Shown here one piece after another: positions 1 to 64,000 of a stretch of DNA of 64,000 nucleotides. Both the position numbers and the translations under genes were made by a program. Every line of letters starts with the position of its first letter. Within the stretch, counting starts at the first letter, position 1. Location: the NCBI GenBank assembly GCA_963697895.1, contig OY969100.1:128001-192000 (forward strand). The letters run 5' to 3'. Below the pieces are notes generated by a model. That model worked only from the letters and a program-made list of their open reading frames with translations. It searched no databases and was not told where the DNA came from. This DNA comes from an uncultured Methanomicrobiales archaeon. Its GTDB lineage: Archaea; Halobacteriota; Methanomicrobia; Methanomicrobiales; Methanospirillaceae.

Positions 1-2
1 GC

Positions 3-359
3 TTCTCATCCGGGGCACGGGTCTTTTTAAAGGCGGTCCCCGATGCGCACCGGTTCGGGGTGGCGGAGGTGCAGGGTGAGCGGATCGTCTCGATCGAAGA
101 GAAACCAAAGATGCCGAAGTCGAACCTCGCCGTGACCGGCCTCTACCTGTACGACCGGGACGTCTTCCCGATCGTCCGGACGCTCAAACCCTCGCGAAGG
201 GGGGAACTCGAGATCACCGACGTGAACAACGAGTACATCCGCCGGAAAGAGATGAAATTCACCGTTCTCTCCGGGTACTGGAGCGATGCCGGGACCTTCG
301 AAAGCCTCCTCCGTGCCGGCATCCTCGTCCGGGACCACGAGGCGGGTGAGGGGAAATAG
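3..359 (+). CDS. Sugar-phosphate nucleotidyltransferase (glucose-1-phosphate thymidylyltransferase family), C-terminal part; truncated by window start
   Basis: Open from base 3. Motifs RFGVAE, IEEKP, SNLAVTGLYLY, RGELEITD and WSDAGT are typical of RmlA/SpsI-like enzymes. Confidence 0.9.
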   Translation, partial: FSSGARVFLKAVPDAHRFGVAEVQGERIVSIEEKPKMPKSNLAVTGLYLYDRDVFPIVRTLKPSRRGELEITDVNNEYIRRKEMKFTVLSGYWSDAGTFESLLRAGILVRDHEAGEGK

Positions 360-635
360 ACGGGATAACTCCGGGACGGGTGAGATCCCGGCGAATGAGG
401 GGAAGGCGAAGACGGGATAGCTCCGGAACGGGAGGGATCCGGTGAATGAGGGGAAATAGACAGGATAACTCCGAGACTGGGAGAGATCCCGGTGAATGAG
501 GGGAAGGCGAAGACGGGATAACTCCGAGACTGGGAGAGATCCCGATGAATGAGGGGAAGGCGAAGACGGGATAACTCCGAGACTGGGAGAGATCCCGATG
601 AATGAGTGGGGAAGGCGAAGACGGGATAACTCCGG
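348..635. repeat. Tandem array of ~48-55 bp hairpin units (about 5 copies plus a partial)
   Basis: Unit approx GACGGGATAACTCCGAGACTGGGAGAGATCCCGATGAATGAGGGGAAGGCGAA, starting at 359, 411, 459, 512, 565 and 620. Confidence 0.9.
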
Positions 636-970
636 TGTTTTCGGTTGCCGAATCAGGATATATCGAAATATTCACGGTTCAGAAGTTCGGGCACGTCAGG
701 AGAATGCCGGAGAGGGATTCCGGGATGAATCCTCACTGGAAGGAAGATGAATCTCCCGATGCAATGCCCCATCAAGGGGGAAGATCAGGTTCCGGACCGG
801 ATGCGGGAAGCGGCTGATTCTGGCGATGAATGCCGTGGTGATGGCATTGTTCACCCGGAGCTCCGTTGTTTCGTCGTGATGTCAGGGTTTACTGGCCAAT
901 GGGGAGGAAAGACAATGGATTCGTTTAACCAATCAGTATATTACTATAACCGTCGAGTTAATATCCGAAT

Positions 971-1837
971 ATGCAGAGCGTCCGCGCCTTCCTGAACGAT
1001 AAAACGATAGGGGCGACCCGGGTCCACACGGTAAAATTCAAGATTAACGGACGTTGTGTGAATAACTGCAGGTTCTGCCCGTTCCACAACGACCCGCATC
1101 TCCTCGAGGTCGGGGACATCGAACATTTCTTCGATATGGCCGGGAAAAAACCGTTCAGGTCCCTTGTCGTGAACGGCGGAGAACCGACCATTCATCCCCG
1201 GTTCATCGATATCTGCAGGTACCTGAAGGAACAGTTCAGGGACCGGATGTATCTTTCCCTCGGGACGAACCTCATACCGCTCTCCTGGGATCGCGGGCGA
1301 TATACCGACATCCGGAAGACGATCTATGAGACGTTCCACCGCATCGAAGTCGGGTGCGACGACGAGCACAAGAATATCCATCTTCTCGAGCGTTTCGCGC
1401 CCGAAATTGTGGCGGCGGGGATCGTCCTGGACGTCAACGTGATGCCCGATTACTGCAGTGAAGAGACGAAGGGAAGGATACTCGCGGTGAAAGATCGGTA
1501 CGACCTGGACGTAACCTTCTCGGAACTTCACCACTATTATGAATCCCGGCCCGTCATCAATGATGCATCGACGCCCTGCCGGAAACGGGCGCGGGACCTC
1601 CTGGTTAACTGCAACGGCGATCTCTTCTTCTGTTTCCACCAGGAGATGGAGACACCGGTCTGCAACCTCTTCACCGTAACCGGAAAAGAACTGGAGTATT
1701 ATCTGGAGCGGTACGATCCGCGGGAGTATCACTTCTGTGCCTGCTGCCCGAGATATATCCCCGAGCGTTCTCTGCATATCAGAAAACAGTTAAAAAAGAG
1801 TGCAGAGGGACTGAAGAGGTTATTGATCGAGAACTGA
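971..1837 (+). CDS. Radical SAM protein with C-terminal Cys-rich SPASM/twitch-like domain
   Basis: CVNNCRFC (CxxxCxxC), NGGEPTIHP, C-terminal PC...NGDLFFC...CNL...FCACC. Confidence 0.85.
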   Translation: MQSVRAFLNDKTIGATRVHTVKFKINGRCVNNCRFCPFHNDPHLLEVGDIEHFFDMAGKKPFRSLVVNGGEPTIHPRFIDICRYLKEQFRDRMYLSLGTNLIPLSWDRGRYTDIRKTIYETFHRIEVGCDDEHKNIHLLERFAPEIVAAGIVLDVNVMPDYCSEETKGRILAVKDRYDLDVTFSELHHYYESRPVINDASTPCRKRARDLLVNCNGDLFFCFHQEMETPVCNLFTVTGKELEYYLERYDPREYHFCACCPRYIPERSLHIRKQLKKSAEGLKRLLIEN

Positions 1838-2055
1838 TATATCCGGGATGGTCAGGACTTCTGATCTCCGGGGCGGATAAGGGCAACTGATCTTCGCATC
1901 TTCTCACCTGCACCAGTCAATACAGGCCTGCGTACAATTACATCCCGCACCCGTGAGGTGCACATGACAGAAGGTTTAGTACGGCCCCGACCCAAGAGGG
2001 ATATACCAGGGAGTGCATGAAGATTACTCTCCGTGCAGGGTGTTTTGTTGGAATG

Positions 2056-2184
2056 GGGGAAGCAGGGATACGCCGTACCACAACAGGAGGAGAAGGGAAG
2101 CAGGGATGCGCCGTATCTCAACAGGGACAGAAGGGGAGCATGGATGCGCCGTATCTCAACAGGGACAGAAGGGGAGCAGGGATG
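2056..2184. repeat. Tandem array of ~38 bp units (about 3 copies plus a partial)
   Basis: GGGGAGCAGGGATGCGCCGTATCTCAACAGGGACAGAA-like units at ~2056, 2095, 2133, partial at 2171. Confidence 0.85.
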
Positions 2185-2207
2185 AATAAAAAGAGCTTAT
2201 TACCGGG

Positions 2208-3152
2208 ATGTCCATGAAAAAACTGAGTGAGACGGGTGCGGATTTTCATTCTATTTCTGTCGTTATCCCGGTATACAACGATCCGGATGGCATAAAGGAT
2301 ACCCTGGACTCGCTCGTCATTCAGGACTATCCCCCGCATCATTTTGAGGTTATTGTCGTGGATAACGGATCGACCGATCATACTGCGGCGGTGATCGGGG
2401 AGTATGGAAGGGATAACCCGAAGATCCGGTTGGAAACGGAATATCCGGTCCACAGCTCGTACGCAGCCCGGAACAAGGGTATACTGTCGTCCCGGGGATC
2501 GGTTATCGCGTTCATGGATGCGGATATGTCGGTCGGTGCGGACTGGCTGACAAAGATCAACCAGTCGCTGCAGGAGAATAACGGGGACTATCTCGCCTGC
2601 GGAGTGGAAATAGTCGGGAGGAACAAGACCATCTATGAGCTATATGATAAAATAACCGGGTTTCCGGTAGGGTCCTACCTGCAGGACGACCACTTCGCGC
2701 CTACCTGTTGCCTGGTGGTGCGAAAAAGTCTGTTTATGGAACTCGGGTTATTTGATTCGAGACTGATCTCGGGCGGGGATCTCGAATTCGGAAACAGAGC
2801 GTACCGATCAGGGAAAAAACTCTGTTACGACCCGGAGATCGTGATGAGGCATCCTGCCCGTTCGTCGTTCAGGTCACACTATAACAAATTATTCCGTGTC
2901 GGAAGGGGACTTCGGCAGTTAACGGTCTATTATCCGGAGCGATTCCCTGTCCGGAAGTACAGTGCGTGGAATCCCCGGAATTACATCCCCCGCACCCCCT
3001 GGAATTTTTTCCGCTCCTATAAAGGGAACGAAACCTGGGATGAATTGCGGCTTACCGATAAAATCAGGCTCTACGGGATCAACTGGGTCCTCCAGCTGGC
3101 AAAGATGGGTGGATACCGGTACGAATCCCGCAGATCCGGCAGAGGCGGTTGA
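2208..3152 (+). CDS. Glycosyltransferase family 2
   Basis: SVVIPVYN, VVDNGSTD, AARNKG, FMDAD, GGDLEF. Confidence 0.92.
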   Translation: MSMKKLSETGADFHSISVVIPVYNDPDGIKDTLDSLVIQDYPPHHFEVIVVDNGSTDHTAAVIGEYGRDNPKIRLETEYPVHSSYAARNKGILSSRGSVIAFMDADMSVGADWLTKINQSLQENNGDYLACGVEIVGRNKTIYELYDKITGFPVGSYLQDDHFAPTCCLVVRKSLFMELGLFDSRLISGGDLEFGNRAYRSGKKLCYDPEIVMRHPARSSFRSHYNKLFRVGRGLRQLTVYYPERFPVRKYSAWNPRNYIPRTPWNFFRSYKGNETWDELRLTDKIRLYGINWVLQLAKMGGYRYESRRSGRGG

Positions 3153-3304
3153 AATTTTCCCGCAGGAATACCATAACGTCTCGGTAATATGGGATGATAT
3201 CGCATTTTAACGGCAGGGAAATGGGCGGTCAGGACTTTTCCGAAGGAAAACGAACCGGAGACACTCCCATTCCCCCCGTCGGCCGGGATAGGCCAAGCAG
3301 AAGG

Positions 3305-3562
3305 GGTATCACGAAAACCCATGCCCGGACCCGGGTATCACCCCGGTGTATCGATTTGTCCTGAACGATTGTTCACGAGTATCCGCTCACCCGGTCATGG
3401 GGAGTATCACGAATACCCATGCCCTAACGCCCGGACCCGGGTATCACCCCGGTGTATCGATAAATTCCCGAACAGTTGTTCATAAGTACGGGTCACGACA
3501 ACCCAGCCCGTGACGCACGGATCCGGATGTCCCGGTGTATCGATACATCCGAACGATTGTTC
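3305..3562. repeat. Degenerate intergenic direct repeat, ~80-105 bp period, about 3 copies
   Basis: CCCGGACCCGGGTATCACCCCGGTGTATCGAT occurs twice exactly; CCCGGTGTATCGAT...GAAC(G/A)(A/G)TTGTTC occurs three times. Confidence 0.7.
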
Positions 3563-3574
3563 GTGATTGCCCGC

Positions 3575-4415
3575 CTACCCGGTCCAGGAAGCCGGAGCGG
3601 ACCCCCCGGCCTCCTCCTCCTCCTTCCCGACCTCACGGAGGTACTGGCGGATCACCTCGTGCGGGGTGCCGGTCGTGACGATCCTTCCTTCACGGAACAA
3701 CATGCACTTTTTGCAGACCGCCCGGATCTGGTCGAGTTCGTGGGAGACGAAGAGGATCGTCTTTCCTGCCCGGCGGATCTCCTCGATCTTTTCCATGCAC
3801 TTATGCTGGAACGCCTCGTCCCCGACCGCCAGGATCTCGTCCACCAGGAGAATATCCGGGTTGGTATGAATCGCGACGGAGAACCCGAGCCGGAGATGCA
3901 TGCCGGAAGAGAAGTTCCGTATCTTCATGTCCTCGAACTTTTTTCAGCTCGGCGAAGTTCAGGATATCCCAGTATTTCCGGTCGATCTCCCTCCGGGTCA
4001 TCCCCATGATCGCCCCGTACAGGTAGATATTCTCCCGGGCGGTGAGCTCCGGCTCGAACCCGACACCCAGTTCGAGGAACGGGGCTACCCGTCCCTGGAC
4101 GAGGACGCATCCCCGGTCAGGGTACAATACCCCGGCGATCAGTTTCAGGAGTGTGCTCTTTCCCGACCCGTTCGGCCCGATCACCCCGACGGTATCCCCG
4201 TGGCGGATATGAAACGAGACGTCGTCGAGGGCGCTGAAGTCCCGGTACATTGCCGCCTTTCCCTGGAGCCGGGCTGCAAGGCGCGAGTAAATGGTCCGGC
4301 GCCGCTCGAGCGGGATCTGAAACTGCTTCGTCAGGTGCTGGACGGAGATGGCGATCGTTTCGTCCTCGCTCCCCGGTTCGAGGGTGCTCCCTTTGGCGCA
4401 CCGCATGAAGCGCAT
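3575..4415 (-). CDS. wzt: ABC polysaccharide exporter ATP-binding subunit (Wzt-like), split by a +1 frameshift at ~3939-3944
   Basis: Walker A GPNGSGKST in ORF 3801-4415; FSSGM signature, ILLVDE and VSH in ORF 3575-3928. Removing one A from an A6 run restores ELKKFEDMKIRNFSSGM. Confidence 0.88.
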
Positions 4416-5177
4416 CTACATATCCTCCGCGAACCGGGGTTCCATCCGGTTGAATATCAGGGTTCCGATGAGGAGGACGATACCCGATGCGAGGATCGTA
4501 TATCCGAGCAGAGGGAGAGAAGGGAAGGTCGCATAGAGCATGATCTCGCGGAACATCACCATGATCGAGCTCACCGGGTTAAGCAGGTAGAGGGCCTGGT
4601 ACTGTTCGGGGATCAGCGTGACCTGGTAGAAGACCGGGGTGAGAAAGTACCCGATCTGCATGAGAACCGTCCATACATTCTCGAGATCCCGGTACCGGGG
4701 AAAGAGCGCCCCGAGGGCCAGACCCACCCCGTAGACCATCCCGAAATAGATCAGCATGAGCGGGGGGAACATCAGGAGATTGAGGGAAAACGGTGCACTG
4801 AAGATGATCAGGAACGCAAAGAGGATGACAAACTCGAGCAGGGAACTGATGAAGCCGGAGATCACGAGAGAAAAGACCAGTATCTGGCGTGGAATGTAGA
4901 TCTTCTTTACCAGCCCCGGTTTGCTGTAGATGGAGCGGACGGTGGAAGATGTGCCGTTCGCGAAGACCCGCCAGACGATGATCCCGACGAACAGGTAAAG
5001 GATCAGGCTGGTATCGGTAACATTTCGTACGTTCCGGAAGACCACGTAGAGGACGACGAGCCACAGGAGCGGGTTTAAGAGGGACCAGAGAAACCCGAGC
5101 ACCGAGGACTGGTACTTGATCCGGAGGTCGCTGATGACAAGGATCCGGATCAGGTCGTAATAATCACGCACCCACAT
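4416..5177 (-). CDS. wzm: ABC polysaccharide exporter permease (Wzm-like)
   Basis: DLRIKYQSSVLGFLWSLLNP, RYRDLE, FLTPVFY, LNP; multiple hydrophobic helices; directly upstream of wzt. Confidence 0.93.
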   Translation of the reverse strand: MWVRDYYDLIRILVISDLRIKYQSSVLGFLWSLLNPLLWLVVLYVVFRNVRNVTDTSLILYLFVGIIVWRVFANGTSSTVRSIYSKPGLVKKIYIPRQILVFSLVISGFISSLLEFVILFAFLIIFSAPFSLNLLMFPPLMLIYFGMVYGVGLALGALFPRYRDLENVWTVLMQIGYFLTPVFYQVTLIPEQYQALYLLNPVSSIMVMFREIMLYATFPSLPLLGYTILASGIVLLIGTLIFNRMEPRFAEDM

Positions 5178-6117
5178 AGGAAGCCTCCCCGCTGCCCCAG
5201 GTCCGGACGAACCGGGAAAAATCGTGATAGGTCCCCGACCGGATCACGCTCCGCCGTTCCCGCAGCATCCGCCCGAGCCCCGCGATCGCGTGGACCTTCG
5301 CCCGGAGGATGACCCTTCCCCGCCCCTGCAGCAGGTAAACGACCGTCACCCCGATATTCCGCCCAAGTATCCAGGGGAGAGAGGTGACGAGGAGCCGGAG
5401 GGGGAAGTCCCTGAACGTATACCAGAGGATGTTCCGGTTTCCATAGTACACCGCGAGGTCGGACCCCCGTCCCGCGCTCGCCCCGTTCGCGTGCACCACC
5501 ACGGCCTCCGGCACGTACCGGCACTTCCAGCCGGCAAGACGTCCGCGGACGGCGAGATCCACGTCTTCCATGTACAGGAAGAACGACGCATCGAAGGAGC
5601 CGACCTCCGCGAGCATCGCTCTCCGGTAGAGCGCGGCTCCTCCGCAGGGCCCGAGGACCTCTTCCGCAGGGGATTCCGGCCCGGGATCTCTCCTCCCCAT
5701 GTCCCGGTTCCAGGCGGCACCGCTCCGTGAGATGCAGATACCGGTGGAGTTCAGCCGCCCGTCCGGCAGGAGCATCTTCGGTGCGCACATCCCCGTCCGG
5801 GGATCCGCTTCCATCGCACGCGCAAGATGTTCCACGCAGGAGGGATCGAGGACGATGTCGTTATTCAGGGCAAGGATCGCATCCCCGGAAGCCGCCGCGA
5901 TCCCGGCGTTGATCCCCCCGCCGTACCCGAGATTTTCCGTGCTCCGTATCAGGCGCACCCGGGCCGCAAACTCGTCGGGGATCCGGTCGCTGCCGTCCGT
6001 CGAGGCGTTATCGACCACGATCACCTCGAGATCCGTCCAGGTCTGCGTGGCAAGGGACGAAAGGCAGGCGGAGAGGAACTCCGCGCCGTTGTAGTTGACG
6101 ACAATCGCGCTTATCAT
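5164..6117 (-). CDS. Glycosyltransferase family 2 (rhamnosyltransferase-like)
   Basis: AIVVNYN, VVDNASTD, ENLGYGGGIN, LNND, FFLYMEDVD. Confidence 0.92.
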   Translation of the reverse strand: MISAIVVNYNGAEFLSACLSSLATQTWTDLEVIVVDNASTDGSDRIPDEFAARVRLIRSTENLGYGGGINAGIAAASGDAILALNNDIVLDPSCVEHLARAMEADPRTGMCAPKMLLPDGRLNSTGICISRSGAAWNRDMGRRDPGPESPAEEVLGPCGGAALYRRAMLAEVGSFDASFFLYMEDVDLAVRGRLAGWKCRYVPEAVVVHANGASAGRGSDLAVYYGNRNILWYTFRDFPLRLLVTSLPWILGRNIGVTVVYLLQGRGRVILRAKVHAIAGLGRMLRERRSVIRSGTYHDFSRFVRTWGSGEASYVGA

Positions 6118-6215
6118 ATGCCAGAGGGCGCCATCCCGCCCAGATACCCGTCAGTACTTCTCGACGGGGAGTTTCTTATATACTTCCCCGATCCGGCTCC
6201 GCGTCCGGATGAATG

Positions 6216-7304
6216 TCACGGTTCGAACTCCCGGATCGCCGATTTCAGGTTCCCGGCAAACATCTGTTCCGAGAACTGTCCGGACCTGGCGACGCAGGTC
6301 TCCCTCATCTCCCGTGCCCGTGCCGGCGTCAGGTACCTGACCGCTCTCACGAGCTCGTCCACGGTCGCGTTCGGACAGAGACAGCCCGTTTCACCGTGGA
6401 CGATCGTCTCTTTCAGCCCGCCTTCGCGGACCCCGATACACGGCTTGCCCGCCGCCATCGATTCCACCGGCGACATCCCGAAGTCCTCGTCCACCGGGAT
6501 GTATATCGTCGCGATGCAGGTGCCGATCAGCCGTTCCAGGCTGGATTCCGAGACCCATCCCTCGATGCTGATGTTAGGGTATCCGTCGGCCATCTTTTGG
6601 ATCTTCTCCAGGTCCGGCCCGCCCGAGATCACGACCAGGTTCTTCTCCGGCATCCTCCGGAACGCATCCACGATCCGGTCTACCCTTTTTAAACCGTCCA
6701 GCCGTCCGGTGGAGAGGTAGAACTCCTCCTGCCCGAGCCAGGAATACCGGTCGGTCGCGATCGGGGGATAGACGACCGAACTCCGCCGGTATACCTCGTC
6801 CCCGTAGGAGGCTCTCACCCGATCCCGGACATTTTCGGAGTTGCAGAGGATTTTATCGAACTGCCGGACGTATTTCTGATCCTTTCTCCTCCAGTAGACC
6901 GAGAACGGCCTCACCAGGGCTTTCACGAGCGCTCTCTGCACCGGGTCCCCGATCGCCGCATCGATCGCCTCCGGGGAGTCGCGGAGGTGATAGAGCCATC
7001 GCGGCGGGGTGTGGCAGTACCAGACCGACGGATGATGGTGCGAAGCGGCGATCGCCCACGTACCCGAGCAGATCACGAGGTCATAGGGCGAAAAGTCATG
7101 GTTTTCAAATGCCCTCGCGATCTTCAAAAGGTTCGGGGATGAAGAGAGCGGAGTAACGGGCAGGTCCCGCAACTCCGGGTACGTATGCTCCCGGTCGACA
7201 AAACCGGTATAAATATCTGCACCGAGCGCCCGTGCCATGGTCATGACCACGCGTTCTCCTCCCCCCCGCTTGAGGAAATGATCGTGGCAGACGGCGATCT
7301 TCAT
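6216..7304 (-). CDS. Glycosyltransferase family 4
   Basis: GGGERVV, WYCHTPPR, EDFGMSPVESMAAGKP (EX7E). Confidence 0.92.
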   Translation of the reverse strand: MKIAVCHDHFLKRGGGERVVMTMARALGADIYTGFVDREHTYPELRDLPVTPLSSSPNLLKIARAFENHDFSPYDLVICSGTWAIAASHHHPSVWYCHTPPRWLYHLRDSPEAIDAAIGDPVQRALVKALVRPFSVYWRRKDQKYVRQFDKILCNSENVRDRVRASYGDEVYRRSSVVYPPIATDRYSWLGQEEFYLSTGRLDGLKRVDRIVDAFRRMPEKNLVVISGGPDLEKIQKMADGYPNISIEGWVSESSLERLIGTCIATIYIPVDEDFGMSPVESMAAGKPCIGVREGGLKETIVHGETGCLCPNATVDELVRAVRYLTPARAREMRETCVARSGQFSEQMFAGNLKSAIREFEP

Positions 7305-7516
7305 ACAGGTACTCAGTGGGGAAAAATCCTATATATACTTATGAAAGGGAACAGCAGCCCGGAGTGCGGTTTGTGCCCGGGCTCCCCGTGCGGGCGACCG
7401 GATGATATACCCTTTCGCCCCGGCTGATCCTTTCCCCCGATATGACCGTCATGAATCCCTGGTTTTTTTCTTCGAAAGAATTAATCCGGTGGAATTGAGA
7501 ACCAATAAGGTACGCA

Positions 7517-8852
7517 ATGGGAAAATTTACCTTATATGATAATCCAGCGGTGGACCAGACGATTCAGAAGGATCTGGATCTCATATGCCACGAGATACTC
7601 GCGGCCTGTACGACCGAAGTCCATTTTACTGGCAGGAACTTTTGGGAGAGGTGAAGGGAGTGTGCTCATGGCGGATGGACAGGACGGCAGGATCGTTCCC
7701 GTTATGGATTATGACCTGCTCATCATCGGGGATGAACGGTCACTCCTCACCGCCGGAGAGCATTCCGATCTCAGGAGACGGTTACATGACCAGTGCCGGT
7801 CGGGAAAGATAGCGCAGCACGTAATCTCTGGCTGCGATCTCGATCTCTTCTGGTCTTCCCTCAACGAATTCGTCAGTAATGCACATTTAAGCATTTATGA
7901 TATGAAAGATGCAAGCATCGTGCTCTACGGGGAAGATATCAGAAACCTCGTCGCGATCGATATAGAAAAATTGGCTGTTTCGGCTTGTTACTACAGCCTG
8001 TTTCGAAGCATAAAGTCGTTTCTCAACCAATTTTCCATCGACTGCCTGAACTCGCCACCGACCGGAAAAAAACGGTTTTCCCTGATCTTCTATTGCAGCA
8101 AAGTATACCAGCATATGGGAACTCAGCTCACCCTCTGTCACCATCTCTATGATCCCTCATCCAAAGTCAGGGTGGAGCGGCTGCGAGAGAACTATTCCCG
8201 TCTCTATCCGAAACTCGCCGCAAAGGTTCCGAATTTACCCGATAAAATTTATTTTTATCAAAATTTGTCATTATTTCCCGACACCATATCAACCGGTGGA
8301 ATCGACCCGGTTGCTCTGTGGTTCGAAGCACGGGATGACTTCGAACTGGTTATGAAATACTGCCTTTCGACGCTGGGGAATCCGGATTCGGATGACATGA
8401 CGTTCCTCTCCGATGTACTATACCAGTCTCTCCGTCGGGATTACCACAGATACTTCATCGAATACTTTTTGAATGCACGATATGGCATTCGGAACCCCGC
8501 GGTCATCTCCTTTGTGAACCGGATGTACCACCTCTATTATACGCATATATTTGCCATGAATTATCGAAAAGTGCACAGGTCCGGTTTCAGACTATATGGA
8601 ATGTCCCCCCTCCCGAAACTCCTTGCAATCTCCCCCTTACTCCTGTTCTCTCTCCATCCGGACGGGAGTGTCGACGAGAAACTCTATTCTGCCTTCTGGG
8701 AACGATTTTCTCCCATATGTCCGGAAAGGGATCCCCACCTGCAGGTTCCGGATGCGCAAAACTGGGAAATTTCAAAAAATAAGCTCCTGGACACCATTCA
8801 ATTGAATAAGAAGCAGCAGAGGGAGGGAGGGAGCCCGCGAAAACGGTCATGA
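7517..8852 (+). CDS. Pol-beta-type nucleotidyltransferase-fold protein; probable +1 frameshift near 7605
   Basis: ILLAGTFGRGEG...DYDLL...DLD motif. ATG at 7517 gives MGKFTLYDNPAVDQTIQKDLDLICHEILAA, which joins VRPKSILL if one base is removed. Confidence 0.65.
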
Positions 8853-9046
8853 ACAGAGGTGTAACCGGCGGGATGGTCCTCATTTTCATAAGAAGCATAC
8901 CATTCCCGTATCCTGAAGACGATCTCCGCATCCCGGGCTGTGGAGTAACCCTTTAAGAGGTTTCTGCATACCAGTTCCGGAAAAAATAACGATACCGTTA
9001 AATTATTTCACCTTACAATAAAAACCAGTAATTTTGCGGGGGTTAG

Positions 9047-10768
9047 ATGAACAAAACGGTTGAACCCATCCTAATCGATCCGGATACCCCTATACGGAGA
9101 GTAATGGAAATAATCAACGAGGCACCTCATAAAGGTGCAGTTGCCGGAATAGCGTTGGTTGTGGACGAAGAAAAATATGTAAAGGGCGTGATCAGCGACG
9201 GGGATATCAGACGTGCCACCCTTCGGGGAGTGTCTCTTGACGCTCCGGCAGAGACCATCATGATAACGGATCCCATAACGGTCCTGCAGGGCCTGTCCGG
9301 CAGTGAAATGATCAAAGAAATCACCAGAAAACTGAATTCAACGGACAGGATAAAAAATAAGAAGATCGAAAAAGTCATTATCGTCGACGAATCCGGCAGG
9401 ATCGAAGATGTAATCACTATTTTCGATCTCTGGAAAAAAAATGAGATGAGTATAAAGAATATATGTGTCGTCGGTTTGGGATATGTCGGATTAACCCTTG
9501 CCGTATCCCTTGCAGACGTTGGTTTTACGGTCGTCGGCATCGATAAAAATTCCGCAGTCGTTCATACCCTGGGACAGGGAAAGCCCCATTTCCATGAACA
9601 AGGGCTCGATACCATCCTTAAATATCATATAAACAAGTCTTTCTCGGTACGTTCCACGTTTGATTCCATACAATCCGATGTCTATATCATCTGCGTCGAT
9701 ACCCCGGTCGATGAGTCCCATCGCCCCGATATGGAAAATCTGAAAAATGCGTGCGAATCGATAGGCAAAATAGTAAAAAGAGACGATCTGGTCATTTTGA
9801 GATCTACCGTCCCGATCGGGACATCGAGAGGCGTGATACCCCCCATTCTGGAAGAGGGATCGGGCATGACCTGTGGGACCGATTTCTTCCTGGCCTTTGC
9901 TCCCGAACGAACGCTGGCCGGCAAAGCGTTGGAGGAACTCAGGACACTCCCCCAGATAGTGGGAGGGTGGAACGAGATCAGTTCCGAGATGGCGTCCAAC
10001 ATCTTCAAAAGACTGACCCCGACCATTGTAACGGTAGACTCTCTCGAGGCCGCAGAAATGATCAAGTTAATGGACAACAGTTTCCGGGACCTCATCTTCG
10101 CGTTCTCGAATGAACTTGCACTGGTCTGCGACAAATTCAATCTGGACACCGTGAAAGCAATACGGGCGGCAAATGAAGGGTATTTAAGAAACCGGATACC
10201 GCTTCCCAGTCCGGGTGTCGGGGGCTCATGCCTGACCAAGGATCCTTATATCCTGATCCATAATGCCCTCCAAAAAGGGTATAATTTGAAATTAACCAGA
10301 AGTGCAAGGGAAATAAATGAATATATGCCTCTATTTATCGCAGAAAAAATTTTTGGTTTTTTAAAAGAGCACGAGATCGATATGTCCCGGGCAAAAATTT
10401 TTATCATGGGATTCGCGTTCAAGGGATCGGAAGAGACTTCGGATATTCGAAAGTCCCCCGCGATCGAGTTATTAGCGCACCTTCGCTCCATGAACCCGGG
10501 CTCAAACATCTTCGGGTACGATGCGGTCGTACAACAGGAGGTAATTCACCATCTCGGGGTGATCCCCTGTACTATCGATAAGGGGTTCGAGCAGGCCGAT
10601 GTCGTCGTGATAATGAATAACCACAAGTCCTTTTCGGGTATGGACATCTATGCCCACCTCGAGAAGATGAACAAACCCGGGCTCTTTTTCGACGGCTGGC
10701 ATACCTTTCCCAAGGAAGTCATCTCAAATGTCGAGGGCATTGTTTACGGAGGTCTGGGTGTTGAATGA
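9047..10768 (+). CDS. CBS-domain + nucleotide-sugar dehydrogenase (UDP-HexNAc dehydrogenase WecC/WbpA family)
   Basis: N-terminal CBS pair (GVISDGDIRR); GLGYVG, RSTVPIGT, PER, AEMIKL, PGVGGSCL (catalytic Cys), AFKG...DIRKSP. Confidence 0.88.
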   Translation: MNKTVEPILIDPDTPIRRVMEIINEAPHKGAVAGIALVVDEEKYVKGVISDGDIRRATLRGVSLDAPAETIMITDPITVLQGLSGSEMIKEITRKLNSTDRIKNKKIEKVIIVDESGRIEDVITIFDLWKKNEMSIKNICVVGLGYVGLTLAVSLADVGFTVVGIDKNSAVVHTLGQGKPHFHEQGLDTILKYHINKSFSVRSTFDSIQSDVYIICVDTPVDESHRPDMENLKNACESIGKIVKRDDLVILRSTVPIGTSRGVIPPILEEGSGMTCGTDFFLAFAPERTLAGKALEELRTLPQIVGGWNEISSEMASNIFKRLTPTIVTVDSLEAAEMIKLMDNSFRDLIFAFSNELALVCDKFNLDTVKAIRAANEGYLRNRIPLPSPGVGGSCLTKDPYILIHNALQKGYNLKLTRSAREINEYMPLFIAEKIFGFLKEHEIDMSRAKIFIMGFAFKGSEETSDIRKSPAIELLAHLRSMNPGSNIFGYDAVVQQEVIHHLGVIPCTIDKGFEQADVVVIMNNHKSFSGMDIYAHLEKMNKPGLFFDGWHTFPKEVISNVEGIVYGGLGVE

Positions 10769-11669
10769 TCCCTCCGGTCAGATCGGCGTCATAACGACCT
10801 TTTTTGGATATAAAGGAAAAATCCTCCCTAAGATTCGTTTATTATCGGAGATCTTCCTCTCCCTGGGCATCAGGCCGTACATCCAGCTCCACTCCGAGCC
10901 CTCTGAGGAGTTTGATCCTCTTGTTCACGAATTGATCTCGGTACAAAAAGAGTACGATATCAAGTACAGCATCCATCAGTCCCTGTGGCTGCCCCACAGC
11001 GATTTTTTCATCAATTTAGGAAGCAGCGACCCGGATATCAGGGAGGGTTCGATACGGGCTATGAAAAGGTCGATGGATCTTGCGGTCCTGATCGGTGCGA
11101 AGAATGTCAGTTTCCATGCAGGGTATGCAGCGAACGATATGCGACAAGGTTCCGAATTCGATACGCTCGTGCCGGTCGGTGAAATTCCCTATGAGATCGC
11201 GTATGAAAATGTAAACCGGGGACTTCGGGAGATAGTCGATTATCGTGATGAAGATATCCGGATCAGCATAGAAAATTTGTGCCATCGGCCCGGTAACCGG
11301 TATCTCTTTTCAGAACCCTCTGATTTTTTGCATCTGCCCGGCGGGGTGAATGTCCTCTTTGACATCGGTCATGCATATTATTCGGGTGCCCGGACGGACG
11401 ATCCCGGATACATCGACCGGTTTATACAGATAACCGGGGGAAAGATCTCGGAAATTCACGCGAGTGATAACGAGGGGATGGAGGACGAGCACAAGCTGGT
11501 CGGGTCTGGTTCCATTCCCTTTCCTGAAATATTCGGTACAATCAGAAAATTCCAGAGAATGCCGCCGGTCATCATCGAAGCGACCGGCCGGAGATATAAC
11601 TATTCGGATACCGACCTTAAAACCAGTATTATGCAGCTGAATGAGATGCTTTCAGGGGTGGGCGCATGA
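10761..11669 (+). CDS. Sugar phosphate isomerase/epimerase (xylose-isomerase-like TIM barrel)
   Basis: SFHAG, IENL, FDIGH, EIHASDN...EH, IIE metal-binding pattern. TTG at 10761 taken as start (ORF open from 10728). Confidence 0.8.
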   Translation: MNDPSGQIGVITTFFGYKGKILPKIRLLSEIFLSLGIRPYIQLHSEPSEEFDPLVHELISVQKEYDIKYSIHQSLWLPHSDFFINLGSSDPDIREGSIRAMKRSMDLAVLIGAKNVSFHAGYAANDMRQGSEFDTLVPVGEIPYEIAYENVNRGLREIVDYRDEDIRISIENLCHRPGNRYLFSEPSDFLHLPGGVNVLFDIGHAYYSGARTDDPGYIDRFIQITGGKISEIHASDNEGMEDEHKLVGSGSIPFPEIFGTIRKFQRMPPVIIEATGRRYNYSDTDLKTSIMQLNEMLSGVGA

Positions 11670-12640
11670 ACCGGTCAGCAGATCCGCCGGTTACCATCAT
11701 CGCCGAACTCTGTCAGAATCACAAGGGGGATATCGATATCCTCAAAGAAATGGTGCGGGAATCAGCGAAGGCAGGCGCAACATATGCCAAAATACAGTCC
11801 ATGTATGCGGACGACCTCACGTTCAGGGAGAGGTTCGAGACAGGATTGATCAAAGACGGGAAAACCCTTACGATCAAGCGGCCGTTCCGGCAGGAATATG
11901 ACCGCCTCAGACCCATGGACCTCGATCCCGAAGCACACTGGATTTTTATCAGGGAATGTGAGCGGTATCACATAAAGCCCCTCACCACTGTTTTTTCCCG
12001 ATCGAGGATACCGTTTCTCGAACAATTCCCCTGGAACGAGATCAAAGTGGCAAGTTATGACTGTGCCAGTTTTCCCCTGATACGGGAATTAAAAGAGAGA
12101 TTCGGACACCTGTTCATCTCCACGGGTGCAACCTACGATCACGAGATCCGGAAAACCGCAGAGATACTGAAAAACCATGGTTATACGTTTCTTCACGGAG
12201 TGACCATTTATCCGACACCCCTCGATTCATTGAATCTTGCACGGATGGATTATTTGAGGCAATTCTCCCCGGCCGTCGGGTTCAGCGATCATACCCTGGT
12301 AGAAAGGGACGGGATAAACGCGTCCATTGTGGCGTTATATAGGGGAGCCGATCTTATTGAAAGACACTTCACCGTCCTCGACAAAACGGAAACCAAGGAC
12401 GGGCCCGTATCGATAAACCCGGACCAGCTGAAAGAACTGGTGGAATTTTCAAAAATGGATAAACATATGCTCAAATCTTATGTACAAAAAGAAATTCCGG
12501 ATTACCGGAGGATGATCGGTGACGGGAGATCGAACCTGACCCACGAGGAGTTATTGAACAGGGACTATTACCGGGGCCGTTTCGCCAGTAAGATCGATAA
12601 CGAGGTCGTGTACAACTATGACGAAAAAAGGGCCTTCTGA
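11666..12640 (+). CDS. neuB: N-acetylneuraminate (nonulosonate) synthase family, no evident C-terminal SAF domain
   Basis: IIAELCQNH, KVASYD, ISTG, LHGVTIYPT, GFSDH, IERHFT...KD. Confidence 0.85.
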   Translation: MNRSADPPVTIIAELCQNHKGDIDILKEMVRESAKAGATYAKIQSMYADDLTFRERFETGLIKDGKTLTIKRPFRQEYDRLRPMDLDPEAHWIFIRECERYHIKPLTTVFSRSRIPFLEQFPWNEIKVASYDCASFPLIRELKERFGHLFISTGATYDHEIRKTAEILKNHGYTFLHGVTIYPTPLDSLNLARMDYLRQFSPAVGFSDHTLVERDGINASIVALYRGADLIERHFTVLDKTETKDGPVSINPDQLKELVEFSKMDKHMLKSYVQKEIPDYRRMIGDGRSNLTHEELLNRDYYRGRFASKIDNEVVYNYDEKRAF

Positions 12641-13373
12641 CCGGAAAAACATCCTGGGGATCATTCCGGCACGCGGAGGGTCAAAAGGAGTTCCGAGAAA
12701 AAACATCAGGTTGTTGCATGGAATTCCTTTAATTGCGTATTCCATCTCTGAGGCAAAAAAATCACGGTATCTGAACCGGGTAGTCGTGTCGACCGAGGAC
12801 GCCGAGATTGCGGAGGTGGCGCAAAAGTGGGGGGCAGACATTGTTCTCCGCCCGGATGACCTTGCGGCTGATGATTCTCCGGTATTATTGGCATTAAAGC
12901 AGGTTGTCCTACACCTGTCGGAGAAGGAAGGATATGATGCGGATATCGTTGTCATGCTCCAGCCGACAACGCCATTCCGTAGAGCCCCCGATATTGATAA
13001 TGCTGTTGAATTGCTCTTAAAAACCAATGCGGATTCCGTGATCAGCGTTTGTGAGGCGCCCCATACCTGCAATCCCCACTGGGTAAGAAAAATCGTTGAC
13101 GGCAGGCTCCGTCCCTACACGGATCGGGACGAAGATCTTCACCCGATGAGACAGGATTTACCAAAGGTATACTGGCGGAACGGCCAGATATATGCGATGA
13201 AGAGATCGGTGCTGTTCGATAAAGACAGCCTGTACGGAGACGACTGCCGGCCGTATATCATGCCGAGGAATTTCCATATCAATATCGACGAGGAACTGGA
13301 CCTTCTGCTTGCCGGACTGATCATTGAAAAAGGACTGATTGAAATTGACAAACCGGAAATGGTTTCCCGGTAG
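12618..13373 (+). CDS. neuA: Acylneuraminate cytidylyltransferase
   Basis: IIPARGGSKGVPRKN, VVSTED, LQPTTPFR, NIDEELD. Confidence 0.93.
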   Translation: MTKKGPSDRKNILGIIPARGGSKGVPRKNIRLLHGIPLIAYSISEAKKSRYLNRVVVSTEDAEIAEVAQKWGADIVLRPDDLAADDSPVLLALKQVVLHLSEKEGYDADIVVMLQPTTPFRRAPDIDNAVELLLKTNADSVISVCEAPHTCNPHWVRKIVDGRLRPYTDRDEDLHPMRQDLPKVYWRNGQIYAMKRSVLFDKDSLYGDDCRPYIMPRNFHINIDEELDLLLAGLIIEKGLIEIDKPEMVSR

Positions 13374-13706
13374 GCCTCGAGGTCGAGGAGCGGCGAGGTG
13401 ATACGATACCGTATGAATCGATTTTGATATCTGACCGGAAATACGGATATTGCTCCTTCGCTTTCCTCTGTATTCTTCATCTGGGAACATATTGAGGGAA
13501 GAAAACCCCGTACCCCTTCACCGGCATTATACGAAAAACCAGGAGACCCGGGATGGAGGGTCCTGAATTCTCCGGCATAAAAAGGGTCTCAGGTCTCTCA
13601 GACCGGCGGGTAATACGTCCATCATAAGGTGAGAATGGTACCCCCCGGCTGAATGGAGGTGAGAAAGAGGGAGATGCGATAAAAGGAGATAAATCGCGAA
13701 CGCTCT

Positions 13707-14285
13707 TTAAGCCCGGTATCCGAGTATCTTTCCCGGGTTTCCTGCCACGATCGCATTGTCGGGAACTTCTTTCACCACTACCGCACCCGCGCCGATAACA
13801 GCATTTTTCCCTATCCTGCCGACGTTCGGAAGAATTATGCATCTCTCGAGTAATATTGCCCCTTCCTCGATCACGGTCTTCTTCAACAGGACCTCTTTTT
13901 CCGTCAGGGAACGGTACTGGTGATCGTGCGTGAGTATGGAGACATCATTCGTGATCAGGACATTGTCTTTTATCACCAGTTCTCCCCTGATGTCCAGTCG
14001 CACGTTATTCCGGATGGTCACCCCGTCTCCCAGGATAAGCGTACCGTTGCCATCGATCCGGACACCATCTCCGATCAATGCGAATTTCGATTCGATGGGA
14101 AGTTTGTAGGGGCTTCTCGGCAGGATCAGTCTGCCGCGTGCGTACACGGTTCCCCGTATCCGTGAACGTATCCAGGAATTCCGAAGCGTATTGAAGACGG
14201 GAAGATCCGGAGAGGTGAGCAGTTCCATGAATCCGTTATACAAACGGATCGAAAATAACCGGTAATTTCTTCCCCTGCTTTTCAT
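13707..14285 (-). CDS. Hexapeptide-repeat O-acyltransferase
   Basis: ILTHDH, IGKNAVIGAGAVVVKEVP, VAGNP. Confidence 0.88.
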   Translation of the reverse strand: MKSRGRNYRLFSIRLYNGFMELLTSPDLPVFNTLRNSWIRSRIRGTVYARGRLILPRSPYKLPIESKFALIGDGVRIDGNGTLILGDGVTIRNNVRLDIRGELVIKDNVLITNDVSILTHDHQYRSLTEKEVLLKKTVIEEGAILLERCIILPNVGRIGKNAVIGAGAVVVKEVPDNAIVAGNPGKILGYRA

Positions 14286-14306
14286 CTTACCTCACTCTCG
14301 TAAACA

Positions 14307-15476
14307 TCAGTATCCACCATGTTCCGGTCTCCGGTCGGGCCCGCCTGGCGGTGACCCTCCGGCGACGCGCCGGTAATACGCCTCCGCGAGGTCGGTGATC
14401 CGCTCCCAGTCGTAGGGTCCGGTGAACGCGATCGCGTGCGGCCGCATCTCCGGTGCACGGGCCAATGCTTTACGGATGGCGACCGCGAGCGCCGGCGCCG
14501 TCGGGGCGCAGAGGACCCCCTGGTCCGCGGTGACAAAGTCCTTTGCCGCATTCTGCGGGTGATCCGCGGTGACCAGGACGAGGCCGCAGGCCAGGGCCTC
14601 GAGCGCCGCGATGCCGAACCCCTCGCGGGTGGAAGGGAATGCAAAGACGGTCGCGGATTTCATCCGGGAGATCACCGCGTCGTGGGTCGGAAGCATGCCG
14701 GTGAACGTGACCTGCCCTGCAACCTGCAACGTCCGGGCGAGCGCCTCCAGCCGTTCCCGTTCCGGACCGTCCCCGATGATCAGGCAGCGGATGCCGGGGA
14801 GTTCCGCCGCACACGACGCGACCGCCTCGATCAGGAGGTCGACATGCTTCTCCGGGATGAGCCGCCCGGCAAACAGGACATCGACCGGGTCCGGCGAGGC
14901 GGGCAGTGCGAGGATCCGTTCCCGGTCGATCCCGTTCGGGATGATCGCGCTCTCCTGCCCGGAGAGTTCCCAAAGAGCCCGGGCAGTGAGGGGGGAAGCC
15001 GAGACCGCATGGGGAGAGATACCCGCCACCACCCGTTCGATTGCTTTTCCAAACGCCCCCCATCTCCCGAGGTATTCGTACCAGTACTCCCCCCATACCT
15101 CGTGCCAGGTGATCACGAGGGGCGTCCTCCGGAGAACCGCACTCAGTTTCGCTCCGAATACCGAGAAGAAGGGAAAGTGCTGGCAGTCGATCAGGTCGAA
15201 TCTCCGGGAAACAAGCGGGATCACGACGGCCCACCCGAAGAGGATCGCTTCCCCGATGGACCGTCTCCCGTCGCGGTACAGGGGCATCTCCGGGCAGACC
15301 CCGTGGAGCGTCACCCCCTCACGGGTGATGGTTGTGGCGCCGACCCAGCAGTGCATCCCGAAGAGGTGCACCTCGTGCCCTCGTCCTGCGAGCCGCTTCG
15401 CCACCTCCCAGATCCGCAGCTGCACCCCGCCCGGTATCTCGGGATATACCGCATCGTAGACGTAGGCGATCCGCAT
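14307..15476 (-). CDS. Glycosyltransferase family 4
   Basis: YDAVYPEIPGG, TWHEVW, GRLIPEK, REGFGIAALEALACG. Confidence 0.93.
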   Translation of the reverse strand: MRIAYVYDAVYPEIPGGVQLRIWEVAKRLAGRGHEVHLFGMHCWVGATTITREGVTLHGVCPEMPLYRDGRRSIGEAILFGWAVVIPLVSRRFDLIDCQHFPFFSVFGAKLSAVLRRTPLVITWHEVWGEYWYEYLGRWGAFGKAIERVVAGISPHAVSASPLTARALWELSGQESAIIPNGIDRERILALPASPDPVDVLFAGRLIPEKHVDLLIEAVASCAAELPGIRCLIIGDGPERERLEALARTLQVAGQVTFTGMLPTHDAVISRMKSATVFAFPSTREGFGIAALEALACGLVLVTADHPQNAAKDFVTADQGVLCAPTAPALAVAIRKALARAPEMRPHAIAFTGPYDWERITDLAEAYYRRVAGGSPPGGPDRRPEHGGY

Positions 15477-15488
15477 CGCTCCCCCCGT

Positions 15489-16655
15489 TCAGGACTCCGG
15501 CAGGTTCATCCGCATCATGCTCACAAAGATGGCAAAGAAGATGATCTGCACCCCGATGCTGATCCCGGCAAGGGAGAGGATCGCGTTTGCGATCTCGGAG
15601 AGAGACCCGTACCCGGACTGGATCCACTCGGAGATGATCGAGAACCCGAGCACGATCCCGAGCAGGATCAGCAGGCCCCCGAGGAGGAGAAACCGTTCCA
15701 GGTTATGATACCGGAGGATCACCTCCGTGACCCTGCTCCGCTCCCCGTACCCGTGGATCTCGGAATACACGTCGATCATCGCCCCGGTCAGGAACGCCTG
15801 GACGCCCGCCACCAGGAGAAAACCGCCGAGGATGACGGTGTGGGCGTGCGTCTCGGCCGATCCGAGGGCGAGAAGACTGATCAGGGCGATCCCGATGAGG
15901 GCGAAGATCAGCCCGGGGACCGCGATGAACGGGATCGGTTTTAGGAGCAGAATGAACCGCACGTGCCGCCACCCGTCGGCAAAGGAATGCAGATTTGACG
16001 GGCTCTTCCGGGGATGATAGTGAATCGGGACCTCCTCTATCCGGAGATGCTCCCGGTTCGCCGCGACGAGCATCTCAGATGCGAACTCCATCCCCGACGA
16101 AGTCAGGCGGAGCCGCTCCAGGGCCTCCCGCCGGATCGCCCGGTACCCGCTGTGGGTATCGGTAAACTGCGTGTGAAAGATCCGGTTCAGGAGCCAGGTG
16201 AGCAGGGGGTTTCCGATGTACCGGTGCAGCCATGTCATCGACCCCGGATCCATCTTCCCGGTGAAGCGGGACCCGATCACGAGGTCGGCTCCCCGGGAGA
16301 GCGGGGAGACGAGGGCGGGAAGTTCGGAGAAGTCGTACGTCCCGTCGGCGTCTCCCATGACGACGTAATCCCCCCGGGCACGCCCGAATCCCGCGATATA
16401 GGCGTTCCCGTACCCCCGTGCCCCGGGATGGATCACCACCGCCCCGAGCGATCGGGCGATCTCCGGGGTCCGGTCGGTGGAAGAATCGGCAACGATGATC
16501 TCCCCGGAGATCCCGTTCTCCCGGAACGCCTGCTGAATCGCCTGGATACAGGGACCGATCGTCTGCTCCTCGTTCAGCGACGGGAGGACGACCGATACGG
16601 TCCCTTTCATCCCTGCCGGGGCCGGCTGATCTCCTTCATGGTTCATCCGCACCAC
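15489..16655 (-). CDS. GT2, dolichol-phosphate glycosyltransferase-like, with C-terminal membrane domain
   Basis: LPSLNEE, GYGNA, MGDADGTY, VIGSR, TDTHSGYR, GMEFASE; four hydrophobic C-terminal segments. Confidence 0.88.
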   Translation of the reverse strand: MVRMNHEGDQPAPAGMKGTVSVVLPSLNEEQTIGPCIQAIQQAFRENGISGEIIVADSSTDRTPEIARSLGAVVIHPGARGYGNAYIAGFGRARGDYVVMGDADGTYDFSELPALVSPLSRGADLVIGSRFTGKMDPGSMTWLHRYIGNPLLTWLLNRIFHTQFTDTHSGYRAIRREALERLRLTSSGMEFASEMLVAANREHLRIEEVPIHYHPRKSPSNLHSFADGWRHVRFILLLKPIPFIAVPGLIFALIGIALISLLALGSAETHAHTVILGGFLLVAGVQAFLTGAMIDVYSEIHGYGERSRVTEVILRYHNLERFLLLGGLLILLGIVLGFSIISEWIQSGYGSLSEIANAILSLAGISIGVQIIFFAIFVSMMRMNLPES

Positions 16656-16670
16656 CCGTGCCGGGAAGGA

Positions 16671-19136
16671 TCACGGGACCTGCAGCCCCTTCCGCACGTC
16701 GTCTTCCGTCACCTGGTACGTCGTCCCGGTGCCGGCGATCCGGTACGGCCCGAGCGCCCGCACCCCGGTCCCGGTATCGATGGTCGGGTACGGCACGATG
16801 AACTCCCCGTTCTCGCTCTGCTGCCGGTAGGTAAACTGCCTCCCCTCGTTCGTTTCCAGGGAGAGCTCGATGATGCCGTCCCCCCGGATGTGCGCCCCCT
16901 CCACGATCTCGAAGATCTTGACCGCCTGTATCGGCGCCAGCCCGGGCTGCCGTGCATTGGTCGGGGACTCGTAGACGAGGCGGAAATGCCTGAGCGCGGG
17001 AATCACGTCCACGGGCTGGTCCACGAACCCGCTGACCGCGATGGCTCCGGAATCCCCGGTAAGCCCCGACTGTACGGCCTTCGCACGCGCTTCTCCTGCC
17101 GGGAGCTTCTCCATCGTGGTGACAACCGGGTAGGGCACTCCGGCTTCCCGCGTATATTCAACATAGAACGCCGTGTCCGGAACGACCATGCTCCCGTCGA
17201 AGTTGTGGAGCCGGGTGGACATGGCGAGGAAGAACGGTTGCGCAAAGAACTGGAGAACTTTCGTATCCCCGGAAGCCTGAGGCTGGATCATGATGGGTGT
17301 AAAGTCCTCCCAGGTGAAGCCCCGCGGGATGGACTGATTCCCGAGGACCAGCGTCGTGACGTACCCGTAATCGGTGACCACGTAACGACTCCCGAGGGCG
17401 GATGAGACATTCAGGGCGGTATTCTCGTCCTGTGCGAAGAGGAACTGGTAGACGTTGTTCCGCCCCGTAACATGATCCTGGAACGGGTTTGCATTCGGGA
17501 TACGCTGCGCGATGTACGTGATCCAGTGCCCCGCCGGCCACCGGGCGAGTACGCCGTAGGCGGTATCCGGATACTGGAACGTGTCCTTATCGTAGATCCG
17601 GTAATAGTCGACCCCCGTCTCCGGGGTATGGGTACCCATCCACGTCGTCGCCGCGACCCAGTCGGCCGGGATCATATCGGATGCCTGCCCCTGGTGGTTC
17701 GCGATGATCACCGAGGTGGTGGCCGAGAGCACCGCAAAGAGCACCAGCAGGACCAGCGCGATGATCGCGACGGCCGCCCGGACCCCGGACGGCTTCTCCA
17801 CGGAGGGGGCCTCTTTCCGGGGCTTTCCCTTCTGCTTCGGGGTTTTCTCCCCCCCGGAACGCCGGAGGAGGCGGCGGATGTCTCCTCCCCCCCATGACCA
17901 TGCCGCAGTGACCGCGAGCGCGGAGAGGAGGACCACCGGCACGGCCAGGTAATATTCGTACCGGAGGTGCTGGATCGTCGAGAAGAGCACCACTGCGCCC
18001 CATACGAGCACGAACATGGCCTCCGCACGGCGGGTCCGGTATATTTCATACAGGAGGACGAAAAATCCCCCTGCCATAAGGATGAGACCGACGTTGAAGA
18101 CTGCCACGGCCCGGGTCAGGTCCCAGGGCTGGAGCTCCGCGACATAATACGGCTGCCCGATGTTCGCGAAGAAGACGCCTGCCGACTGGACCATCAGCTG
18201 CCCGAACTCCGGCAGGACCACGAGGGGGATGCCGATCGCAAGGAGCGCCGCCGCGATGAGGAATACGATAAAAAGGAGCTGTTTTTTCCGGAACACCCGG
18301 GTGAGGGCATACAGGACGGCCGTCACAACTATCAGGATCAGGTACACGTACACGTGCGCCATCGAATACAGGGAGAGGGAGAGCAAGGAACTCTTCGCGC
18401 CGAAGAGGAGGAACCCGATGATGACGATCCCGAAGATCGTCGCGTTCATGAAGAGGAGGTATGCGGTGGACCGCTCCCGGAAATAATCGGCGATCCCCTG
18501 GGCCAGGGTGAATATACCCACGATGAGGGCGAAGAGGACGATCGTCGGCATGTTCAGCAGACCGAGAAGGTAGGCGATACCCGCAAGGACAGAGAGGAGG
18601 AGGGGGGTCGTCAATGTCCGGAGGTCCTTTGTCGTCATCTCCTTCCAGCCGGGGTACCGGAGGAGGGCGATGTAGATGAGGGCAAAGATGGTGGAGAAGA
18701 GGACCTCCATGATATGGTGGTCCACGTACCCGAAGAAGCCCCGGTACATGTATTCCCCGGCGACCACGGCGATCAGGCCGGCCGCGATCAGGCCGGTCCA
18801 CTTGTCCCGGAGCACCCGCCCGGTCAGGTACATCACCGGGACCATCAGGGCCGCGAGGATGACCGGGAAGATCGAGGCGACATATGCCGCTTCAGGGCGG
18901 GTCGTTGCCCCGAACAGGAGACAGAACGCGGCGGCCGAGACCGGAAAGAGCGGCCCCCAGTCGATGATCTTCCCGTCGGGGTACGCAGTCATCGGGTCGA
19001 ACCAGGCATAACCCGGGAAGTTGTGGATCACCTGGTCGATCTGGCGCATCATGAACCAGGGATCGGTTGAGATGAGCCGCACCTGGCCGTCGATGACGAG
19101 CGAAGCGGCAGGGAGCATGCGGATCGCGACCGCCAC
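16671..19136 (-). CDS. aglB: Oligosaccharyltransferase AglB/STT3 family, atypical paralog; frame stays open to 19244
   Basis: STDPW, FDPMT.YP.G..IDWGP, GYVDHH, VAE, HLRYEYY, GHWITY..RIPNANPFQ, LRHFRLVYES, VKIFE, SENGEFIVPY. The WWDYG motif reads RWPAG. Confidence 0.92.
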   Translation of the reverse strand: MAVAIRMLPAASLVIDGQVRLISTDPWFMMRQIDQVIHNFPGYAWFDPMTAYPDGKIIDWGPLFPVSAAAFCLLFGATTRPEAAYVASIFPVILAALMVPVMYLTGRVLRDKWTGLIAAGLIAVVAGEYMYRGFFGYVDHHIMEVLFSTIFALIYIALLRYPGWKEMTTKDLRTLTTPLLLSVLAGIAYLLGLLNMPTIVLFALIVGIFTLAQGIADYFRERSTAYLLFMNATIFGIVIIGFLLFGAKSSLLSLSLYSMAHVYVYLILIVVTAVLYALTRVFRKKQLLFIVFLIAAALLAIGIPLVVLPEFGQLMVQSAGVFFANIGQPYYVAELQPWDLTRAVAVFNVGLILMAGGFFVLLYEIYRTRRAEAMFVLVWGAVVLFSTIQHLRYEYYLAVPVVLLSALAVTAAWSWGGGDIRRLLRRSGGEKTPKQKGKPRKEAPSVEKPSGVRAAVAIIALVLLVLFAVLSATTSVIIANHQGQASDMIPADWVAATTWMGTHTPETGVDYYRIYDKDTFQYPDTAYGVLARWPAGHWITYIAQRIPNANPFQDHVTGRNNVYQFLFAQDENTALNVSSALGSRYVVTDYGYVTTLVLGNQSIPRGFTWEDFTPIMIQPQASGDTKVLQFFAQPFFLAMSTRLHNFDGSMVVPDTAFYVEYTREAGVPYPVVTTMEKLPAGEARAKAVQSGLTGDSGAIAVSGFVDQPVDVIPALRHFRLVYESPTNARQPGLAPIQAVKIFEIVEGAHIRGDGIIELSLETNEGRQFTYRQQSENGEFIVPYPTIDTGTGVRALGPYRIAGTGTTYQVTEDDVRKGLQVP

Positions 19137-19573
19137 GGCAATGAACAGGAGGAGCAGGAGGGGTACGATGTACTTCCGGAGCGCCGGAGATAAACCCGTT
19201 TTCGCGGGTTCCGGGGGTTTCGTCGGGTCGGGAATAATACTGTACTATTGCCGATCGTGAATCATAAACGTTCTCTTGCAGGATATCCGGGAAGCCGCCG
19301 GACGCTGTTTTCCGACCCCGGTGAGGTACCATAAAGAGGTGCCTGCCAGAAAATCCCGGTGTTCCGGCCGTTTTTTTTATCCGGAGAGGAAAAACCGGAC
19401 ATAAGGATCGGGAAGAAATTATAACAAAATCTATAGGAAGACACGACAATTCATTACCGGAGAGACCGGGGATGGTGGCTGGATGCCACAATACCGTGAT
19501 GAATAACGGTTTTTGGCCGCCTGTACATCGGTACAGGAGAAACTCGGAGAACGATTAGGGAAGGCACCAGTCC

Positions 19574-20704
19574 ATGTTCCATTTCTCAAATCCTGCCCGG
19601 GTGAGACTGAAGCAATTTTTTTCTCTCCCGGATTGTTATGTTAAAATCATAAGGAATGAAGAATTTAAAAAATCCCGGAATAAATCAGGATGGGAACTGG
19701 CACGGGATCTCTGGACCCTTTTTTTCAGCTATAAAATGTTTCCCAGGATTTATGTCTGGTGCCGGTTATGGGAAGTGGACCGATCGCAGTGGAAATATTA
19801 CTACGGATATCAAACCATCCAGAAGGCGAGATTGCGAAGTACCGTTGAACCCCGGGAATACGATATCCTCTTCGACGATAAAGCGGTTTGTGAACTTCTC
19901 TGCAGGGGGATCGGGGTAACGAATCTTCCGCATACCTATGGTCTCATTCGTCCCGATCAGGACTATACCGAGAGGATCAGATCGATCTTTCAACATGCAG
20001 CGACACCTTCCCTGATCATCAAGCCGGTACGGGGTCATGCGGGGCGGGACATAGTACTGGTCACGATGACCGACGGGACCATCAGGATCCGGTCCGGACG
20101 GGAACTCATACCGCTGGAGGATTTTACGTTAGCAAAACCTGCGATTGTCCAGGAACTGGTTAAGCAGGACCGGAGAATGGCCGCATATTCATCAGCGTCC
20201 GTGAACACGATACGGGTCCTGACAATGTTCACCAAAAACGAGTCTGTTATTGTCCTGGCTGCATCGATGCTCTGTGGTGTCGGGGATTCGTATGTCAGCA
20301 ACTGGTCCGCGGGAGGGGTCGGGATCGGTATCGATACGGCAACAGGACGACTCATGAAATATGCGCATGATAAAAATGCAACGAGATATACGGAACATCC
20401 GACATCGAAAATTACGTTTGAAGGTTTTCCGGTACCCGAATGGGAGCGGATCATCGACCTCGCCACGACAATTCAAAAAGCATTCCCCTTTTACCGGATG
20501 CTCGGCACGGATATCGCCCTTCGGGAAGGGGGGGAACCGGTCCTTATCGAGATAAACAACGATCCGGGGTTTTCGGGAATGGAACAAACACGCCCTTTGC
20601 TCCAGGCCGAACAGAATCTGAAAGCATTTGGGGAATACGATCTGTTCATCAACAAACACCAGAGGGAACTGTATGCTGATAAAGAGAATACCGCGGGCGT
20701 CTGA
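19574..20704 (+). CDS. Sugar-transfer-associated ATP-grasp ligase (copy 1)
   Basis: FDDK, IIKPVRGHAGRDI, VQELVKQ, SVNTIRV, VSN, GTDIA...PVLIEIN. Confidence 0.82.
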   Translation: MFHFSNPARVRLKQFFSLPDCYVKIIRNEEFKKSRNKSGWELARDLWTLFFSYKMFPRIYVWCRLWEVDRSQWKYYYGYQTIQKARLRSTVEPREYDILFDDKAVCELLCRGIGVTNLPHTYGLIRPDQDYTERIRSIFQHAATPSLIIKPVRGHAGRDIVLVTMTDGTIRIRSGRELIPLEDFTLAKPAIVQELVKQDRRMAAYSSASVNTIRVLTMFTKNESVIVLAASMLCGVGDSYVSNWSAGGVGIGIDTATGRLMKYAHDKNATRYTEHPTSKITFEGFPVPEWERIIDLATTIQKAFPFYRMLGTDIALREGGEPVLIEINNDPGFSGMEQTRPLLQAEQNLKAFGEYDLFINKHQRELYADKENTAGV

Positions 20705-20755
20705 TCTGCGAAATAACCGGTAATCCGGGTGAAGAGAGGCAGGAGGCATTCAGTC

Positions 20756-21898
20756 ATGTTGCGCGTATCGAATCCAGCGGTTAACCGATTGACAGAATTT
20801 TTTTATCTCCCTGATTGTTATCGGAAAATAATAACCAGCAAAGAGTTTAAAAATTCAGGTAAAAGATTACGGGTGGGGGTGGCATTTGATCTTCTGATCC
20901 TTTTTTTCAGCTACAGATCGTTTCCCAGCCACTACGGTATGAACCGGTTATGGGAAATCGACAGATCTCAATGGAAATATTATTTTGGAGACGAACTGAC
21001 AACCTACCAGAGATCAAGGCTGGGGAGCACGGTGGAACCCCGGGAATATGAAATTCTCTTCGATGATAAGGCAGTCTGTGAAATTCTCTGCAGGGGAATC
21101 GGTGTGAGTAATCTTCCCCGTATGCATGGTCTCCTCAGCCCCGGTCAGAACTACCGGGAAAGAATCAGGGCATGGTTACAAAATTCAGCAACAGGTCCCC
21201 TGATCATCAAGCCGGTACGAGGTCATTCGGGGCGGGGTATCGTTCTGGTAAAGGAGATTGAGGGAATTATCATGATCCAATCCCTGTCGGGGTTGGTACC
21301 CCTGGAGGATTTTACGTTGGAGAGACCTGCGATCGTGCAGGAGCTGATAAAGCAGGACCCGAGGATGGCTGCATTTTCCCGATCGTCGGTGAACACCATC
21401 CGCGTCCTGACCATGTTTACCAGGGACGAGTCCGTCATTGTCCTCGCCGCATCGATGCTCTGTGGTATCGGGGATTCTTATGTCAGCAACTGGTCCAGAG
21501 GGGGGGTCGGTCTGGGTGTCGATCCGCTCACCGGGCGGTTAATGAAATACGCGTATGATAAGGACGCAAAAAGGTATTCAAAACATCCGACGTCCGATGT
21601 TCCGTTTGAAGGGTATCAGATACCCGGATGGGAGCGGATCATCGACCTCGCCATAACCATACAGAGGGCTTTTCCCTGTTACCGCATTCTCGGGATCGAT
21701 TTTGCGATCCGGGAAGACGGCGAACCGGTCATCGTTGAAATAAACAGCAATGCAAGTCTTCTCGGACAGGAACAATCCTGCGGACCATTGCTTCAGGCCG
21801 AACAGAATCTCAGAGCGTTCGGGGAATATGACCTGTTTATCAACAGGCACCAGAGGGAACTGTATAAAATTTATAAACGAAAAAACGAGAGGTCATAA
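20756..21898 (+). CDS. Sugar-transfer-associated ATP-grasp ligase (copy 2, tandem paralog)
   Basis: Same motifs as copy 1 (IIKPVRGHSGRGI, SVNTIRV, GIDFA...IVEIN) and long identical stretches with it. Confidence 0.82.
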   Translation: MLRVSNPAVNRLTEFFYLPDCYRKIITSKEFKNSGKRLRVGVAFDLLILFFSYRSFPSHYGMNRLWEIDRSQWKYYFGDELTTYQRSRLGSTVEPREYEILFDDKAVCEILCRGIGVSNLPRMHGLLSPGQNYRERIRAWLQNSATGPLIIKPVRGHSGRGIVLVKEIEGIIMIQSLSGLVPLEDFTLERPAIVQELIKQDPRMAAFSRSSVNTIRVLTMFTRDESVIVLAASMLCGIGDSYVSNWSRGGVGLGVDPLTGRLMKYAYDKDAKRYSKHPTSDVPFEGYQIPGWERIIDLAITIQRAFPCYRILGIDFAIREDGEPVIVEINSNASLLGQEQSCGPLLQAEQNLRAFGEYDLFINRHQRELYKIYKRKNERS

Positions 21899-21899
21899 C

Positions 21900-23804
21900 G
21901 TGTGCGGCATAACGGGCATCTGGTCCTATAATCAACCCGATATTTCAGACCGGGAGATGGACAGCTTCACCGATATTCTTGCGCACCGCGGACCGGACGG
22001 GAGAGGCACGTACCGCGATGGGGGATGCGATCTCCGGCTCGGGCACCGCCGGCTGGCAATACTCGATCTATCGGATGCCGGGCACCAACCGATGAGTTCT
22101 GCCGATGGAAGATATTGGATCGTCTTTAACGGCGAGATCTACAACTACCTTGAACTCAGAGCGGAACTGGAAGCTCTGGGGCATGTATTTACCAGTCACA
22201 CCGATACTGAAGTTCTTCTTGCCTCGTATATTCAGTGGGGGGAAGAATGTCAGCTCAAATGTAACGGGATGTGGGCGTTCGCGATCTGGGATGCGGATAC
22301 CCGGACCCTGTTCCTCTCGAGGGACCGGTTTGGAATAAAGCCCCTTTACTATATCGTGAATGACCGGTTTTTCTCTTTTTCTTCGGAGATGAAAGGATTT
22401 CTCGCGTTAAAGTGCTACAACTACGGATTTGATGACGAAAATATCATACGGACCCTCCGTGAGGTTGACGATCTCGAAGGAACCGAGGAGTGCCTCCTTC
22501 AGGGAGTGAAACGCCTGATCGGGGGGCATTGCCTGACAATCGGATCGAAAAGAAGTCCAAAGATCACCCGATGGTGGGATACCCGCGACCACCTTGTCGA
22601 GGTACCGGAGACCTTTGAAGAACAGGCGAAAAAATTCCGCGAACTTTTTCTGGATGCCTGTCGTATCCGGATGCGCAGCGACGTTTCGATCGCCACAAGC
22701 CTGAGCGGGGGGCTGGATTCCAGTTCCGTACTGGCAGCTGTTTATAAAATAGGGCAGGTCGAAGGGTTTACCACGGACTGGCAGAAGGCATTTGTAGCCT
22801 GCTATCCGGAAACCGGGCTGGACGAGAGTCATTATGCGGGCGTAATGATCGACGCGACCGGAGCATTCCCCGTCTTCACGGAGATCGGGTACGATCTCGT
22901 GAAGAAGCATATCCAGGATATTGTCTATCAAAACGAGGGGATCGATCGGATACTCCTGGAAGGTGCATGGCTCAATTATAAGGCAATGCGGGACAACAAG
23001 GTCGTCGTAAGCCTGGACGGGCACGGTGCCGACGAACTGCTCGCCGGTTACGCAACGATCGTAAACACGGAGAAAAATTATGCTGTCCAGCACGGCAACC
23101 TGTTCTATTATTCCGACCTGCGGAACGTATTGAAAAATCTCAGGGAAGGTTCACAATCCGTACAACTGTCGATCCATGACGACATGATCTATTTTTTTGC
23201 CGCGAATTTCTTCTCGATGGGGAAGAAACTCGCAAATATGCTCCCCAGAAACAACAGGCGAGATCTTTCGCCGGGGTATTCTGCGGTGGTACCCGATCCG
23301 GTCATACAATCACATCTGAATACGACGTTATACGATTATTTTCATTGCCGGAAACTCCAGACCATCCTTCGGATTTTTGATCGTCTGTCCATGGCCCACG
23401 GGATTGAAGTCAGGATGCCTTTCATGGACTGGCGACTGGTGACCTATGCTTTTTCTTTACCGGACAACTGCAAACTCTCGAAGGGGTATACAAAATGGAT
23501 CCTCCGTGCCTCGATGGACTCAATGTTACCCGAATCCATTCGTTTGCGGAAGAATAAAATCGGCTTTTCATCACCGATGACACAATTTTTTGAATCGGGG
23601 CTCGGTGATATCATCCTTCCCCTCATTACCGATTGTGTTCATCGGTACCCGCAATTTTACCCCGAGGGAGATCTGGTGGCGGATATTCAACGGTATACCG
23701 CCCAGAAAAACTGGCCGAAATTACGATCGTTATGGCCAATCCTGCAGATATATCTCTTAATCGATGCGTTTAATAAAAAGAGGGATTCGCTCTTGGCGCT
23801 CTAG
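21900..23804 (+). CDS. asnB: Asparagine synthase (glutamine-hydrolysing) family amidotransferase
   Basis: GTG-CGITG N-terminal Cys, HRGPDG, GHRRL, FNGEIYN, RDRFGIKP, LSGGLDSS, GHGADE, DRLSMAHGIEVRMPF. Confidence 0.93.
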   Translation: MCGITGIWSYNQPDISDREMDSFTDILAHRGPDGRGTYRDGGCDLRLGHRRLAILDLSDAGHQPMSSADGRYWIVFNGEIYNYLELRAELEALGHVFTSHTDTEVLLASYIQWGEECQLKCNGMWAFAIWDADTRTLFLSRDRFGIKPLYYIVNDRFFSFSSEMKGFLALKCYNYGFDDENIIRTLREVDDLEGTEECLLQGVKRLIGGHCLTIGSKRSPKITRWWDTRDHLVEVPETFEEQAKKFRELFLDACRIRMRSDVSIATSLSGGLDSSSVLAAVYKIGQVEGFTTDWQKAFVACYPETGLDESHYAGVMIDATGAFPVFTEIGYDLVKKHIQDIVYQNEGIDRILLEGAWLNYKAMRDNKVVVSLDGHGADELLAGYATIVNTEKNYAVQHGNLFYYSDLRNVLKNLREGSQSVQLSIHDDMIYFFAANFFSMGKKLANMLPRNNRRDLSPGYSAVVPDPVIQSHLNTTLYDYFHCRKLQTILRIFDRLSMAHGIEVRMPFMDWRLVTYAFSLPDNCKLSKGYTKWILRASMDSMLPESIRLRKNKIGFSSPMTQFFESGLGDIILPLITDCVHRYPQFYPEGDLVADIQRYTAQKNWPKLRSLWPILQIYLLIDAFNKKRDSLLAL

Positions 23805-23943
23805 TCGCTTGAGATTTTTCCCGGACGAATTATGGCTGTTCATCCGACAATATCAGTCTGAACGGTCGGTTATTCTTCGTGCATATTTTTCTATCCATCC
23901 CGGACACTTAACAGATTCCCGAATAATTCCAGGAGGCGGGAAA

Positions 23944-24705
23944 CTACTTTTTTCGTTTCAGCACATGTTTTTTCATTTCACCGATCTTATCCAGCGCGGT
24001 CGGTTGGTAAAAGGTGTATTCGATACCGGTGGCAGGAGCTATCTGACAGGGCCGGCACTTCCCACAGGGCAACCCCTGTTTTGGATAATGACAGAACCAG
24101 ATTAGTTCCATGATATCGAAGAAATCTTTTTCTTCCGATATCGTTCGCATCTCCGCTTTGGTCAGGTGGGAAACAGGGAACCGGAAATATTTAAACATCT
24201 CTACAGCCGGTTCTGGAAACGGGCCTTCAACCCGGCATTCGTGCCCCTTACCGTTCAGTGATGGCCCGACAAAATCACGAAATAATAACAATTCTGCGGA
24301 ATGATCTGCCATTAAATCAGAGGGGGGAATTGTCAGAAATGCGTCTTTCTCGACACATAATTCCAGCTCACACGAACAGTTCCTCGCAAAGTTCGCTAAA
24401 ATTTTATATTGTCCCCCGATATGGACCAATCCTGACAGTCGCTGAAACCACCTGTTTATTTCCTCATCCTTCGGGATCGATTCACCCCAGATCATGTTAA
24501 CGGGCAACAGTTCTGTTGCACGGGCGGGAAATTTGGTTTGAAGACGATCCCGGATCTTTGTCATTGCCATGACCTCCTGGGCGAGTGAGTGGTAAGGTCC
24601 GACAATATAATGAGGTTGCACCGTCCGGGTTTCCATTAAGAGCAATTCCAATATCCGGTAGGTCGAATCCCATCCGCCAGTCCAAAGGATATTGATTGCA
24701 TCCAC
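23944..24705 (-). CDS. QueC-like PP-loop ATPase with C-terminal Cys cluster (copy 1)
   Basis: LWTGGWDST PP-loop, FP..HLTK, WFCHYP...PCGKCRPC. Confidence 0.7.
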   Translation of the reverse strand: MDAINILWTGGWDSTYRILELLLMETRTVQPHYIVGPYHSLAQEVMAMTKIRDRLQTKFPARATELLPVNMIWGESIPKDEEINRWFQRLSGLVHIGGQYKILANFARNCSCELELCVEKDAFLTIPPSDLMADHSAELLLFRDFVGPSLNGKGHECRVEGPFPEPAVEMFKYFRFPVSHLTKAEMRTISEEKDFFDIMELIWFCHYPKQGLPCGKCRPCQIAPATGIEYTFYQPTALDKIGEMKKHVLKRKK

Positions 24706-24924
24706 CCGATTTACCCGGTATACTATTTGCCTTGATTTTTATAAATCAGTCTATGACTGAAAAGATTGGCGAGCAACGGATAAAAGGAGAACTTTCCTAT
24801 TATCTCACAAGAATTGGGGAAAAAAGTCCGTATTAAAACGTCTTTTCCCGAAATCTTGCTTAATTCTTTCCTCTTACCTTTAGCCAATTCTTGGTTTAGA
24901 GAACTGAAGGAAACACGATATTGA

Positions 24925-25623
24925 TTATAATATTCGAACAGCAACCTGTTCAAAGCGGGCATTATACGCTATATACTCAAAATTAACCTGATTTTTTTCA
25001 ATATACTCCTTGAACGCTTTATACTCATGGTTTTGCCAACCCGGATAATTAAAAAATTCATCAAAAACAATAATGGTATCTTTGGTAATTCGTGATTTTA
25101 ATAAGTCCAAAATTGTCTTTGTTGAAGAATACAGATCACAATCAACATGAATAAACGAACAAAAATCGGATTCCTCTGATAAAAAAATGGGTATTGTATC
25201 GGTAAACCATCCTTTTTTTAAAATTACAGTATCTCTGACAGATGGCAATTGCTCCATCGCGAAGATTCCCTGAGGTGCATCTCCTCTCCATTTTTCAGGT
25301 AAACCTTCAAATGAGTCAAATCCATAGATCGTATGATTTGTGTGAGAAGCAATATAGTTAATGGATTTTCCTTCAAAAACACCAAATTCCAGATATAAGC
25401 CATCAATTTTGGTGCATTCCAAACAATATTTTAAGAGTGAAAACCGATCTCTAAACGGCCTTGCCATATGCATATCTGTGACGTAAATAAGGTCCACGGT
25501 ATCCTGCAATGCCTTCCTTTGTAACGCCCTTTCAATATTTTTTGCATCTTTATCTGATGCGTAATTAAATAAAATAAAAAAGGGCTCTTTTAAAAAACTG
25601 GTTAATCGGCTTTTTAGACTCAT
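24925..25623 (-). CDS. Class I SAM-dependent methyltransferase, TylF/MycF-like
   Basis: LEFGVFEG, GFDSFEGLP, GWFTDT, HVDCDLYSST, VFDE. Confidence 0.88.
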   Translation of the reverse strand: MSLKSRLTSFLKEPFFILFNYASDKDAKNIERALQRKALQDTVDLIYVTDMHMARPFRDRFSLLKYCLECTKIDGLYLEFGVFEGKSINYIASHTNHTIYGFDSFEGLPEKWRGDAPQGIFAMEQLPSVRDTVILKKGWFTDTIPIFLSEESDFCSFIHVDCDLYSSTKTILDLLKSRITKDTIIVFDEFFNYPGWQNHEYKAFKEYIEKNQVNFEYIAYNARFEQVAVRIL

Positions 25624-25908
25624 GTTTAAATACTGAGTAGGGATAAAACATAAAGAATAGCACAATATTTTTATTATAAAATTCTTCTTTCGCTAATCCC
25701 TTTACGCAGTGATGGTTGCGACTGGAACAGAAGTCCTTGTGGATAAGCACTCAGATTTTCAGTGTAGAAACGACAAATTCTACGCAGTATCTCCAGAGTG
25801 CGCCGGAATTGGAAACGAGAATGGATAGAGATTTTTTTCTGGAAAACTGGTCGCAATTCTTGCTGTCATTCGTTTCAAGCTGACCCAGTTACTTGTTACC
25901 CGTGTCGA

Positions 25909-26812
25909 TTACCGGTTGCCTTGGTTTCTTTTTGCATAATTTTCATAGGCAATTTTCCATGTTTTTGATATTTTCGGTTTATCGATCTCTGGATCCACCA
26001 GACGTTTGAAATGTCCACAATATTGACAAAAAACATTCAACGAGCTGACCATGTCATCGGACGCCTCAGGCAATTGCGTGTACCCGAGGTTGAATTCAAG
26101 TACTCTGTCGATACCGCCGGCGATTGCACACGGATAGTATCCACGGGGAGTCAGACCCATTCCACACACTTTTGCGATCCAGCACGCATTCCGGTAATCT
26201 GCTACATGATAAACGAACTGATCTTTGGGAGCAACATTAAAGACTAAAAAAATACGGAGTTGAGTCTATCTTTTCGGTATTTATTATCTCGATACCTTCA
26301 GGCAGACTGGACAGCATTTTATTTACGAATGTTCCATAGCCATTTGTTGCAACCTCGATCTTTGTTTTAGGAGAATAGTTCTCCTTGTAACCGAGGATCA
26401 TTTTCACAACCTCAGGAAAATGCGGATGCAGTGTCGGCTCCCCGCCCAGGAGGCGAATTCTCTTCCAGCGGACCCCTTCTTTCATGCTCGCGTCAATAAA
26501 ATCCTGGATCTGGTTTAATGTGATATATTCTCTGGAGGGGGCCTGGCTGCATGATCTATTACAATTCGAACATTTTAAATTACAAAAGTACGTTAAATCA
26601 ATTTCTATCAATGTGCGGCTTCGCCTGTATTGAGGCCCGATGAGAGGGGTAATCAAACGGCTTATCCGGAGAAACTCAAGGAAACCCAGTGCTGTATACC
26701 GAAAACTCGGTGAGGTTTCAAATGGTCTCGTTACTCCGAATAACAGGGGGGCGGGGCGTAATTCATAATAAGGAAAAATGCGGTTTAATGCCCTTTCGAA
26801 AAATCTACGCAT
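25909..26812 (-). CDS. Radical SAM protein with Cys-rich C-terminus, split by a +1 frameshift in a T7 run at 26246-26252
   Basis: CNLKCSNC and GGEPTLHP in ORF 26237-26863. Removing one T gives YFLVFNVAP...ACWIAKVCGMG...YYPC...FCQYC, continuing into ORF 25909-26169. Confidence 0.8.
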
Positions 26813-27048
26813 CACGAATAATAATGGTATAAACGGGCAATAAATTTGGTTATAGTGACACATTTCGTGATTAAAAGCCGATGGTATTTTTTTAATATAA
26901 TGGTAAAATTTTCCGGCAGCAGAAAACCAATTGTTACCGGTGGAAATTCTTATATTCTCACAATTTCTATAGAAGGGTAATTTCTATTCCTGATTTAAGA
27001 AAATGCGCAATCTGACATAAATTTTTATGAGAAAACCCTCTAACCTAA

Positions 27049-29313
27049 TTGCAAATGCCAGGAAAAGCAATCTGCCTTGCGACCAATCAATTTGAGGGGA
27101 TAGATCAAATCGGTGGTATCGGTACATATTACCGGGAACTATCAATACTCCTCTCAAAAAACGGCTGGAGTGTTTTTGTGTTATATCTCCCCTATTACAG
27201 CCACGTCAGTGAAGACGAATTAAAGGCATTTTCAAATTCTTTTCTTGAAATCCATGGAATTCCCATTTACGATGCAAGGGTCCTGTGTAAGGGTATCGAA
27301 GATCAAAATGATTTAATAAACGCGTATGAGTTTATGGCACAATCCGATCGCCATCTTGCCCAAAGTCATATGTTACACGAAGCAATTCAAATCCTTCAGA
27401 AAAAATATGACTTCACATTCGATCTTATTGAATTTCATGAATGGCAGGGAATTGGCGCGATTCCCGTGAGGATGAAAAAAATCTGCAAGAGCTATGAAAA
27501 TACGAAAATGATTGTTAAGTTACATAGCCCGGATGCCTGGATAAGAGAAAGTTTTTTTGATCCTTCGTTGTGTCAGAGAGACGTAAAGATCGATTATTTA
27601 AACAGATATTCTTTCGAAAATGCCGACATACAGGTTTCGCCAACAGAATATCTCTTACACTGGTGTACATTTCATGGCTGGGATGTGAGAGATGATGCAT
27701 CTGTATGCAGAAATATAATATCTCTCCCAAAGGAAAAAATTCCTGAAGAATTGGTTAAGGAACATATAATTGCCTTTTTTGGGAGAATCGAAGAGAGAAA
27801 AGGGTTATTAGAATTTATGGATTCCTTATTGTATATTAAAAGAAATCACCCGGAATTTCAGGAAAAATATTCCATTGCTTTTGTCGGTACGAAAGGAAAA
27901 ATTACAAATGAAAGTATTAAGGAACGATTATCGGGATTCAATGTCGAATTTCATTCATTTATTAATAGAGATGATGCATTGGATTTCATAAAGAAAAAAC
28001 CCAGCCTGGTGGTCATACCGTCCTGGCAGGATAATTTCCCTAATACCGTTCTGGAATGCATGTCCCTTGCAGTTCCGTTTATTTCCTCCCGGGGAGGGGG
28101 AATCCCGGAGATGCTGGGAAAAGATAGCGAGTTGTATAATTCAATTTCATGCGACGTTACAGACCCAAAACAATTGGGAGACTTGATCATCAGCTATCTC
28201 AAAAATGAGCCTGAGACTACGATCAGGCTCCTTTCAATGGCACAAGACCGGCTGCAGGAACTCGTGGATCCTGATGTAATATTGAGATGGTACGAAAAAA
28301 ATGTGGAAAATGATGTGCCGTTTAATAATCTCCCCATCAATATCGGAAATCATGAATCAGAAGCTTTGGTTACCCTTTCCGTGCTGGTTAAGGATCAGGT
28401 TACCGAACGATACCTGGAAACGACCCTGCAATCTATTCTGATGCAGACGTACAAAAATATGAAAATTCTCATATACGATACCAGGAGCGACTCTCAGGCC
28501 CTCTTAAGGTTTGATCACCTTAAAAGAAGGTATCCGGACAGGGAAATTACCTTCCTCCACGCCGAGGCCTCTAAAGGGATTAATGAAATGATGACTCACA
28601 TCGATACAAAATATCTTTTGATTGTGGATGATAGGAATATCGCAAAACCTGAGATGGTGGACACTTTTGTCCGGTGTATGGAAAAACAGGATTCCATGGC
28701 CTCCCTGTCATGTTACTACAGGTTTTTTACTGATGAAGACGAGGCCACGATTATGAACCATGTAACAATGTCAAAAGATGGAATTCCAAAAATATCAAAC
28801 AATTCCTTGTTTTCGTCAATAGGTCCCTGCATTCCGTTAATCTTTACTGAAAATATTATGGGAGATTCAAATGCAATATACGTGACAGAGATTGTTAAAA
28901 AGGTCGGTGGATGGCCATATTCAAAAAGTGGTTACCGTGACTGGACGATGCGGGTAAAATTATTGGCATACGGGTATCATATGGATGTACTCCCCGAAGT
29001 CCTCTTCTATTCCCGCCAGGGCCCGGAAGATGAGAAAGCCAAATTAAATTTATTGTATGTTGATGATGTTAATATCAACAATATTAAGAAATTTTTAAAA
29101 ATGTATCCGGATACGTATTCTCAGTATTACTGGAATATTCATAGATTAATGAGATGTCCTCGTCAGGAAAGACGGAAGACCGGAGATGAAAAGAGTCCCT
29201 TGATCCTGATCGGTAAAAGACTGGGAGAATTTGCCGATCGAAATCCGGCATGGAAAAAGATTTTTACCGTTTCTGGTAATTTTTTAAGGAAGATTCTTAT
29301 AAAAAAGGAATAA
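27049..29313 (+). CDS. Bifunctional glycosyltransferase (GT4 plus degenerate GT2)
   Basis: GGIGTY, FGRIEERKG, DNFPNTVLE in the GT-B half; LETTLQSILMQTY, IVDDRN, DW in the GT-A half. Confidence 0.82.
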   Translation: MQMPGKAICLATNQFEGIDQIGGIGTYYRELSILLSKNGWSVFVLYLPYYSHVSEDELKAFSNSFLEIHGIPIYDARVLCKGIEDQNDLINAYEFMAQSDRHLAQSHMLHEAIQILQKKYDFTFDLIEFHEWQGIGAIPVRMKKICKSYENTKMIVKLHSPDAWIRESFFDPSLCQRDVKIDYLNRYSFENADIQVSPTEYLLHWCTFHGWDVRDDASVCRNIISLPKEKIPEELVKEHIIAFFGRIEERKGLLEFMDSLLYIKRNHPEFQEKYSIAFVGTKGKITNESIKERLSGFNVEFHSFINRDDALDFIKKKPSLVVIPSWQDNFPNTVLECMSLAVPFISSRGGGIPEMLGKDSELYNSISCDVTDPKQLGDLIISYLKNEPETTIRLLSMAQDRLQELVDPDVILRWYEKNVENDVPFNNLPINIGNHESEALVTLSVLVKDQVTERYLETTLQSILMQTYKNMKILIYDTRSDSQALLRFDHLKRRYPDREITFLHAEASKGINEMMTHIDTKYLLIVDDRNIAKPEMVDTFVRCMEKQDSMASLSCYYRFFTDEDEATIMNHVTMSKDGIPKISNNSLFSSIGPCIPLIFTENIMGDSNAIYVTEIVKKVGGWPYSKSGYRDWTMRVKLLAYGYHMDVLPEVLFYSRQGPEDEKAKLNLLYVDDVNINNIKKFLKMYPDTYSQYYWNIHRLMRCPRQERRKTGDEKSPLILIGKRLGEFADRNPAWKKIFTVSGNFLRKILIKKE

Positions 29314-29564
29314 GGTGCATCTCGCATTCAATGGAAAGAAAACAGAGCAGATCTATTTCAAAAAAAAAGATTAAGGATCATTCTCTCGCCTGTATATTGA
29401 TCGTCGATATCGTTCGTCATAGGGATAACGATATCACCAGGTCCTGATTCAACATAATCTATCGTGCGTGAAGGGAATCCGATTTCCCCCGCGATATTTT
29501 GGTATCATCTCAGCAATCTTAAATTAACCGATCGATTTGATTTGAAAAAAGATCGGGATCATTC

Positions 29565-30290
29565 CTATTTCCGGCGTAATAATTGTTTTTTAACGGCACC
29601 GACCCTATCCCAGACGGTCGGCTGGTAAAAGGTGTATGTGATACCGGTGGCAGGGGCCATCAGACAGGGACGACACTTCCCGCAGGGCAACCCGTGTTTG
29701 GGATAATGACAAAACCAGGTCAGTTCCATGATATCGAAGAAGCCCTGTTCCTCCGATATTGCCCGCATCTCGGCTTTGGTGAGGTGGCAGACCGGGAACC
29801 GGAAATATTTGAACATCTCTATCGCAGGTTCCGGAATCGGTCCCTCTATCCGGCATTCATGGCCTTTTCCGGTCAGCAATGGCCGGATAAAATCCCGGAA
29901 CAGCAATAAATCTGCATTAAATCCCGATAATTTTTCGATACACAATTCCAGCCCGTTCCCGGAATACTTGGCAAAATACGCCAATAGCTCATATTGTCCT
30001 CCGATATGCACCAATGTTTTCAGTCGCTGAAAACACCGGGTTATCTCCTCGTCCCTCGGGATCGATTCGCCCCAGACCATGTTCACCGGCAACAGGTTCG
30101 CGGCCCGGGTGGGAAATGTGTCCCGGACGCGTTGCCGGATCCTCGTCATCGCAATGACCTCCTGGGCGAGCGAGTGGTACGGTCCGACAATATAATGGGG
30201 CTGCACCGTCCTGTTCTCGATCACTGCCAGTTCAAGAACCCGGTATGTGGAATCCCAGCCACCTGTCCAGAGGACATCGATTGCATCCAT
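29565..30290 (-). CDS. QueC-like PP-loop ATPase (copy 2, paralog of 23944-24705)
   Basis: LWTGGWDST, WFCHYPKHGLPCGKCRPC; collinear with copy 1. Confidence 0.7.
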   Translation of the reverse strand: MDAIDVLWTGGWDSTYRVLELAVIENRTVQPHYIVGPYHSLAQEVIAMTRIRQRVRDTFPTRAANLLPVNMVWGESIPRDEEITRCFQRLKTLVHIGGQYELLAYFAKYSGNGLELCIEKLSGFNADLLLFRDFIRPLLTGKGHECRIEGPIPEPAIEMFKYFRFPVCHLTKAEMRAISEEQGFFDIMELTWFCHYPKHGLPCGKCRPCLMAPATGITYTFYQPTVWDRVGAVKKQLLRRK

Positions 30291-30831
30291 TCGATATGCC
30301 TATGACACTATTTTCCCTGGATTTTATAAAACATCCCGTACCCGAGACGAGAGGAGAGATCGGATAAACCACTTTCCCTGAGCCGTTCCTTTTCCTGAAG
30401 GTATGGGGAAGAATTCTTCCGCACGTATGCGAAAAGGCAGATCCTTTTAACCTAATCAACACGGGACCGTGAATAACAAACAAATCCAGGAGAGCGTGAT
30501 AGCTCTTTTATGTATCAGGATCTGGTGAATCACATGATTCAATCAAATTTCCGTCTTTCTACGCCACTAACTGCCTTGGCAGGAGGATCCATTCTTTAAG
30601 AAAAACGAACCCTTGTTCAGATTCGAAGGTCTGCGAACATATCCCTGGTATCGTGGGAACGGGTCCGAAGGGATTTGGACCGGGCCACAGGGTGAAAAAG
30701 CCGGGCACTTCTCCCGAACCGGGCTACAAGTCCCACCCGTGCGCCGAGCAGCCTTATTGCAATGCGGGAAACTGTTAAACATATCTTAAGGTATATGAAG
30801 CTCGGTACGTGGTACATGAATTGAGAAAGCG

Positions 30832-32148
30832 ATGAACCGGATTATCGATCGCGAACATTATCAGCAGACCCGGACGATCAAGCCACCGGAACCCGCCGCA
30901 ATCGTGCACTGGCTGAGAGAAAACCATCTGTTAACCACACCGTATTACCTGCATATCAACGGGGAAAATGCCGAAATTGGCTGGCAGGCGAAAGAACATA
31001 TTTCATTCCTGGATGGGCAGACCAGTGTTGCCGAAGACTGGGTTCCGGCAGTCAAGCGAATCGGCGATCAGGCTGCCGCCGCCGACAGCAAGGCATTCGG
31101 CTATCTTGGGTTTGACGTCTGTTGCGACAGTCCGCAGGGTTTTGCTCCCGATAACAGTTCTCCCTTCCCGCTTGTCCAGTTTTTTATTCCCGAACACAGA
31201 ATCTGCATCGAGGCCGGGAAGATTGAATACAGGGGTACCGACTCCGGCCTGCTTGAGAAGATCCTGAATGCCCCTGCCGTCTCCATACCCCTGCAACTGC
31301 CTCAGTCCCCCCCTGACGTGGAGTTCCCTGAACGGGCCTTCATGGAGGCGGTTGCCGCCGCGAAACGATCCATGACGGATGGTATCTCCAAAGTGGTCCT
31401 GTCACGTTACCTGGGATTTGATTACGATGCCGATCTGCTGGAGTTGTTCAGCGGCTATTGTCTGCATCAACAATATGCAGATGCCATTCTCATGGATTTC
31501 GGCTCAGTCGGTGCCGCTATTGCTTCCCCGGAACTTCTGATCGAGATCGACTCAGGGATGATTTTAGCCAATCCTCTCGCAGGTACCCGAGCCCTGGGCA
31601 GGGATGCTGCCGAAAACAACAAGTTGGCGCAGGAACTCCTCCGTGATCGCAAAGAACTTGCGGAGCACACGCTGGGTTTGCTGCAGATGCTGAAGGAACT
31701 GGAACCCTGCTGTGAGCCGGGGACGCTGGTGGTGAAAAAATTGCTGGACATCGTTCAAAGGAACAATATCATGCACCTGAGTTCTGAGTTGAGGGGACGG
31801 CTCGGTGCCGACAAGCATTGCATCGATGCAATGCTGTCGCTGTTCCCGAGCACCATGGTCAGTGGCGTGCCCAAGGCCGAATCCATCAAGCTCCTGCAGG
31901 ATCTGGAACCTTTTCCGAGGGGCTTGTTTGCCGGCACTGTAGGCTGGATATCCGGGCGTAACTGCCGGTTTCCCCTGACCATTCGCGGCATGTACAAATA
32001 TGGTGCACGCCTGTTCGTGCAGGCCGGGGCAGGGGTCATGGCGGAATCAGATCCGGCACAGGAGAATGAGGAAGTCAGGATGAAAATGTCGCCTATGCTG
32101 GCTGCCTTGTCCGGTACGAGAGACCACCCTCCAGATCGCAGGGGATGA
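30832..32148 (+). CDS. Chorismate-utilising MST-family enzyme (isochorismate/salicylate synthase-like)
   Basis: SKVVLSR, ASPE, PLAGT, KELAEH, HLSS, FPSTMVSGVPK, RGLFAG, IR, QAGAGV, EEVRMK. Confidence 0.85.
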   Translation: MNRIIDREHYQQTRTIKPPEPAAIVHWLRENHLLTTPYYLHINGENAEIGWQAKEHISFLDGQTSVAEDWVPAVKRIGDQAAAADSKAFGYLGFDVCCDSPQGFAPDNSSPFPLVQFFIPEHRICIEAGKIEYRGTDSGLLEKILNAPAVSIPLQLPQSPPDVEFPERAFMEAVAAAKRSMTDGISKVVLSRYLGFDYDADLLELFSGYCLHQQYADAILMDFGSVGAAIASPELLIEIDSGMILANPLAGTRALGRDAAENNKLAQELLRDRKELAEHTLGLLQMLKELEPCCEPGTLVVKKLLDIVQRNNIMHLSSELRGRLGADKHCIDAMLSLFPSTMVSGVPKAESIKLLQDLEPFPRGLFAGTVGWISGRNCRFPLTIRGMYKYGARLFVQAGAGVMAESDPAQENEEVRMKMSPMLAALSGTRDHPPDRRG

Positions 32149-32933
32149 TGATGGATACCCCGGAAAGAGTGGCAGTTATCAGTGGTGCTGCGCATGGCAT
32201 TGGGAAAGCGACAGCCCTGATGCTGGCCGGGCAGGTGAATGCCCTGATACTGATGGACAGAGACGAAGAAGGGCTGGTCGGGACAAGGAACCGGATACGG
32301 GAAAAAGCGGGGAAAGGCACCGCAGGAACCATTGATACGTATCCGGTTGATGCAACACGGGAAACCGAAGTAAAAGAAGTATTCGCCCGAATTCAGGATA
32401 CGTATCCGAGGCTTGATATTCTCATCAATGCCGTTGGCGGCAGTTCGTCGGGAGGGTACGCGGGAGTCCTCACGGAGGAGATGGATCTGCTCCAGTGGCA
32501 GTCGATCATCACGCTCAATCTGACTTCTGCCTTTCTCTGTTGCCGGGAAGCCATCCCGTTGATGAAAAAACACGGTTACGGCAGAATCGTCAATTTTTCA
32601 TCGATTGCACGGCATGGCAGACGGGACAAGGTTTCCACTGCGTATGCCGCATCCAAAGCCGGGGTGGACGGGTTTACGCGGAAACTGGCACGTGAAATCG
32701 CGCCCTTTGGCATTACCTGCAACGCTGTCGCCTCCGGAATTACCCTGACAGAACGGATCGACGAACAATTCTGGAGCGTCAGGTCTGATGCACAGAAACG
32801 CGCAGTGCTTGATTCGATACCGCTCGGACGGCTTTCAACCCCTGAAGAACAAGCACAGGTGGTCGTTTTTCTGGCTTCGGAAGCCGCCAGCTACCTGACG
32901 GGTCAGATTATCGAGGTGAGCGGTGGAATCTGA
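32145..32933 (+). CDS. SDR-family oxidoreductase
   Basis: SGAAHGIG, LINAVG, NFSS, YAASK, ITCNAVA. Confidence 0.92.
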   Translation: MMMDTPERVAVISGAAHGIGKATALMLAGQVNALILMDRDEEGLVGTRNRIREKAGKGTAGTIDTYPVDATRETEVKEVFARIQDTYPRLDILINAVGGSSSGGYAGVLTEEMDLLQWQSIITLNLTSAFLCCREAIPLMKKHGYGRIVNFSSIARHGRRDKVSTAYAASKAGVDGFTRKLAREIAPFGITCNAVASGITLTERIDEQFWSVRSDAQKRAVLDSIPLGRLSTPEEQAQVVVFLASEAASYLTGQIIEVSGGI

Positions 32934-33948
32934 CCAAAAACACCTGAATGTGGTCGTCATCGGCGGTGGCACCATGGGCACGGCCCTGTCCCATGTGATC
33001 GCATCTGCCGGCCATTCCTGCACCCTCCTGACCGATGACAGGGTGGTTGCAGAATCGGTGAATACCCTGCACCGCCATCCCGTATTCTTTGATGGCCTGA
33101 ATATTCACGACAGGGTGAAAGGGGTGACTGCACCTGATGCCTGTATCCCCGATGCAGAACTGCTTGTCATGGCGGTGCCGTCTTACGATATGCGGGAGGT
33201 TGCACGGCGGATGGGACATTTGACGAAAACGCACCAATCGGTGCTGTCGGTGACGAAGGGGTTTGAACCGGTCACCCACAAGCTGATGTCCCGGGTCCTG
33301 CGCGAGGAGTGGGAGACGGTACATATAGGAACGCTTTCTGGTCCGAATATTACCCTGGATCTGGTCAGGAATCTGCCCACGACGCTTCTCGTGTCTTCAA
33401 CTTCACCGCAGATGCTGGATCACGGAAAACTCGCGTTCTCCTCGGGCACGGTCAACGTTGCCGTATCGACAGATATCCGGACGTTTGAACATATCAGTGC
33501 ATTAAAAAATGGTGTCGCCATTGAAGTGGGCATTGTCACCGGCCTGGGATTGGGCGACAACTTCAGGGCCCTGGTGCTGGCCAGGGGCATGGCTGAAATA
33601 AGCCGGCTTTTGAAACGAATGGGGCTGCATGCCGGGGCATTCTATGGTCCGGCGGGCCTGTCAGACATATTCCTGACCTGCTCCAGCCAATTTGCGAAGA
33701 ACTATGCCATCGGCCTGCAGCTGGGCGGCGGTGCATCCCTGGCCCGGCTGCTCGATGACCTGAAGAAACATGGCGAAGTCGTCGAAGGCCTCGAATCAGT
33801 GAAGGCAGGGCATTCGCTGGCGCAAAAATTTGGCTGTAAAGCCCCCCTGCTCGAGGCCACTCACCGGTTTATCTATCAGAACGCCGGCGGAGAGTTCGGT
33901 GCCGATCAGTTCATCTCAGCAGCGTTCAGGGATGGGAGCGCCTTCTAG
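32923..33948 (+). CDS. gpsA: NAD(P)H-dependent glycerol-3-phosphate dehydrogenase-like (GpsA family), divergent
   Basis: GGGTMGTAL, AVPS, TKG, LSGPN, ALKN, GLGDN, GLSD..LTC, VEG. Confidence 0.8.
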   Translation: MESDQKHLNVVVIGGGTMGTALSHVIASAGHSCTLLTDDRVVAESVNTLHRHPVFFDGLNIHDRVKGVTAPDACIPDAELLVMAVPSYDMREVARRMGHLTKTHQSVLSVTKGFEPVTHKLMSRVLREEWETVHIGTLSGPNITLDLVRNLPTTLLVSSTSPQMLDHGKLAFSSGTVNVAVSTDIRTFEHISALKNGVAIEVGIVTGLGLGDNFRALVLARGMAEISRLLKRMGLHAGAFYGPAGLSDIFLTCSSQFAKNYAIGLQLGGGASLARLLDDLKKHGEVVEGLESVKAGHSLAQKFGCKAPLLEATHRFIYQNAGGEFGADQFISAAFRDGSAF

Positions 33949-34155
33949 AATCAATCGCGGCCAACATTTCGCAGCGGGGAACCCGTGTCCGGGCCCTGAT
34001 CGCGGTGTGCCTGCTGCCGCTTGCGGCGCAGACACATGAATGTCGCGGAGCAGCGTCACGAATGCAGAGGAATCTGGTGTTGCCGGGATTATGCCTGCTG
34101 CGATATCCCACGCAGGGAAAAAAATTAAGAATATACGTGTGATACCGGGTATGAT

Positions 34156-34791
34156 ATGATAAAATCCAAGTCGGATTATACATTTTATCTGAAAGCGGAC
34201 AAAATAGCTCTGGAAATCCCCGACAGAAGGCGGCTTTTTTACCCCGATGAAATCTGGCGTTATCAGCGGTTGCTTCGAAAAGTGGAATATTTCATGAACT
34301 GTAAGAAAAAATCGAAAATCTGGAGGCCCTATACATTTTATTTAAAATTAAGATTACGGAGACGGGGAATGAAACTGGGTTTTTTAATCCCTCCCCATGT
34401 ATTTGGTCCCGGTTTATCAATAGCTCATTTCGGAACGCTTATTGTGAATCCTCAGGTAATGGTCGGAGAAAATTGCCGGATCCACAATTGTGTGCACATA
34501 GGGACGCATTGCCATGCGAAAGGAGAACCGGATAAATGTCCAACGATCGGGAACAATGTATTCATCGGACCCGGTTCGGTGATTGTCGGTGAGATTACCA
34601 TCGCTGACGACATTGTAATAGGAGCAAATTCTTTTGTTAATTCGTCTTTCCTGGAACCGGGGATTACCATCGCGGGGGCTCCGGCAAGAAAAGTAAGCGA
34701 TAAGGGATTCGATCGCTGTTTTCATAAAGCCACGGAAGTTTTAAGGAAAGAACTCCGGAACTCTCAAAATTGGTCCGATACGGTGAAATAA
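34156..34791 (+). CDS. Serine-acetyltransferase-like hexapeptide acyltransferase
   Basis: FGPGLSIAH, GENCRIH, PTIGNNVFIGPG, IGANS, AGAPA. Confidence 0.85.
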   Translation: MIKSKSDYTFYLKADKIALEIPDRRRLFYPDEIWRYQRLLRKVEYFMNCKKKSKIWRPYTFYLKLRLRRRGMKLGFLIPPHVFGPGLSIAHFGTLIVNPQVMVGENCRIHNCVHIGTHCHAKGEPDKCPTIGNNVFIGPGSVIVGEITIADDIVIGANSFVNSSFLEPGITIAGAPARKVSDKGFDRCFHKATEVLRKELRNSQNWSDTVK

Positions 34792-34992
34792 CAATAGTTA
34801 TCCGCGACGAATGCAGTTTATACCGGGGTATTCGAAATGACCGTATACCCGGCAGAGACGATGATCGGCAGGAAGGAGCAGACCGGGATATGAGTCAAAA
34901 GCATTAGGATCATAGCCGAAGAAACACTATGGTTAATGGATCCTGATTATATGAATACCGAGTCCACGTTCAAATCCAGGCGGATATGAACA

Positions 34993-36069
34993 ATGGCTGA
35001 ACAAATCCTTCTCATACGGACCGTATGGCCTCACTGGGGACAATTCTCCGGAATAAATCAATTTATAAAATATATTGATACTGATCGATATATCATCGAG
35101 GAGCATTTGACGTCACCTCGTGACGAGGACTTCCCCATCCGGAATCCCGCCGTACAAAAATTCCTTCGGAATTTCTTCCAAAAAGGGACCAAATGGTATA
35201 ATTTGAGTGATTTAAATGCTGAACTAAGCGCATTTTTATCGAGTATATCCTCGCAAACAGATCTCATCCATTTTTTAACCGCCGATCATGGAACTCAGTT
35301 TCTTCCTTTCCTGTTCAGGAGATCAGGTCGCAGAACCAAAATTATGGGGACGTATCACCAGCCCCCGTACCTGTTAAAACAAGTGACGAGTAAAGCCGTT
35401 ATTCGCAGGCTGGATGCAGTTATGGTCGTGTCACCGGATCAGATTCCTTACTTTACAGAAATAATGGATCCGGAAAGGATTCATCTGATCCTCCACGGAA
35501 TCGATACCCACTATTTTCAGCCCGGCAGTTATTCAATGGATAACGGCAGATTCAGGTGTATAACTGTTGGATTTTGGTTGAGGGACTTAATAGCAGTCCG
35601 GGAAGTTGCTTCCCGGCTGGCGCAGTATAAAAATATTGAATTCCATGTCATCCAGTCAAGGATGTCCGGTCCCCCGGAGCTGGGTTTAGAGGATCTGGAC
35701 AATGTCATCCTGCATAGGGACGAGATAAGCGATGAAATGTTGCGGGAGATGTATCAGAGATCTCACGTATTATTCCTGCCACTCAAGGAATCCACGGCAA
35801 ACAATGCGCTTCTTGAAGGACTTTCCTGCGGCCTCCCTATTGTATCGACCGTATTACCGTCAGTTCAGGCATATGTTTCCATGGAGGGGGCCGTATTAAT
35901 AGATAATAACGATCCCGATCGGTTGGCGGAAGCAATAGTATATCTGTATGAAAATCTGGATGAACAGAGAAAAATGGGTCAAAAATCGAGAGAAAGAGCG
36001 CTGGAATTAGACTGGCACCGGATTACACCTCTTATCGAAGATATGTACGGACAGGTGATTCATGAATGA
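34993..36069 (+). CDS. Glycosyltransferase family 4
   Basis: HGIDT, TVGFWLRD, STANNALLEGLSCGLPIV. Confidence 0.85.
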   Translation: MAEQILLIRTVWPHWGQFSGINQFIKYIDTDRYIIEEHLTSPRDEDFPIRNPAVQKFLRNFFQKGTKWYNLSDLNAELSAFLSSISSQTDLIHFLTADHGTQFLPFLFRRSGRRTKIMGTYHQPPYLLKQVTSKAVIRRLDAVMVVSPDQIPYFTEIMDPERIHLILHGIDTHYFQPGSYSMDNGRFRCITVGFWLRDLIAVREVASRLAQYKNIEFHVIQSRMSGPPELGLEDLDNVILHRDEISDEMLREMYQRSHVLFLPLKESTANNALLEGLSCGLPIVSTVLPSVQAYVSMEGAVLIDNNDPDRLAEAIVYLYENLDEQRKMGQKSRERALELDWHRITPLIEDMYGQVIHE

Positions 36070-36170
36070 ACAGGGTGTGCCTCGTACTGCATCAGGGAAC
36101 AGACTTCTTTTAAACCGGACCAATTTCGTGTCCATACTATTTTATAAAACTCAAATATATCATTAATGAA

Positions 36171-36410
36171 ATGAAACCGGATTACACAATCTGCCTTGCG
36201 ACCAGTCAATTTGAGGGAATAGACCCTGTTGGTGGCATTGGTACGTATTATCGGGAACTATCCCTCCTGTTCGCGAAAAACGGGTGGAATGTCACTGTCG
36301 TGTATCTCTCGGAGCGTGGGGGTGATCCGATTGAAAAGGATATCAACGCATTTTCAAATTATTTTTTCAATGCCTGCGGTACCAGAGACCTGAGCATCCG
36401 GAACGGATAA
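36171..36410 (+). pseudogene. Truncated N-terminal paralog of the GT4-GT2 gene at 27049
   Basis: ICLATSQFEGIDPVGGIGTYYRELSLLFAKNGW matches ICLATNQFEGIDQIGGIGTYYRELSILLSKNGW; stops after 79 aa. Confidence 0.8.
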
Positions 36411-36556
36411 AATTGGCAGTTCCAGGGGCATCTCCCGAATACGGGTACAAAAACAGCAGACAGAGATCGGAGAGGATTTAACCCGTCGGATGGGCGACAT
36501 CAGCGGAAATATTTATTCCTGAAAGGTGAATTTACCTATGAAAGGGGCCATAAAGG

Positions 36557-38107
36557 GTGCTGGATATTGACGAAGCGGGAAAAAACTCATTCAAATTAAT
36601 TTTTTCGAAGAACGAGCCGGACTCGATTACCGTTGAAAAGTCCGGCAGGATACGGGTAAATAACAATACTATCCGCCTGGACTACAAGAATAATAGTGAA
36701 ACCATCGGATGGGCCGAAAATTCCGGTTGGATAATCAGGACCCTTCACCAGAATATTCTCCCCCTTTATGTGAGGGTTGTGCGGGATATGGTCTGGGTGT
36801 CGAATGACATCTCGGAATTATTGGTACCGGATGAAGTGGTCTCTGTCAGGCGGGTCGAGCTGTTGCTCGCCGCAGCCGGGTCCCAGGGAATCCGGACTGC
36901 ATTATCCCGTTTAATAGATGATATCATGTTATTGATGCCGTTATCGCGGTACCGGGTCTCTTTTGAGGATCGCATCCCTTCAGTTACCTGGTCGGATATC
37001 GATTTTGCATTTCGCAAAAACGCCACAAAGGAGGATTTTCTGGATCTTCTCACCGGCCAATATGACAAAGCGTATCATCAGGATCCCGAGATCTGCCTTG
37101 CGATATCCGGTGGATGGGACAGCAGGCTTGAGCTGGCTATATTAACCCGCCTGAATAAAAAAGTCCATTGTTACCATGCGATAATTTCCAAGCGCGAAGC
37201 GGAACAGGCCAGGCTTGTCGCCCGGACTGCCGGAGCATCCTTCCGCGAATTGCCGTACGAGCAATTGATCATGCCCGGGTGGGATCTCCTCAGACAAAAG
37301 GGGTATCTGACCAGATGGGATGGATTTTTTGCACCGGGAGCGCTGTATTCCGCCGGACTCTGTGCCGAGATGATAAAAGAGCACCCTGCTGCTGCCATAC
37401 GGGTGATGAGCTCTTTAACGGGTTGGAAAGGCCGGCTCTACGAGCATTCAGGGGATTTACGGGAGTACTGGCTGCACAAGGAGGAGAGTTATTTCGACAG
37501 GTGCCAGGTAATTTTCCCGGAATATGGCCCGCTTCTCGAGCAGGAACAGGAGCGAAGGCAGGAGATCGTCTCCGGTTTAATCCCGGTAATACTGGCAAAA
37601 TGCGAGAGGCCCGATATTGCTGTCGATATTTCATATAATATGCTGGCTTACAGCAGGATGGATACGAGAGAGACATTCTTGTGTGAAAATGGTATGCCTG
37701 TTTTTGATGGTGCGAAGGAAGCGGGAGATTTTTTCATATCATTGCCTGAAGAGGATAAAAAACAGCCCGTCTTTCTCGAATGGGCGATTGCGCAGCTGAG
37801 TCCCGTCCTTTCGAAGGTGCCGCATACCACCTCCTCGATGAAACGCACGGAGCGGGAGTTTGGCCTGATAGGGCGTATCCGCTTATTCAGTGGGTTCCTG
37901 GGCAGGTTTTCAAAACTGGACAGAGGTTACAGCCAGGATTGGTTTCGAGATCCGGACGTTGTCGACGTGTTTGAAATGATACCTGAAATAAAGCAGATAT
38001 CAGAACGGGTCAGTGATGGTAAACCCCGGTTATATATCGCCCAGATATGCAGGTTTCTGAAAGCCGTACAGGAAAAGAAAAATGTCTCTTTCCGGGTAGT
38101 CGAATAG
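36557..38107 (+). CDS. Divergent asparagine-synthetase-like PP-loop protein
   Basis: ISGGWDSR PP-loop at about residue 183; no N-terminal glutaminase Cys. Confidence 0.55.
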   Translation: MLDIDEAGKNSFKLIFSKNEPDSITVEKSGRIRVNNNTIRLDYKNNSETIGWAENSGWIIRTLHQNILPLYVRVVRDMVWVSNDISELLVPDEVVSVRRVELLLAAAGSQGIRTALSRLIDDIMLLMPLSRYRVSFEDRIPSVTWSDIDFAFRKNATKEDFLDLLTGQYDKAYHQDPEICLAISGGWDSRLELAILTRLNKKVHCYHAIISKREAEQARLVARTAGASFRELPYEQLIMPGWDLLRQKGYLTRWDGFFAPGALYSAGLCAEMIKEHPAAAIRVMSSLTGWKGRLYEHSGDLREYWLHKEESYFDRCQVIFPEYGPLLEQEQERRQEIVSGLIPVILAKCERPDIAVDISYNMLAYSRMDTRETFLCENGMPVFDGAKEAGDFFISLPEEDKKQPVFLEWAIAQLSPVLSKVPHTTSSMKRTEREFGLIGRIRLFSGFLGRFSKLDRGYSQDWFRDPDVVDVFEMIPEIKQISERVSDGKPRLYIAQICRFLKAVQEKKNVSFRVVE

Positions 38108-38306
38108 ACGCACCATTCTGCAGGATAACGCTGCTGATGGGGACCCCCCCCCGATCAGAATGATAATTTCCCGTTTGCCGTCAAATGATGGTCTGGTATC
38201 GGCCGGTGAACCGATCCCATTTACCCTGTTCCGGGTCTGGCTATCGATCGGAATAAGCACATTGGCAGGGAGTTCTACAGGTTTCCCCGGAATGGGAGAC
38301 GGTGCA

Positions 38307-39683
38307 TCACTCAACACACCGGATATAATAGAGATTCTTTGCCAGTCTCGAGGCCTTAACCGACCCAAAACGCCCGGAGATCTCATGGAATCGGTTAATA
38401 CAGTCCAAAACATCGGATAGTTCAAGTTCTTCGAATTTATGCTCTAAATATCTTTTGTTCCCTCCGGACCGCTCGAACGTATCCAGGATGGACAAATACC
38501 CCTTAACCAAAAAAGGCCTGAACAGGTCTCCCCGACTCATATCACTTCCCCGGAGATTTTCCATAATGGGGAGGAGTGATCTGACGATGCGTTCACACGC
38601 GAACTCCCCATCGATGGAGGCGATATGCGCCTCTGCGATCGAACGCCGTTCCGGGTCGTGGAATAAAGAGTCATCTTCATCCCTCTCCCATACGTTCCGG
38701 ATCTTTTCTTTCAGTGCATGGGTATCGGAAACAATGTAGCTTAACGCATTCGGCAGATAATTGTCAAACTTCTCCGATACGACCGGACAATACGCGATCA
38801 CCGGAGTTTTCATAAGGAATGACTCTATCCCGGTGGTACACCCGTTATGAATCACGGCCCTGGCCGCCCCGAGCCAGGGGACAATGTACCCCTCGTGAAC
38901 TACCATGACCCGGCTCAGCCCACGGGTAATGTCTCTCCAGAATTGTTGGTTTTCCGAAGGATGCGGACGGAGAACGATTCGGTAGTCAGGAAACTCATCG
39001 TTCAGTTCCCGAATCATCCCGACAAAAAAATTCAGTATCGTCTTCTGGTGCGCCAGTCGTTCCCGGTGAAAGAGTTCATCATCCTTACCCTTGATCAACC
39101 CCCTCTGCTCAAGAAGGGTAAAACCAAAATCAGGGCCCTTGAAATGGTTTGAGGAGGCAAAATTGGTATTGATGAGAATAAAATCCCCGTAGGTATCCTG
39201 TATTTTTTTTATATCATCCTGAAAGACGGACCGGAATTCAGTTCTTAACAGGTCGAAACGGGGATTCCCTGTTGGAAGAACCTTTTCCTTCATCCCACCG
39301 GATTTTGAGAGAATAATGTCGGATTGGAAATTTCCCCACGCATAAAACTTCTCGACCAATCCCATTGCTTCCGGTGAGATCCGGTAGCGGAGGTACATTT
39401 CCGGGCTGTAGATAGCAAGCCCTTCCTCATCCAGAGCCACGTTTTTATGGCCGGAAGCCTGGACCGCCCTTAATGCCTTCACATGCTGTTGCGCAACTCC
39501 ATAATGCAAAGAGATACCCCTTGGCATATGCGGTAGACATCGGCCCAGACTATTTTCCTGGCCGATCACCACATGAAAACCATTCTCTGCCGAAAATAAC
39601 GCTAAAAGTAGTTTACCATACAGTTCGCGGGTTTTTACATCCATCGGGATATAAAACCATCCTCTTTTCTGAACACATTCCAT
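38307..39683 (-). CDS. Surface carbohydrate biosynthesis protein (GT-B-like)
   Basis: KTREL..KLLLA, LDEEG, TGNPRFD, INTNF, RPHPSE, HNGCTTGIE. Confidence 0.78.
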   Translation of the reverse strand: MECVQKRGWFYIPMDVKTRELYGKLLLALFSAENGFHVVIGQENSLGRCLPHMPRGISLHYGVAQQHVKALRAVQASGHKNVALDEEGLAIYSPEMYLRYRISPEAMGLVEKFYAWGNFQSDIILSKSGGMKEKVLPTGNPRFDLLRTEFRSVFQDDIKKIQDTYGDFILINTNFASSNHFKGPDFGFTLLEQRGLIKGKDDELFHRERLAHQKTILNFFVGMIRELNDEFPDYRIVLRPHPSENQQFWRDITRGLSRVMVVHEGYIVPWLGAARAVIHNGCTTGIESFLMKTPVIAYCPVVSEKFDNYLPNALSYIVSDTHALKEKIRNVWERDEDDSLFHDPERRSIAEAHIASIDGEFACERIVRSLLPIMENLRGSDMSRGDLFRPFLVKGYLSILDTFERSGGNKRYLEHKFEELELSDVLDCINRFHEISGRFGSVKASRLAKNLYYIRCVE

Positions 39684-40225
39684 GATACCGAACGCGAAGA
39701 AGAAATACCCTGGCCGGCCCTAATTGTCCCCCATCTCATTTCTCCTGTTACCCGGGAGAGTAGTACAATACATTGGCATGGCGCCCCCATCGACTCTGAG
39801 ATCAACGGGAATGAAAACCCAGCGACGTGAAGAATGTCTCATCTCCTCACGAAATTGCACCCGCTTCCAGATCCCCGGCATCCCGGCAGACCCGCACCCT
39901 CACTTCCCCGTCTTGCGTAAACCATTTGCGTTCTTCGCCCATAAATTCTCTCTTTTGACGTCTCTTGATGTTATCACCCGGGAATAGGAGTTCCCGCTTA
40001 CCGGTAGCGCACCGGTCAACTCTTCTTCCCGGGATGCCGGGAGTGGGAAGGTTTTTATGATCCCGTTTGGGGATAATCCGCGGTATCCGCTCCGGAATGC
40101 GAGGAATCTATCGCATATCACCACGCATGAGAGGAATCCCGCCGGGTGGTGAGAGAGGTATGAGAACCCATCCGCGGGGTGCCTTTCATGAGCTGATCTT
40201 AAGATGCGGTGAAAAAAACAGATGA

Positions 40226-41212
40226 GTGGATTATGCAGGCATGAAGGCACTTGTCACCGGGTGTGCGGGATTTATCGGGAGCACGCTGACCGACCAGCTG
40301 TTGGGCGAGGGGTACGAGGTCATCGGCATCGACCGGTTCTCGGACTACTATCCCCGGGAGATCAAGGAACGGAACCTCTCCCGTGCACGGGATCACCCGC
40401 GGTTTACCCTGATCGAAGAAGATATTGCGGGGATGAAGACCTTTCCGAAGGTCGATTATGTCTTCCATCTCGCTGCCCAGGCAGGGGTCCGGGCATCGTG
40501 GGGGAAGAATTTTGATATCTACACCCGCGACAACATCCAGGCGTCCCAGCGGCTGCTCGAATTCTACAAGGACGCGGGGATCAGGAAATTCGTGTACTCG
40601 TCATCTTCATCGGTGTACGGCGATGCGGAGCTTCCGATGCGCGAAGATCGCCCGGTATCCCCCGTATCTCCTTACGGGGTCACCAAACTCGCCGCAGAGC
40701 ACCTCTGCTCCCTCTACGGGAAGAACTATGCACTGCCCACCGTATCGCTCCGCTACTTTTCGGTGTACGGCCCCCGTCAGCGGCCGGATATGGGGATTTA
40801 CCGGTTCGTCGATGCCATACGGGGCGGCAGGGCGATCACCGTGTACGGGGAAGGCAACCAGACGAGGGATTTCACCTATATCGATGATATCGTGGATGCA
40901 AACGTCGTCGCCGCGGGAAGCGGGACTGCCGGAGGGGCATTCAACATCGGCGGGGGAAACCGGATACGGGTCAACGACCTGATCGAAGCGATCGAGGAGG
41001 CTACCGGGATGAATGCGACCCTTCGCTACATCGAACGGCAAAAGGGCGATGTAGAGGATACGTGGGCTGATACGCAGAAGGCCAGAGAGCTGCTCGGGTG
41101 GGGTGCAAAGGTGGACATCCGGGAAGGGTTGGATCGGTACGTGGCGTGGATCAGAGACGGAACGCACGAAACGGGAAGAGCACGGGGGTCGGGCATACCG
41201 GATCGTCTTTAG
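40226..41212 (+). CDS. NAD-dependent nucleotide-sugar epimerase/dehydratase
   Basis: TGCAGFIG, HLAAQAGVR, SSSSVYG, YGVTK, YGPRQRPDM, RDFTYIDD. Confidence 0.93.
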   Translation: MDYAGMKALVTGCAGFIGSTLTDQLLGEGYEVIGIDRFSDYYPREIKERNLSRARDHPRFTLIEEDIAGMKTFPKVDYVFHLAAQAGVRASWGKNFDIYTRDNIQASQRLLEFYKDAGIRKFVYSSSSSVYGDAELPMREDRPVSPVSPYGVTKLAAEHLCSLYGKNYALPTVSLRYFSVYGPRQRPDMGIYRFVDAIRGGRAITVYGEGNQTRDFTYIDDIVDANVVAAGSGTAGGAFNIGGGNRIRVNDLIEAIEEATGMNATLRYIERQKGDVEDTWADTQKARELLGWGAKVDIREGLDRYVAWIRDGTHETGRARGSGIPDRL

Positions 41213-41311
41213 GAAAAAAGGTTCATCCGATACGAATACTACAGATATGAAATAATGTAAACATCGGATGAATTCCGGAATTTCCCCCTTTCCCGGTAAT
41301 CCGGCCGGTGC

Positions 41312-42490
41312 CTAACCCTGCCACACGGCTAAGAGCTTTCCCGATTCGGTATCGATGTTGAATTGTTCAAAGGCTTTTTTATACCCGTTTTCGATGAATC
41401 TTTCCCGCAGAGGTTCATTGGTCAGCAATATCTTGATCTTTTCCACCAGCATCCCGACGTCATCCGGTTCAACGATAAAACCGTCCACCCCGTCCTGTAA
41501 AATTTCAGGAATACCGGTCACGTCCGGACCTATCACGGGTACCCGGCATGCCCAGGCTTCGGTGAATACATTGGGCCATCCTTCGGACCTGCTTGTTAAA
41601 ATGAGTAATTTTGCCCTGCCCAGGACCGCAAAGACCTCTTCCTGGTTTTTATATCCGAGGAGTCTTACCTCACCGGACAGATTCAATCCCTTTATCAGGC
41701 CGTCGAGACGGGGTTTTTCGGAACCATCCCCGACTATCAGGCATTCGAAGGGGATGTTCTCTCCTTTCAGGATCGCGCAGGCGTGTATCAGAGCATCCAG
41801 GTTTTTGACTTTTTCAAGACGTGCGACGGAGACCAGGGTATTTTTTCCCCTGCAATCCGCGACGGGATACGTCTTGGTAAAATCAAGCGCAGAGTGAATT
41901 ACGGTGATATCGCCCGCATCAACGCCAAAGCGGTCCATGATGTACCGCCGGTTATATTCCGTCACCGTGACATGTTTTTTCGCCAACTTTGACTTGATCC
42001 GGTAATTTTTTCCCGGTTTATCGAAGATTTCGTAGCGGTGTGTCGTGAAAGAAAAGGAAATCCCTGTCAGGAGATGGACGAGCAGGGCGAAATCCGAAGA
42101 CCTCGGCCAATGCGCATGAATGTGGTCGGGTCTCCGGTTATCGATCACCAGTGCATCATACAGATTTTCAAGAAATAAACGGCCGATACCGCTATGGGGA
42201 TGGAATGCAAATGCCGCTGTTTTTAAATAGGCAAACGGCTGGTGAAAAAACCAGTAAAAATGCCCATAAATCTTCTCCTTTCTGTTGTTTGAGAAATAAT
42301 GGACTGATTTTACGTCGCCCACCTCCGGATGGACGACCTTCTGGTTGGGTTTATAAAAAGCAAAAACCTCTATTTCGACCCCCTTCCTTTGCATTGCCAG
42401 AATCTCTCTCAAAATAAAGGTCTGGGAAATGCTCGGAAATGAATCCAAAATTTCAACGACTTTCATTCCAATACCATATCTCCCGTTCAC
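41312..42490 (-). CDS. Glycosyltransferase family 4 (WcaL-like)
   Basis: FPSISQTFI, HIHAH, VARLEKVK, EGWPNVFTEA. Confidence 0.9.
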   Translation of the reverse strand: MNGRYGIGMKVVEILDSFPSISQTFILREILAMQRKGVEIEVFAFYKPNQKVVHPEVGDVKSVHYFSNNRKEKIYGHFYWFFHQPFAYLKTAAFAFHPHSGIGRLFLENLYDALVIDNRRPDHIHAHWPRSSDFALLVHLLTGISFSFTTHRYEIFDKPGKNYRIKSKLAKKHVTVTEYNRRYIMDRFGVDAGDITVIHSALDFTKTYPVADCRGKNTLVSVARLEKVKNLDALIHACAILKGENIPFECLIVGDGSEKPRLDGLIKGLNLSGEVRLLGYKNQEEVFAVLGRAKLLILTSRSEGWPNVFTEAWACRVPVIGPDVTGIPEILQDGVDGFIVEPDDVGMLVEKIKILLTNEPLRERFIENGYKKAFEQFNIDTESGKLLAVWQG

Positions 42491-42878
42491 CGTCTTTAAT
42501 CATTCTTTCCTGAATACGGAGAAAATGGGCGATTGGACGAGAAAATGCGCAAATTGTTACGCCCATCGTCGCCAATTAAGTCCGGGATCGAAATGAGAAA
42601 AGATCGTCCAGAAGCATTTATTCCGGGGCAGGAGACGTGAATAAAGAATCTGACAATCCGTATCCGGGCAGTCATCATTCTATACAGGAATTTACCGGGA
42701 TGGATCTGCGTCGATTTGTCGAAGATCAGAGCGAGAGAGTGGAAACTCCAGACGCGGAGGTGTTTGCGCGATCCTTCCTATCAGGTCGCGGTCCGGATGT
42801 ACCGTATGGATACCCGTCTTCGTCCGTTCTTGAACCGTTCTCCGGCGATAATTATTATGCGCCGGGATATGACAAGAT

Positions 42879-43802
42879 ATGATGGAAGATCGATCTGAAA
42901 TGCCGGTTGTGAGCATAGTCCTCCCGACCTACAACCGGGCAGAGACGATCGGGCGTTCGATCCGGAGCGCACTAAACCAGACTTATACCCGGTTTGAACT
43001 GATAGTCGTAGACGATTGTTCAACCGATAACACTGCCGGAATTCTTGCAGCCATCTCCGATCCCCGCCTCCGGGTGATCAGACATACAAAAAACCGGGGA
43101 GCGCCTGCCGCACGGAATACGGGCATCGCGAACGCCAGAGGGGCGTATATTACGTTCCTCGACAGCGACGATGAGTGGCACCCGGATAAGATCGAGAAGG
43201 AGCTCTCTCTCATGGAGGAGCGGCCGGACGTCGGCGTTGTTTATTCCGGGTTCTGGCGTCATATCCACGGTAAAAAATCGTATGTACCGTTCAAATGGGT
43301 TAAATCCAAGGAAGGGAAGATCCACGAAGAGCTGTTATGGCGCAATTTCATCAATACACAAAGCCTGATCCGGAAGGATGTTCTCGATGCGGTTGGCGTT
43401 TTTGATGAGAATGCACCGAGGTTCCAGGATTGGGACCTGTTCATCCGGATATCAGGACACTATCCTTTTGCATACTCCCACGAGGCCCTGTTTGAGGTAT
43501 ATCACTCTGAACAGAGCATAACGGCAGACCCCCGGGCGCAGATAAGCGGACTGCTCTACATTCTTAAAAAACATTGTGCAGAGTTCTCTCTCCACACGCC
43601 GATCCTGGCCGAACAATATTTCCAGTTATCTCTCCTGTATTATTTTGCGGGAGATCGCACAAAGGCACACACGTTCCTCATGCACGCTTTGAAACTGGAC
43701 CATTTCAGGATAAAATTCCTCGCCGTACTCGGTTTATCCGTCTCGCCCCGGTTAATGCAGTATGTTTTTATCACCTACAGGTCTTTGAGGAACGAATGGT
43801 GA
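42879..43802 (+). CDS. Glycosyltransferase family 2
   Basis: LPTYNRA, VDDCSTD, AARNTG, FLDSDD, QDWD. Confidence 0.93.
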   Translation: MMEDRSEMPVVSIVLPTYNRAETIGRSIRSALNQTYTRFELIVVDDCSTDNTAGILAAISDPRLRVIRHTKNRGAPAARNTGIANARGAYITFLDSDDEWHPDKIEKELSLMEERPDVGVVYSGFWRHIHGKKSYVPFKWVKSKEGKIHEELLWRNFINTQSLIRKDVLDAVGVFDENAPRFQDWDLFIRISGHYPFAYSHEALFEVYHSEQSITADPRAQISGLLYILKKHCAEFSLHTPILAEQYFQLSLLYYFAGDRTKAHTFLMHALKLDHFRIKFLAVLGLSVSPRLMQYVFITYRSLRNEW

Positions 43803-44090
43803 CCCGATATCCCGGAGTATGAACCCCCCCGGGATACATATTCAGAGGGAGCCATGGGAAAAAAGCGATCGAAAACCGGGAGTTTTCCGGCCAAAGGGAT
43901 TCTTCAGGGCTTTCCGGTCAGCAGGGCGGTCGGGAGCAGGGAGAATGGGATCCGGCTGTCATCAGAGATCGGATGGGTCGGGAAAATCCGATACGTGAAG
44001 TTGAATTAAAATATTTTACCCCCCCATAAGTACAGGAACAAATTTTACTGGAAAATTTGTCGGGTACCGAAATACCCGTTTCAATGATGC

Positions 44091-44163
44091 ACCCCCGTAG
44101 TGTAGCGGTCAATCATGCAGGACTTTGGATCCGGCGACGGCGGTTCGAATCCGCCCGGGGGTA
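44091..44163 (+). tRNA. tRNA-Gln (anticodon TTG)
   Basis: Acceptor stem ACCCCCG/CGGGGGT, D arm TAGTGTAGCGGTCAATCA, anticodon loop CT-TTG-GA (44125-44127), T arm GGCGG-TTCGAAT-CCGCC. Confidence 0.92.
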
Positions 44164-44342
44164 CTGTTATTGCCTGAAGAATCTCTCGAAAGAGTTTTTT
44201 TCCCCGTTCATCGGGAAGAAACGGGATTGAGAACGGGCCACTCATTTCCTTCCGGTCATGCAACCGATGCATCTCCCTGAACGGGGAACCAGGCCTCCGA
44301 AAACGTATCTTAGGGGATAACCCCTGCGCCGGGGAGGTCCGA

Positions 44343-45458
44343 TCACAATACCGTGATCGGTGGGAGGGGGCCGATCCCCTGCGGCGGCTCGATCTCCCGT
44401 CCATGATCGTCCTCGGCCCCGAGATGGAGGTACCGGTATTCGATCGCATCTTCTATCAGGTCTGCAATCCCAAACACCCTCGTGTAAACCGGGCCGATTA
44501 TCCGCGACGGATCGATGAAATACCCCGGGGAATTCGGTGATGGGGAGATGGTGAAAGCAGAGGGGGCACCGTAATCGTCCGCAGGATCTTCCGCAACCCC
44601 GGGATACATATTCGCTCCCGTTCCGTCATAGAGCGTTTTTTCGGCATCGAGGTACTGCCGGGGAAAGAAATGGACATCCCGGATGGTAATCTTTGATACC
44701 TCCCCGTCACGATGGTACACGGTATACATCCGTCCGGCGGAGGTATCCCCGTCCCCCTGATAGTTGGTGAGATCTTCCACGCAGAGCGCATTATGGATCA
44801 GTTCTGAATCCAGGGTCGTCGCGTGGGCATGCCCGCTCAACACAAACGTAGGTTTCAGGACCAGATTTTGTTCGATGCTCTCGCCGAGCAGCGACTCAGA
44901 AAAATCCTCGTCATAAAAGTTATGCGCCGCGATCAGCACGAATTTTTGAGGATTTTCTTCAATAAAGGCCCTTCCCGTCACAATTTGCGAATCGCTCAGA
45001 GGTCCTTTCGAATATCCGATCCCGAGAAAGATGAAGTCATTGATGAGTGCATTCCAGTTGTACTTGTCCCCGACAAATGCATCAAAGAGCGGGTTAACCG
45101 CCTGGCCGCCCAGATCGTGATTCCCCGGTATTTCGAAGACGGGAACCGTCGTCAGGGATCGTGCGTTTGCATAATTCGTCCATTGACTGATATTGCTCCC
45201 GTTATCGACCAGATCGCCGGTAATGATTATCGCGGATATATTGTAATTGCCTTTCATCGATTCCAGGGAAGAAAACGTATAATTCAGAGTATCGGGATAC
45301 CGTGAGGAGAGGGTCTGGGTGTCGGATATATGTATGATTGAATAGGTATACGAATCGGCGGCCGAAACCGTCCCCCCGAATACGGCCAGCATTCCGATCA
45401 CGACGATAAAAAAGGGGACACGGGCGTTCATGGTATCTTTCCTCTGGTTATTTTTCAA
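44343..45458 (-). CDS. Secreted calcineurin-like metallophosphoesterase
   Basis: Signal-peptide-like N-terminus (likely start MNARVP), SDTQ, TGDLVD, PGNHD, SGHAH. Confidence 0.82.
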   Translation of the reverse strand: MKNNQRKDTMNARVPFFIVVIGMLAVFGGTVSAADSYTYSIIHISDTQTLSSRYPDTLNYTFSSLESMKGNYNISAIIITGDLVDNGSNISQWTNYANARSLTTVPVFEIPGNHDLGGQAVNPLFDAFVGDKYNWNALINDFIFLGIGYSKGPLSDSQIVTGRAFIEENPQKFVLIAAHNFYDEDFSESLLGESIEQNLVLKPTFVLSGHAHATTLDSELIHNALCVEDLTNYQGDGDTSAGRMYTVYHRDGEVSKITIRDVHFFPRQYLDAEKTLYDGTGANMYPGVAEDPADDYGAPSAFTISPSPNSPGYFIDPSRIIGPVYTRVFGIADLIEDAIEYRYLHLGAEDDHGREIEPPQGIGPLPPITVL

Positions 45459-45638
45459 ATAGCCTTCCGTATGACCGGTAAAACCGGCATTTATGTAAAG
45501 TAAATTTTACAGAATAGGGTAAATACCTTCTGGAGGCGGTAACGGTAAGGTATCAGAACGAACTTCGGGGTTCATTCCTTTTGTAAATCCGGGGTAGCTC
45601 AGAAATAGATGCGGGACATGCCTAGAAGGACAAGGCCT

Positions 45639-46484
45639 TCACCCGGGAGATAACCCGAGGATCTTCCTCGCCTCCTCCGGTGTCGCAATCTCCCTCCCCA
45701 GTTCCCGGGCAATTCTCACGATGCGTTCCACCAGCGCCTCGTTCGTGGCCAATATCATCTGGTCATGATCGAAATAGATCGCATCCTCGACCCCCGTCCG
45801 TACATGCCCTCCCATAAGGATTGCCGCCGCATTGATCTGGCACTGGAATCTGCCGATACCCGCTCCCGACCAGGTGTTTCCGGATGGCAGGGATTCCACC
45901 AGGTACACAAGATCCCTGAAATCTGCAGGGATACTGCCGAGTGACCCGAGAAGGAGATTAAAATGAAGAGGAGGATGGATGATACCCCTCTTCGTCAGAT
46001 GCCGGGCCGTATTAATAAAGCCGGGTTCAAAAATTTCGAGTTCGGGTTTCACTCCCCTCATGTGCATCCTCTTGGCAAGGAATGCAACCGTATCGGGGGG
46101 ATTGATGCTCGGGTGATCAAAGAAGTTTACGGATCCTACCGATAACGTGGCCATCTCGGGCCCGAGATCGAGGACTTCTGCACGTTCACGGGGATCGCTC
46201 TGGAACCGTCCGCTTGTTGTGGCGCAGATTATGATATCCGGGCATTTTTTTCGGATTTTTTCGAATATCTCTTCAAAGACATCCTTCCGCGTCGTTGGCA
46301 GACCCTGTTCATCCCTGGCATGCACATGGACCATGGAGACACCGCGTCGGTACGTCCGGTAGGTATCCTCTGCGATCTCATCCGGAGTAACAGGTACATG
46401 CGGGGTCATGTCCTTCGTCGGGATCACCCCTGTGGGCGCGACCTGGATGATTAACTTCCCGACCCGGTTTCCCCTTGCTAGCAC
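45639..46484 (-). CDS. Beta-keto acid cleavage enzyme (Kce/DUF849 family)
   Basis: APTG, PHVPVTPDEIA, HVHAR, KPELEIF, GGHVRTGVED, TNEALVER. Confidence 0.9.
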   Translation of the reverse strand: MLARGNRVGKLIIQVAPTGVIPTKDMTPHVPVTPDEIAEDTYRTYRRGVSMVHVHARDEQGLPTTRKDVFEEIFEKIRKKCPDIIICATTSGRFQSDPRERAEVLDLGPEMATLSVGSVNFFDHPSINPPDTVAFLAKRMHMRGVKPELEIFEPGFINTARHLTKRGIIHPPLHFNLLLGSLGSIPADFRDLVYLVESLPSGNTWSGAGIGRFQCQINAAAILMGGHVRTGVEDAIYFDHDQMILATNEALVERIVRIARELGREIATPEEARKILGLSPG

Positions 46485-46523
46485 GGTATCACCCTCCCCT
46501 TATTTTACTCAGACCGCTGGAAC

Positions 46524-47174
46524 TTATTCGTTCTTTTTCAGGATCTTTGCCGGTACCCCGACAACGACGACATCGTCCGGAACATTGCCCACGACTGCGG
46601 CCCCGGCACCCACGAAGGAGTGTCTGCCGATATGTATCTTGTCGATGACCGTTGCCCCGATCCCGATAGTGGTCCGGTCACCGACGGTGACCAGTCCTGC
46701 AAGTGAAGCTCCCGGATTTATCTGGCAGAATTCGCCGATCTCCGTATCATGCCCGATGTTACACGCCCGGTTGATCAGGGTGAAGCTCCCGATACGGACG
46801 TTGGGCCCGATCACGGCATGCGGACTGATGATAACGCCCCGGCCGATCCCCCCGTTCGACCCCACATACGCGGACGGATGTATGATGCTGGAAAACCGGA
46901 TATCATAGGTTTTTTCCAGATCTTCGAGGACCAATTCCCGGGTGGTTAAAAATCCGTACATATATTTATCCCCGGGAACCGGCCGAAAATCAGGGAGGGG
47001 TACAACGGGCACCGCATAGGAGAGAAGGGAGATTCTCCTCTCCAGATTTTCGGGTTCTGCCTGTCTCAGGCTGGGGTGATCAACCACTGCCTTGATTTTT
47101 CCCCCGTTTGCGTGAATGATATCGAAAACGTCGCTGATATAGTCCCCGAACCCGAAGATAACCCATTGGTCCAT
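46524..47174 (-). CDS. NeuD/PglD-family sugar acyltransferase
   Basis: N-terminal Rossmann-like domain, IIHPSA, IGHD catalytic His, hexapeptide repeats, VGVPAK. Confidence 0.88.
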   Translation of the reverse strand: MDQWVIFGFGDYISDVFDIIHANGGKIKAVVDHPSLRQAEPENLERRISLLSYAVPVVPLPDFRPVPGDKYMYGFLTTRELVLEDLEKTYDIRFSSIIHPSAYVGSNGGIGRGVIISPHAVIGPNVRIGSFTLINRACNIGHDTEIGEFCQINPGASLAGLVTVGDRTTIGIGATVIDKIHIGRHSFVGAGAAVVGNVPDDVVVVGVPAKILKKNE

Positions 47175-47294
47175 AACAACCTATGGATAGTTCGGAACCG
47201 GGGACTATAAAATTTATCATGTACACCGGTATTTTTTGGAAATTGAGGCCGCGTATGACGAATAAGTGCCCTTCCGGAAGCTGCCGGTCTGTCG

Positions 47295-48101
47295 CTAGAG
47301 ATTCATCAGAGTCTGAATGAGCATGGTTGCCGAGATGAGCACGAGAAACACGGCAAATACCTTCGTCAGCTCTTCGGACCGTATCTTCGGGGCCATGTGC
47401 GCGCCGATCTGGGCACCGATGACCGCACCCAGGGAGAAGCTGATTACGTAATCGATCGACACCTGTCCCAGCCGCTGATGGACGATCGCCCCTGAGATGG
47501 ACGTCGCGAGGATGACGAGGAGGGATGTGGCGACGGCAAAGTGAATCGGCATGCCGATCGATGTCAGGGCAGGGACGTTGATCACCCCTCCCCCTATCCC
47601 GGTTATACCCCCGACGAATCCCGCAACCGCACCCCAGAAGAAGAGGTGAAGAAGATATGAACGGCAGTGTGCGGTCGTGCAGAAACAGTCGCTGCATTCC
47701 TCGTCGAAATAGGGGCCATATCTCAGAGATATGACAAACGGTACCCGGGGGGACAGCATGTGGAGGGCGATGAGGAGGAGGAGAATGGAGAAGATGATCG
47801 CGAGGGCACCCCCTGATATGTACTTCGTCGAATACGAGCCAACGGCTGAAAAGATGATACTGGGGATGACGATGAAGAGAGCGCTCCGGTAAAAGATGCG
47901 CCGCTGCCTCGCATAGGAGATGCTCCCGGAGAGCGACGTGAATATGATGATGGTGAGACTGGTGCCGATGGCGACCTTCTGGTCCAGACCGAAGAGCAGG
48001 GTAAGGGTCGGTACATAGAGAAATCCGCCGCCGACCCCGATGACGGACGAGACGATCCCGATGAGAATGGCGATAAAAAATCCCGCGACATATTCAATCA
48101 G
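47295..48101 (-). CDS. TauE/SafE-family membrane exporter, probable CTG or ATT start
   Basis: One frame from 48101 with two internal repeats (IGVGGGFLYVP...AIGTSL and TGIGGGVINVP...AVATSL). No ATG/GTG/TTG before 47759. Confidence 0.8.
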   Translation of the reverse strand: MIEYVAGFFIAILIGIVSSVIGVGGGFLYVPTLTLLFGLDQKVAIGTSLTIIIFTSLSGSISYARQRRIFYRSALFIVIPSIIFSAVGSYSTKYISGGALAIIFSILLLLIALHMLSPRVPFVISLRYGPYFDEECSDCFCTTAHCRSYLLHLFFWGAVAGFVGGITGIGGGVINVPALTSIGMPIHFAVATSLLVILATSISGAIVHQRLGQVSIDYVISFSLGAVIGAQIGAHMAPKIRSEELTKVFAVFLVLISATMLIQTLMNL

Positions 48102-48427
48102 GAAGATCCCCTCTGGCTTTGGCAGACTGCCTTCGACGGTACCCTCACGGAACGTGGCACACTATGCGATTATCCCATTGATATATTCAGTCCTTCCTTT
48201 TTTGAGTACCGGAAAATTATGTTCTGCGTTTTTAGTGGGATCGACCGTGGTCTGATCAGGCAACCGTATGAGATCCATCTTTTCGGCCGTTCTGGGAGGC
48301 ATATGGACCCGACTGGACAGGAGATCACGAGGATGTACCTTCTCCTTCATCCCCTCCGCAATAAATCTGAAGTCTCCCGAAAAGGAGTTGATCGCGTTAT
48401 CGGGAGTTCGTGAGCTCTCCTCGCGAC

Positions 48428-48931
48428 CTAACTGCCCGCATTCAGGAACGCGATTGCCGCGAATATGAGAAGAACGAAGACAAAGAACGCGGTGTTCATG
48501 ATTCGTCCGGGGGCTCCTTTTCGCTGTGCCGGATCCGTCCGGGCAATGTATATGTGGAGCACGAGGGTGCAGAGCAGATACAGGCCATAGATGAGGAGCG
48601 CCATCCCGCAGGCAAGATACCCCCAGTCGAGGATGGATGCGGTGAGCGCTCCGATCCCGATCGCGAGGTTTGCAAACCCCACCTCTATCTGGAACAGGGG
48701 ATGATCCGGTGTCCATCCCATCCTGAGCTGATCTGAACGAAAGAAGAGGGAGTGACGGATAAAACTGAGGACCCCGACAACCCCGACGATCAATGCAGTC
48801 ACGATCCGGATGGACAGGGGGATATCGGAGAAGAGGAAGAAAATTCCGAGGAATGTACCGGTTACGGTTACGACAACGGTGGCTCCGAACAGGAGAGATG
48901 CCGGCCGGGAAGAAACGGAAAGAGCAGACAT
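48428..48931 (-). CDS. Small integral membrane protein of unknown function
   Basis: About five hydrophobic segments; MGW...FQIEVGFANLAIG motif. Confidence 0.7.
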   Translation of the reverse strand: MSALSVSSRPASLLFGATVVVTVTGTFLGIFFLFSDIPLSIRIVTALIVGVVGVLSFIRHSLFFRSDQLRMGWTPDHPLFQIEVGFANLAIGIGALTASILDWGYLACGMALLIYGLYLLCTLVLHIYIARTDPAQRKGAPGRIMNTAFFVFVLLIFAAIAFLNAGS

Positions 48932-48953
48932 AGTGAAACCCTGTTTTGGTTTC

Positions 48954-49480
48954 CCCTGAAACCCATATATGGCTGCCTGATTTCATTTCACCGATCATCG
49001 CCGGATGGAGAGGGAGAAAATATGCAAGGGTCCCGGCGATCCGAACCCCCTGAAACCCATATATGGCTGCCTGATTTCATTTCACCGGTTCGTCGCCGGA
49101 TGGAGAGGGAGAAAATATGCAAGGGTCCCGGCGATCCGAACCCCCTGAAACCCATATATGGCTGCCTGATTTCATTTCACCGGTTCGTCGCCGGATGAAC
49201 AGGGAGAAAATATGCAAGGGTCCCGGCGATCCGAACCCCCTGAAACCCATATAGGCTGCCTGATTTCATTTCACCGGTTCGTCGCCGGATGAACAGGGAG
49301 AAAATATGCAGGGTCCCGGCGATCCGAACTCCCTGAAACCCATATAGGCTGCCTGATTTCATTTCACCGGTTCGTCGCCGGATGAACAGGGAGAAAATAT
49401 GCAGGGTCCCGGCGATCCGAACCCCCTGAAACCCATATATGGCTGCCTGATTTCATTTCACCGATCGTGCCGGATGAAGG
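48954..49480. repeat. Tandem array of 93-95 bp units (5 full plus 1 partial) in a divergent intergenic region
   Basis: TGAAACCCATAT(AT)GGCTGCCTGATTTCATTTCACCG...GGATG...GGGAGAAAATATGCA(A)GGGTCCCGGCGATCCGAAC at 48957, 49051, 49146, 49241, 49334 and 49427. Confidence 0.95.
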
Positions 49481-49553
49481 GAGGGGTTGAACCGGTGACC
49501 CGAACCATTAAATCCCGGTACAGCGATCACCCCTGTTCATCCGTGATGGATAG

Positions 49554-50471
49554 GTGAAAATGATGAAGTACCTTTTAATCGTGATCGGCATCGTCCTGGC
49601 AGCAGTGCTCGCAGCCGGGTGTACCCAGCCGGGTGTACCAACACCCACTCCGACGGCGACGCCGACGGTGACCACCGGACCGACCGGGGTTCCAACGACG
49701 GTGAAACTGGCAACGAATACGACGCTCGGGATATACCTTGTCGACGAGAACGGGATATCCCTCTACTACTTTGCCCTGGACGTTCCCGGCAACGGCACGA
49801 GCGCCTGCAGCGGTAACTGCAGCCAGCTCTGGCCCCCGTTCTATACCGAGAATATCGTCGTGAACCCTCCGCTCTCCGCAGCGGACTTCGGGACGATTAC
49901 CCGGACGGACGGGACGAAACAGACCACCTATGGCGGATGGCCGCTGTACTACTACTCCGGTGACAAAGGCGTCGGGCAGACGAACGGGGAAAACGTCGCC
50001 GACCTCTGGTGGGTCGTGAAACCCGATTATTCGGTCGTGGTCATGAGAAACAACGCCGTGGGAACGTACCTTGCGGACCCCGCCGGAATGACGCTCTATA
50101 CACTCACACGCGACACACCCGGGGTCAGCACCTGCATCGGTAACTGCAGCCAGATCTGGCCGATCTTTTATGTGGAGCCGCCGGTCGTCGCACCGTCGCT
50201 CATCCCTTCGTCCGATTTCGCCCGGATAACCCGCACGGACGGCGGGTTCCAGACCACGTACCAGGGAAAGCCGCTCTACTGGTACTCAGGTGATACCAAA
50301 CCCGGACAGACGAACGGCGAGGGCTTCAACAACATCTGGACCGTCGCAACGGTAGCCGGCACCCCGCCGCCACCGACACCGACGACGGTCGCTACCACGG
50401 TACCGGCAACAACCCCGACGACCGCGCCGACGACCCAGTCGTCGTCCGGTGGAGGAGGGTATTACTACTAA
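49554..50471 (+). CDS. Secreted lipoprotein with repeated Lipoprotein_15/COG4315-like domains and Pro/Thr-rich linkers
   Basis: Lipobox LAAGC; two copies of LY...D....C.GNC...WP and QTTY.G.PLY..SGD...GQTNGE...W. Confidence 0.82.
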   Translation: MKMMKYLLIVIGIVLAAVLAAGCTQPGVPTPTPTATPTVTTGPTGVPTTVKLATNTTLGIYLVDENGISLYYFALDVPGNGTSACSGNCSQLWPPFYTENIVVNPPLSAADFGTITRTDGTKQTTYGGWPLYYYSGDKGVGQTNGENVADLWWVVKPDYSVVVMRNNAVGTYLADPAGMTLYTLTRDTPGVSTCIGNCSQIWPIFYVEPPVVAPSLIPSSDFARITRTDGGFQTTYQGKPLYWYSGDTKPGQTNGEGFNNIWTVATVAGTPPPPTPTTVATTVPATTPTTAPTTQSSSGGGGYYY

Positions 50472-50480
50472 TATCTCCCT

Positions 50481-50491
50481 TTCTTTTTTTC
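50481..50491 (+). terminator. Oligo-T archaeal terminator (putative)
   Basis: T-run directly after the lipoprotein stop codon. Confidence 0.45.
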
Positions 50492-50584
50492 AGGCAATCT
50501 TACCCAAATTTCACCTTGGGCCACATGTATCCGGCCGCTTCAGGAAAGTCCTCTGCGAAGCGGCCCGGTTTATCCAAAAAACCC

Positions 50585-51196
50585 TCACCCGCACTTCTCT
50601 GCCGCTTCTGCGCAGGGGATGCAGAGAACCTTTCCTTCCCGTCTCCGGGTCCGGGGTTCGGCTACGAGTTCCCCGCAGCCGGCACAGATGACGGAGTTGA
50701 AAATACGGGCCTTTTCGGGGATCGGCACCCTGACCCGGCGGATGGAGAAGAGCTCCTCCGGGGGTGCCGCGAGGATCTTCGCGATCACCCCATCCATCCG
50801 CTCCCGGTACTCCTCTTCTTCCGCCGCGGTGGCGGTTCCGGCCATCACCCGCTGCCGGAGGTCACTGGCACGGCTGTCGATCCGCCGCGTGGAGGAGTCC
50901 GGATGCTGGGCGATCCGGACCGCCTCACCGGAGTCCCGGTTGATGAACGTATACACGTTCTTCCCGTAGTCCCGGAGGACCAGGTTCCCCTTCCCGAGGG
51001 TACAGCCGGTCAGGTACTGGACCGCATCGACCCCGCAGGCGTCGTGTTCGACGATACAGACCAGTTCCTCGTCGCCCGACCGTCCGGACCTGAGTTCATT
51101 CAAAGCGATCTCTGCTACCCGGTACCCGAGCGCGAGACCGGGACAGCGGTGCCCGTGGAACCGGACCACTGCGGAAAAGGATGAATCGGATGACAT
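50585..51196 (-). CDS. FmdE-family protein with C-terminal zinc finger
   Basis: FHGHRCPGLALG, ACGVDAVQ..TGCTLGKGNL, CAGCGE...CIPC. Confidence 0.9.
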   Translation of the reverse strand: MSSDSSFSAVVRFHGHRCPGLALGYRVAEIALNELRSGRSGDEELVCIVEHDACGVDAVQYLTGCTLGKGNLVLRDYGKNVYTFINRDSGEAVRIAQHPDSSTRRIDSRASDLRQRVMAGTATAAEEEEYRERMDGVIAKILAAPPEELFSIRRVRVPIPEKARIFNSVICAGCGELVAEPRTRRREGKVLCIPCAEAAEKCG

Positions 51197-51735
51197 GCGG
51201 GTTTCTCTCCGATCAGTATGGGGAGGGAATGGCGAAAAAGAGTTCAGTCGGGGCAGACCGTCCGGATACGGGAATGGACCGGTATCCCTCTCCGGCGGCA
51301 GACCGTCCGAATATGCAAAGAACGGAATGGAAAAATTCTGTCGCCGGAGGTGTCATGGACGATGAAAAGAACTATTCATCCGGAAGAGACCCGGGAAATC
51401 GGAACATGCGCGTGAGCGAGACGGAATCTCAAGTCAGATTAAAAAGAAGGAAAAGGCGGATATCAAGGTGTGAGGGGATAATTCCATTTTCCGGTCGTGA
51501 GATATGTGTGTGGTCCGGTGCGTGAACAACGGATATTTCGCGGTCCTGGCCATCCCGGATTGCCCGATCCGGTATGTCCAGCGACTGCCTGTATCTGTTA
51601 CGCTGATAATGAGATAAATATTACCGTGTTGCTATCGCCTTTCCGGGTCCTCGCGCTATCCTGTGCCACTCCTGAAGAAGGGAACGAATCAGGTTCCGGG
51701 AATCCGGACGGTGTCTCCATGGACAAAAAGAGAAC

Positions 51736-52077
51736 TTATTCACCGGCATCGCAGATCGCCAGCTGATAGATCCAGTCGAGGAGCCGGTGGCACTTCTCCA
51801 CCGTGCATTCCTCCTCGCAGGCGATGCAGGGGATGAGCTCTTCCCCCGCGAGGATATGGCAGGGATCTATCGGGCGGCGGCAGGCGATCAGGACGAATGT
51901 CTTGATCCCCTCCTTCCGGAACTCCACCCGCCGGATCAGCCCCGAATCGAGGAGCTTCTTCACGATGCGCGAACATTTCCGCGAGTCCACATCGAGGATC
52001 TTCCAGAGCTCACTCTGCAGCACTCCTTCAGGCTTGGACTGAATGAGCTTCAGTGCATCGTCTGCTGAATTGGACAT
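51736..52077 (-). CDS. Winged-helix protein with Cys cluster, likely TFE-beta / RPC34 homolog
   Basis: GVLQSELWK...SRKCSRIV..L...GLI helix-turn-helix plus PCIAC...C....C..L.DW; adjacent to lsm. Confidence 0.7.
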   Translation of the reverse strand: MSNSADDALKLIQSKPEGVLQSELWKILDVDSRKCSRIVKKLLDSGLIRRVEFRKEGIKTFVLIACRRPIDPCHILAGEELIPCIACEEECTVEKCHRLLDWIYQLAICDAGE

Positions 52078-52085
52078 GTGACCTC

Positions 52086-52322
52086 TCAGATCACAGGAGA
52101 TATCGCCAGGATGTTATTTCCCCGGATGACGACCGTGCCGAGGCTTCGCCCGCGCTGGTCCCCCTCAAATTCGATCGTCTCCTCCATGTGGATATTCAGA
52201 TACTCATCCACAGCGACCAGTCGACCCTGCAACTTCTTCCCTTCATCCTTTATTTCGACGGTAATTTTCGAATCCACGAGAGAAAAAACCTTTTTGATTG
52301 GCAATACGATACCGTTGACCAT
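52086..52322 (-). CDS. Sm/Lsm RNA-binding protein
   Basis: GRLVAVDEYLNI (Sm1) and LGTVVIRGNNI (Sm2). Confidence 0.92.
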   Translation of the reverse strand: MVNGIVLPIKKVFSLVDSKITVEIKDEGKKLQGRLVAVDEYLNIHMEETIEFEGDQRGRSLGTVVIRGNNILAISPVI

Positions 52323-52419
52323 CTGCCTTAATTTGGAGGGCAAGATGATTAAAGTTTGTGCACCGGCAAGAGGCCTGGAATATGACACCCTGCGGTTATC
52401 GTGCCATTCCGGGTTGCCT

Positions 52420-52650
52420 TCCGGCTATCCGGCCATGCTTCAGGATGCCCGGGCCCCGGTCGCCGGTAAGCTGCCGGCTGTCCTGTCCTGCTCCGAGATG
52501 TCCCAGGTACCGAATCGCCCGGCAGGCCTTCCGGCTGTACTGTCCCGCTCCGAGATGTATCGGGTACCGATCGCTTGGAGTCTTCCGGTCGTCCCGGCCA
52601 TGCTTCAGGATGTTCGGGTCCCGATCACCGTCAGCTTCCGGTTACCCGGC
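52420..52650. repeat. Degenerate ~50 bp intergenic repeats
   Basis: CCGGCCATGCTTCAGGATG occurs twice; CCGGCTGT.CTGTCC.GCTCCGAGATGT...GGTACCGA occurs twice. Confidence 0.6.
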
Positions 52651-54248
52651 CACCTGTCGACAGAGTGATCCCGGGTGCGAATCGTCCGGGACGGAGAAAA
52701 CCTTCTCACAGGTCGGGAACGACGTAGACTCTTCTTCTGCGGGTCGAAACCCTCCGGCGGGTGGCCTTCTTTCAGGGGGACTGCATATCGCTCCGCCCCC
52801 TTGAGCAGGTAATAAACGGCAAGCCTGCCGATCGTGAGGGAGATGATCCCCCCGCCGGTCATGGTGTGGGAGAGTCCGTGGGCGACCTGCACATCGTGCT
52901 CCATGCAGGCGCCGAAGAGCTGCCAGCGTGCCGGGGTCATCTGTGTCGCCGAGAAGGATTTACTCTCCGAGAGGCGTGCCGGGTCCATCGAGACGAAGTT
53001 CATCGGGACGACGAGCGCCCGGAGCCCTTTGATCCGGTCCATCAGCTCCAGGCTCTTCTGCACGTCCTCCTCCTCCTCGCCCGGGAGCCCGACGATCATC
53101 GTGCCCGCGATCGCCCAGTTCAGGTCGTGGAGGATCCCGAGGCTCTCGACCACGATATCCGGCCAGAGTTCAGGCCCGGAGGGGGCAGGTTTCCCCCGCA
53201 TGTGCTTCGCGATCAGTTTCGGGCTCCCGGTCTCGATCCCCGTCTGCGCCCCGAGGAACGGTACTTCGGGAAGGCTGTTCATGTAATCGGAGATCTCCTC
53301 GACCAGCCGCGGGTTATGATAGACCGTGGCGAGGGCAATGTGCGAGAACCCGATATTGGTGATCCCCTCGACCTTCCCCACCCGTTTGACGAGGGAGATC
53401 AGCTTCTCCGGATCGGGGTGAATCGGACGCCCCCCGTAGCAGAGCATGTCCTCCGCGTGGAGCAGGGAGCCGCGGTTACCCGCCCGGGCATTGACCTCCG
53501 TATCCCGGATGATCTGGTCGGCGGGTTTATGCCGGAGAGACTGGAGGGTCGGGGTGCAGAATGCGCAGCCCCGTCCGCACCCCCGGGAACACTCGACCAA
53601 CCCGTGGATCGTGGCATGGACCAGGGGCGGGATCTCCGCGGCCGGCACCTCCTCCCCGGTGATGATCGGCGGCACCACCTCACCGGCCAGGATCGCGGCA
53701 AATGCCTTCGGCACCGACCGTTCCCCTTCCCCGAGGTGCACGTGATCGATCCCCAGCCGCTCCCGGATATGGGGAGGTACCAGCTGCCAGGCGCTCTTTC
53801 CGCCGGCGACCGTGGTTGCCTTCCGCATCACCGGGTGCGCCATCAGCGCGAAGAACTTCATCCGGTTGTAAGGCGGGCCCGTCCGGACGAAATCGGAGAA
53901 GGTGGATGTCGGCGGGTTGATCCCGAGGAAATCATGCCCCGTGATCGAGACGATCCGGGTTTCATCCCCCGCCATCCGGGAGAGATCCCGGGGGTGGACG
54001 ACTGCGACCTCGTCCTCCGTAAACCCGTGCGAGAGGAGTGCCGCCTCGATCGACCGGACTCCGCCGTCGGCAAAGAGGGCCCGGCCGTGTTTCCGGGGTA
54101 CCGGCGGTCCGAAGGCATGGAAAAACATCCAGTCTGGCATGATCCCGCTCGGGGCACACATGGTAAACCCCGTGAATATGCCTCCCCGGTATTTGCTCAT
54201 CATCGTCTCGTCGGCCGTGAGGATGATCGCTGGCGATCTGCGTGACAT
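52605..54248 (-). CDS. Radical SAM protein with B12-binding-like N-terminal region; true stop possibly at 52706
   Basis: SRGCGRGCAFC, GIETGS, GLPGE. Deleting one base at ~52730 gives a C-terminus KKVYVVPDL*. Confidence 0.8.
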   Translation of the reverse strand: MSRRSPAIILTADETMMSKYRGGIFTGFTMCAPSGIMPDWMFFHAFGPPVPRKHGRALFADGGVRSIEAALLSHGFTEDEVAVVHPRDLSRMAGDETRIVSITGHDFLGINPPTSTFSDFVRTGPPYNRMKFFALMAHPVMRKATTVAGGKSAWQLVPPHIRERLGIDHVHLGEGERSVPKAFAAILAGEVVPPIITGEEVPAAEIPPLVHATIHGLVECSRGCGRGCAFCTPTLQSLRHKPADQIIRDTEVNARAGNRGSLLHAEDMLCYGGRPIHPDPEKLISLVKRVGKVEGITNIGFSHIALATVYHNPRLVEEISDYMNSLPEVPFLGAQTGIETGSPKLIAKHMRGKPAPSGPELWPDIVVESLGILHDLNWAIAGTMIVGLPGEEEEDVQKSLELMDRIKGLRALVVPMNFVSMDPARLSESKSFSATQMTPARWQLFGACMEHDVQVAHGLSHTMTGGGIISLTIGRLAVYYLLKGAERYAVPLKEGHPPEGFDPQKKSLRRSRPVRRFSPSRTIRTRDHSVDRWPGNRKLTVIGTRTS

Positions 54249-54460
54249 ATCGAATATTTCCCTTCTCTCTCGTGTAATGATGGATGATTTAAATATCCTG
54301 ATACCTGATAAAATTTATGCCCCCACATGGCACAGGGCCGTGAACACCGGAAATATCTGGCGTTTCCTGGTCCATCGAACGTGTTTCGTCTCCGTCCTGA
54401 ACCATATGCAACCGCGGATACGTTCCTATCATGGAATGGGGAACCGGAAAAAAAATTGTT

Positions 54461-55558
54461 TTAATCGGGAATCGGCTTCCAGCGATCTTTTAACTTTTTC
54501 TCGACGCCGGGGAGGGTCGTGTACTCCATCTCGTCGAGGGAGAGCCGGTGCGGTTCAAACGGCCCGTGCGCCCGCATCACGTCGGCCAGCTCGTTGCACC
54601 GGTCCCGGACCCGGTTATATGCCGGGTCGTCGAACATGTCGACCGGGCCGATCAGCTTCCCGTTCGAGACCTGGAACCCGAGGCAGATCACCCGGGGCGG
54701 CCCGTCGAACCGGGTGCAGTTCGCGTCCGGCAGCCCCACCGGCATGAACGGCCCGTGATGCGACCCCCGCATCCAGCCGGCGACGAAGATCGGTATCGTG
54801 AACGGGTCGATCACCTCGCCGACCGAGGGAAGGCCGCTCTGTGCCCGGACGATCATGACGGGATCGTCCTTCCCGACGTACCGGCCGGCCATCAGGTTCA
54901 GCCGCTGCGTGCTCGTGCATGCGGCGACCAGGCCGTCCTTCCGCCAGACGCCCTTCACCACGTACCGGGACGGCGCCCCGATGTACGCGAGGAGGTCGTA
55001 TGACTCCTCCGGGGTCCTGAACCGGACCAGCCGCTTGTCGATGACGTCGTGCACCTCGAAGATGAATCCGTCGTGCATCCCGGGATCGATCACGAGGCCC
55101 GGGTTGGACATCGGGTCGGCAAAGATCTTGTACAGGAAGAAGTTCCATGCACCCGGCTCGGTCTTGTCTGCCATGAAGACGAGTACCGGGTCGCTTCCCC
55201 GCTCCTCGAACTCCATCTCGGCCACACCGGGGCCCATCCCCTTCACGTTGCCCGAAAAGGCATCGGAAAGGATGTCCTGTCCCGCCCCGTAGAGCTTCAT
55301 CTCCTTTGCGATCGCGGCGCATTCGGTGAAGACCTTCCACGCCAGGCGGTGGATCTCGGGGTCGTCCTCGCCCCGGGTATGGGTCATGATCAGCTCGAGG
55401 TCGTCCCCGCAGTGCGTGACGAGCGAGTCGATCAGGAGGCGCCCCTCCTCAGCTTTCACTATCTGGGCCGCCCGCTCGAGGAGCTTCGGGTGGGTACGGG
55501 AGTGGCCGGGAAAACTGCCGACATCCGCTTTTATGACAGATACGGTCGTCTTCACCAT
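54461..55558 (-). CDS. fbp: Fructose-1,6-bisphosphate aldolase/phosphatase
   Basis: IKADVGS.PGH, CGDD, LYGAGQD, ADKTEPGAWN, YVGKDDP, GWMRGSH, EYTTLP. Confidence 0.97.
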   Translation of the reverse strand: MVKTTVSVIKADVGSFPGHSRTHPKLLERAAQIVKAEEGRLLIDSLVTHCGDDLELIMTHTRGEDDPEIHRLAWKVFTECAAIAKEMKLYGAGQDILSDAFSGNVKGMGPGVAEMEFEERGSDPVLVFMADKTEPGAWNFFLYKIFADPMSNPGLVIDPGMHDGFIFEVHDVIDKRLVRFRTPEESYDLLAYIGAPSRYVVKGVWRKDGLVAACTSTQRLNLMAGRYVGKDDPVMIVRAQSGLPSVGEVIDPFTIPIFVAGWMRGSHHGPFMPVGLPDANCTRFDGPPRVICLGFQVSNGKLIGPVDMFDDPAYNRVRDRCNELADVMRAHGPFEPHRLSLDEMEYTTLPGVEKKLKDRWKPIPD

Positions 55559-55756
55559 GGCACATCCCTCATCGGTATCTGGTGGTTTGCCATCTGCATC
55601 GCCTTTACGTGAGAATCTGGTTCGGAATTTACGAATCGAATCACACAGGTATTGCGCCCTGTCTCTAAAAAGGTGTTGGAACGTGACGCGGGACGATCGA
55701 AAAAGGAGGAAAGGGGGCCCGGTCTCCCAGGGGCGTTTTGGAATTCCGGCCCGGTT

Positions 55757-56185
55757 TTACTGGTACCCCTGAGGGGTCGCCGGGGGCCGCTCGCGGTAGC
55801 TGACCTCGAGCACGCCGTGCCGGAAGCTGATCGCGACCGAATCCCGGTCGGCCGGCGGGACCTCTGCACTCGTCTCGAAGGACCGGTTCCCGTCGCAGGC
55901 CCGGATATGGACGGTGGTGCCCCGGAAGAGCACCTGGACGTTCTCGGCAGACATCCCCGGCAGTTCGGTGATCAGCTTCACCTCGTTTCCGACGCGGTGG
56001 ATCTCGACATCCGGCGCATGGTCCGTCTCCGGTGCGGCCGCGAGGCCGGCCGGGGGCTGCATGATGATCACCTTGATCCCGATCAGGATCGGCTTCTCGT
56101 TTCCCTGGCTTTGTGACTCGGCAATGATACGGCGGATCATCTCGTCGATCCCCGTGAAATCGGTGTCGTTTGGTTGGATTCCCAT
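55757..56185 (-). CDS. Hsp20/alpha-crystallin-like protein
   Basis: ITELPGM, FRHGVLEV; downstream of cdc48. Confidence 0.75.
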   Translation of the reverse strand: MGIQPNDTDFTGIDEMIRRIIAESQSQGNEKPILIGIKVIIMQPPAGLAAAPETDHAPDVEIHRVGNEVKLITELPGMSAENVQVLFRGTTVHIRACDGNRSFETSAEVPPADRDSVAISFRHGVLEVSYRERPPATPQGYQ

Positions 56186-56203
56186 CGATGTATGCTCTCT
56201 GGA

Positions 56204-58596
<2,393 letters not shown>

Positions 58597-58621
58597 GGAT
58601 AACTCCTGTACGCATAATTTA

Positions 58622-58652
58622 CCTAAAGTTAGGGTTTAATAATATATAAAAA
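58622..58652 (-). promoter_or_regulatory. Putative TATA box and inverted-repeat operator upstream of cdc48-hsp20
   Basis: Minus strand reads TTTTATATATTATTAAACCCTAACTTTAGG; CCTAA-AG-TTAGG inverted repeat at 58622-58633. Confidence 0.4.
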
Positions 58653-58676
58653 TAACGTAAAAACAGAAGCACATAA

Positions 58677-59246
58677 TCACGGCGGATTACAGCGCAAAAT
58701 GCCTTTCTCCGTCACAATAATGTCCATTCCGACATCGTTTGCATCGGCGGGGATCGCTGCCGCCTCCTGGCAGGTGAAGGCGACCCCGATCTTCCGGAGA
58801 CCCGGGTGTGCGGCAAGGAAGCGGTCATAGTACCCGGCCCCGTACCCGAGCCGGTGGCCCGACCGGTCATAGGCGATCACCGGGACCACGACCGTCCGGA
58901 TCTCTTCGGGGCGGGCGGGGTCTTCGTTCCCGATCGGCTCCGGGACAGAGAACGTGCTTGGTATCAGGCATGAGACCCGGGTGATATAGGACAACCGGAG
59001 GCTGCAGGTTTCCCGCTCGATGATCGGGACCACGACCCGGGTGCCGCGGGAGAGGAGACCGGTGATGAGCTCTTCGGTCCTCACCTCGGGGGGCTTCGAC
59101 GCATACACCATCACCGGATCTTCGCCATCGACAAGCCGGAGTACCTGGGCGCAGATCGACCGGCTCTTCTCCCGGATCTCCCCGGGAGAGAGACCGGAAC
59201 GCCGTGCCCGGGCCGCTTCCCGGATCTCCTGCTTGGAACGGGACAT
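58677..59246 (-). CDS. 5-formyltetrahydrofolate cyclo-ligase family
   Basis: KQEIR, VPEP, VVVPVIAYD..GHRLGYGAGYYDRFL. Confidence 0.92.
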   Translation of the reverse strand: MSRSKQEIREAARARRSGLSPGEIREKSRSICAQVLRLVDGEDPVMVYASKPPEVRTEELITGLLSRGTRVVVPIIERETCSLRLSYITRVSCLIPSTFSVPEPIGNEDPARPEEIRTVVVPVIAYDRSGHRLGYGAGYYDRFLAAHPGLRKIGVAFTCQEAAAIPADANDVGMDIIVTEKGILRCNPP

Positions 59247-59327
59247 CGCTACCGGTACTATGCACCGGACGGCATCTTAAAGCGTGACGAACCGGCATCG
59301 TTAAGCGGATAACGAAACTCACGGCTC

Positions 59328-59456
59328 TTACAGGTCCCTGCCTTCTGCAAGGACCGTCTGGATAAGGATATTGCCTCTGCGGACCATCTCATCGAACTCC
59401 TGGGAAGTATAACAGAGGGCTTCGACCGGCAGGTCGGTCAGGTCACGAATGAACAT
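59328..59456 (-). pseudogene. C-terminal remnant of a minimal nucleotidyltransferase (MNT)
   Basis: MFIRDLTDLPVEALCYTSQEFDEMVRRGNILIQTVLAEGRDL* resembles MNT C-termini; the GS...DxD half is missing. Confidence 0.5.
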
Positions 59457-59535
59457 TCCCGTTCTTAAAAACGCCCGGGAACTTCGGTATTCCTGGCAAA
59501 AAGACGGGAACGGAAAAAAAGGGGTATAGTTTTCC

Positions 59536-60814
59536 CTAGAACTTGAAGTGCCGGTTCACGATCTTGATCGCACAGTAATCGCCGCACATCGTGCAGGCTT
59601 CCGCATCCGCGGGCAGCCGCTCCGCCCGGATCTGCCGGGCACGTTCCGGGTTCATCGCGACCTGGAACTGCCGTTCCCAGTCCAGGTCCCGGCGGGCATG
59701 CCCCATCTCGAGGTCGGCCTCGCGGGTCTTCTTCAGCTTGATCATGTCCCCGACGTGGGCGGCGATCCGGGAGCTGATCACGCCTTCGTAGACCTCTTCG
59801 GGGGTGGGCAGCGCCAGGTGCTCGGCGGGGGTGACGTAGCAGATGAAGTCGGCACCGCAGGCAGAGGAGATCGCGGCACCGATCGCGGCGACCCGGTCGT
59901 CGTATCCCGGGGCGATGTCGGTGACGAGCGGGCCGAGCATATAGAACGGCTTCCGGTTCGTCACCCGTCTTCTCGAGGACGACGTTCGCCTGGATCTCGT
60001 CGAGGGGGACATGGCCCGGCCCCTCGACGATCACCTGGACCCCGTCGGCATGGGCTTTGTCCGCGAGCTCCGCATTGATCAGGAGCTCCTGGATCCCGGC
60101 CCGGTCGGTCGCGTCGTGGATCGCCCCGGCCCGCATCCCGTTCCCCATCGAGAGGGTGACCTCGTGCTCCTTCATGATCTCGAGGAGGTAGTCGAACTCG
60201 GCGTACAGCGGGTTCTCCTTCTCGTTGTGGATCATCCACGCGGTCATGAACGCACCGCCCCGGGATACGAGTCCGCAGTGCCTGCCCTGGTTCCGGAGCC
60301 GCTTCACCGTCTCCCAGTTGATCCCGGTGTGGATCGCCATGAAGTTGGTCCCGAGTTTCGCCTGCTCGGCGGTGATCCGGAAGAGGTCGTCCTCCCGCAT
60401 GTGGACCACCGCGCCGTCCCGCTCCGCTGCCTCGATGAACGCCTGGTACAGCGGGACGCTCCCGACCGAGAGGGAGGTCGCCGCGATCACCCGCCGCCGG
60501 ATCTCGGCAAAGTCCCCGCCGGTGGAGAGCTCCATCAGGGTGTCGGCCCCGGCGAGCTCCGCCTGCCGTGCCTTCTCGATCTCCATATCGATATCGACGA
60601 TATCCGAAGAGGTGCCGATGGACGCGTTCACCTTCGTCCGGAGCCCCTCCCCGATCCCGCAGATCTTCACGTCGCGGTAGGGGGAGACGGGGATCACGAT
60701 ATGGCCGTCGACGATCCCCCGCCGGATGAACTCCTCCGGGACCTGTTCCGCTGCAGCGACCGTTCTCATCGCCTCGTTGATGATGCCTGCCCGGGCATCT
60801 CCGATCATGCTCAT
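59536..60814 (-). CDS. thiC: Phosphomethylpyrimidine synthase, +1 frameshift near 59968
   Basis: [49 protein letters not shown]. One extra A in GAG AAG A CGG. Confidence 0.95.
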
Positions 60815-61038
60815 GGATCAGAGGTGCGCCAAAAGACCAGATAAAAGGCTCGGTTATCCGAAAAAGACTCAATCTGGCTTGTTCTCTCCGCAAGTAAAGT
60901 TGATCTTCCTCAAGGAAAGAAAAGTTGTGCAACGGGGACCTCCCCGGGGATGCCGCCCGGGCCACCGGGTGCCGCCCCGCTTCAATAGATTGAATAAACC
61001 GTCCTTCCCTATTAGTACTCACAACGGGGAGTCGTGTT

Positions 61039-61839
61039 TTGCAGGTAAACTTCGGCGGATTTATCGATACCAGCACCGTTGACTGGCCCGGGAGGGCGGT
61101 CTGCACGGTCTTTCTCCGGGGATGCCCGCTCCGGTGCTCCTATTGCCATAACGCCCCGATCCAGACCGGGCAGACCTGGTGCGATACCGACGAGGTGATC
61201 TCCCTCATCGAATCGGCGCGCATCGCGATCAGCGGGGTCGTATTCTCCGGCGGCGAACCGACGATGCAGAAAGAGGCGCTCACCGTCCTTGCCCGGGCGG
61301 CACGATCGATGGGGCTCGGCGTAGGAATCCAGACGAACGGGTACTTCCCGGAGACGCTCGATCACCTGATCCGTGAGGGTCTCCTGGATCGGGTGGCACT
61401 GGACTACAAGATGCGGTGGGAAGGATACAGCAAGCACTGGGAGGGGTACGGCGATATCTGCCGGGAGGACTATACCCGGCAGGTGCGCAGATCCCTGGCT
61501 GTCTGCCGGTCGGCCCGGTCCCGGGATGCGCTCTCCGAGTTCGAGGTGGTGGTGACGATCTTCCGGGGCAACCGGGACGAGGTGCTCGCGATCGCCCGGG
61601 AAGCGGACGGGACGGACCTGGTGCTCCAGCAGGGAGTGCACAAGCACCCCTGGTCCCCGGGAAAGGAGATCGAAGATATCCGGCAGGGAACTCCTGAGAT
61701 CGACCGTTCCCCGTACAGCCTTGAGGAACTGCGCCTGATCGCCGACCGGATCGGAAGGCCGGTCAGGATCCGAACCCACGAGGGAGGTGAGTCCGTCTAT
61801 GCGGGTGATCGGGGTCGTCGGGCTGCCTGCCAGCGGTAA
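61039..61839 (+). CDS. Anaerobic ribonucleotide reductase activating protein family (radical SAM)
   Basis: STVDWPG, FLRGCPLRCSYCHN, SGGEPT, QTNG, LDYK. Confidence 0.88.
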   Translation: MQVNFGGFIDTSTVDWPGRAVCTVFLRGCPLRCSYCHNAPIQTGQTWCDTDEVISLIESARIAISGVVFSGGEPTMQKEALTVLARAARSMGLGVGIQTNGYFPETLDHLIREGLLDRVALDYKMRWEGYSKHWEGYGDICREDYTRQVRRSLAVCRSARSRDALSEFEVVVTIFRGNRDEVLAIAREADGTDLVLQQGVHKHPWSPGKEIEDIRQGTPEIDRSPYSLEELRLIADRIGRPVRIRTHEGGESVYAGDRGRRAACQR

Positions 61840-62347
61840 GGGAGAATTCTCCCGGATCGCAGGAGAAATGGGGATTCCGGTCGTGGTCATGGGGGACATC
61901 ATCCGGCAGGCGGTGGTGGAGGCCGCGCTCCCCCTCTCGGACCTGAACATGGGAGAGGTCTCCCGGGGGCTCCGTGAGCGCGAGGGGATGGACGCGATCG
62001 CCCGCCGCTGCATCCCGGTGATCGAGGCGACCGGTGCGCCCGTCGTCCTCGTCGACGGGATACGGGGGGATGCGGAGGTCGACGCGTTCCGCCGGCATTT
62101 CGAGGATTTCATCCTGATCGGTATCGAATCTGCGTTCGAAACCCGGTTGCGGAGGCTCTCGGAACGGGGCCGGCCGGACGATCTCCTCGACGGGGAGGAG
62201 CTCCTGCTCCGCGACCGGCGTGAGGTCTCCTGGGGACTGGACCGCGCCCTCTCGATGGCGGACTATATCCTCGAGAACGACGGGTCGCTCGAGGCCTTCA
62301 CCGGGACGGTCAGGGAACTTCTCACCCGCCTCCGGGGCACGACATGA
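61799..62347 (+). CDS. P-loop nucleotide kinase (UPF0200 / dephospho-CoA-kinase-like)
   Basis: GLPASGKG, MGDIIR, VDGIR, RGRPDD, RDRRE..WG. Confidence 0.82.
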   Translation: MRVIGVVGLPASGKGEFSRIAGEMGIPVVVMGDIIRQAVVEAALPLSDLNMGEVSRGLREREGMDAIARRCIPVIEATGAPVVLVDGIRGDAEVDAFRRHFEDFILIGIESAFETRLRRLSERGRPDDLLDGEELLLRDRREVSWGLDRALSMADYILENDGSLEAFTGTVRELLTRLRGTT

Positions 62348-63117
62348 GGTTTCCCCTCTATTTCTCCTCGTCGGCAAAGGTCTGGGAGGAGATCTCCTGG
62401 GTGTACGGGATCGAGGAGGCCGGCTACGAGGGATGGGAGGTGGTCGCAGACGGCCGGTACCGGCTGGACGACCCGGAGAATCTCAAAGAGATCACCGACG
62501 TGCTCGAGAGCACCCGGCTCCGTGCATCCGTCCATGCCCCGTACGGGGACCTGAACCTCGCCACGCTGAACTACCCGATCTGGCGGGAATCGATCCGCCA
62601 GATCGTCGGCTGCATCACCCATGCCGCATCGTTCGCCGACCGGGTGACGATCCATCCGGGGTACCTCTCCCCGGCCGGCAAGATGATGCCCGACCGTGCC
62701 TGGAGCCGGCAGAAAGAGGCATTAACAGAGATCGGCCGCGTTGCCGCCGATAACGGGGTCCTCGCCTGCCTCGAGAACATGATCGGGGTGAAGGAGTTCC
62801 TCTGCCGCGAGCCCGGGGAGCTGCTCGGGATGACCGAAGGGATCGAGGGGATCGGTATCACGATCGATATCGGGCATGCGCACACGATCGGGCAGGTCGA
62901 TGCGTTCCTCCCGTGTCTTTCCCGTGCCCGGCATCTCCACATCCATGACAACCACGGGTCCTCCGATGAACACCTGGCCCTGGGAGACGGCACGATCGAC
63001 TGGGAGCGGGTCGGCAGGGCCGTCGCCCGGGACTACCACGGGGTGGTCGTGGTGGAGGGCCGCTCGGTCGAAGAAGGCCGGAAAAGCCGTGCAGCAGTGG
63101 AGAGGTGGTTTGTATAG
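62344..63117 (+). CDS. Sugar phosphate isomerase/epimerase (TIM barrel)
   Basis: SVHAP, TIHPG, LENM, DIGHA, HIHDN...DEH, VVE. Confidence 0.88.
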   Translation: MRFPLYFSSSAKVWEEISWVYGIEEAGYEGWEVVADGRYRLDDPENLKEITDVLESTRLRASVHAPYGDLNLATLNYPIWRESIRQIVGCITHAASFADRVTIHPGYLSPAGKMMPDRAWSRQKEALTEIGRVAADNGVLACLENMIGVKEFLCREPGELLGMTEGIEGIGITIDIGHAHTIGQVDAFLPCLSRARHLHIHDNHGSSDEHLALGDGTIDWERVGRAVARDYHGVVVVEGRSVEEGRKSRAAVERWFV

Positions 63118-64000
63118 CCGGAGAAACGCTCCAGGTCTTCTTCCTCGGCACCGCGGGGGCGCTTCCCACCCCGTCACGGAATCCCCCGTGCATCATGGTG
63201 AAGCGGGGACCGGACACCCTGCTCTTTGACTGCGGCGAAGGGGCGCAGCAGCAGATGATGCGGGCGAGGACGGGTTTCCTGGTCGATGCGATCTTCATCA
63301 CGCACTGGCATGCGGACCATTTTCTCGGGATCATCGGCCTGCTCCAGACCCTCTCGTTCACGGGAAGGAAAGACCCGCTCCCGATATACGGCCCTGCATG
63401 GGTGCACGAGTGCGTCTCGGCGATCCGGCAGATCTGCCGGTTCAACCTGAAATTTCTCCTCACCTCGATCGAGATGGAGCATGGTTCGGCGGTCCGGTTC
63501 AACGGCTACACGGTGACGGCATTCTCGACCGACCACGGGCTCGCCGGGGTCGGGTACATCCTCGCCGAAGACCCCCGGCCGGGGAGGTTCGACCGGGAGC
63601 GTGCGGTCGAGCTCGGGGTGCCGCCCGGTCCGCTCTTCGGGCGGCTCCAGCGGGGGGAAACGGTCTGCATTGGGCGGGATGGCCAGGCAGTGGATATCCT
63701 GCCCGGGCAGGTGATGGGACCGCCCCGGCCGGGGAGGATGATCGTGTATACCGGGGATACCCGCCCGGTCCATTCGCGGATCCGGGACCTGGCGGAGCGG
63801 CCCGATCTCCTGATCCATGACGCGACGTACGATGACGAGGCGGGAGACCGGGCGCGTGAGGTCTTTCATTCCACGGCCGGCGAGGCGGGGGAAGCCGCGA
63901 CGGTCCTCGGGGCGGGCACGCTTGCACTCGTGCATCTCAGTTCGCGGTACACCACGCAGGCAGGCCATATCCGGGATGCCGGTAAACGGTTCAGCGGGGC
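63105..64000 (+). CDS. rnz: Ribonuclease Z, runs off window end
   Basis: FLGTAGALPT..RN, FDCGEG, THWHADH, GP-rich exosite (PGRFD...GVPPGP), YTGDT. Start is GTG 63105 or ATA 63114. Confidence 0.92.
   Translation, partial: MVCIAGETLQVFFLGTAGALPTPSRNPPCIMVKRGPDTLLFDCGEGAQQQMMRARTGFLVDAIFITHWHADHFLGIIGLLQTLSFTGRKDPLPIYGPAWVHECVSAIRQICRFNLKFLLTSIEMEHGSAVRFNGYTVTAFSTDHGLAGVGYILAEDPRPGRFDRERAVELGVPPGPLFGRLQRGETVCIGRDGQAVDILPGQVMGPPRPGRMIVYTGDTRPVHSRIRDLAERPDLLIHDATYDDEAGDRAREVFHSTAGEAGEAATVLGAGTLALVHLSSRYTTQAGHIRDAGKRFSG

Follow-up and report, generated by a model that had tools for sequence, protein, structure and literature searches.

In oligosaccharyltransferases, the N-X-S/T rule rests structurally on the WWDXG motif, which hydrogen-bonds the +2 Ser/Thr of the acceptor sequon. 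Reviews, in the portions that concern the motif, treat it as common to STT3, PglB and AglB (PMC2952790, PMC11407970), and one of them states that mutations in it abolish N-glycosylation in the enzymes studied (PMC2952790). The roles of the WWD, DK and TIXE-Thr positions in the pocket for the +2 Ser/Thr, and the catalytic role of the Asp of the first DXD motif, are taken here from sections of two papers (PMC7226087, PMC8342417), of which the second also describes, in the part relevant here, the Gln of NPFQ as lying close to the peptide site of the Archaeoglobus fulgidus enzyme. A. fulgidus AglB-L (AfAglB-L; PDB 3WAJ, 3WAK, 5GMY and 7E9S) is the best solved relative, by sequence and by fold, of the protein described in this work. 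A broader likeness, that of two N-glycosylation pathways with distinct transferases in one cell, exists to organisms whose several oligosaccharyltransferases differ in specificity. The low-salt pathway of Haloferax volcanii is AglB-independent and its transferase is still unidentified, according to two reports (PMC5131992, PMC6098224); because aglB is recognisable in a single copy in H. volcanii, the second transferase there is of another kind than that presented below. Our literature search found no study of an AglB lineage without WWD, and nothing that ties such an STT3 lineage to the organisms with several oligosaccharyltransferases or to the H. volcanii pathway.

We analysed a stretch of 64,000 nucleotides (the window; contig OY969100.1, positions 128,001 to 192,000) from an uncultured archaeon of the Methanospirillaceae, order Methanomicrobiales, in which an AglB with intact catalytic residues and a replaced sequon pocket had been predicted from the sequence. 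The window's genus comprises this genome alone. The features of the variant AglB are as follows, residue correspondences being taken from alignments.

16671 to 19244, minus strand: open frame of the variant AglB, 857 codons from stop to stop (TIGR04154, Pfam, AF2 model)
16671 to 16673, minus strand: its stop codon
19062 to 19064, minus strand: D61, corresponding to AfAglB D47, first DXD motif
18714 to 18722, minus strand: D175-H176-H177, corresponding to AfAglB D161-H162-H163, metal site
18135 to 18146, minus strand: Y367-V-A-E370, the TIXE motif with its Glu kept and its Thr replaced
17949 to 17963, minus strand: R428-Y-E-Y-Y, R428 corresponding to AfAglB R426, next to the phosphate site
17529 to 17543, minus strand: R568-W-P-A-G572, at the place of WWDYG (aligned to AfAglB-L and to the canonical paralog)
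17472 to 17477, minus strand: D590-H591 directly after NPFQ, signature NPFQD[N/H] (residue counts, pattern survey)
17328 to 17372, minus strand: former DK-motif segment, residues 625 to 639 (DYGYVTTLVLGNQSI; clade versus canonical columns)

The frame scores 717.6 bits against TIGR04154 (cut-off 450), which confirms the predicted AglB oligosaccharyltransferase and marks it as a full-length member of the AglB/STT3 family. It contains the Pfam domains STT3, AglB_core-like and AglB_L1, with scores above cut-off for PF22627 (97.4, cut-off 27), PF02516 (66.6, cut-off 24.5) and PF18079 (47.3, cut-off 23.6). The AF2 model (pLDDT 80.1, pTM 0.77) is predicted to adopt a GT-C fold that resembles AfAglB-L in its multi-helix transmembrane domain and its C-terminal globular domain, and chain 7e9s_A of AfAglB-L is the best Foldseek match of the model (E 3.6e-35, TM 0.73; E 4.4e-47 by sequence). 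The two proteins share the domain order (transmembrane domain, core, peripheral domains) and are 22% identical over the model alignment. All the strings named in the original prediction (YGVLARWPAGHWITY, STDPW, VDHH, YVAE, HLRYEYY, NPFQ and RYVVTDYGYVTTLV) occur in the 857-aa translation (P0001).

The catalytic centre and the acceptor pocket of this protein differ sharply in what they retain. AfAglB-L residues D47, R154, D161-H-H163, E360 and R426 have identical counterparts in the variant AglB (D61, R168, D175-H176-H177, E370 and R428), so that the metal and phosphate site of the family (Asp, D-H-H, TIXE Glu, Arg) is complete. These residues and NPFQ, most of which had been listed as kept, are present in 16/16 full-length members of the clade introduced below, for which residues were counted at the protein level against 91 canonical proteins. 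At the place of AfAglB-L WWDYG (550-554), by contrast, the plus-strand bases 17529-17543 read CCCCGCCGGCCACCG, the reverse complement of which, CGG TGG CCG GCG GGG, encodes R-W-P-A-G. HMMER aligns RWPAG gap-free onto WWDYG of AfAglB-L, with conserved flanks (YGV..., GHWI...), and likewise onto that of the canonical paralog of the same genome; because conserved residues flank the motif on both sides of a gap-free alignment, it is an in-frame substitution and not an indel, as had been claimed. Logan contigs of two runs, one of which may be the source sample of the window's assembly, span the motif (X2, 17118-17632; X1, 17423-17633) with at most one differing letter each, too few to restore WWDYG, and a sequencing or indel artefact is ruled out by these contigs together with the gap-free alignments and the 17 further proteins that carry the motif. 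The variant AglB lacks the WWDYG (WWDXG) motif of N-X-S/T-reading oligosaccharyltransferases. Within the clade the motif reads R in 14 and Q in 2 members, W in 16, P in 15 and T in 1, A in 16 and G in 16, versus W-W-D-Y-G in 91/91 canonical proteins.

Two further elements of the pocket are altered. The DK/MI motif of the N-X-S/T-reading class has lost its canonical Lys, F633 and W639: canonical proteins have K632 in 89/91, F633 in 91/91 and W639 in 91/91, whereas clade column 632 holds L in 13, K in 2 and V in 1 and columns 633 and 639 vary, which bears out the reported absence of the lysine downstream of RWPAG. The TIXE motif does read YVAE, with Tyr for Thr at position 367 (Y12/F2/L1/S1 in the clade versus T in 90/91 canonical proteins), and the x-[I/V]-x-E strand-pairing segment is kept. 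Conservation was to be checked in the clade, and there the new motif window has an entropy of 0.28-0.33, below the protein average of 0.73, and the former DK segment one of 1.2-1.4; on these columns the DK segment has been relaxed, not rebuilt. The AF2 pLDDT falls below 50 for residues 630-642, and over the blocks of residues 621-640 it is 73 and 44, versus 94 and 88 in the canonical copy with its DK motif, a weak hint given that the two alignments differ in make-up.

The variant is not unique to this genome, which the original prediction had named as a point of possible failure. Seventeen other metagenomic proteins carry [R/Q]W[P/T]AG and are 62-82% identical to the variant AglB over the C-terminal query region, and the remaining 102 matches of the same search all have WWDYG. 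The RWPAG clade is monophyletic (support 1.0, stem of 0.67 substitutions per site) and corresponds to a single cluster at 50% identity (1675.8 bits, the next best having 842.6). All the members examined are uninterrupted proteins; 16 were taken as full-length (812-895 aa, pairwise identity 0.60-0.95), and two shorter ones, of 576 and 739 aa, lack N-terminal sequence and were left out of that set. Among the contigs of clade proteins, one of 57,299 bp appears to carry both P0018 and P0122. No clade member was present in 400 other sampled genomes of the order (best match 46% identity), a search of genome contigs for related loci found no clade DNA, and the degenerate pattern W[P/T]AGHWITY had 0 matches in genome contigs. 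A scan of a single metagenome returned a canonical AglB (L034, 37% identical) and a fragment (L035) and no clade member. Outside this genome, the clade is known from metagenomes only. Samples in which relatives turned up include peat, sediment and soil.

The genome does hold the second, canonical AglB that had been asked for: it carries WWDYG (L001, 1336-3939) and is 40% identical to the variant AglB over the full length. Canonical TIGR04154 copies differ from the variant in having WWDYG, NPFQxG (G591 in 90/91) and a DK-type D..M...KFWAM segment, and clade members carry D590 in 14/16 and H591 in 15/16. The genome also encodes archaeosortase A and two PGF-CTERM proteins, S-layer-like with 6 and 4 sequons, which gave no clue to the acceptor of the variant AglB.

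The tree places the variant AglB, with its NPFQDH, inside a branch (support 0.999) that we define here as the accessory AglB subfamily of the order. The NPFQD[N/H] pattern occurs in 113/401 sampled genomes (2 matches for the reversed control). WWD is lost in 14/36 cluster representatives of the accessory subfamily versus 7/81 outside it, and these 21/117 non-WWD representatives keep E370 and R428 in 21/21, DHH in 19/21 (the others have DQH and DYH) and D61 in 20/21, the remaining one having no N-terminus. Judging by these alignments, pocket change with retained catalytic residues is recurrent and the RWPAG case is not unique. Other accessory AglBs with altered WWD include Methanospirillum stamsii WP_109940854.1 (WWNFG) and MAG proteins with VWDAG, PWDTG, NWDKG, SWDAG, LWDSG or PWEQG; like the variant AglB they belong to the subfamily, keep the catalytic residues and, at the loci examined, lie with the GT2/GT4 module described below. 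Most carry NPFQD[N/H], WP_109940854.1 reading SPLQEN. They change one pocket residue (the first Trp or the Asp), whereas the RWPAG clade changes both and the Tyr and has lost the DK lysine. Public records label them ordinary oligosaccharyl transferases.

Downstream of the variant AglB lie further glycosylation genes on the same strand.

15489 to 16655, minus strand: AglJ-like GT2, 388 aa, 15 nt downstream of the variant AglB (TIGR04182, Pfam GT2)
14307 to 15476, minus strand: GT4 glycosyltransferase, 389 aa, 12 nt downstream of the GT2
13707 to 14285, minus strand: hexapeptide-repeat acetyltransferase, 192 aa, 21 nt downstream of the GT4

The GT2 scores 201.4 bits against TIGR04182 (AglJ), below the cut-off of 325; within the module it probably transfers the sugar to dolichyl phosphate. 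In the operon of variant AglB, GT2 and GT4, GC3 is 0.84, 0.84 and 0.81 respectively, and 0.55-0.61 in the neighbours; the acetyltransferase may be a fourth operon gene, although it differs in composition (GC3 0.61). To define an accessory AglB module, a grouping made in this analysis, loci were picked from pattern matches (12 of the 124 listed, 2 of them chance matches), the related genomes among them not being independent. Orthologues of the GT2 (53-58% identity) lie beside 7/10 accessory AglBs and 0/8 canonical ones, and those of the GT4 (47-55% identity) beside 9/10 and 0/8; at least one of the two is found within 5 kb at 10/10 accessory loci, and both at 6. The 18-kb regions around the 8 canonical loci contain no orthologue of the window's GT2 or GT4, hence no AglJ-like GT2/GT4 pair; these canonical genes lie between an unrelated GT4 and, in 5/8, a deacetylase-like gene, with YcaO nearby in 5/8. 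Of the module AglBs examined, 5/10 retain WWD[Y/F]G, which speaks for protein N-glycosylation as the ancestral role and against a lipid or glycan acceptor; for the same reason the pathway as such needs no new rule.

With its sequon pocket replaced and a GT2 and a GT4 of its own beside it, the variant AglB probably works in a glycosylation pathway apart from the canonical one and selects its targets by another rule. We give a probability of roughly one half to the reading that it acts as transferase in a second, accessory pathway of the N-glycosylation type and that its acceptor rule has changed. The AglJ-like GT2 would put the first sugar on dolichyl phosphate, the GT4 would extend the glycan, which the downstream acetyltransferase may acetylate, and after flipping the variant AglB would transfer the glycan at the outer face via the metal and phosphate centre of STT3, which is unchanged and whose conserved residues suggest that it is still catalytic. 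With WWD, the TIXE Thr and the lysine helix of the DK motif replaced, acceptor choice would no longer rest on the +2 pocket, and the +2 requirement would be relaxed or changed; the canonical AglB would keep ordinary N-X-S/T glycosylation. The original prediction of an active paralog with a new acceptor rule thus stands in part: the residue pattern, the fixed clade, the canonical copy and the conserved module fit a selected, probably active paralog, and the acceptor rule is what we infer. Candidate acceptors would be a non-sequon Asn, an O-linkage, a lipid or a glycan. A protein asparagine is the most likely one, because D61 and E370, which clamp the carboxamide, are kept and because orthologous modules carry WWDYG-type AglBs. 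We advance tentatively the bolder proposal that the RWPAG clade is a natural STT3 that N-glycosylates Asn without N-X-S/T, the extreme member of an accessory lineage whose pocket has been rewritten repeatedly around a fixed catalytic core and Dol-P-glycan module.

The 5' end of the gene bears on whether this particular copy is functional.

19245 to 19265, minus strand: upstream in-frame ATG (19263-19265), five further codons and a TAG stop (19245-19247)
19182 to 19184, minus strand: GCG (A21), where 5 clade members have V (GTG start) and 2 have M
19134 to 19136, minus strand: first ATG/GTG/TTG in frame, a GTG (V37), inside predicted TM1

The predicted limits 16671-19244 hold as a stop-to-stop frame, but 19244 begins the first codon after the TAG (TAC) and is no start codon. 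At the TAG, relatives have Tyr (P0004) or Trp (P0014). No ATG, GTG or TTG precedes TM1 in the frame of this genome, V37 falling within the predicted TM1 helix (model helix 20-43). In the database the gene is called as P0002, of 815 aa, which corresponds to M43 (19116-19118). The pieces listed for the near-identical runs X1 and X2 end short of the start region, the nearest stopping at 19152, and no RNA run was among those listed. Pyrrolysine read-through of the TAG was rejected, there being no CUA-anticodon tRNA among 46 tRNAs and TAG ending 77/572 long frames.

Since no ordinary start precedes TM1, the copy of this genome may be truncated or dead. On a reading of decay, pseudogenisation would have begun with the loss of the motif, and the missing start codon would already have silenced the gene in this genome; otherwise the protein would be a non-catalytic scaffold. 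The TAG at the seventh codon from the sole upstream ATG and the GCG at the relatives' GTG speak for such decay, as does the fact that 3/15 other full-length clade members, versus 1/91 canonical proteins, are called without TM1. Against it stand 857 uninterrupted codons, the retention of 103 family-conserved positions, catalytic residues that are invariant across the divergence of the clade, and a conserved module; moreover, Cdc48 and ThiC in the same window are frameshifted in this assembly, so that errors of assembly may account for the single-base anomalies at the 5' end. We consider decay very unlikely.

The polar residues that are new near the pocket (R/Q568, D590 and H591) could still bind a hydroxyl, and the rule would then stay as it was. 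On that premise the enzyme would do the same job with a rebuilt pocket, reading N-X-S/T and differing in its donor glycan only, an idea in keeping with the conservation of D590 and H591, with NPFQ in 16/16 (its Gln near the peptide site in AfAglB, PMC8342417) and with ancestral targets that were probably sequons, given WWD[Y/F]G in half of the orthologous modules. It is nonetheless quite unlikely: both hydrogen-bond donors of WWD (first Trp and Asp) and the DK lysine are gone, the DK segment shows relaxed conservation, position 568 is R in some members and Q in others, and motif mutations abolish N-glycosylation in the enzymes studied, according to PMC2952790. A dismantled peptide-reading pocket would also suit an acceptor other than protein Asn, be it a hydroxyl (O-linkage), a lipid, another glycan or water, the last making the protein a dedicated lipid-linked-oligosaccharide hydrolase that frees the glycan; AfAglB itself hydrolyses lipid-linked oligosaccharide, as PMC8342417 reports, and weaker structural matches include ArnT, PMT and DPY19, GT-C proteins of the same fold with other acceptors. 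The Asp and the Glu that grip the Asn carboxamide are nevertheless kept in 16/16, the x-[I/V]-x-E segment is kept as well, and ordinary WWDYG AglBs occur among the sister and module orthologues, which makes a non-Asn acceptor unlikely.

The preferred reading, an accessory transferase with a changed acceptor rule, concerns a euryarchaeal AglB lineage in which the pocket has been removed, the catalytic centre conserved, and a canonical partner and a conserved three-gene module are present. The label [quoted passage not shown] hides what are probably functionally distinct paralogs of this kind. The locus offers a clonable natural enzyme set with which to ask what else the STT3 fold recognises and how a second N-glycosylation pathway stays separate, and the RWPAG clade bears on whether nature relaxes the sequon requirement, a question that also matters for glyco-engineering. 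If sequon-free reading is true, the accessory AglB lineage would amount to a transferase family that diversifies its target code, and the RWPAG clade a candidate type for sequon-independent N-glycosylation in archaea.

The original prediction held that an AglB in the window carries RWPAG in place of WWDYG through in-frame substitution and not through an indel artefact. The features concerned are:

16671-19244, minus strand, stop-free translation of 857 residues, the variant AglB (protein P0001)
17529-17543, minus strand, codons for R-W-P-A-G, in the place of WWDYG

Our data uphold this reading: segment YGVLARWPAGHWITY of the variant AglB matches YGVISWWDYGHWIEA of A. fulgidus AglB-L column by column (HMMER), BLASTP places it on YGVMSWWDYGHMITF of the second AglB of the same genome, and both alignments are gap-free. 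Every string that had been quoted (STDPW, DHH, as VDHH, YVAE, HLRYEYY and NPFQ) is found in the translation, as is RYVVTDYGYVTTLV. When public sequencing data were checked for WWDYG, the motif region was spanned by Logan contigs from two runs, one of which may be the source sample of the variant AglB, with at most one letter differing from the RWPAG region in each. The RWPAG substitution is real.

The protein scores 717.6 bits against NCBIfam TIGR04154 ('oligosaccharyl transferase, archaeosortase A system-associated'; curated cut-off 450) and has Pfam matches to STT3, AglB_core-like and AglB_L1. The best structural match of its AlphaFold2 model (pLDDT 80.1, pTM 0.77) is A. fulgidus AglB-L (7e9s, TM 0.73). 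By HMMER alignment, the catalytic residues of that enzyme (D47, R154, D161-H162-H163, E360 and R426) all have identical counterparts, at D61, R168, D175-H176-H177, E370 and R428 in the numbering of the variant AglB, which is used throughout. Residue roles, including those of the WWD, DK and TIXE motifs, follow sections of PMC7226087 and PMC8342417.

The motif is not unique to this genome. With residues 480-857 as query against 5.8 billion proteins, the best 120 of 828 matches include 17 proteins at 62-82% identity over the query region, the next being at most 46% identical. [R/Q]W[P/T]AG occurs in 19 of 121 proteins, namely these 17 relatives and the window's own gene, listed twice; the other 102 among the matches listed all have WWDYG. 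A tree of 107 full-length sequences recovers this RWPAG clade as monophyletic (support 1.0; stem length 0.67 substitutions per site, mean tip depth 0.41), and its 16 full-length members share pairwise identities of 0.60-0.95. The retention of catalytic residues noted for the single protein extends to the whole clade, D61, R168, D175, H176, H177, E370, R428 and Q589 each being kept in 16/16. So do the replacement of WWD and the loss of the DK lysine: the clade motif columns read R14/Q2, W16, P15/T1, A16 and G16, whereas canonical proteins have W-W-D-Y-G in 91/91, and the DK-type column reads L13/K2/V1 in the clade but Lys in 89/91 canonical proteins. TIXE reads YVAE in the variant AglB, as described; its Glu is kept in 16/16, and the Thr column (Thr in 90/91 canonical proteins) is Y12/F2/L1/S1. 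With an entropy of 0.28-0.33, the new motif window exceeds the clade average (0.73) in conservation, and the former DK segment (1.2-1.4) falls short of it; in canonical proteins, conservation of the DK segment exceeds those proteins' own average.

A clade profile run against 1.84 billion cluster representatives retrieved the clade as one 50% cluster at 1675.8 bits, the next best match scoring 842.6 bits. Among the 117 listed representatives of at least 700 aa, the aligned columns are W-W-D in 96 and non-W-W-D in 21, with examples including LWDYG, VWDAG, PWDTG, NWDKG, WWNFG, WWGIG and PWGRG. E370 and R428 are present in all 21, D61 in 20 and DHH in 19, the remaining two having DQH and DYH. The sister of the RWPAG clade (support 0.977) consists of six representatives that combine WWDYG or LWDYG with NPFQD[H/R/N/Y]; the enclosing branch (support 0.999) holds 36 representatives, 14 of them non-WWD, and 7 of the 81 outside it are non-WWD. 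Named members of this accessory subfamily, the NPFQD[N/H]-marked AglB branch of the order, include Methanospirillum stamsii WP_109940854.1, which reads WWNFG, and proteins from MAGs under the labels Methanoregulaceae or Methanomicrobiales; each carries the annotation of an ordinary oligosaccharyl transferase. Of 401 genomes sampled from the order, 113 (in 20 of 44 genera) contain the degenerate NPFQD[N/H] pattern, against 2 matches for its reversed control. The 30 pattern loci returned comprise 25 AglB genes (WWD[Y/F]G in 21, [I/T/V]W[D/E]AG in 4) and 5 chance matches. P0018, a clade member, and P0122, the nearest sister representative of WWDYG type, are each recorded on a 57,299-base JGI contig, probably one and the same; the two types may therefore occur next to each other in some relatives.

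Downstream of the variant AglB lie three further genes:

15 nt downstream of the variant AglB, same strand, GT2 closest to AglJ (TIGR04182, 201 bits, under the cut-off)
12 nt downstream of the GT2, same strand, GT4
21 nt downstream of the GT4, same strand, acetyltransferase

GC3 is 0.81-0.84 in the variant AglB, its GT2 and its GT4, 0.55-0.61 in neighbour genes and 0.66 in the canonical AglB; genome GC is 0.538. We queried 18-kb regions of 12 accessory-pattern matches (2 turned out to be chance) and 8 canonical AglBs by tblastn, using the GT2 and GT4 of the window, and the resulting counts describe a sample, since the loci were chosen by us and related genomes are not independent.

GT2 and GT4 orthologues at sampled AglB loci
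Accessory loci (10), within 5 kb: GT4 9, GT2 7, both 6, at least one 10
Canonical loci (8), whole 18-kb region: GT4 0, GT2 0, both 0, at least one 0

AglB, GT2 and GT4 make up a conserved three-gene module. The orthologues at accessory loci are 47-58% identical across at least 250 aa, and the AglBs there carry IWDAG, SWDAG, SWDSG, LWDSG, PWEQG, WWDYG (four loci) and WWDFG. At 4 of 8 canonical loci an unrelated GT4 adjoins AglB. A histone-deacetylase-family gene lies within 6 nt downstream of canonical AglB on the same strand at 5/8 loci (L081, L084-L087), and a YcaO gene is near it at 5/8; we are aware of no discussion of this conserved gene arrangement.

The genome, a single contig of 2.09 Mb with two STT3 matches, does encode a second, canonical AglB (L001 1336-3939, 867 aa, with SWWDYGH and TDIEMDTLKFWAMATW), 40% identical to the variant, together with archaeosortase A and two PGF-CTERM proteins. 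These S-layer-like proteins (G000:C1:519802-522405 and 1977949-1980546, outside the window; 867 and 865 aa) share 86% identity overall, and their C-terminal halves look identical, pointing to a recent duplication or to gene conversion. Of their 49 and 48 Asn, only 6 and 4 lie in N-X-S/T sequons. Positions 1-44000 of the window form a large surface-glycan island of mosaic GC (0.39-0.65 in 2-kb windows), with several GT2 and GT4 genes, an epimerase and a nucleotide-sugar dehydrogenase with CBS domains. Genes located within these positions include:

9047-13373, NeuB/PseI-like and PseF-like nonulosonic-acid genes
19574-23804, plus strand, two tandem 'sugar-transfer associated' ATP-grasp genes (PF14397, 376 and 389 aa), then an AsnB-type amidotransferase
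27049-29313, GT4-GT2 fusion

The ATP-grasp and AsnB genes are oriented divergently from the variant AglB, at a lower GC3 of 0.55-0.56; the AsnB-type third ORF overlaps the second ATP-grasp ORF by about 150 nt.

Three further features bear on the 5' end of the gene and on assembly quality:

19265-19245, minus strand, ATG ATT CAC GAT CGG CAA TAG, upstream of the AglB frame
56991-58352, 57203-58015 and 56204-56923, minus strand (56204-58352), Cdc48-type AAA ATPase in at least three frames
59465-60814 (profile positions 3-281) and 59536-60012 (278-419), minus strand, ThiC in two frames

Clade member P0004 reads MIHDRQYY..., with Tyr at the position of the window's TAG, and P0014 has Trp there; in this genome TAG serves as a normal stop codon. 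Seven clade members start at [V/M]L[R/Q]KY (five at V, a GTG start, and two at M), where the window has GCG. The first conventional start is GTG at V37, within the predicted TM1 helix (residues 20-43, AlphaFold2 model), and the public gene call P0002 (815 aa) starts at M43. TM1 is missing from the gene calls of three (P0009, P0018 and P0019) of the 15 other full-length clade members, versus 1/91 canonical proteins. Going by the gene calls, the clade may repeatedly lack conventional start codons before TM1, and the copy in this genome may be defective at its 5' end. However, Cdc48 and ThiC are essential, so their broken frames suggest assembly indel errors rather than real pseudogenes, and with such errors in the window the two single-base 5' anomalies (GCG and TAG) may not be real. 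At 18671 the window's T gives Ile192, but contigs from runs X1, X3 and X4 carry G throughout, giving the Leu found in the other clade proteins; the T is a private variant or else an assembly error. In X4, a peat metagenome, a 445-nt contig runs from the AglB 3' end (16676-16817) through 197 other letters into the region upstream of the 5' end (19173-19278), as a tandem second copy in a relative of about 90% identity would; depth across 18001-19267 is roughly double that of the flanking sequence.

The conservation of catalytic residues and of the new motif, beside a variable DK segment, is on sequence grounds that of a selected change of the acceptor pocket rather than decay, and a decaying or non-catalytic copy is improbable. 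In its uncultured host, the variant AglB would transfer a module-specific Dol-P-linked glycan to protein Asn while being unable to read the +2 Ser/Thr in the known way, a reading to which we give a probability of about one half. Asn would remain the acceptor because the D61/E370 clamp is retained and WWDYG-type orthologues occur in the same module; both points weigh against a non-Asn acceptor or a hydrolase role, which we regard as rather unlikely. It is also unlikely that the pocket has been rebuilt with the acceptor rule unchanged; sections of two reviews give WWDXG as common to STT3, PglB and AglB (PMC2952790, PMC11407970), and one of the two states that its mutation abolishes glycosylation.

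Motif variation among aglB copies has already been mentioned in print. Full-text literature searches returned no description of the RWPAG clade, the accessory subfamily or its GT2/GT4 module. As judged from the sequences compared here, the RWPAG clade is the most radical pocket replacement within a previously undescribed accessory AglB lineage.
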